From Psammoneis japonica (lineage: Eukaryota), in contig QPGO01000063.1 of assembly GCA_008632985.1 (NCBI GenBank), forward strand, positions 124,001-188,000: a stretch of DNA of 64,000 nucleotides, read 5' to 3'. Shown piece after piece: positions 1 through 64,000 of the stretch. The position numbers and the translations under genes were made by a program. Each line of letters opens with the position of its first letter. The stretch's first letter is position 1. The notes under the pieces are model-generated. The model had not been told where the DNA came from, did not search any database, and saw only the letters and a program-made list of their open reading frames with translations.

Positions 1-860
1 ACCATTCACAGTGAGCCAATTTATTGATGAAGATGACTGGTCTGCAGCCAATCTGTCAATTGCCACACTCTCAGCTAATCCACAACTGCGATCAAGCTCA
101 TGACGGATCTTGGCCCACGGTTGGACGAGGACGGACGCACCTCGCACTTTTTACCCTACAATGACGCTAGTAGGGTTTTATGATGTCCACTTCTACTCGC
201 GGTTTTGTCCTTTTTTTTTGGAGGCAGCAACAACTCAAGGATTAATAGTTAAAAGAGATAACTACTCGTCGAGAAGACGTCGGTGCCGCCATTATACACA
301 GCTTTTGAGCGCTGCGATCCGGTCGGTAGATGGGGGAATCACGGGCCATCGGAGATTTGGGAGTGAAAGTGAAGCCGAAACTATGGAGTGTGTAGGAAAA
401 AAGGACGGAGCACTTCACACTGGAGACAAAGAAGAGGAACCGAAATTTTGAAGGCAATAGAGCTCAAGGAGCATCGGAGGCGGACCTTTCTATATCGCCG
501 GATAGACTGCATGGCGTGTCAATGTCGAAGGGTATAAGCGTTGTGCCAGAGGAAGCTAGACAAAAAAATCTGAGTCCGGAGAAGGTTGGCGCGCAAAGTC
601 CCATCCCAGATCCAAAAGGAAGAGGGGTGGCAGCGCAGGAACGGGTTCAGATGTAGTGCCTTAGGTTGAAGCCGCCTCTGGTGTAGGGCATGGGAGATAG
701 GAATAGAGGTGGCGGCTAGGCAGTATGAGTAGAGAACAGAGTGGGATGGTTGAGCCAGGGGTGGCGAGAAAACACGGCGGAAGCAGCAGGAGAATGTGAA
801 AGACACAGACCGTGCTGTGGACCTAGCCCATCGAACAGGAGAAGGTAAGCATCCTTATTC

Positions 861-1532
861 TTATCGACGATGGTAGCGATTACCAGTGTGGTGTCGTGGG
901 TTTTGAAGAATGGCACGGTAAATTTCGGGGGAAAGAGATTCTCCCTTGGCAAATAGTTGTGTTACACCCTGTCGAGGATGGTCCAAAACAGTCTTGACCG
1001 TACCGGTGGTGTAATAAAAGTCGAGTTTGACAACACCGTGCTCATAAAAATCCTTTTCAAAGAATTCAGCTCGTCCACCCTCACACGATCCAGTAAACGT
1101 CCAACCAAATCCGGTCGGATCAGGATAATCCCGTTTCGATACTCGTCGACCTTGATAGTTTGGACGTCGACCATTGTACCGTTCTCCACGGGCGGCAGCA
1201 GTAAGACGGTCTTGTTCATTGGAAATTTGAGCAATAGCGACATGGCAACATGCCTGCATGACTCGTGGATCATTCGACAACAGTCGATTAATGTCCGCCT
1301 GAGTGGTAGTCTGTTGACAATTTCGACAAATGTCGATATTACAACTCCGACATCCAATAAACCATTCATCAATAGGTAAGCTTCGACTACAAAGATCACA
1401 GGTAACATCACGAATCCCTTCATCTCCGTCTTTATAAAAATGCAAGTTATGACCCTGCCCGCATTTTAGGCTGGAATGGTAGCGACGGGATGATCGAACG
1501 ACCCCAATTCTGCGAACATTCCTATTGCTCAT
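861..1532 (-). CDS. Uncharacterised protein with a ZZ/C1-like Cys cluster and a conserved-looking C-terminal domain
   Basis: Intact ORF from ATG 1532 (MSNRNVRR). Contains CxxGH...CDLC...GCRSCNIDICRNC and a C-terminal DFYYTTGTVKTVLDHPRQG..QLF..NPRHHTG motif; normal Tyr/TpA content. Confidence 0.75.
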   Translation of the reverse strand: MSNRNVRRIGVVRSSRRYHSSLKCGQGHNLHFYKDGDEGIRDVTCDLCSRSLPIDEWFIGCRSCNIDICRNCQQTTTQADINRLLSNDPRVMQACCHVAIAQISNEQDRLTAAARGERYNGRRPNYQGRRVSKRDYPDPTGFGWTFTGSCEGGRAEFFEKDFYEHGVVKLDFYYTTGTVKTVLDHPRQGVTQLFAKGESLSPEIYRAILQNPRHHTGNRYHRR

Positions 1533-1986
1533 GACGATGATGATTAAACTTGAACCCAATGACTGATGGCTGTAAGCTGAACTCTTTGTGATGTACTTCT
1601 TCTTTGTTACTCACAAACTCGCTCGAGTCGTGTTTGTCGTAATTCGCGGTTTCGTTTGTGTTGATATTTTCTCTCAATTTTAGACGACGGCAAGGAGAGA
1701 GAGAGAGGGTGTGATCTCCTTCTTGTTCGTAGAAATGCGATAAAAGAGGAGCCTACTTGGAGAAATAGTCTCTGTGCCGTTTCAATCAGCAAAACCACTG
1801 CACACTGCATGTAGCGCCTGGTGCAAAACTACGAGACATCTATTTCCTGCACCGTCCGCGAATTTTTATTACTGTAGTCTCTACTGTAATAAGTTTTATG
1901 AATATTTTGTCATACACCTTTTTATGTCTTGAGTCGTGAGGGCTGTTGATTACTTATGATTACTTTTAATGACTTATGATTACTTA

Positions 1987-2308
1987 CTACGAATTGCTAA
2001 ACAATTGCGCGATTGACGTGCCCGAAGGTCGAATATCGTTGCCCGAAGCAACATTCTCCCTTCGCGCAGATGTCCATTCTACATAGCATCATGGTATTGA
2101 AAATCTCTTAGTAGTCGTATGAGTCGTCGCGGTAATTCATCAAAAAATAACCTCTGTGGTACTGTGCTGCGTGTTCTACACAAATCGGACATTCTCGAAT
2201 GCTGGTACATTTTCTACGGTCTCTACGTGCGCGAAGCTCGAATTTCGTGCCCGAAGCAACAATCATCGTTCGGGCACGTGAATCGCGCAATTGTGCAGCA
2301 ATTCGTAG
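1987..2308. mobile_element. MITE-like element with ~40-bp TIRs and a TA target duplication
   Basis: CTACGAATTGCTAAACAATTGCGCGATTGACGTGCCCGAA from 1987 is nearly the reverse complement of TTCGGGCACGTGAATCGCGCAATTGTGCAGCAATTCGTAG ending at 2308. TA flanks both ends (1985-86, 2309-10). Confidence 0.75.
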
Positions 2309-2325
2309 TATGATGACTTATGATT

Positions 2326-2367
2326 ACTACCGGTACGTACAACCTGACTACCGGTACGTACAACCTG
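2326..2367. repeat. Perfect 21-bp tandem duplication
   Basis: ACTACCGGTACGTACAACCTG x2. Confidence 0.9.
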
Positions 2368-3132
2368 AAAGTCGAGTGTGCGGTTCCCGTGCGAAGGACA
2401 GCCAGCTGTCTGTCTTGTGCAAAAACATCTTCTACACGAGAAGACGGAAAGGACATGTTGACTGACATCAACTGTGGCGTTCAAACCACAGGCTCTATAT
2501 CTGAGCCTGTGTTCAAAAGCAATCAGCAAAGCCCTGAAAGTAAAACCATGGTTGCCATGATGAACAATGCCTGCCCCAAGGAAATCCTGCCAGAGAGCGA
2601 GACAACAACGACCACCATGGTTGGCTGTTCTTTGGTTTTGCAGTGTGGGGTTTGGCTTTGGTTGGAAGGAGGACAAAACAACTTTCTGTCAATGATGTCA
2701 TTCAACTGAGTGGAGGCAACAGTCAGATTTGAAGGGCTGTTGTGTCAGTTTGTCTGTGGACACTCATTTGTCTTGATTGCTTGAGATGACTTGTGATGAT
2801 TTTTGATTGCTTTTCATTGCTTTTGACACTGCTTGTGATTGCTTGTGATTGGTTGACATCTTTCCATGACCAACTCTCCATTGACATTTCATGATTAAAA
2901 ACGTTGGCAATTTGGTGAGCAGAGAATGGGTCTTGTTGCCAAAGAAACACAAACCTCGTCCTGCGCATGACACACGCGCGCATTTGTCCGTTGGAATCAT
3001 GTGGACACACATGGTGACAAAAATTTGTGGATGGTGCTGGCCTGTTTGAGGATGGATCAGCAAGCAGAGGTCTTTTTTTTTTTTGCAAGCTCACAATTTT
3101 TTGAAAAAAAACAGGTGCACCGCGCTGCTGAA

Positions 3133-3490
3133 TGGTGTTTCCTGAATGTGCATTTTGGTCGACCAAAATGGGCATTTTGGTTGGTGAAAATTTGTTGACA
3201 AAATTGATGCTGGTGACCAAAATGATTTTGTTTCCCAAAAACATCATTTTGGCTGGCAGAATTTGGCGCACTTTTCAGAGGGAATTTTCTGTTGGAAAGC
3301 GAGCATGTCAACATGCCGTGCCCATTTCACAGAAGCTGTGCAGCATTGTCTGTGTGGAAATGCAGATGAAAATGAATTTGGTCGAGATTTTGCAAATGTC
3401 AATTTGTTTGACCAAATTAATTTGGTTGGTTTGCAAATTGACCAATCAAAACAATTTGGTTCATCCAAAATGCACATTCAGGAAACACCA
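3133..3490. repeat. Inverted repeat with a 26-bp perfect core and degenerate extensions
   Basis: TGGTGTTTCCTGAATGTGCATTTTGG (3133-3158) is the exact reverse complement of 3465-3490. The flanking poly-T (~3073) and poly-A (~3507) tracts also mirror each other. Confidence 0.75.
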
Positions 3491-4989
3491 GTGTGCGTGT
3501 GTTCGCAAAAAAAAAACATCGGCGATGGGTGGAACTTTGTCCGCTCGTGAGACATTGCAGAATGGTCATTGACATGACCATGTGCAACTTTTGGCTGGTC
3601 AACTGCAGACAAATGTGTCTGTTGCCAGTTGAATGCCAGTTGTTGGCACTTCCTGGAAAAAGCTGTGGCTTGTCTCCCACAAGTGGTGCAATTTTGGCAA
3701 AAAATGGTGGTTTGTTGAATGTGACAACCGCACAAAATCCAACAATTGGCGTTTGACGGTCAACAAGTGCAGTTCACACAACGGTCTGACAGCCCTGATG
3801 GGGGCCAGACACACTCACAAGTGTTTGGGTGTGCTCAAAGACATCACAAAATGACACAGGCAAAGTGCGGGAAAACAGAAAAAATGCAAGCTGTTTGAAA
3901 AAAATGCCTCCACTCAATGATCCAGCCTTGACATTGGGGCGCAATCTGCGACCGAGTGAACATCTGCTTTGTGCATCATCAAGATCCTCACAAAGAGTCG
4001 CCAGTTAATTGCCAGCAATTTGCGCGGCAATTTGGTGAGCAACTCACTGCACTTCACTGTGGTGAAACCAACGGCTGTCAAAAAATTTTGATTTGACATC
4101 TCCACGAGTGAAAGTTTTGAGTCACATGACCCCCTTGCATGGTCGAGCAACAGTTGTGCAAAGTCAAACTGCTTGCATTGCTCATGTGGATGTTCTCCAC
4201 CCCTTGTGCAATTCACCATGCTTTTGCCACGTGATTTTGATTTGCAACACGGTGAAGTGATGATGCAGAATTCTGCACATTTTGTGCATCACATGCTGTG
4301 GTTTGGCCCATTTCTGAAAACTGAAAGGGTTTGTCAACTTCCCAGTGAGTCCAGCTGTGGCAGACTCAACCCTTCAACCACCAGGTGGGGGTTTGCTCCA
4401 ACTGGAGATTTGTGATGTGTCATGCATTTTTGCAACAATGTGATGAACACAGCACAAAATGTCACATCACTCACAATCTGTGTAAAACATGGCACATGCA
4501 CTCACTCAGTGGGAGCAAATCTCCCCAGATTTTTAGCGAGTGCACGTTCCAAAACAAAATCGCATGAATTGGCTGTTGCTCACATCTAAAAATGACACAT
4601 TTGGTGCATTTGTGATGCAAGCAAGCAAATCCCCACCCATGGGGATTTGGTCAAGGCCTGTGGTTGAAGGGTTGAGAAGCTCGATTGAAAGCTTGATTGA
4701 CTGTGTGGTGCATGCCAAGAACATGGTCCTGTTGGCAGACAAGAGTTGCAGTTTGGTGATGAACATTTGAGTGATGGTGCTGAAAGAACATGTCCTTTCT
4801 GCTCTCTGGCCAGTGTGGGTTTTAGAGAAGTTGCAAGGTTGGAGGTGGAGAGTCAACCGGAGAGAGGAGCAACCATGCACGCCACTTGGTTCAAGTTGAT
4901 TCAAGAGCTCTGTCTGTCTGTTGGCTTGTCCATCAGTGCCAGAGCTTGATTTTTCTTTCACTCCCTTGCAAGGCAATGGTTTTGATGGA

Positions 4990-5950
4990 AGTGGATGCCA
5001 GGTGTGCCCTGCATCTTTGAGTCCGCTCAAGTTCCCAATGAGCTCACACAAGCTCTTGAATCTGTTGGTGAAATCAGACAGATCTGGAACGGAAAAAATG
5101 TCAGTTTTTGGGCTGGAGCCTGGGAACAAAGAAGAAGCCAACACAAAGTCAATGGACTCCATGTGCAACGCGTTCCAGCCCTGGCTGGGTGGGAGCTTGC
5201 AGCACTGACATGTGACACAATCATTTTTGTCATCCGTCACATGTTTCGCGCATGCATTTCCATGTGTTCCATCATAAAAAATTGTTCCACTGCCTGTTTT
5301 GTAAAGCCCCAGATGTTTTGTTCAGTGCATTCATGGGAACAACAATGCACCCAATGCACTCTTGAACATGTGAACATGTGCCAGGCTGGGTAAAAAATGA
5401 TGTGCTTCAATGAGGGGTGAGTGCACATGTTTGCAAAATCACCTCTTTTTCTCTTGGCGATCATTGACACATTCATCACCTGACAATTTTACCAAAGAGC
5501 TTGCACGTGGAATTCTGCAGGCCCAGTGTTGCATGGATTCCCACCTTTGTCTGGAGCACATTGTGCCACCTCCAAATTGTGGCACTGTTGAGCTGTGCTC
5601 TAGGATGCAACAGGTCAGCAGGCCCACGTGGTGGGCCACCAGCAGTCAAGACCTTCAACAGACTTGCATCCACTGGCACAGAGCCCAGCTTTGCACATGA
5701 CCATGATCTCACTGACGGGGGGTTGTGTCTCCATTTCATCAACCATGTCATGGGCACAGGTGCCCCTCCTTGTGGCACAAACTTGATCAGCATGACTTTC
5801 AAATGTTTTCTGCTCAACAGGATCCTGCAACTCCTTGTGCACAGCTTTGACAAATGACTCATGGTCTGGTTGCTTGAGCACCTCCTCTCCAATGCCAGGG
5901 TGTCAGGATCCAAGTTGGCAGCCACCAAGGCTGCAGCAAAGTGAGTCAGC
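4990..5950 (-). mobile_element. Degraded Ty1/Copia reverse transcriptase fragment
   Basis: Frameshifted pieces: DPDTL..KQPD..FVKAVHKEL..PMTWLMK..CKAGLCASG..DCW (5630-5950) and HMESIDFVLA..KTDIF..NLSGLKDAGHTW (4990-5170). These match Copia RT N-terminal motifs (KARLCAGG, NLYGLKDAG). Confidence 0.7.
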
Positions 5951-8537
5951 ACAGTGAACAGACAAGCTTTGGAGCATCACTCAAGGTCAGATTGGAGCAG
6001 AGACTGACCCAGAGAGTGATTGAGTGAGGGCAAGAAGGTGGCCACAAAAGCAGTGGCGGCATTGAAGGCTTTGACAGCCATGCTCTTTCCGTGCCAGCTG
6101 TTGGGCAGCACTTGGCAACCCAAACATGTCATGCATGGCTCAGCAGCAGTGATGGAATTGTTCAGTCAGGGTGCATTGTCTGCAGGCCCTGTTGATGTGG
6201 CATCAGTTGTTTGTGTGTGGTGCCTTGCTCAACTTGATGGCTGCAATGTTGTTGGGTGCATCCTCCCAGCTGTCAGCAAACACAAGTTTGGGGTTGGCAG
6301 CAAGAGATGGGGACTCGGCAGCAGCAGCAACATCTTGGCTGGTTCAACCTGCCCAACAAGTCTGCCACACCCTTCCGTGTTCCTTTTGTGGTGTTCCCAC
6401 TTTGCAGTTTGGAAAAAATGAAATCAACCATGGCAAGAAAAACATTTGCAGTGGCATCAACATTGAAAATCAAGTGGCAATTGCATCTGCAGAGACTTTT
6501 TAAACCCCGTTGCAAGCATGTGGTGCAGCGATTCTTGCCACTTGATTCAATTCCAAAGATTGATGCTGTTTTCTCACACAGCAACTCCTTCCTGCATGCT
6601 TTCAACATGTTTTTGCCTCCATCCACCAGAGCCAAGCAAAGGTTGCAAAGGTCTTTCCAACCAAAGCACATGCCAGAGCACAGATGTTGTTTGTTGACTG
6701 ACTCAATGAAAATGGTGGTGAGGATGGAGTTGCCCCCCGACATTTGTGCTGGACCACCAAATGCTGCCGTGCTTCATGCTTTTGCACCCTGTGCACAACT
6801 TGGAGTGGCTCACAAGTTTGCCAACATGACTCCTGTCAGCAATCCTTCAAAGGCACCCCATGTCCAAGTGGAGTGCCCTCATGCTCTGTGTCATTGCTTG
6901 GATGCACTGTCAGTGGCCTGACAAGGAGATGCAGTCTGCAAGGCTCACTTTGGTGGCCTCCATGTTTGTGCGCCAGTGCTGCTTTTTTTTGCATTGTTGC
7001 TGGAGGGTGTGTCAAAACTGAAGCATGACATGGAGCAGGTGCTGCAGCACCCAGACCCATGAGAAGAGTCAAGTTTGGGGGTGCAAAGGACAGAAGTGTC
7101 AGTGAAAGAAGCCAGACTCTGCCAGGTGTGCAAAGCCCATGGCCATGCATGATCCAAATGTCTTTAACTCAGATGAAAACTTCAATGACAGTGAGCTGGC
7201 TAAAAGACAATGGCAATGGCAGTGGAAATTTTGGGCTCCTCCAAACTTTGGGATGAGAACAAAGTGGAGCCAAGGAAGCTGAGCAACCTGCCACCCTTCA
7301 ACTGGCCACTTCCTGTGAGGAGCGCAGCAGGGTGTTGGCCAATGAAGAGGTGGAGGGTTGCCTCTGCTGCAATCATGAGGGTTGCATGATGCAGGGCTTG
7401 CAACAGCAACAACTGTGGCTGGCAGCCATGTGGAAAGCAACCACAACCTGTTGGTTTTTTCTCATGGGTGTTCTTGGTGTGCGACAACTTGTTCAACAAG
7501 CAGCCGATGCTCATGTGCATCCAACACAACCGAGCCAAACTCAGCTGTGCACTTCAAGACATGAACCCAGAGAATTGCAGAACTTCCCATCATCCAGGTG
7601 CCATGCTCTCTGCAAAGACCTTCAAGCATTTGTCCTTGTTGGACAACAGCTGCCCATGGGAGTCTGCAGCCATGGGTGGTGGTGTCAAAAATGGAGATTT
7701 TTCAGTCTGTGTGGGCCACCTGCCTCATCTCTCTCCATTGGCCACAGCCCTTCAGTGCTTCAAAGGAGTGGGGCACAGATCCAGTCCTGACTTAAAACAT
7801 GTCACTCATCTTGCCATTTTGGCAGGTCATCTGACCAGGTGCCACAGCTTCTGCTGTGCTGGTGACAAACACTTGCCCACCAGTTTGTGTGTTGTGGCAA
7901 TGCTGGCTCTTTTTCTCTTTTCCAAAAGTTGACAATGAAGAGGTTTGGCGCCTTTTGTTAGAAGACAAACAAGTGGGGTGCACCAGCCCCACTGACATGA
8001 TGGACCAGACAAAGAAAACAATGAAAAGGTGAGTCCATTGGTGGACAAAGTGGCTGATGAGATTTGTGCAACTCTCTTGTTGATCAACCACAATGTCAAT
8101 GCAGATGAGTTCTGTGCCTCCATCATGGAATGCGTGCTGTTGCTGCCTCCAGATTTGGGGCAAATTAGCCAACACTTTGTGGACTGCTCTTCAGCAACAG
8201 ATGAGAGCAGCAATGAGAAATTTTTCCAAGGAAAAGATGCTCAGATGGCTGAGGTTTGACAGCCAGCTTTTGTTGCATCAGCAGCAAAAATCATGGCACT
8301 CACAGATGTGCAACCCACTAATTTCAAAAGCACTGTGCCTCTTCCTGACTGTCAATTTGGGCGTGGTGCCCAATCAGTTCAGCTCTCAGTGTCAAACAAG
8401 CTTCCTGAATTGCTTTTGTTGTGACTGCTGTCCAACTTGACGCCCCTGCTTTATCCACTTTCATTGCTGCATCATCTGGAGGGGCACCTGTTCAAATGAT
8501 CAAAAACTTGACACTGAACAACCAAACCAGTTGGATT

Positions 8538-8932
8538 TGGCGGAGCTGATTGGTGCTCACCAACACCATCGCCATCCTGAGCAAGCCTCTTTGGCTGTCA
8601 TCAGCCATGTCACCTGGCTCACAATTGTCTGATCGTGATGATTTGGCCCAGGAAGTTTGGATTCGTGTCTGCCACAACCAATGTCGTTTGCAGTCGCCGG
8701 AAAAGTGCGAAGGTTCAATGAGTCGTGTTTTTGCTAATTTGTTTTACAATGAGATGCTCAAGCACAAGTGTCGCGTGGGTGCATTGTCCTTGGATGCTCC
8801 TCCTCATTCAGAGGATGGTCAGGATCATTGGGGATTCACTTCAGCTGATCCAAGTCCTCTGGACACTATGATGACCCACGACTTTTACGAGCATTTGCAT
8901 GAGGCGATTGCTGAGCTGCCTAAAGATCGCTG
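8538..8932 (+). pseudogene. Fragment of a cyanobacterial-type ECF sigma-70 factor (SigG/RpoE-like)
   Basis: DRDDLAQEVWIRV.....LQSPEK.....SR...NLFYNE..K.K....LSLDAP...DG...W......PSP.......FYEHLHEAIAELP resembles region 2 and the linker of cyanobacterial SigG as I recall it. Truncated before region 4 and frameshifted at the 5' end. Confidence 0.75.
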
Positions 8933-9244
8933 CTGCAAGCAAGAATGATGATGAAAGAGATGGAGGCAAAACTGGTGCGAATGCATCGCACAACTCATGC
9001 CATGTTCAGCCACAAAATTTCGAGTTTTGACTTTTGCTCGTGTTTGAGCATCAAGGCACTTGCCAAGAACTGCGGCAAAGCTCATGTCCTCATTCAAGAC
9101 ACGTCTGACGGGAAGTCAGTCAATCTGGTCAATGCAACAATGAGTCCAACAACCACTGCCGCAACTGTGGACAGGGAGATTGGTTCGCTTCTGCACCAAA
9201 TGATGGCATTGACATCTGCGATTGGGTGATTGCGCAAGTGCTGA

Positions 9245-10130
9245 TCATGGCTGCAGCTTCAAAGTGACTTCCTCCTCTAAACGCATCTTCACGATGACCT
9301 GCGGAAAATCATCCAAGAAGCAGAGAGTGCACCTTTCCGGTTGAGCTCGAACACCACACTTTGCCTTGGGACCCTGACAGTTGACAACAAGAAACTGGGA
9401 GCATGGGACTAATTGACATTTCCCATTCTGCGGGTCGAATCTGGCCACATGTTCACCAATCTTGTCACCATTCCGTGGGAGTTCCAAGACCCATTTCAGA
9501 TTGGCATTGATGAAGAAGTCGAGCTCCCCGGAAACCCACGTGCCATCATCACTTTGAACGAAAGTGTTCAGCTCAGGACAAACATCATTTTGTGGGGGGA
9601 GCAGCCTCGTCATTGCCTCAGAAAACAAGTGCTGGAAAGCTGCTTCTTTGGGAAAACTGTCGGAGTCCTGTTTTGAGCCACAGAGTTGCAGAGCCGACAA
9701 AGACTCAACCGATTTTAGAATCAACTCGTCCAGTGACGTTGGGCTGGTTTCAGGGCAGCTGCAGACACTCCTGTGCAAGTGTTTCTGTGCTGCAAGGCAT
9801 GAGAAACCATCGGGCTCCTGAAGGATGCCGGTGTGAGCCAATTCCTTCAGGTTGGGATTGCCCATCCAATCACCGGCGACGGCGTCTTCTTTTAAAATTG
9901 CAGATGATGCCACATTCAACTGATTTTGCCACAACAGTTGTCAGACAGGGAAGCATCGGTTCAGCTCTCCAAAATCGTCCCTCAGACCCTGAAGCGCGTC
10001 TTCTTCAGTAAATTGCTTCTGCAGCTTGTGGCAAAGCCACATCAAGAGGTTGATTCTGCCAATGATGACCCCTGCGTGACCCCCATTTTGTGGTGGAGCA
10101 GCAGGTGCACTGCCTTGCCAGCCTCACACA
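9245..10130 (-). pseudogene. Crinkler (CRN)-type NTPase tail plus PD-(D/E)xK restriction-endonuclease-like domain, degraded
   Basis: GGHAGVI...LNRCFP, then FPKEAAFQHLF.EAM..LLP..VCPELNT...GELDFFIN..LKW.LEL.RNGDKIGEHVARFD..NGKC...FLVV. Tyr-free, with stops upstream. Confidence 0.7.
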
Positions 10131-11016
10131 GCACATTGGCACCAAGAGGAGCACAGTCTACCCTTGTTGCATGCATTGGTTTGCTTTTTGACACAATTCT
10201 GCACACACAGGCATTGGCATGCACTGACAGGAAGCACTGGTGATCCCATTGCACACAGTGTTTGCATGGGAAGAGCTGAACCATCAGACACTTTTCTTGT
10301 TGTGCCCCCTTTTCTTTGAAGAAATGTGATTTTTAAACAAACTGTGACTTGGTGAGGTTGACAACAAAACACCCCAGAGAATGTTTTGTCCACATCCTGG
10401 CTTGCTGTGATGCAATCTGCAGACAAAGTTCCAACAAAACAATGGCGGCACAGCCATTGCTGGCATTGTGCAGCAGCTGCAGCAGACAGCAGAGGAGATG
10501 ATGGAATTTCAGAATGGTTGGCGAAATGTGGCTGCTGGGAATGTGCTTGTCAATTTGTGGTGGCAAAGCTTGCTTCCCAAGTGTCCAAAGCCGGCGAATT
10601 TGTGGCTTGTTGCTCACTGCTGCAGTCATGCCTGGCCCTGACTGGTGAACTCCCACCTCTCATGGATGTCATCATGAAGACCTGCAAGAAACAAACATTT
10701 GGCAATTTGCACATTGTCCATGGACATTTGTCCATTGGGAAGACCAAGTTGTGTCTGGGGCCAATGGCAGCAGTTAGAAATCACAATGCAGAGGCCACCA
10801 CCAAGGCCAAGATGCAAGCCCTCATGTTCACTGGAACACCAAAGGACAAACCATGTCTGTCCCACATGGCTGGAGCTTTTGGCATTGAAGACCCTGAGGA
10901 TGTTCTCCCTCCTCCCTCTGCTGGTTGTTGGTGGGATGAGGATGGGCTTTTCCTCTCCCTGTTTGATTCTCCTTCTTGACAAGAAATTTTCTCATTCCTG
11001 ACAATGTGAACTCAGC

Positions 11017-13517
11017 AGAAAGAGTTGACAAATGCAACATTTAAAATGATCAATGTCCTGATGAGGCACACTTAAAACAACAACCAAGGAATTCATCTTG
11101 TTGTCATTGTGCAAGATCCAAAAGTGGCAGACGACCTTGTGATTTGAGTCAGTGGCAAAAAAAGGAAAAATGCCCCTGGCAGATTGGTTTTGTCACCTGA
11201 CAGAGAATCAGTTGCACAAAGCTGGCATCTTAGACTTGCTGTGGGTTCCTTGTTCTTGTTCATGGAACTCACTGTTTCCCCCAGCAGTTGGAAAACTGGG
11301 GTTGTGCAAAAGATCCCAAAGACTCACTTTTAGAAGATCCAAAGGCTCACTTCAACCACAGCATGCTGCATCAATGCTCCTGTTGTGTCCCCTGCTCTCC
11401 TGCTGCAGGCAGTGCTTGATTTGCTGTGTGGTGGTTGATGAAAATTAGCAGCAATGATGTCTCTGAGCCACTTTCAAAGTGCAAGAGAAACAAAAACATC
11501 TTTGAGCTCAAGCCTTCTTGGATTGACCCCAATGACACGGGAGAAAGTGACTTCGCCAACAATGAATTGGACAATGCACTCTCCAAAATTGCAGATGAGG
11601 AGTGGGGGTGGTGCATCTTCCTGCACAAGGAAAAACACTGTTTTAGAGATTCAAGAGGTGGGAGGAAAGGAAACTGAAGGGCGGAAAACAAGAACAAGTG
11701 GTGCACACTGTGCACTTCATTGTCAAAGCAAGTGCAACCATCATGTCAAGATTGTTCAAAACCATCCAAACAACAACCAAACATTTGTGTCCCTGGCTCA
11801 TGGCTTGTCAAGGGCATGACACCAATGGGTGTGGAAGAAGTGGCCCAAACAAATTTTGAGTCTGATGAAACAGATGAGAAAGAAACACAGTTCAAACAAT
11901 TCCTGAGGACCATTTCTGTGACAAGAAAGACATGGGGACATCCAACACAGCACAGCTCCCATGTGGAATTTTGGGTGGGATTGCAACCAGGTTCAGCAGT
12001 TGCAGAAATGCAAAAAAAAGCTCAACTCGACACATTCTTTGTATGGAGTTGAAGCAACGACAGGCCTGGGACTGTCTGGAAGAGGAAGAACGTTGCCTGG
12101 GAGATTGTTTGCCAACAAGTTCATGTTCTGGGACAGAGCCTGCTGACAAATGGCCATGTGAAACTTGCAGCAAACCAAGATGTTCTGATGGGAGGAGGCA
12201 GCCACAATGCATTTTGGTGGAACCAAGCACATGATGCCATCCATTGAAAGGATTGAGTTTTTCATGCAAAACAGGCAGCATGGCACCTGTGCAACACAGG
12301 AGAGGAGCCACTCAAGTGTTCCTGTCAAGGACACACTGCTTCTGAGCTGCTTTGTCAAATTTGTCAAGGTGCAAGCAATGCCAATGAGTGAAGACAAGGG
12401 CACAGGTGTGGGCTTTCAAAACCTCCATCAGCATGGAAATCACCTCCTTTGTGTGCTTTCATGGAGTTTCTGCAAAATTGCAGGCACTTTTCAGAGTCTG
12501 GTTTTTGACATTGTGACCGTTTGAGGCATGAGACATGGTGAGAGCTTGGGGTCTTTTTGATTTGGGAGAAGCACCATCAGGCAGTTCAAAAAACCTCTGA
12601 GGAAGAGTGGTGTTTGGGCAAGTGACCCATGAGATCAGCGTGGTGCAAGCAATGTCAACAAACAGCTTTGCCACACTCATGTGAAGCTGTGTGAAAATCT
12701 CAACAAGGTGAGGGTGGCAAGGGTGTGGCAAACAATGATGCACATTGCCTTCCTGCACCAGGAGTCACCAATGTGAGACACTGCAAAGTGCTGAGGGCGG
12801 GTGAGGCCAGAGGTCCACTCAACATGTTAGTTTTTGGGACAGCTTTGTTTCTGTTGGAGATGATCTCAACCTTGTTGGTCTCCCCAGGGCTTTGAGAAGC
12901 CTTTTCTTGCTGAGTGGCATTGAGGATCATTGCATGCCCCATGGCAAGCACTGTGGAAGTGCTGGCATCTTCTGACATGTGCTTGGGTCAAAAAGGGCGA
13001 TTTCAAAAGCCTCATTGGTGCATGATGACAAGCCAGAAGTGGCTCTTGTTGGAGCAGCAGGAGGTCGTCCATGCAAAATGGCAATTTTGCCAAAGAGGTG
13101 TGCTGGTGTGGCTTTGCTGCGGGGTGACAAAGGAGTCATCATGGTGATGAAAAGCAAGCACAAACACACACGCAGAAATTGGCGCAGAACTTCCTGATGT
13201 GGCTTTGCAGAAAAGTTGCACAACGTCAATCCCAGCATGGGTTTGTTCTTGACAATGACAGTTGACTTCGTTCTGCAAAATTGATTTCACCGAATGTGAC
13301 ATTCGCAGCCGAATGACAACAAAGCCTGGTTCAGATTTCTCCTGCAACTGTGACAACAGCATGTGTCAGCAGTTACGCACCGCACTGTAGCGAAAAATGC
13401 ACAGCCAATCGCGTTTCCCGCCATCAGTCGTGGGACAACTTCAAGGAGGGTGCTGGATCTGCCAAATTCCAAAAAATCCACGGCATTTAGCTGGTATAAC
13501 ATGTGTCAACCCTCTCT
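11017..13517 (+). mobile_element. Possible degraded Mutator-like DNA transposon
   Basis: Imperfect inverted ends (11017-11034 vs 13500-13517, 15/18 match). Broken + strand coding remnants include a SWIM-like C...GI.*HVL segment near 12930-12985 and a GGRP-basic tail. No convincing TSD. Confidence 0.3.
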
Positions 13518-13789
13518 ACTCTAGTGGTCTAGAAGTTCGCCGTATCGATCACAGTAAGTTTTTTCAGTGAATCCTACGGTACGCGATCAACGTCAAGCTA
13601 GGTTGCGATTGCGGATCGTTCTTTTCTCATTTCTTTCGACAAAGCAGCTTTTTCGATACAGTTTTTGATTTGTGAACCCAAGAAATCTCGTTTTCATCGA
13701 TTTTGACGATGAAGCCGCACAACGAAAATGACGATGATCAAGTATGTGGCAGGCATCCGGCTCCACACCTTGCGGAACTCGTTTCCTCA

Positions 13790-14329
13790 ATGGATCGTGG
13801 TTGCGGCCCGACCCTTCGAAGAACGGCTAGGATCCCTTTATGCTCTCTGGTGTTACTAACCGTTTTGGCTGCAGCTTCATCTGTCACAGCTGTCCCACAA
13901 AGATCATTAGCCACCTGTGACAACTCGAGGGAAATTGGAGGCTGCTCTCTCCAGTTACTCACGGTGCCCCAGACTGACGTTCCCACGGGACACGGGTATG
14001 CTTGTTGCAGCACGTGGACCAGGGACAAATGCTTTGATGACGGAGAACATGTCGCCTATTATCTCACCAATTCGAAATACTACGATAATTGCCCCGACTA
14101 CGTGTGGCGCTGCACCAGTGAGGGTGAAGATCTGGGACTTTGTGAGGACGACGAGTGCCTCACTAGTCTAGGCTTGCCTGTGTTCTCAAAGTGCACTGAG
14201 GTTGAGAGCGAAAGCGAAGAGACTGGAGGGCTACCGCGTCAGTCAGGGAGCGGCAGTTCTTCCATGAGTCTCACCGGAACTCGCATGGTCGCCTTCCTAC
14301 TTGCTGTGTTAGGGCAGATCGCTCTCTAA
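13790..14329 (+). CDS. Small Cys-rich secreted, possibly GPI-anchored protein
   Basis: Hydrophobic N-terminal segment (IPLCSLVLLTVLAAASSVTA), Cys-rich core, Ser/Gly linker and hydrophobic C-terminus (MVAFLLAVLGQIAL). Confidence 0.7.
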   Translation: MDRGCGPTLRRTARIPLCSLVLLTVLAAASSVTAVPQRSLATCDNSREIGGCSLQLLTVPQTDVPTGHGYACCSTWTRDKCFDDGEHVAYYLTNSKYYDNCPDYVWRCTSEGEDLGLCEDDECLTSLGLPVFSKCTEVESESEETGGLPRQSGSGSSSMSLTGTRMVAFLLAVLGQIAL

Positions 14330-14889
14330 TCCCGTGAGTTCTAAACAATACCAGGGTAACTGTGTAGTGAACCACGCCATGTGACCTTTTTTGTTAAAAT
14401 AAATCGTGCCACATTATGCCCTTTAGTCAGAGCCTTTTCTTTCATTGAGCAAGGCGTTTGTGTATGATGTCAACCGCTGGCTTGATGATTGCAAAATGTA
14501 TTGCTTTGGAGCAGAGTGTCGGTACTCTTGAAGGAGTTGCATCTTTGGCCATGGTTCAACGTTGCTATTGTGAACTTCTTTTTCACAAATTTCACGTCGC
14601 TGAGAACTATGTGGTCTAGAACTGACTGTAGAGAGACTGAGCATACTTCTTTTAGCATTGAAAAAGGCTACTCGTATTCCTGGTTTATCAAACAAGGTAT
14701 GGTTATTTATTTCTTAGTCTGAGTTGAATTCCTTCTGAGCTATGTTCAATTTATCGTTTTCACCCAAACAGCCGGAACACCAACTGTCCCGTTCCCTAAA
14801 AGGTTCGAAGAAAAAGAGGTCTCAGACCTGCAAGAATGCGCGGGTAGCAGAAACTGGTGAGAAAGCCCCCCGTAAGAGGTAGTCCCAGC

Positions 14890-15450
14890 GAGTCCGAGCG
14901 AGTGGTCACGGAGCTCATAAAGAATCTCCTCCATCTCGAAAGCAGCCGTGATGGTCTCGACAGTCCCATGAGGGACTCCAAGGTAATTCTGCGCGGCCAC
15001 AAATACGTCGCTCTAGAGAGCCTTGATTCGAGATGGATCTCGAGCTTTGGAATGCAAAAGTACGTTCCCGTGTCGTTGTTGATGAGAAGATGGACGTTGT
15101 GGAAAAGGTACCAAACAGCCCAAAAGTTGAAGATGGATCCAACTTGCCCATTGACCGTGATGTTTGTCTCGTCAAGATGCCAACCACGCTGACGAACAAA
15201 GAGAACCGACGTGTACCTTGCCATTGATGGAGCTTGTGTACGCAACTGTACCACGAACGGCGTCGATCAGATTCTTCTGTCCTTTTGTGAGATTTGACCT
15301 GGTCGAGTCCTCACAGTCAGCCATGGCCACTGAGGCCGTTAACGATCATCTTTCGATCGACGGGATCTGTGGTTTCGACAGGACGGTCCTGAAGCTTGTG
15401 GGGAACGGGACATCGTTACACAGTTGCATTGTTCTGATTTATTTCGGACC
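14890..15450 (-). pseudogene. Malate synthase fragment (pseudogene)
   Basis: Frameshifted motifs with small deletions: [71 protein letters not shown]. Truncated at both ends. Confidence 0.85.
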
Positions 15451-15802
15451 ATGACAACTGGCTAAGTCAGCAGTCATGTTTATCAGAGTCCAGCATTTGT
15501 GGGCGGAACGACGAAACCAAATCTTGAGCAGTTAAACTGTCTGTAAGTCAAAATGTAAATTTTTGGGCTCGAGTGCTCTTTCTTTGCAAGCATGTCATTC
15601 GAGACGTGCCACCCAAGACGTGGAGAATTTTCTAACTGGTCCTTCTCAAGCACGTTGGGGATCGGCTCACTGTCGTCACTCTAGTCATTCTTACGCTATA
15701 TATTTAGGATCAAAACCAGCCACATGGCCACGCACACCCCTCTTCTCCCTGCATAACGAATGCGCTAGAAAGGAAAATAAGTCTCAGAAATTAGCAATCT
15801 GC

Positions 15803-18800
15803 CTATCTGCTTCCCAACGACTTTCGGGGGATCCTTTGCTTCAAAAGAGACAACGGCGTATCATCTTCGTCAGCATTGTCATTCACCTCGGTAACCTCCT
15901 CCTCGGGTCGGGTTACTGCTGCCTCCGTATTGGGACACAGCATCGCAACCGCGGCGCCCGATTCTTTCTCCTCAGATGACTTTGCCACTGGATCCATTTC
16001 GTCGTCAAGTGATGCTTCTGTCTTGGAATTCAATTCCTCGACCGTGTCGTCCAAATCTTTCGCGTTCCTTTCGAGCTCCGTGTCTTGATTCTGATGCTTT
16101 AGGTCGCTTTGCGTTTCTGCGGATCTAGTTCGAGGCGGAGATCCGCGTCCATCTTCTTCTGGTGCCTCTTCTGACGTCGGAGGATTCAGTGCCTCGACCT
16201 CGTCGCCTAGTCTTCTCATTGTCAATCCAATCTCCATATTAGCCGTAGGATTCGATATCGGCAGATTTTCTTCCACTTCGTCGGCGGGAATCATTTCCGC
16301 AGGCTTCCTTGGTGGTCTACCACGTCGTTTTTTCGCTGGCGAAGCTTTCGAAATCTCTTGAGAGTCATCAGGCACGAACTCTACAGCTCTCTTTGCCCTT
16401 GCTTTCCTTCCGGGATGGCCCCTTCTCTTGGTAGATGATTCCTCACCCACAATCACATCCCCTTCGTCGACGGCCTGCACCCTTCGTTTTCGGTCCGGTC
16501 TACCGGGTCGCCTCTTCAACGGCTTTACTTGCAAGGCACCGTCAATCTCGTCCGATTCTGCGTTAGCCGTTGGCTTCCTCCCTGGTCTACCAGGTGACCG
16601 ACCTTTCTTCTTCTGACTTCCTTGTGGTGAAGGTGAGAGTGGATTCTTCGGTGGCCGCCCCGTTCTTTTCGGTGCTCCTTCCGGTGTTGATGCCTTCTTG
16701 TTTTTCTTGGGTGCCTTCTTTTTCGTTTTCTTCACAGGTTTAGACGCCGTTTGGTCTTTCAGGATTTCCTCTAGAGGAATAACAGTGCCGTCGTCCCTAC
16801 GTACAGGCTGGAGGAAGTCGTCGATCTCGGCCACAGATTTTTCAAAAACTTCTCCTTCGCACAGATCCTGTTTTCCGGGCAATGGACGATTTCCGAGTTC
16901 ATACTTTGGTGTTTTATCGCTAATGTGGATACAGCCTGCACTATGCGAGACCGGGATCTTGTCGTCGCCGAACCCAAGCAACCTGGACTTAGACCGATAC
17001 GCGCGACCAACTAAAAGAAGCACAAAGCAATCATTACAATTGTAAGAGCACGTCGACAACAAAGGAATTTCAACAAAGAAAACTTACGCCAGTCAGCAAA
17101 AAATTCAATCTCGACCTGTGGCAGTGGTCCTACAAGACTCTTAGTATGCAATAGCGATCGCAACGCCTTGTCAAGTGCAACCCTGTCGTCGCCCTCATGA
17201 ATGTCGAAATCGCGGTTTCTCAAGGCAGCTCCCAGAGCTGCGAGACGGCATCTTCTAGCGTCGCTGCATCGACTTTCCGGCGTGCTCTCTACGATTTTCA
17301 ATTGCTCTTTTGTCATGTTTTCTTCTTTTTCTCCGGGTTCGAGCAAGGGCTCCCAGTTATCACCAAAATTTACCCACCACTCAGCCCATCTCCAAGCCCA
17401 CCCGAGACACTGCATGACTCTGATTGCAGCATTCAGCAACCTTGATGCATGAGCTACACTCATTGGCTGCGACACGCTCGTCAATTTCTTTCCAGCGCGC
17501 AGCCTCTCTAGCTCGATGAGGTCTTCGAGTTTAGCTCGGAAAGCAAATTCGTTTCCAGAATGACGAAAGCACCTGGCATAGAATTCATAGCACCCACCGT
17601 AGGCCTGCCTGTCTTTCACTTCAAAGCCAGCCTGTCTTGCACACGTGACGTGCATGTAGAATTGACCGCGAGCCTGAGAATGATCTCGGCAGCCCTCTTT
17701 GTCACATTTTACTTTAATGCCACGAGCCTGGCAACAGAGAAGACATCTATGGTTGCCAAGAATATGCCCTCGTCCATTACTCATGATAATGTTGGTACAA
17801 TTGACTCTACCATTCTCGTCTACGTGAACAGCATCATTTTGCCACCTTCGTCGGCACGTCAACAGCATCAAGTGAGTGACACAAAACCACAATTATCTTT
17901 GTAAGGTCAACCTCAAAAATACGTACATTGTGCAAAGGGGGTGATTCCAGAGCTTCTGGCGGAAAAGAGTTTTCTCGAATTCCTTTGGATTCCTCGCCCA
18001 GTAACCCTTCTTGGTAACAGGAACAGCGAACCCTTCTCTCATCCATCCACCTTTTTGAAAGCACATATGGCATTGTGGTGGTTGCACGTCTTCTTCTGAT
18101 GCTGCGTTTTGTTCGAGAAATGTACAAGGCAAGCATGTATATTCCTTGCCTTTCTCAACGCCATCCGTAGGGAGCACGCATGAATCGCAGAAAACCACAG
18201 AGCAAACGCGACATCGCGTCAAGTTCAAGCCATCGGGCTCGCATTGGTGGCACACCTCGCATCGAACTCCGTGCAACTTCTCCGCCAAGAGGCTTTCGAG
18301 AAATTCTCTCTCGTAATGCGGATCTGCAAGGAATCGCTTTCGCTCTTTACCAGACATTTTGTTGAACTTTGGCGGTCGCGGCGGGGGATCGGGTTCAGCT
18401 GGTAGCTCTTGTGCAGCTCGAATGAGCTGCTCTACAGTTGTCTTTCCAGACGGGGCATCATCAAGATCAATGTCTGAGTGAGCCGGACAACAGAGAGTCC
18501 AGGGCTTGTTCTCGACGGGCCCACTCGCGTTTTCTCCGTGCGTCACAGTACACAGGCCAGTGGCTCTTGCGCAACTAACATGTAGCCACTTTGAGCAACC
18601 TTCAACTCGGCACTGGTTGAATGCACCACGTTTGCCAAGGCATAAAACGCATTTCGGCCTTGGAGACAAATGGCGAAATGTTTCGCATAACTCTTTCACA
18701 CTCTCGACAATTTTTCTATCAGTATCGACGAAGCCCAAGCCCTGCCATTTCGCGCAGACTACGTGAACCCACTTGGCATCAACTGTGTCATTATCGTCAC

Positions 18801-21800
18801 CTGCATCTGGCTTCGGTGTGGATGTACGGTAAAAGGCTCCTTGCTTTCTTGGGCACAGCTCGCAACGGATTGGGAGCGGAGAGTTTCTCGTTGATACGGC
18901 TGGCACACGCCGTTCTAGTTGCTTGGCGACGGTTTGACCATCCTTGTCCCGGCCAAAGTATTTGCATGCCACGCAGTAGTAGTCACCTTCTGGCACCTCT
19001 TCAACGCCATAACACATTTGGTGTACAGCGACGTTGCATGCCTCGCAAAACAGAATTTGGTTGTCTGGCGTCACCTCCCCGTCGGCACAAATATCACATA
19101 CTGCGTTCATGTCTTGTTCAAGCTGCTGTTGCCAAATGCGGTCGGCTTCTCGACGTCGTTCCAATACAGATTGATAGTTGTTCAACGTTTTGTTGCGGGA
19201 AACCCGCAAGGTGTCAACTTCGGGGTGTTCAAACGCCTTGCGCTCGTCGATTGTGCTCTTGAGCAGGGAACGTAGCTTGGGTTCAAAACCGCTTTCCAAG
19301 GAAATAAGCTGCTCTTGTTTCTCCTTTAGTTTGCGTAGAATTTCATTCTCGTGCGAGTCTTTGCATCCAGCTTCCTGGGTCGCCGCTGTTCCCTTTACAG
19401 GAAAGACTCGAAACACATTCCACTGGGGATCAGTCGTAAAGGTACTCGTGAAAGGTTTGGGCTCATCTTTTTGCTTGTTCTTCTCGTCGTCTAGAACGTA
19501 CAGCTCCAGAGGTGGTGACGTTGGCGTTGGTAGGCAGGCACGAATGCCAAATGAAGCATCTCTCGCTTTCTGACTGGCAGCTGAATGGTATCTACCTACT
19601 TTTTCTTCTGACTTTCGATTCGAGGACAGGGGACTCTTACGCGCTTCCGGTACTGCAGAAGCTAGCGCCTGACACGCTTTGGCTTGGGAAACATTGGGAA
19701 GACGCACCAACATGCGCTCTCGTTGCAGCGTGTCTTGCGCCGATACAGATGGGCCCTTTTCTACAACAGCGGTGTCCTTTCCCGCTTTCTTTTGACAATG
19801 GATCAGAAAGGCGTATCGGTAGCTACAATTGTGCAAATCACAGACAACCGGTGAGCAAGTCAGGCTCTTTTCTCGAGAATCATGTTGATTTCTAGCCTTG
19901 ATGGACGACATGCGGAAGTAGGATTGAAACCATGGAATAGAAGCGTTTGGGATTTGTGAAATGCCATACCAAATGTTGCATCTCCTGGCATGCTCCAACA
20001 TCAACGCAGTGAGCACTAGCGCGGCAGGATTGGCAAGTTCGTGTTCAAATGGCCCCAAAAGAGATTCTTGAGAAGACCCCTCGTCGCCGGACTTGTCATC
20101 GGAAGCAACGGTTGTATCGGGTTTCGTTGACTTCTTTTCAATCACGTTCGTTGAACCGTTCTCCTCGTCCTTACTCGAGTCGGGGTGCGACGCGTCTGCA
20201 CTTTCGGGATCAACAAGACGAGTCTGGCCCTGCTTCTTCGTATGGCTTGGTGGAGACTTCTCTGGTGGACCGTCACGGGCTTGTTCACCCCTACTTTCGT
20301 TCGCGGACAATGCTGTCTCTGCGGAAGGCTCGGAGTCGTCCGTATTCTCTTGCGGATCTCCCTCCGTAGCACCATTTCTGGCTGGATCATCCTTTAAGTC
20401 ATGGTCCTTGTTGGCGTCACTGGTCTTGTGAGCCGCATCCGTACACAGTTCCATGCCTGGACAATACACACGCTCCAGACTGAGAACCAGTTCCGATACT
20501 TTATTTTTCCGTTTCGTCACGGGATCGGTTTCCGCCATACCAAACCATTGAAGCCTGTAATGGATAAATCCTCTTGGGGAACCCTTGTATCGCGCCAACC
20601 ACACAAACTCTCCGGCACTTTTGAAGGAACGTGCCAGCGATTTTTGTTCATCGTCGCTCTTGTCACGCAATAGCTGAAGTGCGTCCACCTGGTCCTTTCG
20701 TGATTGGCACGGTGCAAACGACCAGTCCTTGTCCACAATGCCATGCTCTTGTGCAAACAGAATGCAGTCTTTTGGCACGTCCTTGATGTTGCCATACGAA
20801 CCCGTGGATACCGGTGTCAAGCGTGACGGTTCAAACGAGGTGCAAATTTCACGATAGACGGGATCCAGATAATCCAACAAGCGGTCCGTGGTGTCATCCT
20901 CATCCGTGCCATCAGTAGAGGTATCATGACTGTCACGAACACACCGGTCATACCAGCCTTGACGGATCGGCTCCGGAATTTGGGTCCAAACCTTGTCTTG
21001 AACGAGTTGCACCGTGTCCGGGTCGAGTTCCAATACTTGCTTGGGAGCCACGGGAGGAACATCAAATCCCAAAAGCCTCGCAGAGTAAGCCAAGGAAAAA
21101 GTATCGGGTCGTGGCTCATACAACTCACTCCACTTGTATAATTCGGCACCATTGGGAATACACTCGGGCGGAGGGTTTGTCTGATTCAGAGGGAACTGTG
21201 GTAAATCCAGCAACGGATTCACAACACGATTGGGAAAGTCGTCTGCAATCCTGACAAGCCGTTGTCTTTTTGTCGGCACAGCAGCCGCATTTGTGGTCGT
21301 TTTCTTTCTCGACGGTCGACCACGCTTCCTCTTGGTTACGGCTCCTCGTCGATCGGTTGTAGCTTGTCCGTCCGTGGTATCCGTGGGTGACGCCGACGAC
21401 GATCTGCGTCGCTTGCTCTTGGCGGAGCTGCTGCGTTTCTTGGATGGAACGCGTGACTTGGATGCCGTCTGAAGCTGTTGTCGCTGTTGTTCAGGCTGCT
21501 GTTGTTGTGGCGGCCGCGGATAAGGCGGAGGCATTGGTATGTGCCCCGGCATAACTGGAAAAGCAGGCTGAGGAGCCATGATGGGCGCCACGGGAGGATA
21601 CTGAAACGTGTTCCAATGCTGATGCATAACTTGACCCATTGCTATCACATTTGTTGCTATTGGTCGTGATTGAATCGCCGTATTATTGTTGCTACTGTTC
21701 CTTACGTTGTTGTACACCAACTGCTGCTGCTGCTGCTGTATGAACGAAACACTCGGAGTCGGCGCTGCTTCTGTTGCACTTCCGCTTAATCCTTGTGTCG

Positions 21801-21903
21801 ATTGAACAGTTCTAGAAGAAACAGGAGCTTGTATGGAGGACTCGGGTGGTAGACCTGGCGGCGGTTGTTCGCCGTTGCCGCTTGGCGGTGTCGCCATGGT
21901 CAA
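15803..21903 (-). CDS. BRPF/JADE/NTO1-like PHD-zinc knuckle-ePHD (PZP) chromatin protein, 3 exons
   Basis: CDIC.DGE...NQILFCEACNVAVHQMCYG...CELCP..GA...WVHVVCA...C..C...GA..QC....C..WLH.SCA, a second PHD/ePHD set and AT-hook-like GRP repeats. GT-AG introns at 17926-17846 and 17087-17011 join the three ORFs in frame. Confidence 0.92.
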
Positions 21904-21959
21904 TGGGTGATGGGTGCTGAATGCCGCACTCCGAACTGGAACTGCCGGGAAAAAGATGT

Positions 21960-22330
21960 GGTGAAACAGGTACTTGTTCTACGTAGGTTTCTACGTAGTG
22001 GTTTGGAGGGAACCCGGAACTTTGGTTCTAGCTGTCTCTCTGCTACTTATTACATGTTATTAGTAGAAGTACCGCGTGCTCTCTACAGTACACTATGAGT
22101 AGACCTCTCTCTCTAGTAGTCTAGCTAGAGAGCTACTCTCTCTACTATTCATAGCAGCTAGTAGAATAAAGAGTGGAGTAGCTACTCTAGCTACTGTAGA
22201 GTAGAGCCCCACCGGTATCGTAGCTCTAGCTCTAGAGGACACGTTTTGGCTTCCGACATGAAAAAATTGAAAATGTCACATCGCTCGATAATTTGTTGAG
22301 CCTTTTAGTACTGTAGAGAGAACAGGCTGT
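21960..22330. promoter_or_regulatory. TAG/CTA-rich low-complexity upstream region of the PHD gene (copies at ~27670-28020 and ~33390-33740)
   Basis: Dense CTAG/TAGAG/CTACT/CTCTCTA motifs directly upstream of the start codon. Regulatory role inferred from position only. Confidence 0.35.
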
Positions 22331-22781
22331 CACAAAAGCTGTACGCTACAAGATAGAGATCTACTGCACATGGCAACACAACAGTCAGTGTTAGCCAGGT
22401 TGTTGCTCTCGCAAGCTGTTCGCTCGGCAGCTCCCTCTAGAGAGAGACCAGTCTTGAGCTTTCAGTTCTTTAGATAAACAAGGCCTACGTTACGACCTAT
22501 TGTACACGAAGAAAGACAAGGATCAATGAAAACTAAACGATTATGTATGTGGAACGAAACTGACCCAAAACATTTGGATAGCAAAGAGAAGAAGCGGTTG
22601 ATTTGTTGCCAAAAATTACGATGATATAATCAAGGAGGACAGCCATTGTACTGGTTTTAGAGAAACAAAGAAACTGTTTGACTGTAAAAATCATTATTCT
22701 AAAACACAAGCACTTGTTCGACTATGTCATGAAAGGCATCTGCGAATTGAAACACCGGTCCACCTACTTCCCGCCTTCCGA

Positions 22782-23699
22782 CTATCCATCCTGATTGGCT
22801 GCGATCTTGTTCAGCTTTTCAAGGATTTGCCCGTTCTGCGCTTTCAGGAAATCATTCTGCGCCTTCAGGAACTCATTCTGCGCCTTCACGAAATCAATCT
22901 CTTTCTTCAGGTTAGTATGAGCCTTCTTGTTTTCTTTCCTCACCTTTGCGAACTCTTCCTTCACTTCCTTTCTCGTGCTGAAGAAGACGGTGACGGTAGC
23001 CAATGGCGATACAACTTTTGCGATGAGTCCACAAATTGCTCCTCCAAAGCTCAAAATTTGTGCGACGGTATACACACCGATGCCGATAATGGGAATGGAA
23101 AAATTGCAGCACTGTTCGTCCGCCGTTTCCTCTCCCTCTTCCTCGTCGTCGTCATTCGGAGCTGTGTCGGTCGCCGGTACAGCCGTTTCGATGCCAACGG
23201 TAGTTGAAAACTGGCTCGAAGACGCGGTGCGAGTGGAGTTCGCGTCCTCGTCTTCCTTCTTGATGCCGCCCTCGGTAGCTTTTCCGTCCCCGAGCGAAGG
23301 TGGAGAAGTGGCATCCTCTGCTAGGGTGCTGGAAGATGCATTGCTTGATTCTTCAAGAGTAACGGCAGGATGCTCTTCTTCTTCTTCTTGAGGAGGAACC
23401 ACGAAAACAGCAGCAGGTGGGCGCGAACCATCGTCACCCCCAGTTGCTGTAGGAGCAAGAGTCATGCTGGGACTATTCTCTTTTCCAGGCTTTGGTGGAT
23501 TCAAAGTAGCGTTAGACGTTCGAAACAAGTCGGATTCGTTCAGAGTCTTTTCGATGGCAACAAGAGGGGATCGGCGAGTCGTCGTCCCCGCTTCGGCACG
23601 TGCTGGAGAAGACCTCGCTTGCAACTTAGAATCCCCGAAGCGTGGGAACGGCTTCGCATACAAAGGCTTCCTTGCGTTTACGTGATTTTCCTTGTTCAT
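22782..23699 (-). CDS. Orphan family X, copy 1: disordered acidic N-terminus, hydrophobic segment, C-terminal heptad coiled coil
   Basis: Single-exon ORF from ATG 23699 (MNKENH). A TAG replaces the CAG of copies 2 and 3, shortening it by 6 aa. Confidence 0.75.
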   Translation of the reverse strand: MNKENHVNARKPLYAKPFPRFGDSKLQARSSPARAEAGTTTRRSPLVAIEKTLNESDLFRTSNATLNPPKPGKENSPSMTLAPTATGGDDGSRPPAAVFVVPPQEEEEEHPAVTLEESSNASSSTLAEDATSPPSLGDGKATEGGIKKEDEDANSTRTASSSQFSTTVGIETAVPATDTAPNDDDEEEGEETADEQCCNFSIPIIGIGVYTVAQILSFGGAICGLIAKVVSPLATVTVFFSTRKEVKEEFAKVRKENKKAHTNLKKEIDFVKAQNEFLKAQNDFLKAQNGQILEKLNKIAANQDG

Positions 23700-24300
23700 T
23701 TGCACGATTGTGTTTCGTCGTTGCTCTGGATTGTGTTCTGACGGTTTGAACGAGTTTTCACAAGCCGAACGGCGGAAATTTGTCGTTACTCCCCTCGTAT
23801 GTCTCGCTGTAGCTTCTACGACTACTGCGGCAATCCTTGTCGGGATACTCGCCTCTCGTATGTCTTACAGTAGGGGCCCTAGATTCTACGACATGGTGGC
23901 GGATCTTTCTGTTCGCGTGCGCGATCTCCAGGAAAAAATGAGAGCGGCCATAGCCCATCTCTCGACAGAACAGGATACTTCTACTAGGAAGCAAAACAAC
24001 CTGCTTCCACCTGGATATCGAATACAACCAGAAACAATCAAGGGAATTGTGCATGTTAGTCAGGATTTCGACGTAGCTACCCGTACATTGTCGCACACAA
24101 AGAGGCTAACTCACTCTTTTGCTCGAGATAACCCTCGGTATTCTTTATCAATTCAACATAATATCAAATTGCTGCTTTCTTTGGAGACAGAACCCGCTCA
24201 CTGAACCTTGACTAGAGAATTCAAGATCGATAAGACGATACTGCGACAGCGCCGTTCAGTTCATCTTCGCTGACATTCCTACAAGAAGAATCCATTGATA

Positions 24301-26917
24301 CTATGGATACTCATCTTCGTACTTGCAGATTGTCTCCCCGATTATGACAAACAGTTCGGCAGTCCCGGCGCGCATGCCACTCTTAATCTGGCGGCTGACC
24401 ATTGGCGGGCCATTTGGAAATTCTGCTTCAGTGGAGCATACCAAACGACAAGTATCATTCCCAGTGTTAGTGATGACGTACTGGGTCCACGCAATGAATG
24501 TTCCACCGTACGGAACATCGGGCGTTCGTGTCCTCTTCTTCAAGCAAAAGCAGTGATCATCGTAAACAGTAATCATTGCCGTTTCAAATGCAGTGTTCGC
24601 CTTCACAAAAGCTGACTTTGGCATGAGGTAACTGCAAAAAGCGCGAGACGGCGTAAGAACAAGTGTTAGAACCGCGATTTCATGTCCAAACAACAATGAA
24701 TCGCTGCAATTACGCACTCTGACTCGATTTCTGCTCCAACCAAATCTTCGTTGCTGACTCCAGCAGGAAGTTCGGGAAGTCCAATCTCCTCATTGTGTTG
24801 TGACCATTCTCCGGTGTTGATACTATTGGGCGAGAGCGCAATGCATAAAACGTTGGTTAGACGACAGACAACAGCGACATCCGAAAAACACCGAGAAACA
24901 ATGACGCGCTTACTTTTCGTATTTCGCTTCTTGCTTCCAGACAGCTTCTGTGATAAAAGACGAGGAATGGTGCAAAATCGCCCAGCGAAGACGTCGGAAC
25001 CCAACTGGAAGGTCAATCTCAAGTCCGACCATTTCCAAGTTCTCCGGAGGTTCAAATCCTGGCGGTGGAGTCGGAGGGCCCTTGTCGAACTTGATTGCAG
25101 GACCAAGAAGCGGTCCCAGAATTGCGCCTCCGCACCTTCTTCCACCTCAAGACGTTTTTGCTTCAAAGTGCGATCATCGGCACGTAGTTCTCGCAGCGCA
25201 GAGAGCATAAATGAAGCCTGAAATTTCGCAACTTCCACTTTGATTTCCATTTCCATACCCTTCTGTTCAACATAGGAAAAAATCTCTTTTTGCGGAAACA
25301 GGCGACAAGCAACGTTAGCGTGGCCTGCGCAAAGAGTTATCGAGAGATAGGGAGAACAATCGCCGGTCTTGCAATACTCACCATCGGTCACTGAAGTCAG
25401 AATGTACTTCCGCATGGTAGATGGAATCATGAGATACATAATGGAGCAAAGTGGCACAGACACGATCCAGTGCACATGATAGAGCCAGGCAAGGCATTGG
25501 GCAATGACTTCAAACTTTGTCAGGTGCAAGAGGCGGTACATACGCTGCATCCACATTCTCACCACGCCCAACTTCTTTTCGGGTTCGTCAGCTTCGTCCT
25601 GTTTATCTTGCGAACGCTTTTCCTCTCGTAGCTTCTTTTTGAGCCTCCATTCCCTTCGTCGTTTCGTAACCATTCTATTCGTGAATCGAATAAGCTTGAT
25701 CCAGTCAATCTTCTGAACATTGACTGCCAAGACGAAGAATGCACCCACTCTGTATTCAATTTCAGTCTCGATTTCAACGCCACGTCTCTTCAAGTGAGGT
25801 TCCATCAATCTACAAGCGCAAACAAGAAAACGGCAAGGGCGGTGGGAATAGGTTTAGCTTGGCTTTAACACCAACGCGATCAAAAAATATACGTCACGAC
25901 GTACCGATACAAATCATTCGACAGCTGTACAGAATTCGCCGAGGCGTAAAGTCACTTTGCAGCGCCATACCCGCCAATCGAACCACGCCAGACAGCGCAA
26001 TGGCTCGAAACTTTTCAAACCGACCCTCCTCGTTTTCGTCGGGTGACGAAGTTTGCGCTTCCCACCGCACCTTGGCAAGCCGGTGCAATTCGTTTTCCAC
26101 AACTCGCGGGGGATTCTTGACAATGACATTCACGTAGAGGGTCTTGTCATCGTGCACACTGTCCCCCGAATCCTTGACCCTTGCCTTTGTTGGTTCGGAA
26201 GTATTGATCTAGAAATCCCGAGCGCTCATCGCCCTACTTGATGAGTTCGTAGGCTTCGGCAAATTTGTTTTGCACACGCGACAAGACGCCCTTGCGGTTG
26301 ATGCCAAAACCAATGCCCTTGAGTTTCTCTTGTTCTCGTTCCCTCTGCAACAAGACGCCATAATAGTGCTTGTCTGCTGCCAAGAGTGACAACGCTCGTT
26401 CCGATTCAATGCCACCAAATGCCGAACGACGGGATTGTTCTCGACTTGGAACGGTGCTCGAGTTCGTCATTGCGACACTGGGTGCCACACCATTGGTGAG
26501 TTGATTTTCGTTCACATCCGAAGAGACACTGTGAAAGTCATCGTTGAAGGATTCAGGGGCGACGAAAATCCATTTTCCTGAATGAGGCTATTTCGAAACG
26601 AAGGAAAAAAGGATGCAGCTTCCAATTCTGCTAGGGACATTGCCGCAGCGGCTGGTGTCTTGAGATAGGTGGGACTCTCTGGGGCCAACTCAAGTCGTGA
26701 AATCGCATCCAGAATGCACGAACGAACTATAAGCCTTGAAACAACACCCACAAATTCAAGCATCCTGCATACCAGCCGTGGCACTCCAATACGATTCCGA
26801 CAGTCTAAACAGTCCGCTGCTTGCACAAGTACTGGCAGAGGACGACGAGGAGGAGCTCTTCTTGTTTTTTCGCAGCTTGAAGATTCTCCTCTTCTTCTTG
26901 CTCATTCCCGAGACGGT
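24301..26917 (-). pseudogene. 5'-truncated duplicate of the VASt gene (copy A)
   Basis: Homologous to 35769-38539, with nonsense changes (~26209, ~26236, ~26757) and internal deletions. The 3' exons are largely intact. Confidence 0.85.
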
Positions 26918-27618
26918 TGGTGCAAATTAAACGATAGACGGGATCCAGATAATCCAACAAGCGGTCCGTGTTGTTTGAATGATCGTTGCCCTCACCAGAG
27001 GCATCGTCACTGCCGTGAACACACCGGCCATACCAGCCATGGCGAAGCGGTTCCGGAACTTGGGTCCACACCTTGTCTTGAACGAGTTGTACAGTGTCCG
27101 GGTCGAGTTCCAAAACTTGCTTGGGAGCCAAGGGAGGAACATCAAATCCCAAAAGCCTCGCGTGACTTGGATGCTGTCTGAAGCTGTTGTCGTTGTTTCT
27201 GTTGTTCAGGCTGCTGTTGTTATGGCGGCCGCGGATAAGGAGGAGGAGGAGGAGGCATTGGTATGTGCCCCAAAATAAGTGGAAAAGCAGGCTGATGAAC
27301 CATGATGGGTGCCACGGGAGGATACTGAAACGTGTTCCACTGCTGATGCATAACTTGACCCATTGCTATCACATTTGTTGCTATTGGTCGTGATTGAATC
27401 GCCGTATTATTGTTGCTACTGTTTCTTACGTTGTTGTACACCAACTGCTGCTGCTGCTGTTTGTACGAAACACTCGGAGTCGGCGCTGCTTCTGTTGCAC
27501 TTCCGCTTGATCCTTGTGTCGATTGAACAGTTCTAGAAGAATCAGGAGCTTGTACGGAGGACTCGGGTGGTAGACCTGGTGGCGGTTGTTCGCCGTTGCC
27601 GCTTGGCGGTGTCGCCAT
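26912..27618 (-). pseudogene. Duplicated 5' part of the PHD gene fused to the VASt fragment (chimera A)
   Basis: MATPPSGNGE start, CAA>TAA stop at 27220, and a ~370-bp deletion relative to ~21080-21450. Confidence 0.85.
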
Positions 27619-28466
27619 GGTCTATGGGTTCTTGCTGAAAAATGCCGCACTCCGAACTGCCGGGAAAAAGATGTGGTGAAACAGGTACTTGTTCTACGTA
27701 GGTTTCTACGTAGTTGTTTGGAGGGAACCCGGAACTTTGGTTCTAGCTGTCTCTCTACTACCATACTTAGAAGTACCGTGCTCTCTACACTCTTGGGTAG
27801 ACCTCTCTCTCTAGTAGTAGCTAGAGAGCTACTCTCTCTACTATTCATAGCAGCTAGTAGAATAGAGAGTGGATCAGCTATTCTAGCTGCTGTAGAGTAG
27901 AGCCCCACCAGTATCGTAGCTCTAGCTCTAGAGGACACGTTTTGGCTTCCGGCATGAAAAAATTGAAAATGTCACATCGCTCGATAATTTGTTGAGCCTT
28001 TTAGCATTGTAGAGAGAACAGGCTGTCACAAAAGCTGTAAGCTACAGGATAGAGATCTACTGCACATGGCAACACAACAATCAGTGTTAGCCAGGTTGTT
28101 GCTCTCGCAAGCTGTTCGCTCGGCAGCTCCCTCTAGAGAGAGACCAGTCTTGAGCTTTCAGTTCTTTAGATAAACAAGGCCTACATTACGACCGTATTGT
28201 ACACGAAGAAAGGCAAGGATCAATGAAAACTAAACGATTATGTATGTGGAACGAAACTGACCCAAAACATTTGGATAGCAAAGAGAAGAAGCGGTTGATT
28301 TGTTGCCAAAAATTACGATGATATAATCAAGGAGGACAGCCATTGTAATTGTACTGGATTTAGAGAAACAAAGAAACTGTTTGACTGTAATAATCATTAT
28401 TCTAAAACACAAGCACTTGTTCGGCTACGTCATGTAAGGCATCTGCGAATTGAAACACCGGTCCAC

Positions 28467-29423
28467 TTACTTCCCGCCTTCCGACTGTCCATCCTGATTG
28501 GCTGCGATCTTGTTCAGCTTTTCAAGGATTTGCCCGTTCTGCGCTTGGGTTTGCTCGTTCTGCGCTTTCAGGAAATCATTCTGCGCCTTCACGAAATCAA
28601 TCTCTTTCTTCACGAAATCAATCTCTTTCTTCAGGTTAGTATGAGCCTCCTGGTTTTCTTTCCTCACCTTTGCGAACTCTTCCTTCACTTCCTTTCTCGT
28701 GCTGAAGAAGACGGTGACGGTAGCCAATGGCGATACAACTTTTGCGATGAGTCCACAAATTGTTCCTCCAAAGCTCAAAATTTGTGCGACGGTATACACA
28801 CCGATGCCGATAATGGGAATGGAAAAATTGCAGCACTGTTCGTCCGCCGTTTCCTCTTCCTCTTCCTCGTCGTCGTCATTCGGAGCTGTGTCGGTCGCCG
28901 GTACAGCCGTTTCGATGCCAACGGTAGTTGAAAACTGGCTCGAAGACGCGGTGCGAGTGGAGTTCGCGTCCTCGTCTTCCTTCTTGATGCCGCCCTCGGT
29001 AGCTTTTCCGTCCCCGAGCGAAGGTGGAGAAGTGGCATCCTCTGCTAGGGTGCTGGAAGATGCATTGCTTGATTCTTCAAGAGTAACGGCAGGATGCTCT
29101 TCTTCTTCTTCTTGAGGAGGAACCACGAAAACAGCAGCAGGTGGGCGCGAACCATCGTCACCCCCAGTTGCTGTAGGAGCAAGAGTCATGCTGGGACTAT
29201 TCTCTTTTCCAGGCTTTGGTGGATTCAAAGTAGCGTTAGACGTTCGAAACAAGTCGGATTCGTTCAGAGTCTTTTCGATGGCAACAAGAGGGGATCGGCG
29301 AGTCGTCGTCCCCGCTTCGGCACGTGCTGGAGAAGACCTCGCTTGCAACTTAGAATCCCCGAAGCGTGGGAACGGCTTCGCATACAAAGGCTTCCTTGCG
29401 TTTACGTGATTTTCCTTGTTCAT
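28467..29423 (-). CDS. Orphan family X, copy 2 (recombinant of copies 1 and 3)
   Basis: Intact ORF; the 5' part matches copy 1 and the 3' part matches copy 3. Confidence 0.75.
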   Translation of the reverse strand: MNKENHVNARKPLYAKPFPRFGDSKLQARSSPARAEAGTTTRRSPLVAIEKTLNESDLFRTSNATLNPPKPGKENSPSMTLAPTATGGDDGSRPPAAVFVVPPQEEEEEHPAVTLEESSNASSSTLAEDATSPPSLGDGKATEGGIKKEDEDANSTRTASSSQFSTTVGIETAVPATDTAPNDDDEEEEEETADEQCCNFSIPIIGIGVYTVAQILSFGGTICGLIAKVVSPLATVTVFFSTRKEVKEEFAKVRKENQEAHTNLKKEIDFVKKEIDFVKAQNDFLKAQNEQTQAQNGQILEKLNKIAANQDGQSEGGK

Positions 29424-30023
29424 TTGCACGATTGTGTTTCGTCGTTGCTCTGGATTGTGTTCTGACGGTTTGAACGAGTTTTCACAAGCCGAACGGCGGA
29501 AATTTGTCGTTACTCCCCTCGTATGTCTCGCTGTAGCTTCTACGACTACTGCGGCAATCCTTGTCGGGATACTCGCCTCTCGTATGTCTTACAGTAGGGG
29601 CCCTAGATTCTACGACATGGTGGCGGATCTTTCTGTTCGCGTGCGCGATCTCCAGGAAAAAATGAGAGCGGCCATAGCCCATCTCTCGACAGAACAGGAT
29701 ACTTCTACTAGGAAGCAAAACAACCTGCTTCCACCTGGATATCGAATACAACCAGAAACAATCAAGGGAATTGTGCATGTTAGTCAGGATTTCGACGTAG
29801 CTACCCGTACATTGTCGCACACAAGAGGCTAACTCACTCTTTTGCTCGAGATAACCCTCGGTATTCTTTATCAATTCAACATAATATCAAATTGCTGCTT
29901 TCTTTGGAGACAGAACCCGCTCACTGAACCTTGACTAGAGAATTCAAGATCGATAAGACGATACTGCGACAGCGCCGTTCAGTTCATCTTCGCTGACATT
30001 CCTACAAGAAGAATCCATTGATA

Positions 30024-32639
30024 CTATGGATACTCATCTTCGTACTTGCAGATTGTCTCCCCGATTATGACAAACAGTTCGGCAGTCCCGGCGCGCATGC
30101 CACTCTTAATCTGGCGGCTGACCATTGGCGGGCCATTTGGAAATTCTGCTTCAGTGGAGCATACCAAACGACAAGTATCATTCCCAGTGTTAGTGATGAC
30201 GTACTGGGTCCACGCAATGAATGTTCCACCGTACGGAACATCGGGCGTTCGTGTCCTCTTCTTCAAGCAAAAGCAGTGATCATCGTAAACAGTAATCATT
30301 GCCGTTTCAAATGCAGTGTTCGCCTTCACAAAAGCTGACTTTGGCATGAGGTAACTGCAAAAGCGCGAGACGGCGTAAGAACAAGTGTTAGAACCGCGAT
30401 TTCATGTCCAAACAACAATGAATCGCTGCAATTACGCACTCTGACTCGATTTCTGCTCCAACCAAATCTTCGTTGCTGACTCCAGCAGGAAGTTCGGGAA
30501 GTCCAATCTCCTCATTGTGTTGTGACCATTCTCCGGTGTTGATACTATTGGGCGAGAGCGCAATGCATAAAACGTTGGTTAGACGACAGACAACAGCGAC
30601 ATCCGAAAAACACCGAGAAACAATGACGCGCTTACTTTTCGTATTTCGCTTCTTGCTTCCAGACAGCTTCTGTGATAAAAGACGAGGAATGGTGCAAAAT
30701 CGCCCAGCGAAGACGTCGGAACCCAACTGGAAGGTCAATCTCAAGTCCGACCATTTCCAAGTTCTCCGGAGGTTCAAATCCTGGCGGTGGAGTCGGAGGG
30801 CCCTTGTCGAACTTGATTGCAGGACCAAGAAGCGGTCCCAGAATTGCGCCCTCCGCACCTTCTTCCACCTCAAGACGTTTTTGCTTCAAAGTGCGATCAT
30901 CGGCACGTAGTTCTCGCAGCGCAGAGAGCATAAATGAAGCCTGAAATTTCGCAACTTCCACTTTGATTTCCATTTCCATACCCTTCTGTTCAACATAGGA
31001 AAAAATCTCTTTTTGCGGAAACAGGCGACAAGCAACGTTAGCGTGGCCTGCGCAAAGAGTTATCGAGAGATAGGGAGAACAATCGCCGGTCTTGCAATAC
31101 TCACCATCGGTCACTGAAGTCAGAATGTACTTCCGCATGGTAGATGGAATCATGAGATACATAATGGAGCAAAGTGGCACAGACACGATCCAGTGCACAT
31201 GATAGAGCCAGGCAAGGCATTGGGCAATGACTTCAAACTTTGTCAGGTGCAAGAGGCGGTACATACGCTGCATCCACATTCTCACCACGCCCAACTTCTT
31301 TTCGGGTTCGTCAGCTTCGTCCTGTTTATCTTGCGAACGCTTTTCCTCTCGTAGCTTCTTTTTGAGCCTCCATTCCCTTCGTCGTTTCGTAACCATTCTA
31401 TTCGTGAATCGAATAAGCTTGATCCAGTCAATCTTCTGAACATTGACTGCCAAGACGAAGAATGCACCCACTCTGTATTCAATTTCAGTCTCGATTTCAA
31501 CGCCACGTCTCTTCAAGTGAGGTTCCATCAATCTACAAGCGCAAACAAGAAAACGGCAAGGGCGGTGGGAATAGGTTTAGCTTGGCTTTAACACCAACGC
31601 GATCAAAAAATATACGTCACGACGTACCGATACAAATCATTCGACAGCTGTACAGAATTCGCCGAGGCGTAAAGTCACTTTGCAGCGCCATACCCGCCAA
31701 TCGAACCACGCCAGACAGCGCAATGGCTCGAAACTTTTCAAACCGACCCTCCTCGTTTTCGTCGGGTGACGAAGTTTGCGCTTCCCACCGCACCTTGGCA
31801 AGCCGGTGCAATTCGTTTTCCACAACTCGCGGGGGATTCTTGACAATGACATTCACGTAGAGGGTCTTGTCATCGTGCACACTGTCCCCCGAATCCTTGA
31901 CCCTTGCCTTTGTTGGTTCGGAAGTATTGATCTAGAAATCCCGAGCGCTCATCGCCCTACTTGATGAGTTCGTAGGCTTCGGCAAATTTGTTTTGCACAC
32001 GCGACAAGACGCCCTTGCGGTTGATGCCAAAACCAATGCCCTTGAGTTTCTCTTGTTCTCGTTCCCTCTGCAACAAGACGCCATAATAGTGCTTGTCTGC
32101 TGCCAAGAGTGACAACGCTCGTTCCGATTCAATGCCACCAAATGCCGAACGACGGGATTGTTCTCGACTTGGAACGGTGCTCGAGTTCGTCATTGCGACA
32201 CTGGGTGCCACACCATTGGTGAGTTGATTTTCGTTCACATCCGAAGAGACACTGTGAAAGTCATCGTTGAAGGATTCAGGGGCGACGAAAATCCATTTTC
32301 CTGAATGAGGCTATTTCGAAACGAAGGAAAAAAGGATGCAGCTTCCAATTCTGCTAGGGACATTGCCGCAGCGGCTGGTGTCTTGAGATAGGTGGGACTC
32401 TCTGGGGCCAACTCAAGTCGTGAAATCGCATCCAGAATGCACGAACGAACTATAAGCCTTGAAACAACACCCACAAATTCAAGCATCCTGCATACCAGCC
32501 GTGGCACTCCAATACGATTCCGACAGTCTAAACAGTCCGCTGCTTGCACAAGTACTGGCAGAGGACGACGAGGAGGAGCTCTTCTTGTTTTTCGCAGCTT
32601 GAAGATTCTCCTCTTCTTCTTGCTCATTCCCGAGACGGT
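30024..32639 (-). pseudogene. 5'-truncated duplicate of the VASt gene (copy B)
   Basis: Near-identical to 24301-26917, with the same stops and deletions. Confidence 0.85.
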
Positions 32640-33339
32640 TGGTGCAAATTAAACGATAGACGGGATCCAGATAATCCAACAAGCGGTCCGTGTTGTTTGA
32701 ATGATCGTTGCCCTCACCAGAGGCATCGTCACTGCCGTGAACACACCGGCCATACCAGCCATGGCGAAGCGGTTCCGGAACTTGGGTCCACACCTTGTCT
32801 TGAACGAGTTGTACAGTGTCCGGGTCGAGTTCCAAAACTTGCTTGGGAGCCAAGGGAGGAACATCAAATCCCAAAAGCCTCGCGTGACTTGGATGCTGTC
32901 TGAAGCTGTTGTCGTTGTTTCTGTTGTTCAGGCTGCTGTTGTTATGGCGGCCGCGGATAAGGAGGAGGAGGAGGAGGCATTGGTATGTGCCCCAAAATAA
33001 GTGGAAAGCAGGCTGATGAACCATGATGGGTGCCACGGGAGGATACTGAAACGTGTTCCACTGCTGATGCATAACTTGACCCATTGCTATCACATTTGTT
33101 GCTATTGGTCGTGATTGAATCGCCGTATTATTGTTGCTACTGTTTCTTACGTTGTTGTACACCAACTGCTGCTGCTGCTGTTTGTACGAAACACTCGGAG
33201 TCGGCGCTGCTTCTGTTGCACTTCCGCTTGATCCTTGTGTCGATTGAACAGTTCTAGAAGAATCAGGAGCTTGTACGGAGGACTCGGGTGGTAGACCTGG
33301 TGGCGGTTGTTCGCCGTTGCCGCTTGGCGGTGTCGCCAT
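32479..33339 (-). pseudogene. PHD-5'/VASt chimera B (286-aa ORF as assembled)
   Basis: ORF runs from the PHD N-terminus across the GACGGT junction (32634-32639) into the VASt frame and ends at a TGG>TGA stop. Confidence 0.6.
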
Positions 33340-34187
33340 GGTCTATGGGTTCTTGCTGAAAAATGCCGCACTCCGAACTGCCGGGAAAAAGATGTGGTGA
33401 AACAGGTACTTGTTCTACGTAGGTTTCTACGTAGTTGTTTGGAGGGAACCCGGAACTTTGGTTCTAGCTGTCTCTCTACTACCATACTTAGAAGTACCGT
33501 GCTCTCTACACTCTTGGGTAGACCTCTCTCTCTAGTAGTAGCTAGAGAGCTACTCTCTCTACTATTCATAGCAGCTAGTAGAATAGAGAGTGGATCAGCT
33601 ATTCTAGCTGCTGTAGAGTAGAGCCCCACCAGTATCGTAGCTCTAGCTCTAGAGGACACGTTTTGGCTTCCGGCATGAAAAAATTGAAAATGTCACATCG
33701 CTCGATAATTTGTTGAGCCTTTTAGCATTGTAGAGAGAACAGGCTGTCACAAAAGCTGTAAGCTACAGGATAGAGATCTACTGCACATGGCAACACAACA
33801 ATCAGTGTTAGCCAGGTTGTTGCTCTCGCAAGCTGTTCGCTCGGCAGCTCCCTCTAGAGAGAGACCAGTCTTGAGCTTTCAGTTCTTTAGATAAACAAGG
33901 CCTACATTACGACCGTATTGTACACGAAGAAAGGCAAGGATCAATGAAAACTAAACGATTATGTATGTGGAACGAAACTGACCCAAAACATTTGGATAGC
34001 AAAGAGAAGAAGCGGTTGATTTGTTGCCAAAAATTACGATGATATAATCAAGGAGGACAGCCATTGTAATTGTACTGGATTTAGAGAAACAAAGAAACTG
34101 TTTGACTGTAATAATCATTATTCTAAAACACAAGCACTTGTTCGGCTACGTCATGTAAGGCATCTGCGAATTGAAACACCGGTCCAC

Positions 34188-35141
34188 TTACTTCCCGCCT
34201 TCCGACTGTCCATCCTGATTGGCTGCGATCTTGTTCAGCTTTTCAAGGATTTGCCCGTTCTGCGCTTGGGTTTGCTCGTTCTGCGCTTTCAGGAAATCAT
34301 TCTGCGCCTTCACGAAATCAATCTCTTTCTTCACGAAATCAATCTCTTTCTTCAGGTTAGTATGAGCCTCCTGGTTTTCTTTCCTCACCTTTGCGAACTC
34401 TTCCTTCACTTCCTTTCTCGTGCTGAAGAAGACGGTGACGGTAGCCAATGGCGATACAACTTTTGCGATGAGTCCACAAATTGTTCCTCCAAAGCTCAAA
34501 ATTTGTGCGACGGTATACACACCGATGCCGATAATGGGAATGGAAAAATTGCAGCACTGTTCGTCCGCCGTTTCCTCTTCCTCTTCCTCGTCGTCGTCAT
34601 TCGGAGCTGTGTCGGTCGCCGGTACAGCCGTTTCGATGCCAACGGTAGTTGAAAACTGGCTCGAAGACGCGGTGCGAGTGGAGTTCGCGTCCTCGTCTTC
34701 CTTCTTGATGCCGCCCTCGGTAGCTTTTCCGTCCCCGAGCGAAGGTGGAGAAGTGGCATCCTCTGCTAGGGTGCTGGAAGATGCATTGCTTGATTCTTCA
34801 AGAGTAACGGCAGGATGCTCTTCTTCTTCTTGAGGAGGAACCACGAAAACAGCAGCAGGTGGGCGCAAACCATCGTCACCCCCAGTTGCCGTAGGAGCAA
34901 GAGTCATGCTGAGCCTATTCTCTTTTCCAGGCTTTGGTGGATTCAAAGTAGCGTTAGACGTTCGAAACAAGTCGGATTCGTTCAGAGTCTTTTCGATGGC
35001 AACAAGAGGGGATCGGCGAGTCGTCGTCCCCGCTTCGGCACGTACTGGAGAAGACCTCGCTTGCAACTTAGAATCCCCGAAGCGTGGGAACGACTTCGCA
35101 TACAAAGGCTTCCTTGCGTTTATGTGATTTTCCTTGTTCAT
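34188..35141 (-). CDS. Orphan family X, copy 3
   Basis: Intact 317-aa ORF. Confidence 0.75.
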   Translation of the reverse strand: MNKENHINARKPLYAKSFPRFGDSKLQARSSPVRAEAGTTTRRSPLVAIEKTLNESDLFRTSNATLNPPKPGKENRLSMTLAPTATGGDDGLRPPAAVFVVPPQEEEEHPAVTLEESSNASSSTLAEDATSPPSLGDGKATEGGIKKEDEDANSTRTASSSQFSTTVGIETAVPATDTAPNDDDEEEEEETADEQCCNFSIPIIGIGVYTVAQILSFGGTICGLIAKVVSPLATVTVFFSTRKEVKEEFAKVRKENQEAHTNLKKEIDFVKKEIDFVKAQNDFLKAQNEQTQAQNGQILEKLNKIAANQDGQSEGGK

Positions 35142-35768
35142 TTACACGATTGTGTTTCGTCGTTGCTCTGGATTGTGTTCTGACGGTTTGAACGAGTTTT
35201 CACAGGCCGAACGGCGGAAATTTGTCGTTACTCCCCTCGTATGTCTCGCTGTAGCTTCTACGACTACTGCGGTAATCCTTGTCGGGGTACTCGCCTCTCG
35301 TATGTCTTACAGTAGATTCTACGACATGGTGGCGGATCTTTCTGTTCGCGAATCGAAGAGCGAAACTGCGCGGCGCGCGCGATCTCCAGGAAAAGATGAG
35401 AGCGGCCGCATTTTTTGAGCATAGCCCATCTCTCGAGAGAACAGGATACTTCTACTAGTAAGCAAAACAACCTGCTTCCGCCTGGATATCGAATACAACC
35501 AGAAACAATCAAGGGAATTGTGCATGTTAGTCAGGATTTCGATGCAACTACCCGTACATTGTCGCACACAAAGAGGAGAACTCACTCTTTTCCTCGAGAA
35601 AACCCTCAGTATTCTTTATCAATTCAACATAATATCAAATTGCTTTCTTTGGTGACAGAAACTGCTCACTGAACCTTGACTAGAGAATTCAAGATCGATA
35701 AGACGATACTGCGACAGCGCCGTTCGGTTCATCTTCGCTGACATTCCTACAAGAAGAATCCATTGATA

Positions 35769-38700
35769 CTATGGATACTCATCTTCGTACTTGCAGATTG
35801 TCTCCCCGATTATGACAAACAGTTCGGCAGTCCCGGCGCGCATGCCACTCTTAATCTGGCGGCTGACCATTGGCGGGCCATTTGGAAATTCTGCTTCGGT
35901 GGAGCACACCAAACGACAAGTATCATTCCCAGTGTTAGTGATAACGTACTGGGTCCACGCAATGAATGTTCCACCGTACGGAACATCGGGCGTTCGTGTC
36001 CTCTTCTTCAAGCAAAAGCAGTGATCATTGTAAACAGTAATCATTGCCGTTTCAAATGCAGTGTTCGCCTTCACAAAAGCTGACTTTGGCATGAGGTAAC
36101 TGCAAAGAGCGCGAGACGGCATAAGAACAAGTGTTAGAACCGCGATTTCATGTCCAAACAACAATGAATCGCTGCAATTACGCACTCTGACTCGATTTCT
36201 GCTCCAACCAAATCTTCGTTGCTGACTCCAGCAGGAAGTTCGGGAAGTCCAATCTCCTCATTGTGATGTGACCATTCTCCGGTGTTGATACTATTGGGCG
36301 AGAGCGCAATGCATAAAACGTTGGTTAGACGACAGACAACAGCGACATCCGAAAAACGCCGAGAAACAATGACGCGCTTACTTTTCGTATTTCGCTTCTT
36401 GCTTCCAGACAGCTTCTGTGATAAAAGACGAGGAATGGTGCAAAATCGCCCAGCGAAGACGTCGGAACCCAACTGGAAGGTCAATCTCAAGTCCGACCAT
36501 TTCCAAGTTCTCCGGAGGTTCAAATCCTGGCGGTGGACTCGGAGGGCCCTTGTCGAACTTGATTGCAGGACCAAGAAGCGGTCCAAGAATTGCGCCCTCC
36601 GCACCTTCTTCCACCTCGAGACGTTTTTGCTTCAAAGTGCGATCATCGGCACGTAGTTCTCGCAGCGCAGAGAGCATAAATGAAGCCTGAAATTTCGCAA
36701 CTTCCACTTTGATTTCCATTTCCATACCCTTCTGTTCAACATAGGAAAATATCTCTATTTGCGGAAACAGGCGAGAAGCACTTTTAGCGCAAAGAGTTAT
36801 CGAGAGACAAGGGAAAAAATCGCCAGTCTTGCAATACTCACCATCGGTCACTGAAGTCAGAATGTACTTCCTCATGGTGGATGGAATCATGAGATACATA
36901 ATGGAGCAAAGTGGCACAGACACGATCCAGTGCACATGATAGAGCCAGGCAAGGCATTGGGCAATGACTTCAAACTTTGTCAGGTGCAAGAGGTGGTACA
37001 TACGCTGCATCCACGTTCTCACCACGCCCAACTTCTTTTCGGGTTCGTCAGCTTCGTCCTGTTTATCTTGCGAACGCTTTTCCTCTCGTAGCTTCCTTTT
37101 GAGCCTCCATTCCCTTCTTCGTTTCGTAACCATTCTGTTCGTGAATCGAATAAGCTTGATCCAGTCAATCTTCTGAACATTGACTGCCAAGACGAAGAAT
37201 GCGCCAACTCTGTATTCAATTTCAGTCTCGATTTCAACGCCGCGTCTCTTCAAGTGAGGTTCCATCAATCTACAAGCGCAAACAAGAAAATGGCAAGGGC
37301 GTTGGGAATGGGTTTAGCTTGGCTCAAACACCAACACTATCAAAAAATATACGTCCCAACGTACCGATACAAATCATTCGACAGCTGCACAGCAATTCGC
37401 CGAGGCGTAAAGTCACTTTGCAGCGCCATCCCCGCCAATCGAACCACGCCAGACTGCGCAATGGCTCGAAACTTTTCAAACCGATCCTCCTCGTTTTCGT
37501 CGGGTGACGAAGTTTGCGCTTCCCACCGCACCTTGGCAAGCCGGTGCAATTCGTTTTCCACAACTCGCGCGGAATTCTTGACAATGACATTGACGTAGAG
37601 GGTCTTGTCATCGTGCACAATATCCCCCAATTCCTTGTCACCCTTGCCTTTGTTGGTTCGGGAGTATTGATCTTGAAATTCCGAACGCTCATCGCCCTCC
37701 TTGATGAGTTCGTAGGCTTCGGCAAATTTGTTTTGCACACGCGACAAGACGCCCTTGCGGTTGGTGCGAAAGCGAATGCCCTTGAGTTTCTCTCGTTCTC
37801 GTTCCCGCTCCAACAAGACGTCATAATAGTGCTTGTCTGCTGCCAAGAGTGACAAGGCTCGTTCCGATTCAATTTCATCATACGTAATGATCTGTGTCTG
37901 AGCCTTGTACACGGTATTGACAAGCGCCTCGTCCGTCAGCACAATGTTGCGTGCCAACTCCGCAGATAACAAAAAGTCGTCTCCGGCTCTCGTGGCAGTA
38001 CCACCAAATGCCGAACGACGGGATTGTTCTTGACTTGCAATAGTGGTCATGTGCACGCTTGTGCTTGTGACACTAGGTGCCACACCATTGGTTAGTTGGT
38101 TCTCGTTCACATCCGAAGAGACACTGTGAAAGTCATCGTTGAAGGATTCTCGGGGCGACGAGAATCCATTTTCCTGACCGAGGCTGTTTCGAAACGAAGG
38201 AAAAAAGGACGCAGCTTCCAATTCTGCTGGGGTCATTGCCGCAGCAGCTGGTGTCTTGAGATAGGTGGGACTCTCCGGGACCAACTCGAGTCGTGTAATC
38301 ACATCCAGAATACACTCATCCTCGTGGCTCTCGGCAGCCTTTAACGAACTAAACGCCTTGCCACAACACCCACAAATCCAAGCATCCTGCATACCATCCG
38401 TCCCACTCCAATACGATTCCGACAGTCCAAACAGTCCGCTGCTTGCACGACTACTGGCAGACGACGATGCGGAGGAGCTCTTTTTGTTTTTTCGCAGCTT
38501 GAAGATTCTTCTCTTCTTCTTGCTCATTCCCGAGACGGTCGTACCATTCTCGGCAATCGACTCTAATTCATAGTAGTCTCCATGATATGCACCACGTTCA
38601 TTCCTCTCCACCGCACCCCGCCTCCATCCCCTCTTTACGGCTCGTTCCGACGAAAGCTCGGATCCTACCGAAGCAGCATCGCTATCACAAGTAGGACGAT

Positions 38701-39037
38701 TTTGAAAGGGCATGCCCAATCGAAATTGATGTTCCCACGGACATTGCACGGGCTTTATGTGATTGGCAGCCTTGAAGGCAAATTCTTGTCGTCCCGTAGC
38801 ACAGTCTGTTGTTGCTTCGTGACGACCTTGGTAATACAATGCCTTTACGGCACGCTGGGCCGCTTCTTGCGCGGCGAGTCGGGCCTCTTGTTTTTCTTGT
38901 GCAAGCGTTTGCTTGTCATTATTCTTCTTGTTTGTTTTTTGTTTCTTCTTCTTGGTTTGCTTACTAGTCGTAGTCTTTTTCTTGTTGCTCTTTTTAGAAG
39001 ATGCCTTGGATTTCACTGAAGTGGAACCGGCCGCCAT
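35769..39037 (-). CDS. VASt (StART-like, GRAMD1/Lam family) lipid-transfer domain protein, multi-exon, intact parent copy
   Basis: Long first exon with a CGCCGKAF..H..C zinc-finger-like motif; in-frame intron 37364-37270 plus further short introns; C-terminal TRTPDVPYGGTF motif typical of VASt. Confidence 0.85.
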
Positions 39038-39196
39038 GGTGTGCTGCTTTTTGTTGCTTTACTCACTCTTTATGCCGCTGGCGAGCGTTGAGCGACACCG
39101 CCATTTTTGTGGGGTCGCGCAAGTCATTCCAAATTTTGCTTCCATCGTGGTTGCTACGTTCATTTATACTATTATGTAGGTTGCTACCATGGATCA

Positions 39197-40038
39197 GTAC
39201 CATAAAATCTTGGATACACGGAATTCGGAATTTGTATCTTGCGAATGACCTTTCTTTGGGTGGGTGCGGTGTGGGTCCGCCATGCGCGAAAAATTTTACT
39301 TGCTGTACTTTGCCCACCTTGTGTCAAGTCACTGGAATTGCCTCGATTGCTCCAGTGGCACAATCTCAGCGACAAATTAGTTTGTGCACAAACAGTGCAG
39401 CACACCTGCTGTGCAACTCCTTTCAAAACGTGAGCCTTGCTGTCCCAAGCATGAGCCTTGGCTGCTGCTGCCGTCTTGCTCTCCTCTTTGCCTCTGGCCC
39501 CGACAAATCTCTGCCAGATGCTGCGCCTCCGGCTGTTTTTGGGGCAACGAGTTTTTGAACTCTGCAAGGCACCCAACATCTGGTTTCTCTGAGTGATGTC
39601 AAACAAGCACAAGTGCTGTGCTTCCAGGCTGATCAGCTCGCACGCAAAGAGGAGAGAAGACAGAGTGGGGGGCTTTTGCTTGTGTGCACTCACCCCATGC
39701 ATGGTGCACTTGGGTTGGAACAACTCCACTGCCTTTTCAAGTTGCTGGAATTGCATCCATTGCTCACAATTAGCAGTGGAATGCATCCAACCGGTCTCAG
39801 TGGAAGGAACGGGGGGAAATGGCACAAAAACATTTGACACTATCGAGAATTGACTACATAGAGTTTTTTCACGCGACAGTACGTGGCTTTGATTGAAGAA
39901 CATACAGACACTTTATCCTCATAAAAATTGATGTGCTATCATACGGGTATTCAAGTACATATGCTACATACATGTTTTGAACTGTGACAAGCTCTTTTTT
40001 GTGATAGTCGCAGCAGTTGGTAGATTTTCAACGGCACT
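39197..40038. mobile_element. Putative non-autonomous DNA transposon (~840 bp) with a TpA-depleted core
   Basis: Flanked by the direct repeat ATGGATCA (39189-39196, 40039-40046), with imperfect inverted ends (AGTACCATAAAATCT vs reverse complement AGTGCCGTTGAAAATCT). Only two TA seen between 39310 and 39840. Confidence 0.5.
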
Positions 40039-40422
40039 ATGGATCAAAGAGAACTATTTGAGCAAGTCCCGCTGAGTCGCGCGAGAGTTCTCGCGTGTTG
40101 TTGAAATTATTTAAAAACAATTTATTTTTATCCTTTATAAGAAGCTTAAAATAGGAAACTGTTATCAATATCATGTTTTCTGTCCAGTCTTGGTTCTTGA
40201 TAATGCGAAGGCTTCGTTCGTGCAAGTTTGTGTGCGTTGACGCTATTTCCTTCCCGACCGCGAACATAAAACAGGAAGAGAGAAAGCAGATGAAAGAAAA
40301 CAGTTTATACAGACAATCGAAAAAGAGAGAAGCAACAGATAACTCCTCATAGACTATAGCCAAGAGAGGGAGAGAGACAGAAACAAGAAGCGCAGCTGTT
40401 GATTGGAAAACACAAAATTGAT

Positions 40423-42390
40423 ATGGGGAAGAACGAAAACAAAGGGAGAGTGTCGCCTGATCCAAGTGATGGCGACCTGGAAGGACAACAAACAGCAGAC
40501 GTTGGGGTTGAATGCGCCCCCACAAAGACTACCAATGAAGCAAAGCCCGATGAGGCCGGAAACCTCGAGGGTCGACTTTTCCACCCGACTCAATGGAAAC
40601 GGCGCGGAGTAGTGGTCACGATATGCGTGTTTCTGCTGGTTGTAGCTGCAGTTGTTGCGACGGCTACATTATTGTCACGGACGGACAAGGCATCAAATAC
40701 CGACAGTTTCAACCCAAGTGCTTCATCTCGTACTACGTATTATGGAACGTGCGACCCCGAGACGAACGAAGGCTGTGAAGACGGCAGCACTTGTACCGAG
40801 GCCACATTGGGCACACCATCTCGTTGTGTCTTGCCTATAGGTGCCGAATGTGAGCACTCTTGGGACTGTCAGTCGGATAACTGCTTTGAGGGTATATGTC
40901 GATGCAACACTTTGGACAGCGCCGGCTGTGAAGGATCAGAAGTTTGTGCTGAGAATTACGATGGCGCCCCTGCTTGTGGATGTCATCACGGCGGTCACTG
41001 CGATCAGACGAACCATTGCGTCTTTCCAATGATATACATGGATGTGCCTCTGGGGAGCTGTACTTGCAATCCCGGTACAAATGCGGGATGTTCCAACCCT
41101 CTTGTGTGTATGGAGTTAGAGTTTATTGCCGATTTACCACCCGCATGCTATGCCACGATGGGCGGAGACTGTGCGAACGACTTTGATTGTGAAACATTGA
41201 ACTGTTTTGAAGGATCGTGTCAGTGTAACCCAGGGATTGGGACTGGTAATTATGGATGCAGTGGCGACGATGTTTGTGTGGGGAATAATGAGGATGGATA
41301 CGGTTGTATAGAGGCTGAAGCGGTCTTTGATACGTGCATTCCCGAGACCAATGAAGGTTGTGATGAAGGAGGCACTTGTATCGAAGATAGTTCGGGTGGC
41401 TCACCTCGATGTGTCTTTGAAGTAGGCGCCGAATGTCAGGACTCAAACGAATGCCAGTCCGAGAATTGTTTCGAGAATAGATGCCGATGCAACACCTTGA
41501 CCAACGCCGGCTGTGATGGGTCATTAGTTTGTGCCGAGAATTACGACGGCACCCCTACTTGTGGGTGTCATCACGACAATCACTGCGACGAGACGAACAA
41601 CTGCGTCTTTTCAATCGTCTTCATGGAGGAGCCTCTGGGGTGGTGTGCTTGTAATCCCGGCACAAATGCTGGATGCCCGGACGGACGCCAGTGTTTGGAT
41701 GTAGATTGGATTGCCGATGAGCCGCCCAGCTGCTATTCTACGATTGGTGGAGACTGTTTGTACGACTTTGATTGTGAAACAAACAATTGCTTCGAAGGGT
41801 CGTGTCAGTGCAATCCGTACCTGCTTTGGACCGAAAATCATGGATGCAGTGGCGACGATGTTTGTGTGGGGAATGATCAAGACGGATACCGCTGTGTCTT
41901 CGAAGTAGGCGCCGAATGCCAGGACTCAAGTGAATGCCAGTCCGAGAACTGTTTCGAGGGTAGATGCAGATGCAACACCGTGACCAACGCCGGCTGTGAT
42001 GGGTCATTAGTTTGTGCCGAGAATTACGACGGCACCCCTACTTGTGGGTGTCATCACGGCAATCACTGCGACGAGACGAACCATTGTGTCTTCCCAATGG
42101 TATACATGGATGAGCCTCTGGGGAGCTGTGCTTGTAATCCTGGCACAAATGCTGGATGCCCAGACGGACGCCAGTGTTTGGATTTAGATTTTATTGCCGA
42201 TGAACTGCCCGCCTGCTACTCCACGATTGGTGGAGACTGTTTGCACGACTTTGATTGTGAAACGCACAGTTGTTTCGAAGGGTCGTGTCAGTGCAATCCT
42301 TATATTTGGACCGAAAATCATGGATGCAGTGGCGATGATGTTTGTGTGGGGAATGATCAAGACGGATACCACTGTAGAGCCAATGTCTGA
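40423..42390 (+). CDS. Type II membrane protein with three ~160-aa acidic Cys-rich repeats
   Basis: One TM helix (VVVTICVFLLVVAAVVATATLL) followed by three units beginning CV..GAEC....CQS.NCFE..CRCNT (~40820, ~41405, ~41890). Confidence 0.85.
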   Translation: MGKNENKGRVSPDPSDGDLEGQQTADVGVECAPTKTTNEAKPDEAGNLEGRLFHPTQWKRRGVVVTICVFLLVVAAVVATATLLSRTDKASNTDSFNPSASSRTTYYGTCDPETNEGCEDGSTCTEATLGTPSRCVLPIGAECEHSWDCQSDNCFEGICRCNTLDSAGCEGSEVCAENYDGAPACGCHHGGHCDQTNHCVFPMIYMDVPLGSCTCNPGTNAGCSNPLVCMELEFIADLPPACYATMGGDCANDFDCETLNCFEGSCQCNPGIGTGNYGCSGDDVCVGNNEDGYGCIEAEAVFDTCIPETNEGCDEGGTCIEDSSGGSPRCVFEVGAECQDSNECQSENCFENRCRCNTLTNAGCDGSLVCAENYDGTPTCGCHHDNHCDETNNCVFSIVFMEEPLGWCACNPGTNAGCPDGRQCLDVDWIADEPPSCYSTIGGDCLYDFDCETNNCFEGSCQCNPYLLWTENHGCSGDDVCVGNDQDGYRCVFEVGAECQDSSECQSENCFEGRCRCNTVTNAGCDGSLVCAENYDGTPTCGCHHGNHCDETNHCVFPMVYMDEPLGSCACNPGTNAGCPDGRQCLDLDFIADELPACYSTIGGDCLHDFDCETHSCFEGSCQCNPYIWTENHGCSGDDVCVGNDQDGYHCRANV

Positions 42391-42775
42391 GTCCTCGCGT
42401 CGTTCCTCCTGCCTGAAACATGGCATACATGATGAATAATTCATTGATTATACGAAGTTCGGCCTGTTACGTCTCGGGACCCTCTTTTGGTGCCTCCCGC
42501 CTGGAACATGCTAGATGAACAATACATTGATTATATAGAAAAATTGTCTTATGCAAGTCTGATACAAATAGCATAAGCTTACATTACACCCTTTCTAATA
42601 GCGCCGCCAGCCTCACCACACAACTCCGGGCCACATGCAACTTTGAGCATTACAATGCAACTACCATTATGGAAAATACTCTAGAGAGAGAGCTTCCTCT
42701 ATTTTACGTTATCGTTTTGAATCCAAAACCAACTACTTATTTCAACTCCCATCGGAGAAGAGTGTCGACTACAGT

Positions 42776-44859
<2,084 letters not shown>

Positions 44860-45404
44860 CTACCATACCGGCAGGGCCTACCCCTAGATTGTTCATGGAG
44901 ACTCATGATCGTCACTAAGACAAGAGTAGCAAGCATCATTGCTCCGCTTGATGAGATTTCGCTTTCTCTCTTCCACTATGGTCTTCGCCCGTGCCATGGG
45001 AATCGAATCTCTGCAGACCGCAATTCGCGAGGCGCATAACGGTACCGGTAAGCCTTCATCATGGTCAAGTCGCAGATTTGTTACTCTAGGATATTTTGGG
45101 TCGCTCTTTCTGATTTTTCAAGATTGGAAAATTCCTAATTCCTTTTCTCGAGCTTCGAGCTCTCATTTCCTCCTCATCTTTTATATCCGGGTTTTTCTGA
45201 TGCGTGATCAGACGCGCGCGTTGATCTCCTGTGTGACGAACGTGATGTCAAAATTCCCGCCACAAAATCAAAAAAGTACGTAAGAACGGAGACACGTAAG
45301 ACACAAAGCTAACGTCGTTTTGCATCTAGAGCCTGCAACAGCAACACAATTTTGAGTCCGCAATCCTTTTCGTGCTTGTGTTATAGCTCTGAAGCTACAA
45401 AAGC

Positions 45405-46791
45405 ATGTTGACGTTGTCTGCTTCGTTTCGCGCTTCTTCTGTCGCATGTCGACTTGCGCGTTCCAATGGTTCCCAGTATGTTCGAGCCATCTCGAGCACT
45501 CCAGTGTGCTTGATCAAGGAAGGCGAGCTGAAACCAGAGTTCTATGTGCCCAAGGCTGAGCGGGGAGATAAGAGTGTCTTTGTCATGGACGGGCAAGTCG
45601 CCCCGGATGCTCCAGGTCTGAAGGCTGATATGCCTCGTTTGGCCCGTAACGACCGTTCGTGTCCGACGCGTGAGCTCAACTTTACGCCGGATACGTGGGG
45701 CCTTTCCAAGAGTCCTTGGCGAAAGTGGAGGCACATGCGTAACCTCTTCAAGTCGTCACCCTTTCAGCGTTTGAGTATGCCTGATCTTGCGGGAGTTGCT
45801 GTTATTTCTCTTGCTTTAACTGCTTACAACGAGGTTGTTGTTGGAGGATCCGCTGACGCCATGCTCTCAATGAATGCAGCTGGATTTGGTGGAGCTACTA
45901 CAGCAATTGGACTCTTGGCAGGTTTCCGCCTCAATGCTGCTTACGGGCGTTACGAAGAGTGCCGTATTTTCTGGGGAGAGTAAGTACATGACTTTGGCTT
46001 TCACGTTGTTCGCGAACATGAGCAGCCGACTAACACGTTTTGTCGGCTTTTTCTGCGAATCATTCTGCAGCATCAATAACACAATCCGTGATATGGGACG
46101 CCAGACCATGATGTGGATGGAAGATGAGGACCAGCGCAACCGCATGATGAAGCTGAACCAAGCTTTCCCTCTTACCCACATGTGGCACGTTCACGCCAAG
46201 GGATGCCATCACAACATTCGCCGAAACGAGGAGGGAAAGGCTCCCTTTAAAGATCGCCTCCAAACTGAGTTCATGGCAGAGCTTCGTGATATCTACAACG
46301 ATGGCAAGTTTGAAGCGGATTTCCAACGCATTAGCGACGTCAAGTACTCCGGTGGAAACACCCCCTTGGAAGTCTTGACCATGATGGGAGAGACTGTCGC
46401 CGGATCCAAGGGAACGGTGGATCCAATCTACGCCCGCGAGATCGATGAGCAGATGCAACGTCTCTGTGCCGCCTACGGAGCGTCCGAGCGAGTTCTTCGT
46501 ACCCCGTTGCCGACTGGTTACTCTCGTCACTCCTCCCGTCTCCTTTTCCTCTGGTCTCATTGTCTGCCCTTAGCCTTGTACCCTGCATGTGGTCCCATTG
46601 GAACTTTGCCTGCATCTCTTGTGAGTGCCTGGGCTGTGCTTGGTGTGGAAGATCTGGGGGTCCAGCTCGAGGAGCCCTTCGACATTCTCCCCATGAGACA
46701 GTACAGTGACGGCATGTACGACGCCATGAATCAGATCAAAAACAAGTACGAGGTGTACAAGATTGGTAGCGACAAGCGAGTGTCAAGCTAA
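45405..46791 (+). CDS. Bestrophin-like (UPF0187/VCCN) anion channel, 2 exons
   Basis: GLLAGFRLNAAYGRYEECR.FWG, ERVLRTPLP.GY.RH and EDLGVQLEEPF motifs; in-frame intron 45980-46070. Confidence 0.9.
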
Positions 46792-47285
46792 TGAAGTTGC
46801 GGGGTCTTTCGCTTTCTTTTTTTCGGGTCCTGCTATCGATATTGTTCCATTACAAGCAACGTAATCGACTCGATATATTATAGGAACATGGTATAAATAT
46901 AATTGTATTTTTGTCATTTTGTGATTTTGTAGTCGTAGTCAACCTGCTTTTCTTGTAGCGGTAAATTTGCGAGACAGACGCTTGCTCGTTGCTCGCGAGC
47001 ATCACCCTAAAAACTTGAGACACACCGGACCAGAACCTGCAGTAGGTACTTTCGGTACCCAAGACCAACCAGAGTTTTAAAGCGCCCCGGATCGAAAAAA
47101 TGAATCCTGCCACCTGCCACCCTTTCAGAGCACGGCAGGGCAACCAATACAATCCTCTTCCATACGGACCAGTCTAGTCTACAGCACCGGTATGATATGA
47201 GCAGGCAACAAGTACCACATCTGGATCTCTTCACATTTAAACAAGGTTATGTACAATTCCTCGAGCGCTTCCACCATCCTGCTCT

Positions 47286-48685
47286 CTAGAACCATATAGC
47301 TAACAAAATTGATGTCAAAGCTACCCCCACCACAAGCAAGCTGCCCCGATCTCCAATGCCGGTAGTGGAGTAGGCGTTGGAGGGACTGTAACATGTCCAA
47401 TCAAGATCTACTCGGAATTGGTCACACTCGCCGGAACCGCATTGACTATCAAATCTGCAAGGGCATCCAAGTTCCACCACTCCCGAACTATTGGCGCAGG
47501 ACTCGTAAATGCATTTTCCTGACACGCAATCTTCATCCTTTTCGCAAGTTTCCTTGATACACAATTCATCCACCTTGTCGGCACACAAATTCTGAAAGCC
47601 ACACCTCCCAGAAGCGCAGAGTTCATGATAATCGCGTTCGCACAAGACACCATTTTCAAAGCCATCAGTGCTGATTGGAAATTCGGTAGCATTGCTCAAC
47701 AATGCTTCCACTCGAGATTGGTAGCTGTATGGTGCCGGACCTGCCATGGTGTGCGCTGCAATCTCATTCTGGCGATCAAAAAAGGACGGAGTGAACGTGT
47801 AATTTTCACCCACTCCCAACACCTTGACAGCAGAAGCGTCTTCGCCCAACAAGATAAAGTAACCATAATGGACTGATTTGGAAAAGAAAGTTGGACTGAA
47901 AACGACCGGATCAAACCCAATGTCATCGTCTTCCTCAAATTCTTGCTTGGAATTGACATAGCGAAAGAATCTTTCTGAAATAATTAGGTCACAGCCTGTA
48001 TCGACCGCTGGTGGCTGACCAAAGGTAACAACGGTCGGGCTCATTCTATGTAGCAAAATAGCAGCGTGCGTTGCAGTAGCTCCACCCTTTTTAAAAAGGC
48101 AAAGAGTGTGGATGAGATGAAAGAAGTTCACCAAAAAATTGCTCAATGACGTCAACACAAACTTACCTGACTATGTCCAGTCAACACTACACAATCCTCT
48201 TTGTCAAGAGTACAGTTATCAAAACACGACTGCAAATCAACTCGGCCTTGAATGACTGCTTCTGTGTTGAGAAAGTCGGCAAAACCGGCTCGGCCCTCGC
48301 AATATTCCCCTGTAGTCTCGTTGTTATCCCTGAACAACTGGACATCGTTTAGATTGATATTTTGAGACCAATCATCAAAATTGGCATTCGTCCCACGAAA
48401 CGCAAGGTAGCAACGACCGTCGTTGCCCTTGGCGACAATGGCTTGATCTGGTTCTTCGTTGTAAAACTTGATTTCTACATAATCCGGGTGTTGATACATG
48501 ACAGGATCACTGCCGTTAACAACATATTGCGTAATGTTGGGTTCATATGCCAAGGCTGATAATTTCGCAGCTTCCACGGTTATTTCCATGACGCGTTGTG
48601 TCAGAATGTCGCTGAATCCTTGCACTTGGGACGGATGCAAAAGCACAGCCACGGGTGCTGCCCATGAAATATGTTTCCAAATCAT
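47286..48685 (-). CDS. Secreted or membrane-anchored class 3 lipase, 2 exons
   Basis: Signal peptide, AFRGT, GHSQ|GG nucleophile elbow split by intron 48166-48087, TFGQP, Cys-rich tail and hydrophobic C-terminus. Confidence 0.9.
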
Positions 48686-49040
48686 TCTCGCTATAGAGAG
48701 AGAAAAGTTTCTTCCTGTAACTGATCACAACAATCAAGACACAAAGCTGTGGCCCTTTAAATGCGCAATTGCTGAGTAATCCATATATTATGTGTCGCAA
48801 GTGCAACAACTGCCAACAACCGCCTGAGGCCTGAGTTCTGTTCTGTCATGTAAGCATTGGATCGTTTTCGCACGATCGACGTATGCGGGAAGACTCTGGA
48901 ATAGCGCTATCCAAAGAAGTTCTGTCCTCCAGTGCCTCATGGGGTTTTCCCAGTACAAGTTTAACGAATGAAAGAGACGTGAACTCCATACGCACTGATT
49001 GACAGACTGTTTCCGAACAATGCAATAAAAAAATGGTTCT

Positions 49041-49265
49041 TGTCAACACAGTACGAACTCATGCGCGATTCGCGCGCGCTACGCTTGCGTATGCGATTTC
49101 TTTCATCGGTCTTTTCTCAACTTTTCTCACAATTACAACATCTAGTGTAACAAGACATTAGCAGCTTTGCTGATTATACCGTCATCGTTAGCCCTCTTTG
49201 CTAGCGACACGTCTGCCATTCGACCTCAGTCGACTTCTCCTGGCTCTCAGACGAGAGTCATCGCA
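49041..49265 (+). repeat. 5' LTR
   Basis: Colinear with 56411-56635; 10 mismatches, no indels. Confidence 0.97.
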
Positions 49266-49378
49266 GGCCAGAAGCCCAAGTGTCGCGCTTGATCACTCCT
49301 GTGCTCATCTCTTTCTCTCCGGTGGACGAGAATTGAGCTCTGTACATTTCTGCGCACAATTCTACGTGAGTGTTGCAC

Positions 49379-49785
49379 ATGTCCGAAAGGAACTCTGCGA
49401 CACTTGATGACCTTGTTGAACAACTGCAAGCCCTGCAACTTCAAGAAGTGGAGCTTGTTCGTCGCATTGCCGCAGAACGAGAACGGCAGAATCGTCTTGC
49501 AACACCAACGCAAGCCGGAACTGCTCGTGGAATTGTCTTACAACACCAACGCAAGCCAGAACTGCTCGTCCTTCTGCTTCAACAGCACAAGAACCCGCCG
49601 TTGCGGATTTTCACGTGGGAGACCGTGTTGTCATGACGAACGAAATTTGCAACTTTCGCCGCACCGTTGCTGTCCAAGACCGTCAAGCAACTGTCACTCG
49701 CATTGCAGAACAGCAAGTGTTTGTCCACACGGATGATGGAAATGCCACTAATCGGCATCCGAAGAACCTGCACTTTCTCGCGTAA
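49379..49785 (+). pseudogene. Extra ORF upstream of gag (coiled coil plus small beta-rich domain), frameshifted
   Basis: MSERNSATLDDLVEQLQALQLQEVELVRRI..., then in another frame FHVGDRVVMTNEI...RQATVTRI...VFVHTDDG..TNRHPKNL*. Confidence 0.5.
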
Positions 49786-49790
49786 TTCGC

Positions 49791-51258
49791 ATGCCTGGCA
49801 TCGCAGCGAGCATTCCGCTCCCACCTTCTCCGCCAGCCAGCATGTCCAAAGTTCAAATCAACGGGCGGAAGGTGAAAGTCCGCGCGACGCCGAAAGCGTC
49901 ACAAGACACTCTTGCTGCTCTCTACACCAAGGAGCAGCGGAACCATTTGGATCCTGACAAGCTCAACGGCCTCTTTCTGAAGGCTGCTTCGAAACAGCAG
50001 ACAAAATTTGACCTCCTCAACGTCAACATCAACGATCCCGACAAGCTCGAGGACACTTGTGACCTCGCAATGTCCATCTCAACCATGCGTTCAAACCATG
50101 TTAAGTGTGACATGGATGACGTCTTCACCATCATCGACCCGGATGAACTCACGACTCGATTCCTCGATCACCGCTGCCGAGGTCGCCGCCAGCAACAAAT
50201 GGCACACAACCATGCTTGAGGACCCTGATGGGACTTGGGCAAGCCAAAATCTTCGTCTTGCTCACGACCACTTCGAGCGGAACTCCTCCACAGCGCTGCA
50301 AAAGAAAGTCAACAAGACGCACCTCAAGTGCGCACAGGAGCAGCAGGGCGGACCTCTCTTCTTTGTTGTCATGATGAAACTCCTCCAGAGCAACTCCGAA
50401 GAGGCCGCTCGTCATTTGGTTTCCAACACAACCAACCTCAAGATCATCGACTTTGACGGAGAGGACGTCAGCAAAGTCATCTCTCTCATTCGCGGTGGTT
50501 GTTCTCGACTCGCAAACCTCCAGGATCAGAAGGGTCAGTCAGTCATCCCTGCTGATTTTTTGGAGAACCTCACCAAAGTCTTCCAAACGTTGAGCGTCCC
50601 TGAGTTTAACTCACTCTTCGAACACCTCACCAAGGATTCCAAGACTTCCAAACTCAAGCAATCGGGCTCAACATCCGCAGCAACAACCACCACGGTGGAC
50701 GACATCCTGTCCTTTGCCGAAGGCGAACATCTCACTCTCGTTGCCTCCGATCAGTGGTCCGGCGTGACCACTGAGAAACAGGCGACTTCATTCATCGCGG
50801 GCGTCGTCACCTGTTTTGACTGTGGTGGTCCTCATTCTTTGTCAGACTGCAAGAAACTGGTCGACGAAGCTCGTGTTTGCGCCAACAAGAAACTGTTCTT
50901 TGACGCAAAACGGGCCCAGTGCAAGAACAACTCAACGGGATCCTCCTCTTCCGGTCCCTCCACCAAGACCATTCCCAAGAAATGGCAGCCACCGACTGAC
51001 GCTGAAAAGAATGACAACAGTCGCTGCAATGTCGATGGCAAAGATCATTGCTGCCATTGCAAGACCAAGCGCTGGCGCCCGGTGTCTAAGACGGGGAACG
51101 TTGCTTCAGCTCCAGCAGCTGCACCTCCTCCCGCTCCAGCCGCTGCGCCCGCTCCAGCACCGGCTTCCGCTCCTGTTGCGGATCGCGACCCAGCCACAGC
51201 CAACGTCAAGAAGGAGATGGTCAAAACCATGACCGGCCTCTTCGCCTCCTTCACCTGA
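49791..51258 (+). pseudogene. Copia gag (one frameshift near 50150)
   Basis: QQGGPLFF, LKIIDFDGEDVSK and zinc knuckle CFDCGGPHSLSDC. Confidence 0.85.
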
Positions 51259-54200
51259 AGATTCGGGCACACCTCTCCTCCGGAGCGTGTGGCCCTTTCT
51301 TCTCTTTTCTTCAGCCAACCGTCCGATCCTGGAAGGGATGTCCAGGCTCATTTGTCGGTTGGCCACTTTCTGCTCCTGTGGTTCACTCTCCAGATTCTTG
51401 GAGAGGGAGGGATCGAAGCGGCATCCACTGTTTTGCAGTTGCTGTTTGTCTCAGTGGGTGGATGTTTGTTCTGCTTGCTTCCATTTTCCAAGAATCCTTC
51501 GCTTTCATGGGACGATCTACCCGACTTTGTTGTTGTTCCTTCTCCTGAACCGACCTCTTTTCGTCGTCCTCCTGTTCGACCTCGGACAACACATCATGCT
51601 CAAGCACGCCGCTTGGCTCGGCGTCCAGTTCGAGTCCCACGCAGAGACCCCTTGTGGTCCTTCCTTCAACCAACGACCTGGCGTAAACACCGCCGAACGC
51701 CTGTTCCGGATGGCGCAACAACTGCCGATCCGGATTGCTCCTGTCGTAAATCCAAGTCATGGAAACTCTCAAGATCGAGACGCCGAACCAAACCCAGGAA
51801 AACAAGACCACCTGGATTTGCCTGCGTTGATCCTCAGCAAGAGGCCACAGAAGCCCACTCTCAAATCAAGCACCGCCTGTTGCATCTGCCATCTGAGATG
51901 TGTGAATTCCCTCATGGTGCGACGCCAACTGATTTTGTTGCTTTGCTTGATCCTCTTGGTGACTGCCTGAGGACCAAGTCCTGTGGCTCCTTGACACAAA
52001 CGGAGCCCTCACCTTTTGCACCACCAGACGACCCTGAAGCTTGCGAACTAGAAGAGTTCTTCCGAGTCAAACACCGACTGCTGCACCAAACCTGGATCAT
52101 GTGCGACATGCAGTGCGGTTGTTCGTTAGACGAATTTGTTCAAGGCATTGACCCATTGGAGCAACTCCATTTGATCAAAGCACTTGCCTCTTCCGAAATG
52201 CCACGAGCTTGTGGTCAAGCACCAACGCTGTCTTGCGTTGCAACCAACTTGTCTCGAACGACAACTGCCACCTTTGCGAGTGGTTTTGGTGGAGTGGCTG
52301 TGTTCTCCCACCAGACCATGACTGGACCATCCCATGTTGTTGCATCTGAGCCGGATCCACCATGGCCAACCAAAGATCCAGTGCAACACATCAAGTCCTT
52401 CCGGGATTCTAGGGATCTGGAAGGCTGCCAATGTCAAGCATTGACATCGTGCTTGCCTGTCGACGCACCTGTTGTTCTCAACACTGGAGCATCCTCGTCG
52501 CTCACACCTCACTCAAGCGACTTCACTGGACCGCTGGAACCTGTTAACACTGCCACCATCAACGGGTTGTCTTCCAGCACCCGAGCAGTTGGTCAGGGTT
52601 TCGTGGAATGGGGCACAATTGATTGTTGGAACGTCATCTGGACGGTCCGAACGCGAGCCCACTACGTTCCAGATGCTTCCATTCAACTCTTCAGCCCTCA
52701 AGCCTGTTTTCAAGAGAATGGAAACCAAGGAGAATGTTCAGTGTGTGGCAACAAAGCAACCCTCACTCTTCCGAAAGGCAACACGCTTGATTTCCCAAAC
52801 AACAAGGAAAACAACTTGCCCTTCATGATGATGTCCGAACCGATCTCCGCTGGAGTCACCCAATGTAATTTGGCTCCCGTCAGTGCTAAAGCACGCCTCA
52901 CTTCGTTCCTCTCCGTCACCTCTCAGACCAACCAGAATTTAACACCCGGCCAGAAGGAGCCACTTCTCCTCCATCAGAAACTTGGTCATGCCGGCTTCCA
53001 TCACATTCAACACTTGTGCGCCACTCCACGGGATCCCACCAAATCACACATCATCAAGCCCACTTCACAAACCGTCTCCAGTTGTGCTGCACCGTCATGT
53101 GCTGCCTGTCAACTCGCAAAGCAGAAACGACGAACTCCTGATTGTCGTGGCACGTCCAATCCTCCGCCGTTGACGTTGCGAGAGGGAGATTTGGCACCTG
53201 GTCAACGCGTCTCCGTTGATCAGTGTGTCAGTCGTGTCCCTGGCCATCTTCCGACGACAAAGGGACGCAAACCCAAGAAAGACAAGCACTGTGGAGGCAC
53301 GATTTTTGTTGATCATGCTTCCACCTGTGTTCATCTGACCCATCAAGTTGGTCTCACCGCAGGTGAAACTGTTCATGCCAAGCAGTCCTTCGAGCAGCTT
53401 AGTGACCAATTTGGGGTCCGCATCAAGTCCTGCCTTGCTGATGATGCACCGTTCGGCACCAAGGCCTTCATGCATGACCTCAAAGAAAACAACCAAACTG
53501 TTGATTTTTCTGGTGTTGGAGCTCATCATCAGAACAGTGCAGCCGAGCGCTCCATCCAAACTGTCACCTCATGGGCAAGAGCCATGCTCCTGCACGCCAT
53601 TCTCATGTGGCCCGATGCCGCCAATCTGGAATTGTGGCCTTTTGCCATGACCCATGCGACCCACCTGTGGAACCACATCCCGAAGTCTGACACTCGCACC
53701 GCGCCAGTTGAAATCTTCTCCAAGCAACGATTCGACACTTGCACACATCTACAGCGCTTGCAGGTGTGGGGCTGCCCTGCATGTGTTCTTGACCCCAAGT
53801 TACAAGACGGCAAGAAACTGCCCAAGTGGGACCCCAGAAGTTGCCGTGGCCAATGTCTGGGCATCTCGCCGGATCATTCTGCCAACATTGGCCTCATCTT
53901 GAATCTAACAGCCGGCTGTGTCAGCCCTCAATGTCATGTGGTCTACGACAACCACTTTGCTGCGGCTCCCAACAGTGATTCTGGCGGCTTCTTCCAGGAT
54001 GTTCCCTTCACCGCCGATCTCTGGGAATCCTTGCTCACAGCCGACTCACTGGTTCACAATGCTCCTCCCCAGCCTTCTGACACTGACGACCCTCGCCGCT
54101 GCTTGCCGGCCTTGCACGATGATTGGTTGACCCCCGCAGAGCGCCGTCATCGCGCTAATCATCGAAATGACCGCCGTCAATGTCATCTCCAAAATTCCAA

Positions 54201-56390
54201 AATGGCCTCTCCTGCTGTCCCTGCATCAACCTCTTCCATCACAGCTCCAGAGGGAGAGCTTCCTGCTGCTGAATCATCTGCTGACGATCTAGAATCTGCA
54301 ACTTCAGAGGCTCCAGAGGGAGTCGAGATTGATGAGTTCAGTGATGACAGCGATGACAAATTGTCATTGGTCGATCATCACGACTTGCCAGAGGATCTAG
54401 ACTTAGACTCTGAAGCAGCTGAGCCACCTCAACTGGCTCCGAATGCTGCCACTGCACCAACTCAGACTCAAAGCGGTCGCACCGTCAAGAAGCCAGAACG
54501 CCTGATTGAAGCAATGCATGCTGACATCCGCACTCCGCCAACGAGTTGCCGAATGCCCACAAAAATCCCCAAACGCACCGTCAAGTCGGAAACCCCAAAC
54601 AAACAGTTCTTGATGGCTTTGCATTGGGATGGCATTGCAAATGCACTCCGGTCCAAAGACTTGTGCGCAATGCTCAACCTCTTCAACAAAAACACCGATC
54701 AAGTCCACGGCACACTCGAAGAAATGCACCCTCTTGCCCTCGCAGCTAATGCAAATTCGGCTGACAATCCAACTTGGGAAGAAGCAATGAGTGGCCCTGA
54801 TCGAGCAGCCTGTCTTAAAGCTTGCGACGTCGAAATCGATTCCCTGGCACAAGGCAAGGACGCCTGGGATGAAGTGGATTGACAAGATTGGATGAACGCA
54901 CTGCCGTCCACATGGGCCTTCAAGTGCAAACGATGCCCCGATGGGTCAATCAGAAAATGCAAAGCCCGATTCTGCGTCCGCAGAGACAAGCAATTGGAAG
55001 GTGTCGACTGTTTTGACACCTTTGCTCCAGTTGTCAATTGGACGACCGCACGGCTCATGCTCACACTTTCTCAAATTTTGGAACTTTCGACGAAACAAGT
55101 TGATTGTGTCACCACTTTCGTCCATGCTCCAATCGACAAGGATCCCAAATGGGACACCATGACACCCGAAGAGCGGGAACGCTCTGGCATCTTCGTACAA
55201 ATGCCTCGTGGATGCTCCAAGCCCGGCAAAGTGCTGAAACTCAAACGGACCGTGTGTGGTCTCAAACAAGGACCTCGCAACTTTTTCCTGCACCTCAAGT
55301 CAAAACTTGAAGATGCTGGATTCCAATCGCAAGACGATGTCGATCCATGTCCACTTGCATCTGACAAAGTCATCTGCCTCGTGTGTGTTGATGACACACT
55401 GTTCTTCTCTCCAAAACAAGAGTGCATCGACGAAGTGATCGAGAAACTCAAAATTGATGGCGGTCTGGCCATCGAAGTTGAAGATTCCATCGCAGGTTTT
55501 TTAGGAGTACACATCGAACGCGACACCGACAATGGCACTGTCAAGCTCACTCAGAGCGGCCTGTCCAAATGTGTCGTCGAAGCCCTCAACGCAGGCCATC
55601 CACCGAAGGCCCGAACGCCCGCACCAGCTACTCCGTTGGCCAAGGACACCGATGGAGACCCACCAAATGGAGCCTGTAATCATGCCAGCGTGGTTGGCAT
55701 GCTCCAATGTCTCCAAGGCCATTCTGGGCCAGACATTGCCTGCGCCGTCAGCTCAGCAGCCAGATTTGTTTATGGCCCTCGTCACTCGCATGAACTGGCC
55801 CTTGAACGGATCGGTCGATGCCTGAAGGGTGCTCTGGATGATGGTTTGGTCCTCAAGCCATCTGGGGACTTCAACATTGACGTGTTTGTTGACTCAGATT
55901 TTGCTGGACTGTGGCCTCATGAAGACAAGCATGACCCGGCTTGCATCAAGAGCGAACAGGATTTGTCATTTGCATTTCTAACTGTCCTGTCATTTGGTCC
56001 AGCAAGCTTGCACCCGAGATTGCTCTCTCAACAATGGAAGCAGAGCACAACGCTCTTTCCACTTGCATGAAAACTGTCCTTCCCTTTCTGCGCACTGCAC
56101 AAGCCATTTCCCAAGGCATCGGAGTTGGTCCAGGGACCACCAAGACTGTCCGCACCACTGTGTGGGAGGACAATGCTGGGGCTTTGACTCTAGCTAACAT
56201 GGAACCTGGCCGAGTGACGCCCAGGTCCAAGCACCACGCAATCAAGTGTCGTTGGTTCCGTTCACAGCTCAAACCAAATCGAGTTGCTGTTTCCAAGATC
56301 GCAACAGACTTGCAATGCGCTGACACACTTTCCAAAGGTCTCGTTACGGTTAAATTAGAGGCCATTCGAAAGTTGCTTTGCGGTTGGTAG
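51259..56390 (+). pseudogene. Copia pol (protease, integrase, RT, RNase H), inactivated
   Basis: VVLNTGAS (protease, D>N), HQKLGH..C..C and D,D,E integrase, RT CVDD, RNase H VDSDFAG/EDN. TGA at 54880 and a frameshift near 55955. Confidence 0.95.
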
Positions 56391-56410
56391 CTTCTTCGTT
56401 CGAGAGGGAG

Positions 56411-56635
56411 TGTCAACACAGTACGAACTCATGCGCGATTCGCGCGCGCTACGCTTGCGCGTGCGATTTCTTTCATCGGTCTTTTCTCAACTTTTCTCAC
56501 AATTACAACATCTAGTGTAACAAGACATTAGCAGCTTTACCGATTATACCGTCATCGTTAGCCCTCTTTGCTAGCGATACGTCTACCATTCGACCTCAGT
56601 CGACTTCTCCTAACTCTCAGACGAGAGTTGTCGCA
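56411..56635 (+). repeat. 3' LTR
   Basis: Follows the PPT and is followed by TSD GTTCT. Confidence 0.97.
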
Positions 56636-56969
56636 GTTCTGCACACGCAAGCTTCTTTGGACAGCTGCTGGCCAGACACGACGCTATTCATACCGCATGA
56701 GCCGCACGTGCGGTCCTCGCGCGTGAGGTTCAGGTGGGAGGCTTGTGTTGCAGTGCACACGCGGCACACGGCACTCATTTCTTATTCTTCTTGCTTCTCA
56801 ACTACTGTACTGTACAGTAGTCGTAGTTGCAACAGCTTTCTTGTCTCCCTAAAGAAACACTTACGCGTATTGTATCACTGGCAGAGGTCGAAAGAGGACT
56901 TCCGCCTGTCACTTCTGCCCAAGAGCAAAGAATGATTTACAATAATACTCGTGCTGTTTTGACATTACA

Positions 56970-59900
56970 ATGAATCATCTTCTCGGAGCGTTCGTGGCGC
57001 TGCTCGTGTTGGGTTGTTCCGCGATTGGACGAGAGCTCAATTGCGAATCATGTATTGATCGCCCATCGTATTTGATCAAGGCTATTGTTCACGGTACAAA
57101 GTCGAGTGCGTTTTGGCAGCAGGTCCGTGCTGCTGCCATTCAGGCTGGTCATGATCTTCGCGTCGAGCTACATATGGAACTCTACGAAGAGTTCAACACG
57201 GACCTCATGGTGGCTGACATTATAAATGCCGTCAATCCGAGCAAGGAGGACGATTTGCCTGATGCATTGATTGTCACGATCCCCTCGGAGGCCGTTCATG
57301 AAGCTGTGCTTACAGCACTGCAACGAGTGCCGGTATTCGGTCTGAACAGCGGCTATGATGTTGCCGAGAGTCTAGGACTTCTCGGATTTGTAGCAATGGA
57401 TGAGTATGTGGGCGGCAAAGAGGCCGCTCGGCAGTTTCTAAGCCAGAAAAATGTCACTCGGGCGCTTTTCGTGAATAGTGAAAAAGGGAATCATGCTCTT
57501 GATCAGAGGTTCCAGGGCTATGCAGATGCGTTGCTGGAACAAAACAATTCAACCGAGATTGAAGAACTCGTCGTTGTCGGCACCGACCCATCTGATATTG
57601 CATCGAGGCTCAATTCAGCTCTTGAGGGTTGCCCTTATGATATTGTTCTTCTCTCCAATTCGAGATCCCTTGAACATGCTACATATGCTTTTTCTTCGAA
57701 TGGCTGTACCCTCTCTGATCACCTCCTTGGCACATTTGACGCTTCTTCTAAAGTTTACGATGCAATCGCTGTCGGTAAATTGACGTTTGCCGTCTCACAG
57801 CAACAACACCTTCAGGGTGCTCTGAGCGTGGTCATGGCTGCAACCTATGCAACCTCTCAAAAGAGGCTTGCGCGATCGGCCGAGTCGGATTTTGGCATTT
57901 ACTTTTCGGGTCCCGTCATTTACAATCTTTGGAACTTGCCTTCCGACACGGTGCAGCGATGCGAGACGGATTCATTCCCCGTTTGTCCCAACACCAAATC
58001 TTTGGATGGAGTCACAGAGTCCAGGTGCGATTGCACCGACCGTAAACAGATTCGAATTGGTGGTGTCGTTCATGGAGCCACGACGGACCGCTTTTGGGAT
58101 GTCCTCTTTGCTCAGGCATTCCAGGCAGCGGATGATATGGATGTCCAGCTTTCGTTGGATCGACTCAAGCCAGAAGCTACGATTGATATCCTCCGTGCCA
58201 AAATGGCAAGCAAGATAATTTCTCTTTGTCAGGAAGGCGTTGACGGCCTCTTGGTCTCTCTTCCCAGCGCAGACGTTATTGAAGCCGTAAAGGAATGCCA
58301 AGCCCTCAGCATTCCTGTCATTTCGATCAACGCCGGCGCAGAAGCGGCCAAGGAAGTCGGGGTGGTGCACCACCTTGCCCAGGACGAGTACAGTGCTGGC
58401 TTGGGCGCTGGTGAGCGTTTAATTGCAGCCGGCATGACTACAGGATTGTGCCTATTGCATGTACGAAATCATCCGGCCCTCTTGGAACGTTGTAGGGGTT
58501 TCCAAGACGCCATTCTTCAGTCGACGACGACCAATGTCACCTTTGTTGGTGTTGTTTATGTTCCTTTTGATAATAAAGCCGGATTCGTGAGAACTGTTGA
58601 AGATGAAATGAACATGGATGGCGATTGGGAGGGTATTGGAGCTTTGTTGGGCGGCTCCATATTGGTGGAAGATGGCCTTAGCTTGCAGGAAAGGCACCCC
58701 AAGTTACTGCTTGGATCTTTCGACGCAACCAACGAAATATACAAAGCTATAGATGAGGGCAAGATTCTGTTTGGCATTGATCAGGTGCCTTTCCTGCAAG
58801 GCTATATGCCCGTTACTTTTTTGACCTGGTTAGCTTATACGAAGCAAGCTCTTGTCAACACCTACATTGAAACTGGTCCAAGCTTTGTTGAGGAGGCTCC
58901 CACTGACGCACAACGAACCTGTGAAGCCAGTCTTTTTGAGGTCTGCCCCGAACCGGTAAACAATGATCTCAATCAGCTCAACAATGTTCGGGCCCCAGGT
59001 CTCGCCATGGCGGCAATTGTTTTCGCAACCTCCATCTTGTTTATTATTTTCATTATTTGGAATCGAAACGAAAGAGTGGTGAAAGCCTCTCAGCCTGCCT
59101 TCCTCATTATGATTTGCGTCGGAACGTTGATAATGGGGGCAACGATCATCCCCTTGAGCATTGACGACAGCGTTGCTAGCGTCGAGGGTTGCAACAAAGC
59201 TTGCATGGCAGTACCCTGGCTATTCACAATGGGATTCATTATTGTCTTTGCGGCGCTCTTCAGCAAGATTTGGCGCTTAAACAAACTTGCTGCAGGGGCA
59301 AAAGCCTGTCGCCGATTGAGAGTGACAACGATGGATGTCATGCTTCCTTTTGTTGCTCTTTTGTCATTGGCTGCGATTTTCTTGCTAGTTTGGACATTGG
59401 TTGACCCAATGTATTGGAATCGCAAAGTCATTTGTGGCTCTGGTGATTTGAGTTCTTACGGAGTGTGTGAACTCGGGCATTCTGGTGTGTCCATTGCGAT
59501 GCTTGTATGCGTGGTGGCGTTGATTATAGGTGCATTGATCCTTGCGAACATTGAGGCGTATAAAGCTCGCAAGTTCAGCACGGAATTCAGTGAGAGCAAG
59601 TACATCGGTATCGTAATGATTGGCCTGCTTCAGATTGGTATCATTGGCGTACCGCTCGTAGCGTTGGTGAATACAAATCCTACTGCAAGCTTCTTTGTCA
59701 AATCGACCATGATCTTTGTGATGTGCATGTCGATATTGATGCTGATTTTCGTCCCCAAGGTTATGTTTTTGAGAAAACGAAAGAAAGAAAAGAAGGAAAG
59801 AGAGAGGGTTGAAGGTAATTCCATTTCTGCATTCGTACCGCGGCGGCGCTCCTCATTTGAAGCCAGCGGTAGTCTTCAAGTTTCGGGCATGGTCGAACAG

Positions 59901-60173
59901 GACAAGATTTTCGAGTTGGAGAGGCTACTAAAGGATCAAGGAATCGATGTGGACACTCTCTTTAGGGAAGCCGGAATCGACAAGGGAGATGAGGGAGCAG
60001 ACTTTAATGGACACAGCCTTCATGGCAAGGATTCAACGGTTTCCATGCCTGAACGCGGAGAGGAGGATGACCCACCCATCCCTTGTAAAAGAAAATCTGT
60101 TTCTTTTGCGGAACAAGCTGAAAATGGCGCTGGAGACGAAGCCAAACTTTCAGAGGATAAAGAATCGAAATGA
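56970..60173 (+). CDS. Class C (GABA-B-like) GPCR with two tandem periplasmic sugar-binding-protein-like domains
   Basis: Signal peptide; two HG....FW...A..A..D repeats (type I PBP fold); 7TM with VVKASQPAFL, ALFSKIWR and EFSESKYI. Confidence 0.9.
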   Translation: MNHLLGAFVALLVLGCSAIGRELNCESCIDRPSYLIKAIVHGTKSSAFWQQVRAAAIQAGHDLRVELHMELYEEFNTDLMVADIINAVNPSKEDDLPDALIVTIPSEAVHEAVLTALQRVPVFGLNSGYDVAESLGLLGFVAMDEYVGGKEAARQFLSQKNVTRALFVNSEKGNHALDQRFQGYADALLEQNNSTEIEELVVVGTDPSDIASRLNSALEGCPYDIVLLSNSRSLEHATYAFSSNGCTLSDHLLGTFDASSKVYDAIAVGKLTFAVSQQQHLQGALSVVMAATYATSQKRLARSAESDFGIYFSGPVIYNLWNLPSDTVQRCETDSFPVCPNTKSLDGVTESRCDCTDRKQIRIGGVVHGATTDRFWDVLFAQAFQAADDMDVQLSLDRLKPEATIDILRAKMASKIISLCQEGVDGLLVSLPSADVIEAVKECQALSIPVISINAGAEAAKEVGVVHHLAQDEYSAGLGAGERLIAAGMTTGLCLLHVRNHPALLERCRGFQDAILQSTTTNVTFVGVVYVPFDNKAGFVRTVEDEMNMDGDWEGIGALLGGSILVEDGLSLQERHPKLLLGSFDATNEIYKAIDEGKILFGIDQVPFLQGYMPVTFLTWLAYTKQALVNTYIETGPSFVEEAPTDAQRTCEASLFEVCPEPVNNDLNQLNNVRAPGLAMAAIVFATSILFIIFIIWNRNERVVKASQPAFLIMICVGTLIMGATIIPLSIDDSVASVEGCNKACMAVPWLFTMGFIIVFAALFSKIWRLNKLAAGAKACRRLRVTTMDVMLPFVALLSLAAIFLLVWTLVDPMYWNRKVICGSGDLSSYGVCELGHSGVSIAMLVCVVALIIGALILANIEAYKARKFSTEFSESKYIGIVMIGLLQIGIIGVPLVALVNTNPTASFFVKSTMIFVMCMSILMLIFVPKVMFLRKRKKEKKERERVEGNSISAFVPRRRSSFEASGSLQVSGMVEQDKIFELERLLKDQGIDVDTLFREAGIDKGDEGADFNGHSLHGKDSTVSMPERGEEDDPPIPCKRKSVSFAEQAENGAGDEAKLSEDKESK

Positions 60174-60784
60174 AGCTTTCTCCAGGTGTGAGGTCGTATC
60201 ATTAGTCATTCGATTTGTATCCTTTCGGCTTGTGCCAGTCGCCAGGCGCTTCTCGCACGTCGAAGTAAAATGTCTCTACAGCATATGTTTTGTCACAGAA
60301 CAGGTAGCAAAATGCCGCACCGTATCTGAGCCTGTGCAATGCCAACGGCATTGGTATTCTCGACTCCCAGCCCTACCTGTACTGTTTTATGTTATGGGCA
60401 TCCGACGTGACTCTTCGGGAGAGACAAGCTACAAGTCGAAAGTCTCATCAAACCTGGAAACGTCTCATTTGGATTGCTGCCATTCGCGTTGTAAAGTATG
60501 TACCATGATAAGGAAATAATGTAAACTGCATTTCAGTGAATGGTGATCATGAAACGCCGTGTTGATTGTGGAGGTTATCAGTGCGGATAGCAGTTTGGCA
60601 GCCACTGGTCAATCACTGCAAAATAAGAATTTCGTAGGAAACAAACTACCCCTAAACTAGATTCTACCCGTTCAAATTAGTACTCGTAGCAACTAACCAT
60701 AAGTAGAATGAAATGCAGCTCCTCTAACTCACCGCTTTCCGACGGTTCACAACCGTCTGGATGCGTTTTGCATGAGCAATTCGG

Positions 60785-61813
60785 TCACTTTTGATTGAGA
60801 GTCAAGAGCTGATCCAGCTTTTCGTTAATGCAGTTCGCAAGTTCTCCCTGTTGCTTCATCCATGCGTCCTGTTTCTTGTTCCATTTCTCCTGTTTATTAT
60901 TCCATTCGTCCTGTTTCTTGTTCCATTTCTCCTGTTTCTTATTCCATTCCTCCTGTTTATTATTCCATTTCTTGTTTTCTTTCCTCACCTTGGCAAACTC
61001 TTCCTTCACTTCCTCTCTGGCCCCAAAAAACATGACAACAGTTGAAAATGGCGATACAACTTTTGTGATGAGTCCACAAGTTGCTCCTCCGAAGCCCAAA
61101 ATGTTTGAGCCGATAAACGCACAGACGCCGACAATGGGAATGGAAAAATTGCAGCACTGCTCCTCCGTCGTTTCCTCTTCCTCGTCGTCCTGGTGGGGGT
61201 CATTCGGAGCTGTGTCGGTCGCCGGTACAGCCATTTCAATGCCAACATCAGTTGAAAACTGGCTCGAAGACGCGGTGCGAGTGGAGTTCGCGTCCTCGTC
61301 TTTCTTCTTGATGCCGCCCTCGGCAGCTTGTCCGTTCCCGAGCGAAGGTGGAGAAGTGGCATCCTCCACTGGGGAGCTGGAAGATTCATTGCTTGTTTCT
61401 TCATCTTGATTATCAAGAGTAACGGCAGGATGCTCTTCTTCTTCTTCTTCTTCTTCTTCTTCTTCTTCTTCTTCTTCTTCTTCTTCTTCTTCTTCTTCTT
61501 CTTGAGGAGGAACCACGAAAACAGCTGCAGGTGGGCGCGAACCATCGTCGCCCCCAGTTGCCGCAGGAGCAAGACTCATGCTGGGGCTGTTCTCTTTTCC
61601 AGGCTTTGGTGGATTCAAAGCAGCGTTAGACGTTCGAAACAAGTCGGATTCATTCAGAGTCTTTTCGATGGCAACAAGAGGGGATCGGCGAGTCGTCGTC
61701 CCCGCTTCGGCACGCACTGGAGAAGACCTCGCTTGCAACTTAGAATCCCCGAAGCGTGGGAACGGCTTCGCATGCAAAGGCTTCCTTGAGTTCAAGTGAT
61801 TTTCCTTGTTCAT
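60785..61813 (-). CDS. Orphan family X, copy 4 (diverged; poly-Glu expansion, different heptad tail)
   Basis: Same N-terminus as copies 1-3; C-terminal (WN[N/K]KQ[E/D]x)n repeats. Confidence 0.75.
   Translation of the reverse strand: MNKENHLNSRKPLHAKPFPRFGDSKLQARSSPVRAEAGTTTRRSPLVAIEKTLNESDLFRTSNAALNPPKPGKENSPSMSLAPAATGGDDGSRPPAAVFVVPPQEEEEEEEEEEEEEEEEEEEEEEEHPAVTLDNQDEETSNESSSSPVEDATSPPSLGNGQAAEGGIKKKDEDANSTRTASSSQFSTDVGIEMAVPATDTAPNDPHQDDEEEETTEEQCCNFSIPIVGVCAFIGSNILGFGGATCGLITKVVSPFSTVVMFFGAREEVKEEFAKVRKENKKWNNKQEEWNKKQEKWNKKQDEWNNKQEKWNKKQDAWMKQQGELANCINEKLDQLLTLNQK
61435..61503. repeat. (CTT)~23 microsatellite encoding poly-Glu
   Basis: Pure trinucleotide run; 4-5 Glu at the equivalent site in copies 1-3. 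Confidence 0.95.
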
Positions 61814-62143
61814 TTGCACGATTGTGTTTCGTCGTTACCTGGGATTGTGTTCTGACGGTTTGAACGAGTTTCCCTGGTCTTTTTGTTGCATGGGTAACGG
61901 CGGAAAAAACTCCCTTTCGGGTCGTCGTACGTATGTCTCACAGTAGGTTCTACGTCACTGGTCGCGGATCCTGTCGAGTTTCACGAATCAAGAGTTAACG
62001 GCTCTGACAAAGGGGGTCGCTATTATTCTGATTCTGCGGCACTTTATTTGCGCGCTTGCTCCTCTGAATTCTTCTTCAACAACAAGCCCTACTACCGTAC
62101 TAGAGTTCTTTAGATCACTACATCAATAACCTCGCACATCAGC

Positions 62144-64000
62144 CTACTTTTTCGAGGTATTGCCGGTCTTCTTTTTCTTCAGAAATGCAGCAAACATTTT
62201 AGCGCCTGCGGAAGGCGCGTCCTTCCGCTTCTTGCTACTGGTCCTTGACGCCGCCTCCTTGGGTGATCCCGTCGGAGGAGTCTCTGGTTCTGCGTTTGAA
62301 GCAGAGGAGGATACCTTCGTTTGCTTCGCTGGTTTGACTGGGGGTACGTCGACCTTCTTCACAGACAGTCAAAGGGGTAAGAACTAGAATTCCAGAAACT
62401 ACAGCACAAGTAGAAACAACGGGTTCGCGCTTACCAATAGTTCCTCTAGTCCCAGCTCCTCAAGGACAGACTTTTTGACTTTCCAAATAACTCCACCACT
62501 GGGAATTCGTTTCTTTTCCGCAATCGCATCAAGCTTCCTAGTCGCGTGTGCTCGACTAGGAATGATCTCCTGATGAAGCGTCCGCAGTTGTTCTACAATC
62601 TTGTCTTTGGACGGCAAGGTACAATTGTGAACAAACTGAGCAAAAATTCTCAAATCCTCCTTGCTCATTTCCTGCGAGTTCGTCGTGCCTTTCCCGGTAG
62701 CCGACACTTTTGTCGATCCATCTTTTACACAGGACGGGTCTGAGGATGACGGTGTACACTCGTCCACGAGGTGCGGCGGGAAGGCATCCCAGCACAATTC
62801 CAAATTGGGAGCGCAAACCTGGCCCTCGTGAGACGCAAGCAATTCCATAGCCTCGGTAGGGCATACACCTTCGACAAATTCCTTGGCATCTTCGTCCGTA
62901 ATTTGATCCTTGGAAAGCGGAAGGCCCCCCATTGCTGGAGCAATCACACAGACCGTGCTGAGCTCCGTAACCGTCTTGTCGTTCCTTTCCTCTAATTTCT
63001 TTTTGCGCAAAGCCATGGTTTCCAAATCAACCTCTTCTCCGCCAAGATCATCGTCGTGGGCCAACCACCCGTCTTGGTAGTTGTAGACGCGGGTATCGCC
63101 CTCTTCATCATCCATATTGTCCTCCTCATCATCGCCCGCGTCAGATTCACAGTCTTCTCCAGGATCGTCATCACCTTCCTCCCACTCAGCCTCGCTGTCT
63201 TCATCGTAATTCAAAAATTCCGTCTCCTTGCCAAAGGGAGTCCGGCCAGTCACGGCAGAACTACGAGGCTTGCTCCACGTTCCATGGTACGGCGGACGAT
63301 AGTCTTCGTGAAAACGGAAAAACTTGTACTTGTTTGGCACATTTATTTCTCGTTGCTCATCGTATGGCTGTTCACCAAAGGGATTGTCCGACAGGACCGT
63401 GACAAAGACAGTGACAGAGACTTTTTTCGTTTTACGGGTGCGAGACGCACGTGCCCGATCCGAAAGCTTGGCAAACACGGGAGCATCCAAATGGCGGTCC
63501 CTGGAATCAATCAACGAACGAAAGTGCTCCGTGTCAAAGGACGAGCCCGCGTTATTATGACTCTGTGCAACCTTTTTCTCGGTCGCTTTCTTCTTGGCAG
63601 GCGTCGCCTGGGACGGCGCCGTGAAGAACGATTGCATCATGGCCCGTTGCTTTTGGGTTTTTTCCTCCGTTTTTTTGGCCTTGGCTTCCTTTGCCAAACG
63701 CTCCCGTTTGCGTTCTGATTCTTTCTCCTCCTTTTGCTTGCGCTTGAGCTCGGCCGCCTCTTGCTTCTTTCGTTCCTTTTCAGCCTTTTCCTCTTGCTTC
63801 TTTCGTTCCTTCTCGGCCTTTTCCTCTCGCCTGGATTGCTCCGCTTGCTGCTTTTCCAATTGCTTTTGCGCCTTTTCCTTTTCTTTTTCCAGCTGCAGTC
63901 GCGCCTTGGCTTGTTCCTTTTGCTTCTTGGCTTCCAGTGCGAGCCGCTGTTTTTCCGCCTCGCGTTCATACTTGAGCACCTTTTCCTCTTCCGTACTGAT
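62144..64000 (-). CDS. CHAF1A: Chromatin assembly factor 1 subunit A (p150/Cac1); 5' end outside the window
   Basis: KER coiled coil, PIP-like QRAMMQSFF, F.EDYRPPYHGTWSK, NYDEDSEAEWEE and acidic domain; intron from 62434 to ~62355. Confidence 0.9.

Follow-up and report, generated by a model that had tools for sequence, protein, structure and literature searches.

A single LTR retrotransposon in the 64,000-nucleotide window (the whole stretch of DNA that was analysed) carries a bounded tract, beginning within its 5′ LTR, in which TpA dinucleotides have been replaced by TpG and CpA. The state of the element is probably accounted for by conversion of TpA in chromosomal DNA after insertion, and the host is most likely a pennate diatom.

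The element and its LTR pair

The locus is a single inserted Ty1/copia-type LTR retrotransposon on the forward strand, identified by its LTRs, target-site duplication, polypurine tract and the placement of integrase before the RVT_2 domain. The 5′ LTR (49041–49265; 225 bp, with TG...CA ends) is a direct repeat of the 225-bp 3′ LTR (56411–56635), and its last ~60 bp lie within the TA-poor tract. The 5-bp target-site duplication GTTCT precedes the 5′ LTR (49036–49040) and is found again, identical, after the 3′ LTR (56636–56640). A polypurine tract read from the sequence, GAGAGGGAG (56402–56410), adjoins the 3′ LTR. The gene order is gag-PR-IN-RT-RH. The gag-like ORF (50008–51258) had no Pfam match and aligns to relatives over 73 conserved columns. 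The protease-integrase ORF (51289–54882) matched two Pfam families, gag_pre-integrs with E 1.1e-4 and SH3_retrovirus with E 1.8e-5, each under its curated cut-off, and the reverse transcriptase ORF (54892–56070) matched RVT_2 with 72 bits versus a cut-off of 31.6. The RNase H/C-terminal pol ORF (55941–56390) is in a different frame from the RT ORF; tblastn alignments of homologues change frame at 55935–55956, indicating a frameshift near 55940–56070. The named homologues on which the host assignment is based, among them RT homologues from Seminavis robusta and Nitzschia inconspicua, are only 39–53% identical. The bestrophin gene, placed in a protein atlas to help with host taxonomy, fell among mixed eukaryote clusters, Bacillariophyta being the most frequent group in two of four, which does not decide the matter. 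The catalytic motif, LVYVDDTLFF in the homologue consensus, reads LVCVDDTLFF here (YVDD to CVDD). Judged by its sequence, the element is a dead copia-type copy, a member of the group by descent: it has CVDD, has lost 24 of 26 conserved tyrosines and is frameshifted before RNase H. Searches of the 64-kb window by blastn with both LTRs and the interior, and by tblastn with five homologues, revealed no further copies or solo LTRs.

Both flank-LTR junctions are crossed by contigs with 0 differences. At the right end, an independent Logan contig spanning 56607–57700 with 0 differences links the 3′ LTR states at 56612–13 and 56629–30 to unique flank; the left-flank contig reaches 49070 only, and the other LTR states are those of the assembly alone. 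One contig joins 49014 to 56648 with 14 other letters, having 23 letters on its shorter side, and might represent an element-free allele.

The two LTRs are 95.6% identical. Alignment recovered the same 10 differences in 225 bp, transitions only, that the initial annotation had described: 49090 T/C, 49091 A/G, 49169 G/A, 49171 T/C, 49208 C/T, 49215 G/A, 49242 G/A, 49243 G/A, 49259 C/T and 49260 A/G (5′ LTR/3′ LTR). Purine/pyrimidine recoding makes the LTRs 100% identical. The probability that ten of ten differences are transitions is 0.002–0.017 when transversions are given a share of 0.47, 0.39 or 0.33. Eight of the differences had been placed in TpA. Six of them (49090, 49091, 49169, 49208, 49215 and 49242) do lie in a TpA present in one of the LTRs, while the remaining two, at 49259–60 (CA versus TG), require a TA that is itself reconstructed. 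The latter pair had been read as one TA hit on both strands; the CA/TG states are as described, and this reading is no better than one from an ancestral CG. The differences at 49243 and 49171 are off-motif, as had been noted.

When 23% of possible LTR transitions make or break a TpA, six or more of ten are expected with P = 0.014, or P = 0.009 when adjacent pairs are taken as single events (five of seven). Five differences (49090, 49091, 49171, 49259 and 49260) fall at a dinucleotide that is, or possibly once was, CpG in one LTR and fit CpG decay equally well; under that reading only the other five support hypermutation. For 49171 and 49259–60, CpG-to-TpG/CpA decay, a second, slower process in the same element, is at least as likely. 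Two places count against TpA hypermutation: at 49241–43 (CTAA to CTGG) a poor-context site is accompanied by an off-motif second change, and at 49259–60 the LTR that lies in the tract has its poor-context strand changed. On its own, the LTR pair is modest, even weak, evidence; it becomes strong once the context of the tract is added.

Outgroup LTRs were sought in public metagenomes with a degenerate 31-nt LTR pattern, which gave 0 matches. One diverged LTR contig covers 49176–49221, with divergence too high for outgroup use. Among 79 related loci, 17 terminal-repeat matches were found, one being a 5.5-kb duplication (L019) and another a second overlapping match (L003). Nine pairs were 100% identical, most of them resembling assembly overlaps. 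Six loci had differing terminal repeats, with 18 differences in total, a number too small to act as a proper control, distributed as 7 transversions, 3 TpA-site, 4 CpG-site and 4 other changes.

Polarity, context and edges of the TA-poor tract

The TA-poor tract (tract 1, 49203–56344) contains 40 TpA versus 393 expected (rho 0.10). TG and CA are in excess (561 versus 373 and 689 versus 520 expected, respectively), and CpG is at 389 versus 493. In 79 related metagenome elements rho TpA is 0.21–0.90, with a median of 0.61 as read off the list, and their longest runs free of ATA/TAT are at most 791 bp, compared to 6595 bp in this element, where a single ATA/TAT is found between 49176 and 56545. 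In the flanks and in host genes rho TpA is about 0.4–0.9; tract 1 lies on a retrotransposon.

Polarity was determined with two sets, 120 protein homologues and 76 metagenome loci, the latter providing 700 conserved columns with 137 mismatches. None of eight tyrosines conserved in RT among the 120 homologues is kept (five are Cys, one is His and two are Phe), and Tyr content is 0.3% in the element versus 3.3% in homologues. Compared to the 76 loci, there were 41 TA losses (25 TA>TG and 16 TA>CA) versus one gain (P = 2e-11); the remaining mismatches were 17 CG>CA, 4 CG>TG, 15 other transitions and 59 that are not a single transition, so that CpG-type changes make up 21 of 78 single-transition replacements. 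Only 2 of 26 conserved tyrosines are kept in this comparison, 12 having become Cys and 8 His. By ORF, all three in the gag-like ORF and both in RNase H are now His, while in the protease-integrase ORF, with 13 conserved Tyr columns, two are kept, seven are Cys and two are His. The earlier claim that TA was the ancestral state thus stands for the interior, with its 41 losses versus one gain and its Tyr codons turned into Cys or His; at all ten LTR sites the direction would follow from the interior and from position.

That both strands had been mutated was borne out: the numbers of TA>TG and TA>CA do not differ significantly (P = 0.21), and both kinds are present among the LTR differences. The 3′ neighbour of lost TpA follows the order T-A-T >> T-A-C > T-A-R (T-A-A/T-A-G). 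At the three informative LTR sites (49169, 49208 and 49215) the strand hit is in each case the one with the better 3′ neighbour. We regard the signature, its polarity, its strand symmetry, its extended context and, on the left, its sharp edge as established by these sequence comparisons. Selective avoidance of TA by the element was considered and rejected, since conserved Tyr codons and the catalytic motif have been destroyed and rho in relatives is about 0.6. Unrelated environmental copia elements with the same erasure of Tyr to Cys/His were also found, affecting 11 of 11 conserved Tyr in P0021 and 8 of 10 in P0075.

The left edge of the tract is inside the 5′ LTR, between 49178 and 49208. 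There are 11 TpA sites in this LTR up to 49202 and zero from 49203 onward. Observed TpA sites have been lost in the 5′ LTR at 3 of 3 positions at or beyond 49203 versus 1 of 12 at earlier positions (Fisher P = 0.009), and the 3′ LTR segment matching the tract-covered end keeps its TpAs. In total the 3′ LTR keeps 14. Outside the tract, best-context TpAs survive in the 5′ LTR (49090, 49175 and 49177) and in the 3′ LTR (56545, 56547 and 56578); inside tract 1 the survival of this class is 0–2%. A tract start at 49178–49208 explains the differences at 49169, 49208, 49215, 49242 and 49243 as changes suffered by the inserted copy. The initial annotation had proposed that the changes arose after integration, and the entry of the tract into the 5′ LTR, while the corresponding 3′ LTR segment is intact, agrees with this. 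Other genomic copies bear different hits of their own: TATA at 49175–78, for example, is TGCA in another copy.

On the right the boundary, between 56345 and 56545, is diffuse. TA losses are inferred as far as 56325, and within the 3′ LTR's first 134 bp the sole best-context TpA (56460–61) has changed too, which probably marks the other edge of the tract; GTAC and CTAC at 56422 and 56450 survive beside it. A TATA-like motif, ATTATAC (49173–49179, forward strand), is kept in both LTRs and lies 25–30 bp upstream of 49208, where the first TpA has been lost. Its TpAs are in the best contexts (TTAT and ATAC) and are retained at 49175/49177 and 56545/56547. As a speculation, the motif could be a promoter, in which case the edge of the tract may coincide with a transcription start. 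No RNA record is listed for the stretch, which carries no information on expression. A tract that tracked the sense transcript should, however, extend over U3 and R in the 3′ LTR, and neither is covered.

The same signature was found at an unrelated place in the window. Tract 2 (2440–13373) has sharp edges, at about 2360–2545 and about 12830–13374, and contains 44 TpA versus 747 expected (rho 0.059), 1266 TG, 1170 CA (rho CpA+TpG 1.79) and 153 CpG versus 621 expected. No credible Pfam match was obtained for its 66 stop-to-stop ORFs; a match to a Cys-rich keratin family was sub-threshold and was taken as a composition artefact. Purine/pyrimidine recoding, applied in search of hidden repeats near tract 2, revealed none except the LTR pair. 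Three 5.7-kb tandem host repeats in the window served as a control: 243 of 516 differences between them are transversions, TA losses and gains number 18 and 38, and the repeats, two of which (copies A and B) are 99.4% identical, bear no hypermutation signature.

Origin of the tract

In the course of events that we consider probable, the element would have inserted and afterwards a process acting on chromosomal DNA would have turned TpA into TpG or CpA (A:T to G:C, on either strand). Conversion would begin inside the 5′ LTR, span the whole interior and fade near where the 3′ LTR starts. The loss would amount to about 290 TpA, with destruction of nearly all Tyr codons and of YVDD and a rise in local G+C of about 4 points. 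The chemistry may be adenine-to-inosine deamination, carried out on DNA by a TadA/ADAT-like deaminase, and the tract may be aimed by a factor (transcription, small RNA or chromatin) that recognises the element. Much of the interior depletion could be inherited from a mutated parent, with only the LTR-overlapping part tied to this insertion.

The last point may be taken further by supposing that the entire TA-poor interior was inherited from a mutated parent mobilised in trans, and that the LTRs differ by ordinary transitions, mostly CpG deamination and 3′ LTR changes from CpA/TpG to TpA. If so, the LTR pair is silent on the timing of hypermutation. Half of the ten LTR differences are at sites that are CpG in one LTR, and CpG-type changes are common in this family, as seen from the 21 of 78 replacements above and from 17 CpG-type differences between copies among 40 listed of 871 variant places. 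Taken by itself, the LTR statistic (P = 0.014) is modest, and at 49214–15 another copy has CG, from which a CG>TG>TA path is as short as one by TA loss. A mutated parent would nevertheless give identical LTRs, and the asymmetry is thus still post-insertion; it extends the interior tract into the 5′ LTR (3 of 3 versus 1 of 12), and obeys the context rule of the tract in the strand hit at all three sites. TA gains are nearly absent from the interior (1 versus 41). We consider this explanation unlikely. Rather less probable still is a chimera, in which gene conversion or assembly joined a mutated 5′ LTR end and interior to unmutated LTR parts. The family is multi-copy by summed contig depth (190–1014 over the element versus 58–63 in the flanks, a figure that is not copy number), none of the records listed covers the element from end to end, and several contigs connect places that are not adjacent. 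The perfect 5-bp target-site duplication, on the other hand, argues against a crossover between two insertions, the contigs crossing both flank-LTR junctions have 0 differences, and tract 2 has the same sharp-edged signature where no repeat partner is seen.

Two further possibilities concern the chemistry. An ADAR-like or ADAT-like enzyme could have edited A to I in the genomic RNA of the element, and reverse transcription would have fixed the changes before integration. Adenosine deaminases that act on RNA usually prefer a 5′ U/T neighbour, according to a preprint (10.64898/2026.01.13.699255), and, speculatively, the left edge of the tract is about where a transcript would begin. RNA editing hits one strand, however, and the coding strand here has 16 T>C and 25 A>G. 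Editing before reverse transcription yields identical LTRs and cannot give TA loss in the 5′ LTR alone, where the U5-side TpAs are lost; the RNA includes U3 of the 3′ LTR, yet this part has been spared. T is the favoured 3′ neighbour and G a poor one, opposite to the ADAR preference for 3′ G, and tract 2 has the same signature without sign of a retroelement. The exclusion of ADAR-type editing in the initial annotation is upheld by the LTR asymmetry and by the hits on both strands, and we find RNA editing very improbable. The process could, finally, have run in the reverse direction, by RIP-like cytosine deamination of CpA to TpA, the TA-bearing LTR states being derived. The LTR pair alone cannot separate CA/TG>TA from TA>CA/TG, and the differences are all transitions, as under RIP. 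RIP enriches TpA, though, and the element is about 10-fold depleted; outgroup polarity is opposed by 41 to 1, which refutes this direction for the interior, and the 5.7-kb tandem repeats in the window are untouched. Such an origin is scarcely credible.

Conversion after insertion, as preferred here, has consequences for annotation. The LTR pair becomes an internal clock for post-insertion hits, and the earlier warning that LTR-divergence dating would overestimate age is supported for a copy hypermutated after insertion. Genomes of this kind would mislead dating by LTR divergence, repeat-family clustering and domain-based annotation, as exemplified by the inflated age of the element and by tract 2, which is without a recognisable domain; erasure of TAA and TAG stops also leads to spurious long ORFs. 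The positions of tract edges can be set against those of transcription starts, small RNAs and chromatin marks, and the order T-A-T >> T-A-C > T-A-R provides a substrate rule for candidate deaminases in vitro.

Comparison with known systems

The closest counterpart is in Bigelowiella natans. As described in the preprint (10.64898/2026.01.13.699255), the A>G/T>C changes that mutation-accumulation lines of this alga acquire in integrated viral DNA fall at TpA only, with a rate near 6e-7 per site per generation, and its TpA-depleted coding sequences are enriched for RT and DDE domains. An ADAT2-like adenine deaminase is proposed there (Mettrop et al., bioRxiv 2026). [quoted passage not shown] B. 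natans is a chlorarachniophyte (a rhizarian) and its target is viral, whereas here the apparent host is a diatom (a stramenopile) and the target is an LTR retrotransposon. The chromosomal origin of the mutations is experimental in B. natans and would here be read, indirectly, from LTR asymmetry and copy-specific hits. Depletion is near saturation in the tracts described here (rho 0.10 and 0.06), compared to 0.45 in the B. natans giant-virus region. By the B. natans CpA+TpG cut-off of 1.52, tract 1 falls below (1.40) and tract 2 above (1.79), while the TpA values of both (0.10 and 0.059) are within the accompanying TpA cut-off, the cut-offs having been set on another genome. The 3′-neighbour preference and tract edges inside LTRs belong to the present case; the main text of the preprint contains no mention of diatoms, LTRs, retrotransposons or trinucleotides. 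Our literature search returned this preprint alone for the TpA mutation type and nothing for diatoms. New here, then, are the apparent diatom host, the LTR retrotransposon target, tract edges inside LTRs and the T-A-T >> T-A-C > T-A-R preference.

If this reading is true, adenine-type TpA hypermutation would also occur in a second, ecologically dominant lineage and would hit retrotransposons besides integrated viruses, and "adenine RIP" in protists, whether ancient or recurrent, becomes a testable idea. Tentatively, and with some doubt on our part, SAR-clade protists including diatoms may have a widespread TpA hypermutation defence, in which tracts start from the promoter-proximal LTR boundary, guided by transcription or small RNA, through a DNA adenine deaminase acting on T-A-Y. 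The T-A-Y preference would then mirror the U33-A34 context of tRNA deaminases, and the Tyr erasure in P0021 and P0075 would be a footprint in other species.

Diatom copia-like retrotransposons of the CoDi type resemble the element in gene order, RVT_2 domain and 5-bp target duplication, this copy being dead. ADAR hyper-editing of repeat dsRNA in animals is likewise A-to-G with a 5′ U/T preference. ADARs prefer a 3′ G, act at the RNA level and are animal-specific, whereas the changes here are fixed in DNA, on both strands, with T as the best 3′ neighbour and in a protist host. Vertebrate APOBEC3 likewise inactivates LTR retrotransposons and endogenous retroviruses by deaminase hypermutation that can be read from genomes (Knisbacher and Levanon 2016, PMC4866542). 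The substrate of APOBEC3 is cytosine of minus-strand cDNA before integration, giving one-strand G>A and identical LTRs, in contrast to the adenine-type changes on both strands after integration seen here. Fungal RIP is alike in that it mutates transposons irreversibly within chromosomal DNA, hitting both strands, by transitions only and at a specific dinucleotide, with edged tracts and inflated LTR ages. RIP is a duplication-dependent, fungus-specific process of C>T at CpA that creates TpA; here the change is A>G at TpA, and tandem repeats are untouched.

Anatomy of the element and its host neighbourhood

The interval 49036-56640 holds a single complete insertion of a Ty1/copia-type LTR retrotransposon. 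Two 225-bp LTRs of the form TG...CA, at 49041-49265 (5') and 56411-56635 (3'), lie between perfect copies of a 5-bp target-site duplication (GTTCT), and the 3' LTR is immediately preceded by a purine tract (56402-56410). The ORFs follow the order gag-like (50008-51258), protease-integrase (51289-54882), reverse transcriptase (RT; 54892-56070) and RNase H, the last (55941-56390) in a different frame from the RT ORF. RVT_2 was matched in the RT ORF with 72 bits against a cut-off of 31.6; the gag_pre-integrs and SH3_retrovirus matches in the protease-integrase ORF were each below the Pfam cut-off. Two tandem 40-41-nt copies, 93% identical and with all three differences being transitions, are present at 49489-49569, in the leader or the gag start.

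Host genes encoding a PHD-finger protein, tubulin, bestrophin, a family-3 GPCR with periplasmic-binding domains and CAF-1 subunit A surround the element. All named homologues among the 36 matches of the GPCR are from pennate diatoms (Seminavis robusta, 44% and 42%; Cylindrotheca closterium, 39%), and the named RT homologues among the 120 listed of 734 matches are from Seminavis robusta and Nitzschia inconspicua, both pennate diatoms. On this homology, the host is probably a diatom. One independent contig from the sequencing run (Logan contig) links 49014 to 56648, with 14 other letters between and only 23 letters on its shorter side. It may represent a diverged allele without the element, in which case the insertion would be polymorphic and young despite the 4.4% LTR divergence.

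TpA-poor tracts and their sequence context

Tract 1, at 49203-56344, contains 40 TpA where 393 are expected (observed/expected ratio, rho, 0.10), with 561 TG (373 expected) and 689 CA (520 expected). Rho TpA is 0.75 and 0.91 in the two LTRs, about 0.5-0.65 in the flanks and 0.21-0.90 over whole loci of 79 related copia elements from metagenomes (median 0.61, read off the list). Only one ATA/TAT occurs between 49176 and 56545, and the resulting run of 6595 bp compares with a longest run of this type of 791 bp in the 79 relatives (median 269 bp). Reverting about 290 A:T>G:C changes would lower G+C of the tract from 0.53 to 0.49, the level of the flanks. The right end of the tract fades: inferred losses reach 56325, and the last 66 bp of the interior retain four TpA, mostly in poor context. 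Over its first 134 bp the LTR has one best-context TpA (T-A-T on one strand), GTAT, for which the 3' LTR shows GCGT; those deeper in the 3' LTR (56545, 56547 and 56578) are intact.

The signature is stronger in tract 2, at about 2440-13373 (10.9 kb), with 44 TpA against 747 expected (rho 0.059), a CpA+TpG rho of 1.79 and CpG reduced to about a quarter (153 against 621 expected). Its edges are sharp, with normal TpA density as far as 2359 and from 13374 onwards. No repeats were found at its ends, and a Pfam search with 66 ORFs gave no credible match. The tract probably represents foreign or mobile DNA of greater age that has degraded completely, under both the TpA process and CpG decay. Since TAA and TAG have been erased in both tracts, TGA is the sole remaining stop codon and spurious long open frames appear on both strands. 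With 67 ORFs of at least 80 aa overlapping 2400-13400, such tracts can easily mislead gene-calling programs.

The 40 surviving TpA of tract 1 are a non-random sample. An A preceding the T, which on the opposite strand is a T following the A, accompanies about half of TpA in the relatives and 1 of the 40 survivors. Expressed per context relative to the relatives, survival was 0-0.02 for ATAN, 0.15-0.16 for GTAC and CTAC, 0.18 for GTAA, 0.26 for TTAA, 0.37 for CTAA and 0.38 for CTAG. The same order was obtained for tract 2 measured against the rest of the window. The preference per strand is T-A-T >> T-A-C > T-A-G and T-A-A.

Polarity and timing of the changes

An LTR pair cannot separate TA>TG/CA from TG/CA>TA; a coding interior can. 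None of eight Tyr columns conserved in 120 protein homologues (48-70% identity) keeps Tyr in the element (5 Cys, 1 His, 2 Phe). Tyr makes up 0.3% of its residues versus 3.3% in homologues, Cys 4.6% versus 2.0%, and the catalytic consensus LVYVDD reads LVCVDD. Codons were compared with 117 homologues, three (P0021, P0075 and P0117) being excluded because they carry the same Tyr-loss signature. The 80 mismatches in 369 conserved columns comprised 9 TA>TG, 9 TA>CA, 9 CG>CA, 1 CG>TG, 1 TA gain, 9 other transitions and 42 that are not single transitions. An independent comparison of all four ORFs with 76 metagenome loci, after exclusion of the three with lowest TpA (L021, L052 and L074), gave 137 mismatches in 700 conserved columns: 25 TA>TG, 16 TA>CA, 17 CG>CA, 4 CG>TG, 15 other transitions, 1 TA gain and 59 not single transitions. 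Here 2 of 26 conserved Tyr columns were kept, with 12 changed to Cys, 8 to His, 3 to Phe and 1 to Asn. TA losses outnumbered gains 41:1 (P = 2e-11), with no difference between strands (25 vs 16, P = 0.21). Thus, TA is ancestral, its loss is derived and both strands were hit. The initial annotation had proposed this polarity, and hits on both strands, from the LTRs; both were borne out in the interior. The LTR sites are polarised indirectly, through the interior and their position, no outgroup LTR being found in the window or the metagenome scan. Judged from its sequence, this copy is dead.

The CpG-type replacements of the interior (49203-56344) are strand-asymmetric: read along the coding strand, CG>CA occurs 17 times and CG>TG 4 times (P = 0.007). 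The cause may be biased detection, the inference working from amino acids, or a distinct deamination of cytosine on one strand, for example on minus-strand cDNA.

Ordinary divergence was assessed on a 5.72-kb unit present in three tandem copies at 20786-39300 (22122-39300 in the TpA control), of which A and B are 99.4% identical and C about 91%; a partial fourth copy lies 26.6 kb away, at 60785-61813. Among 516 differences that set a single copy apart from its two counterparts, 243 are transversions, 18 TA losses, 38 TA gains and 44 CpG-type changes. Divergence in this genome is therefore neither transition-only nor TpA-centred and, since the repeats lack the TpA-loss signature, the process is not triggered by duplication alone. 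The long minus-strand ORFs of the repeats (e.g., 22782-23699 and 24666-25805) had no Pfam match, nor did a 655-aa ORF at 40423-42390 that carries three internal repeats (40822, 41407 and 41890), each about 480-585 bp long. The terminal repeats of the relatives yielded 18 usable differences, 7 of them transversions and 3 at TpA sites, too few for a control.

The LTRs of the element differ at exactly the ten positions initially reported, all transitions, and are identical in purine/pyrimidine code. As had been claimed, six differences coincide with a TpA that one of the LTRs shows, two more (49259-60, CA vs TG) require an inferred TA, and 49243 and 49171 are off-motif. CpG is present, or may once have been, in one of the LTRs at 49090, 49091, 49171, 49259 and 49260. 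TpA is made or broken by 23% of possible transitions in these LTRs, giving P = 0.014 for at least six of ten; for ten transitions out of ten P is 0.002-0.017, varying with the assumed transversion share. Taken alone, the LTR pair is suggestive at most.

Taken together, the two LTRs have 16 TpA sites, the inferred one included. Up to 49202 the 5' LTR retains its TpAs except 49168-69, including the best-context sites 49090 (GTAT), 49175 (TTAT) and 49177 (ATAC). From 49208 on, every observed TpA is gone (49208, 49214-15 and 49241-42), a loss of 3/3 versus 1/12 before (Fisher P = 0.009). The 3' LTR retains the TpAs matching these three, so the tract begins within the 5' LTR, somewhere from 49178 to 49208. 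At all three informative sites the change is on the strand whose 3' neighbour is better: TTAC>TTGC (49169), ATAC>ACAC (49208) and CTAC>CTGC (49215). In the change CTAA>CTGG at 49241-43, the site is of poor context and the second hit is off-motif.

A reverse-transcribed copy starts with identical LTRs, whatever befell its RNA or parent. Since the tract overlaps the inner end of one LTR only, it was laid down on the inserted copy, barring recombination or mis-assembly; an independent contig links the right-hand LTR states (56612-13 and 56629-30) to the flank, but not the left-hand ones. The earlier argument for changes in chromosomal DNA after insertion thus holds for 49169, 49208, 49215, 49242 and 49243, and probably for 49090-91; it is unproven for the CpG-type half. 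This timing applies to the LTR-overlapping sites, about half of the ten; part of the interior depletion may predate the insertion. Another copy in the sequencing run has TGCA where this copy has TATA at 49175-78; such hits of their own in other copies speak for mutation in place, copy by copy. A second process, CpG-type decay, is real in this family and accounts for 21 of 78 single-transition replacements in the 76-locus comparison and for 17 of the 40 between-copy differences listed from 871 variant places (the others being 10 TpA-type, 8 transversions and 5 other transitions). This decay explains 49171 and can be the source of 49259-60, even of 49090-91. A TATA-like ATTATAC 25-30 bp upstream of the left edge of tract 1 gives the idea, based on this motif, that the edge might be a transcription start; this reading is weakened because U3 and R of the 3' LTR, expected within the transcript, were spared.

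Relation to known mutators

ADARs favour a 3' G neighbour, which does not fit the context of the tracts; the fixed U33-A34 context of tRNA adenosine deaminases does. Editing by APOBEC3 and ADAR precedes integration and affects one strand. In logic, fungal RIP comes closest; its chemistry and direction are the reverse, however, and it requires duplication.

Among the 120 listed of 734 RT homologues from public assemblies, P0021 has His or Cys in place of all 11 conserved Tyr, P0075 has lost 8 of 10 to His/Cys and P0117 4 of 10 (2 His or Cys, 2 Phe). At the sequence level, P0021 and P0075 at least seem to bear this footprint in other organisms, and the three together suggest that the process is present in more species. 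Saturation as in the element was seen in none of the 79 metagenome loci, but one of the three retrieval patterns required a Tyr and similarity ranking disfavours mutated copies.

A full-text literature search returned one account of this type of mutation (Mettrop et al., bioRxiv 2026, 10.64898/2026.01.13.699255). According to the main text of this preprint, 230 of 231 single-nucleotide mutations in an integrated giant-virus region and a virophage region of Bigelowiella natans mutation-accumulation lines were A>G or T>C, all of these at TpA, with a rate of about 6e-7 per site per generation and in some lines only. The genome has 124 clusters depleted of TpA and enriched in CpA+TpG, RT and DDE domains are enriched in depleted coding sequences, and an ADAT2-like protein is proposed as the enzyme (10.64898/2026.01.13.699255). 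As described there, the process is matched by the element in sequence context, polarity, symmetry between strands, clustering and the kind of target chosen. The host differs, being here apparently a diatom, as does the target, an LTR retrotransposon, and depletion is here near saturation. The main text, in which diatom, LTR, retrotransposon and trinucleotide do not occur, is silent on the 3'-neighbour rule and on tract edges inside LTRs, both seen here; its supplements may hold neighbour information. We conclude that the phenomenon is real and striking, that its mutation type has already been described, in 2026 and in another protist, and that its anatomy is in part new.
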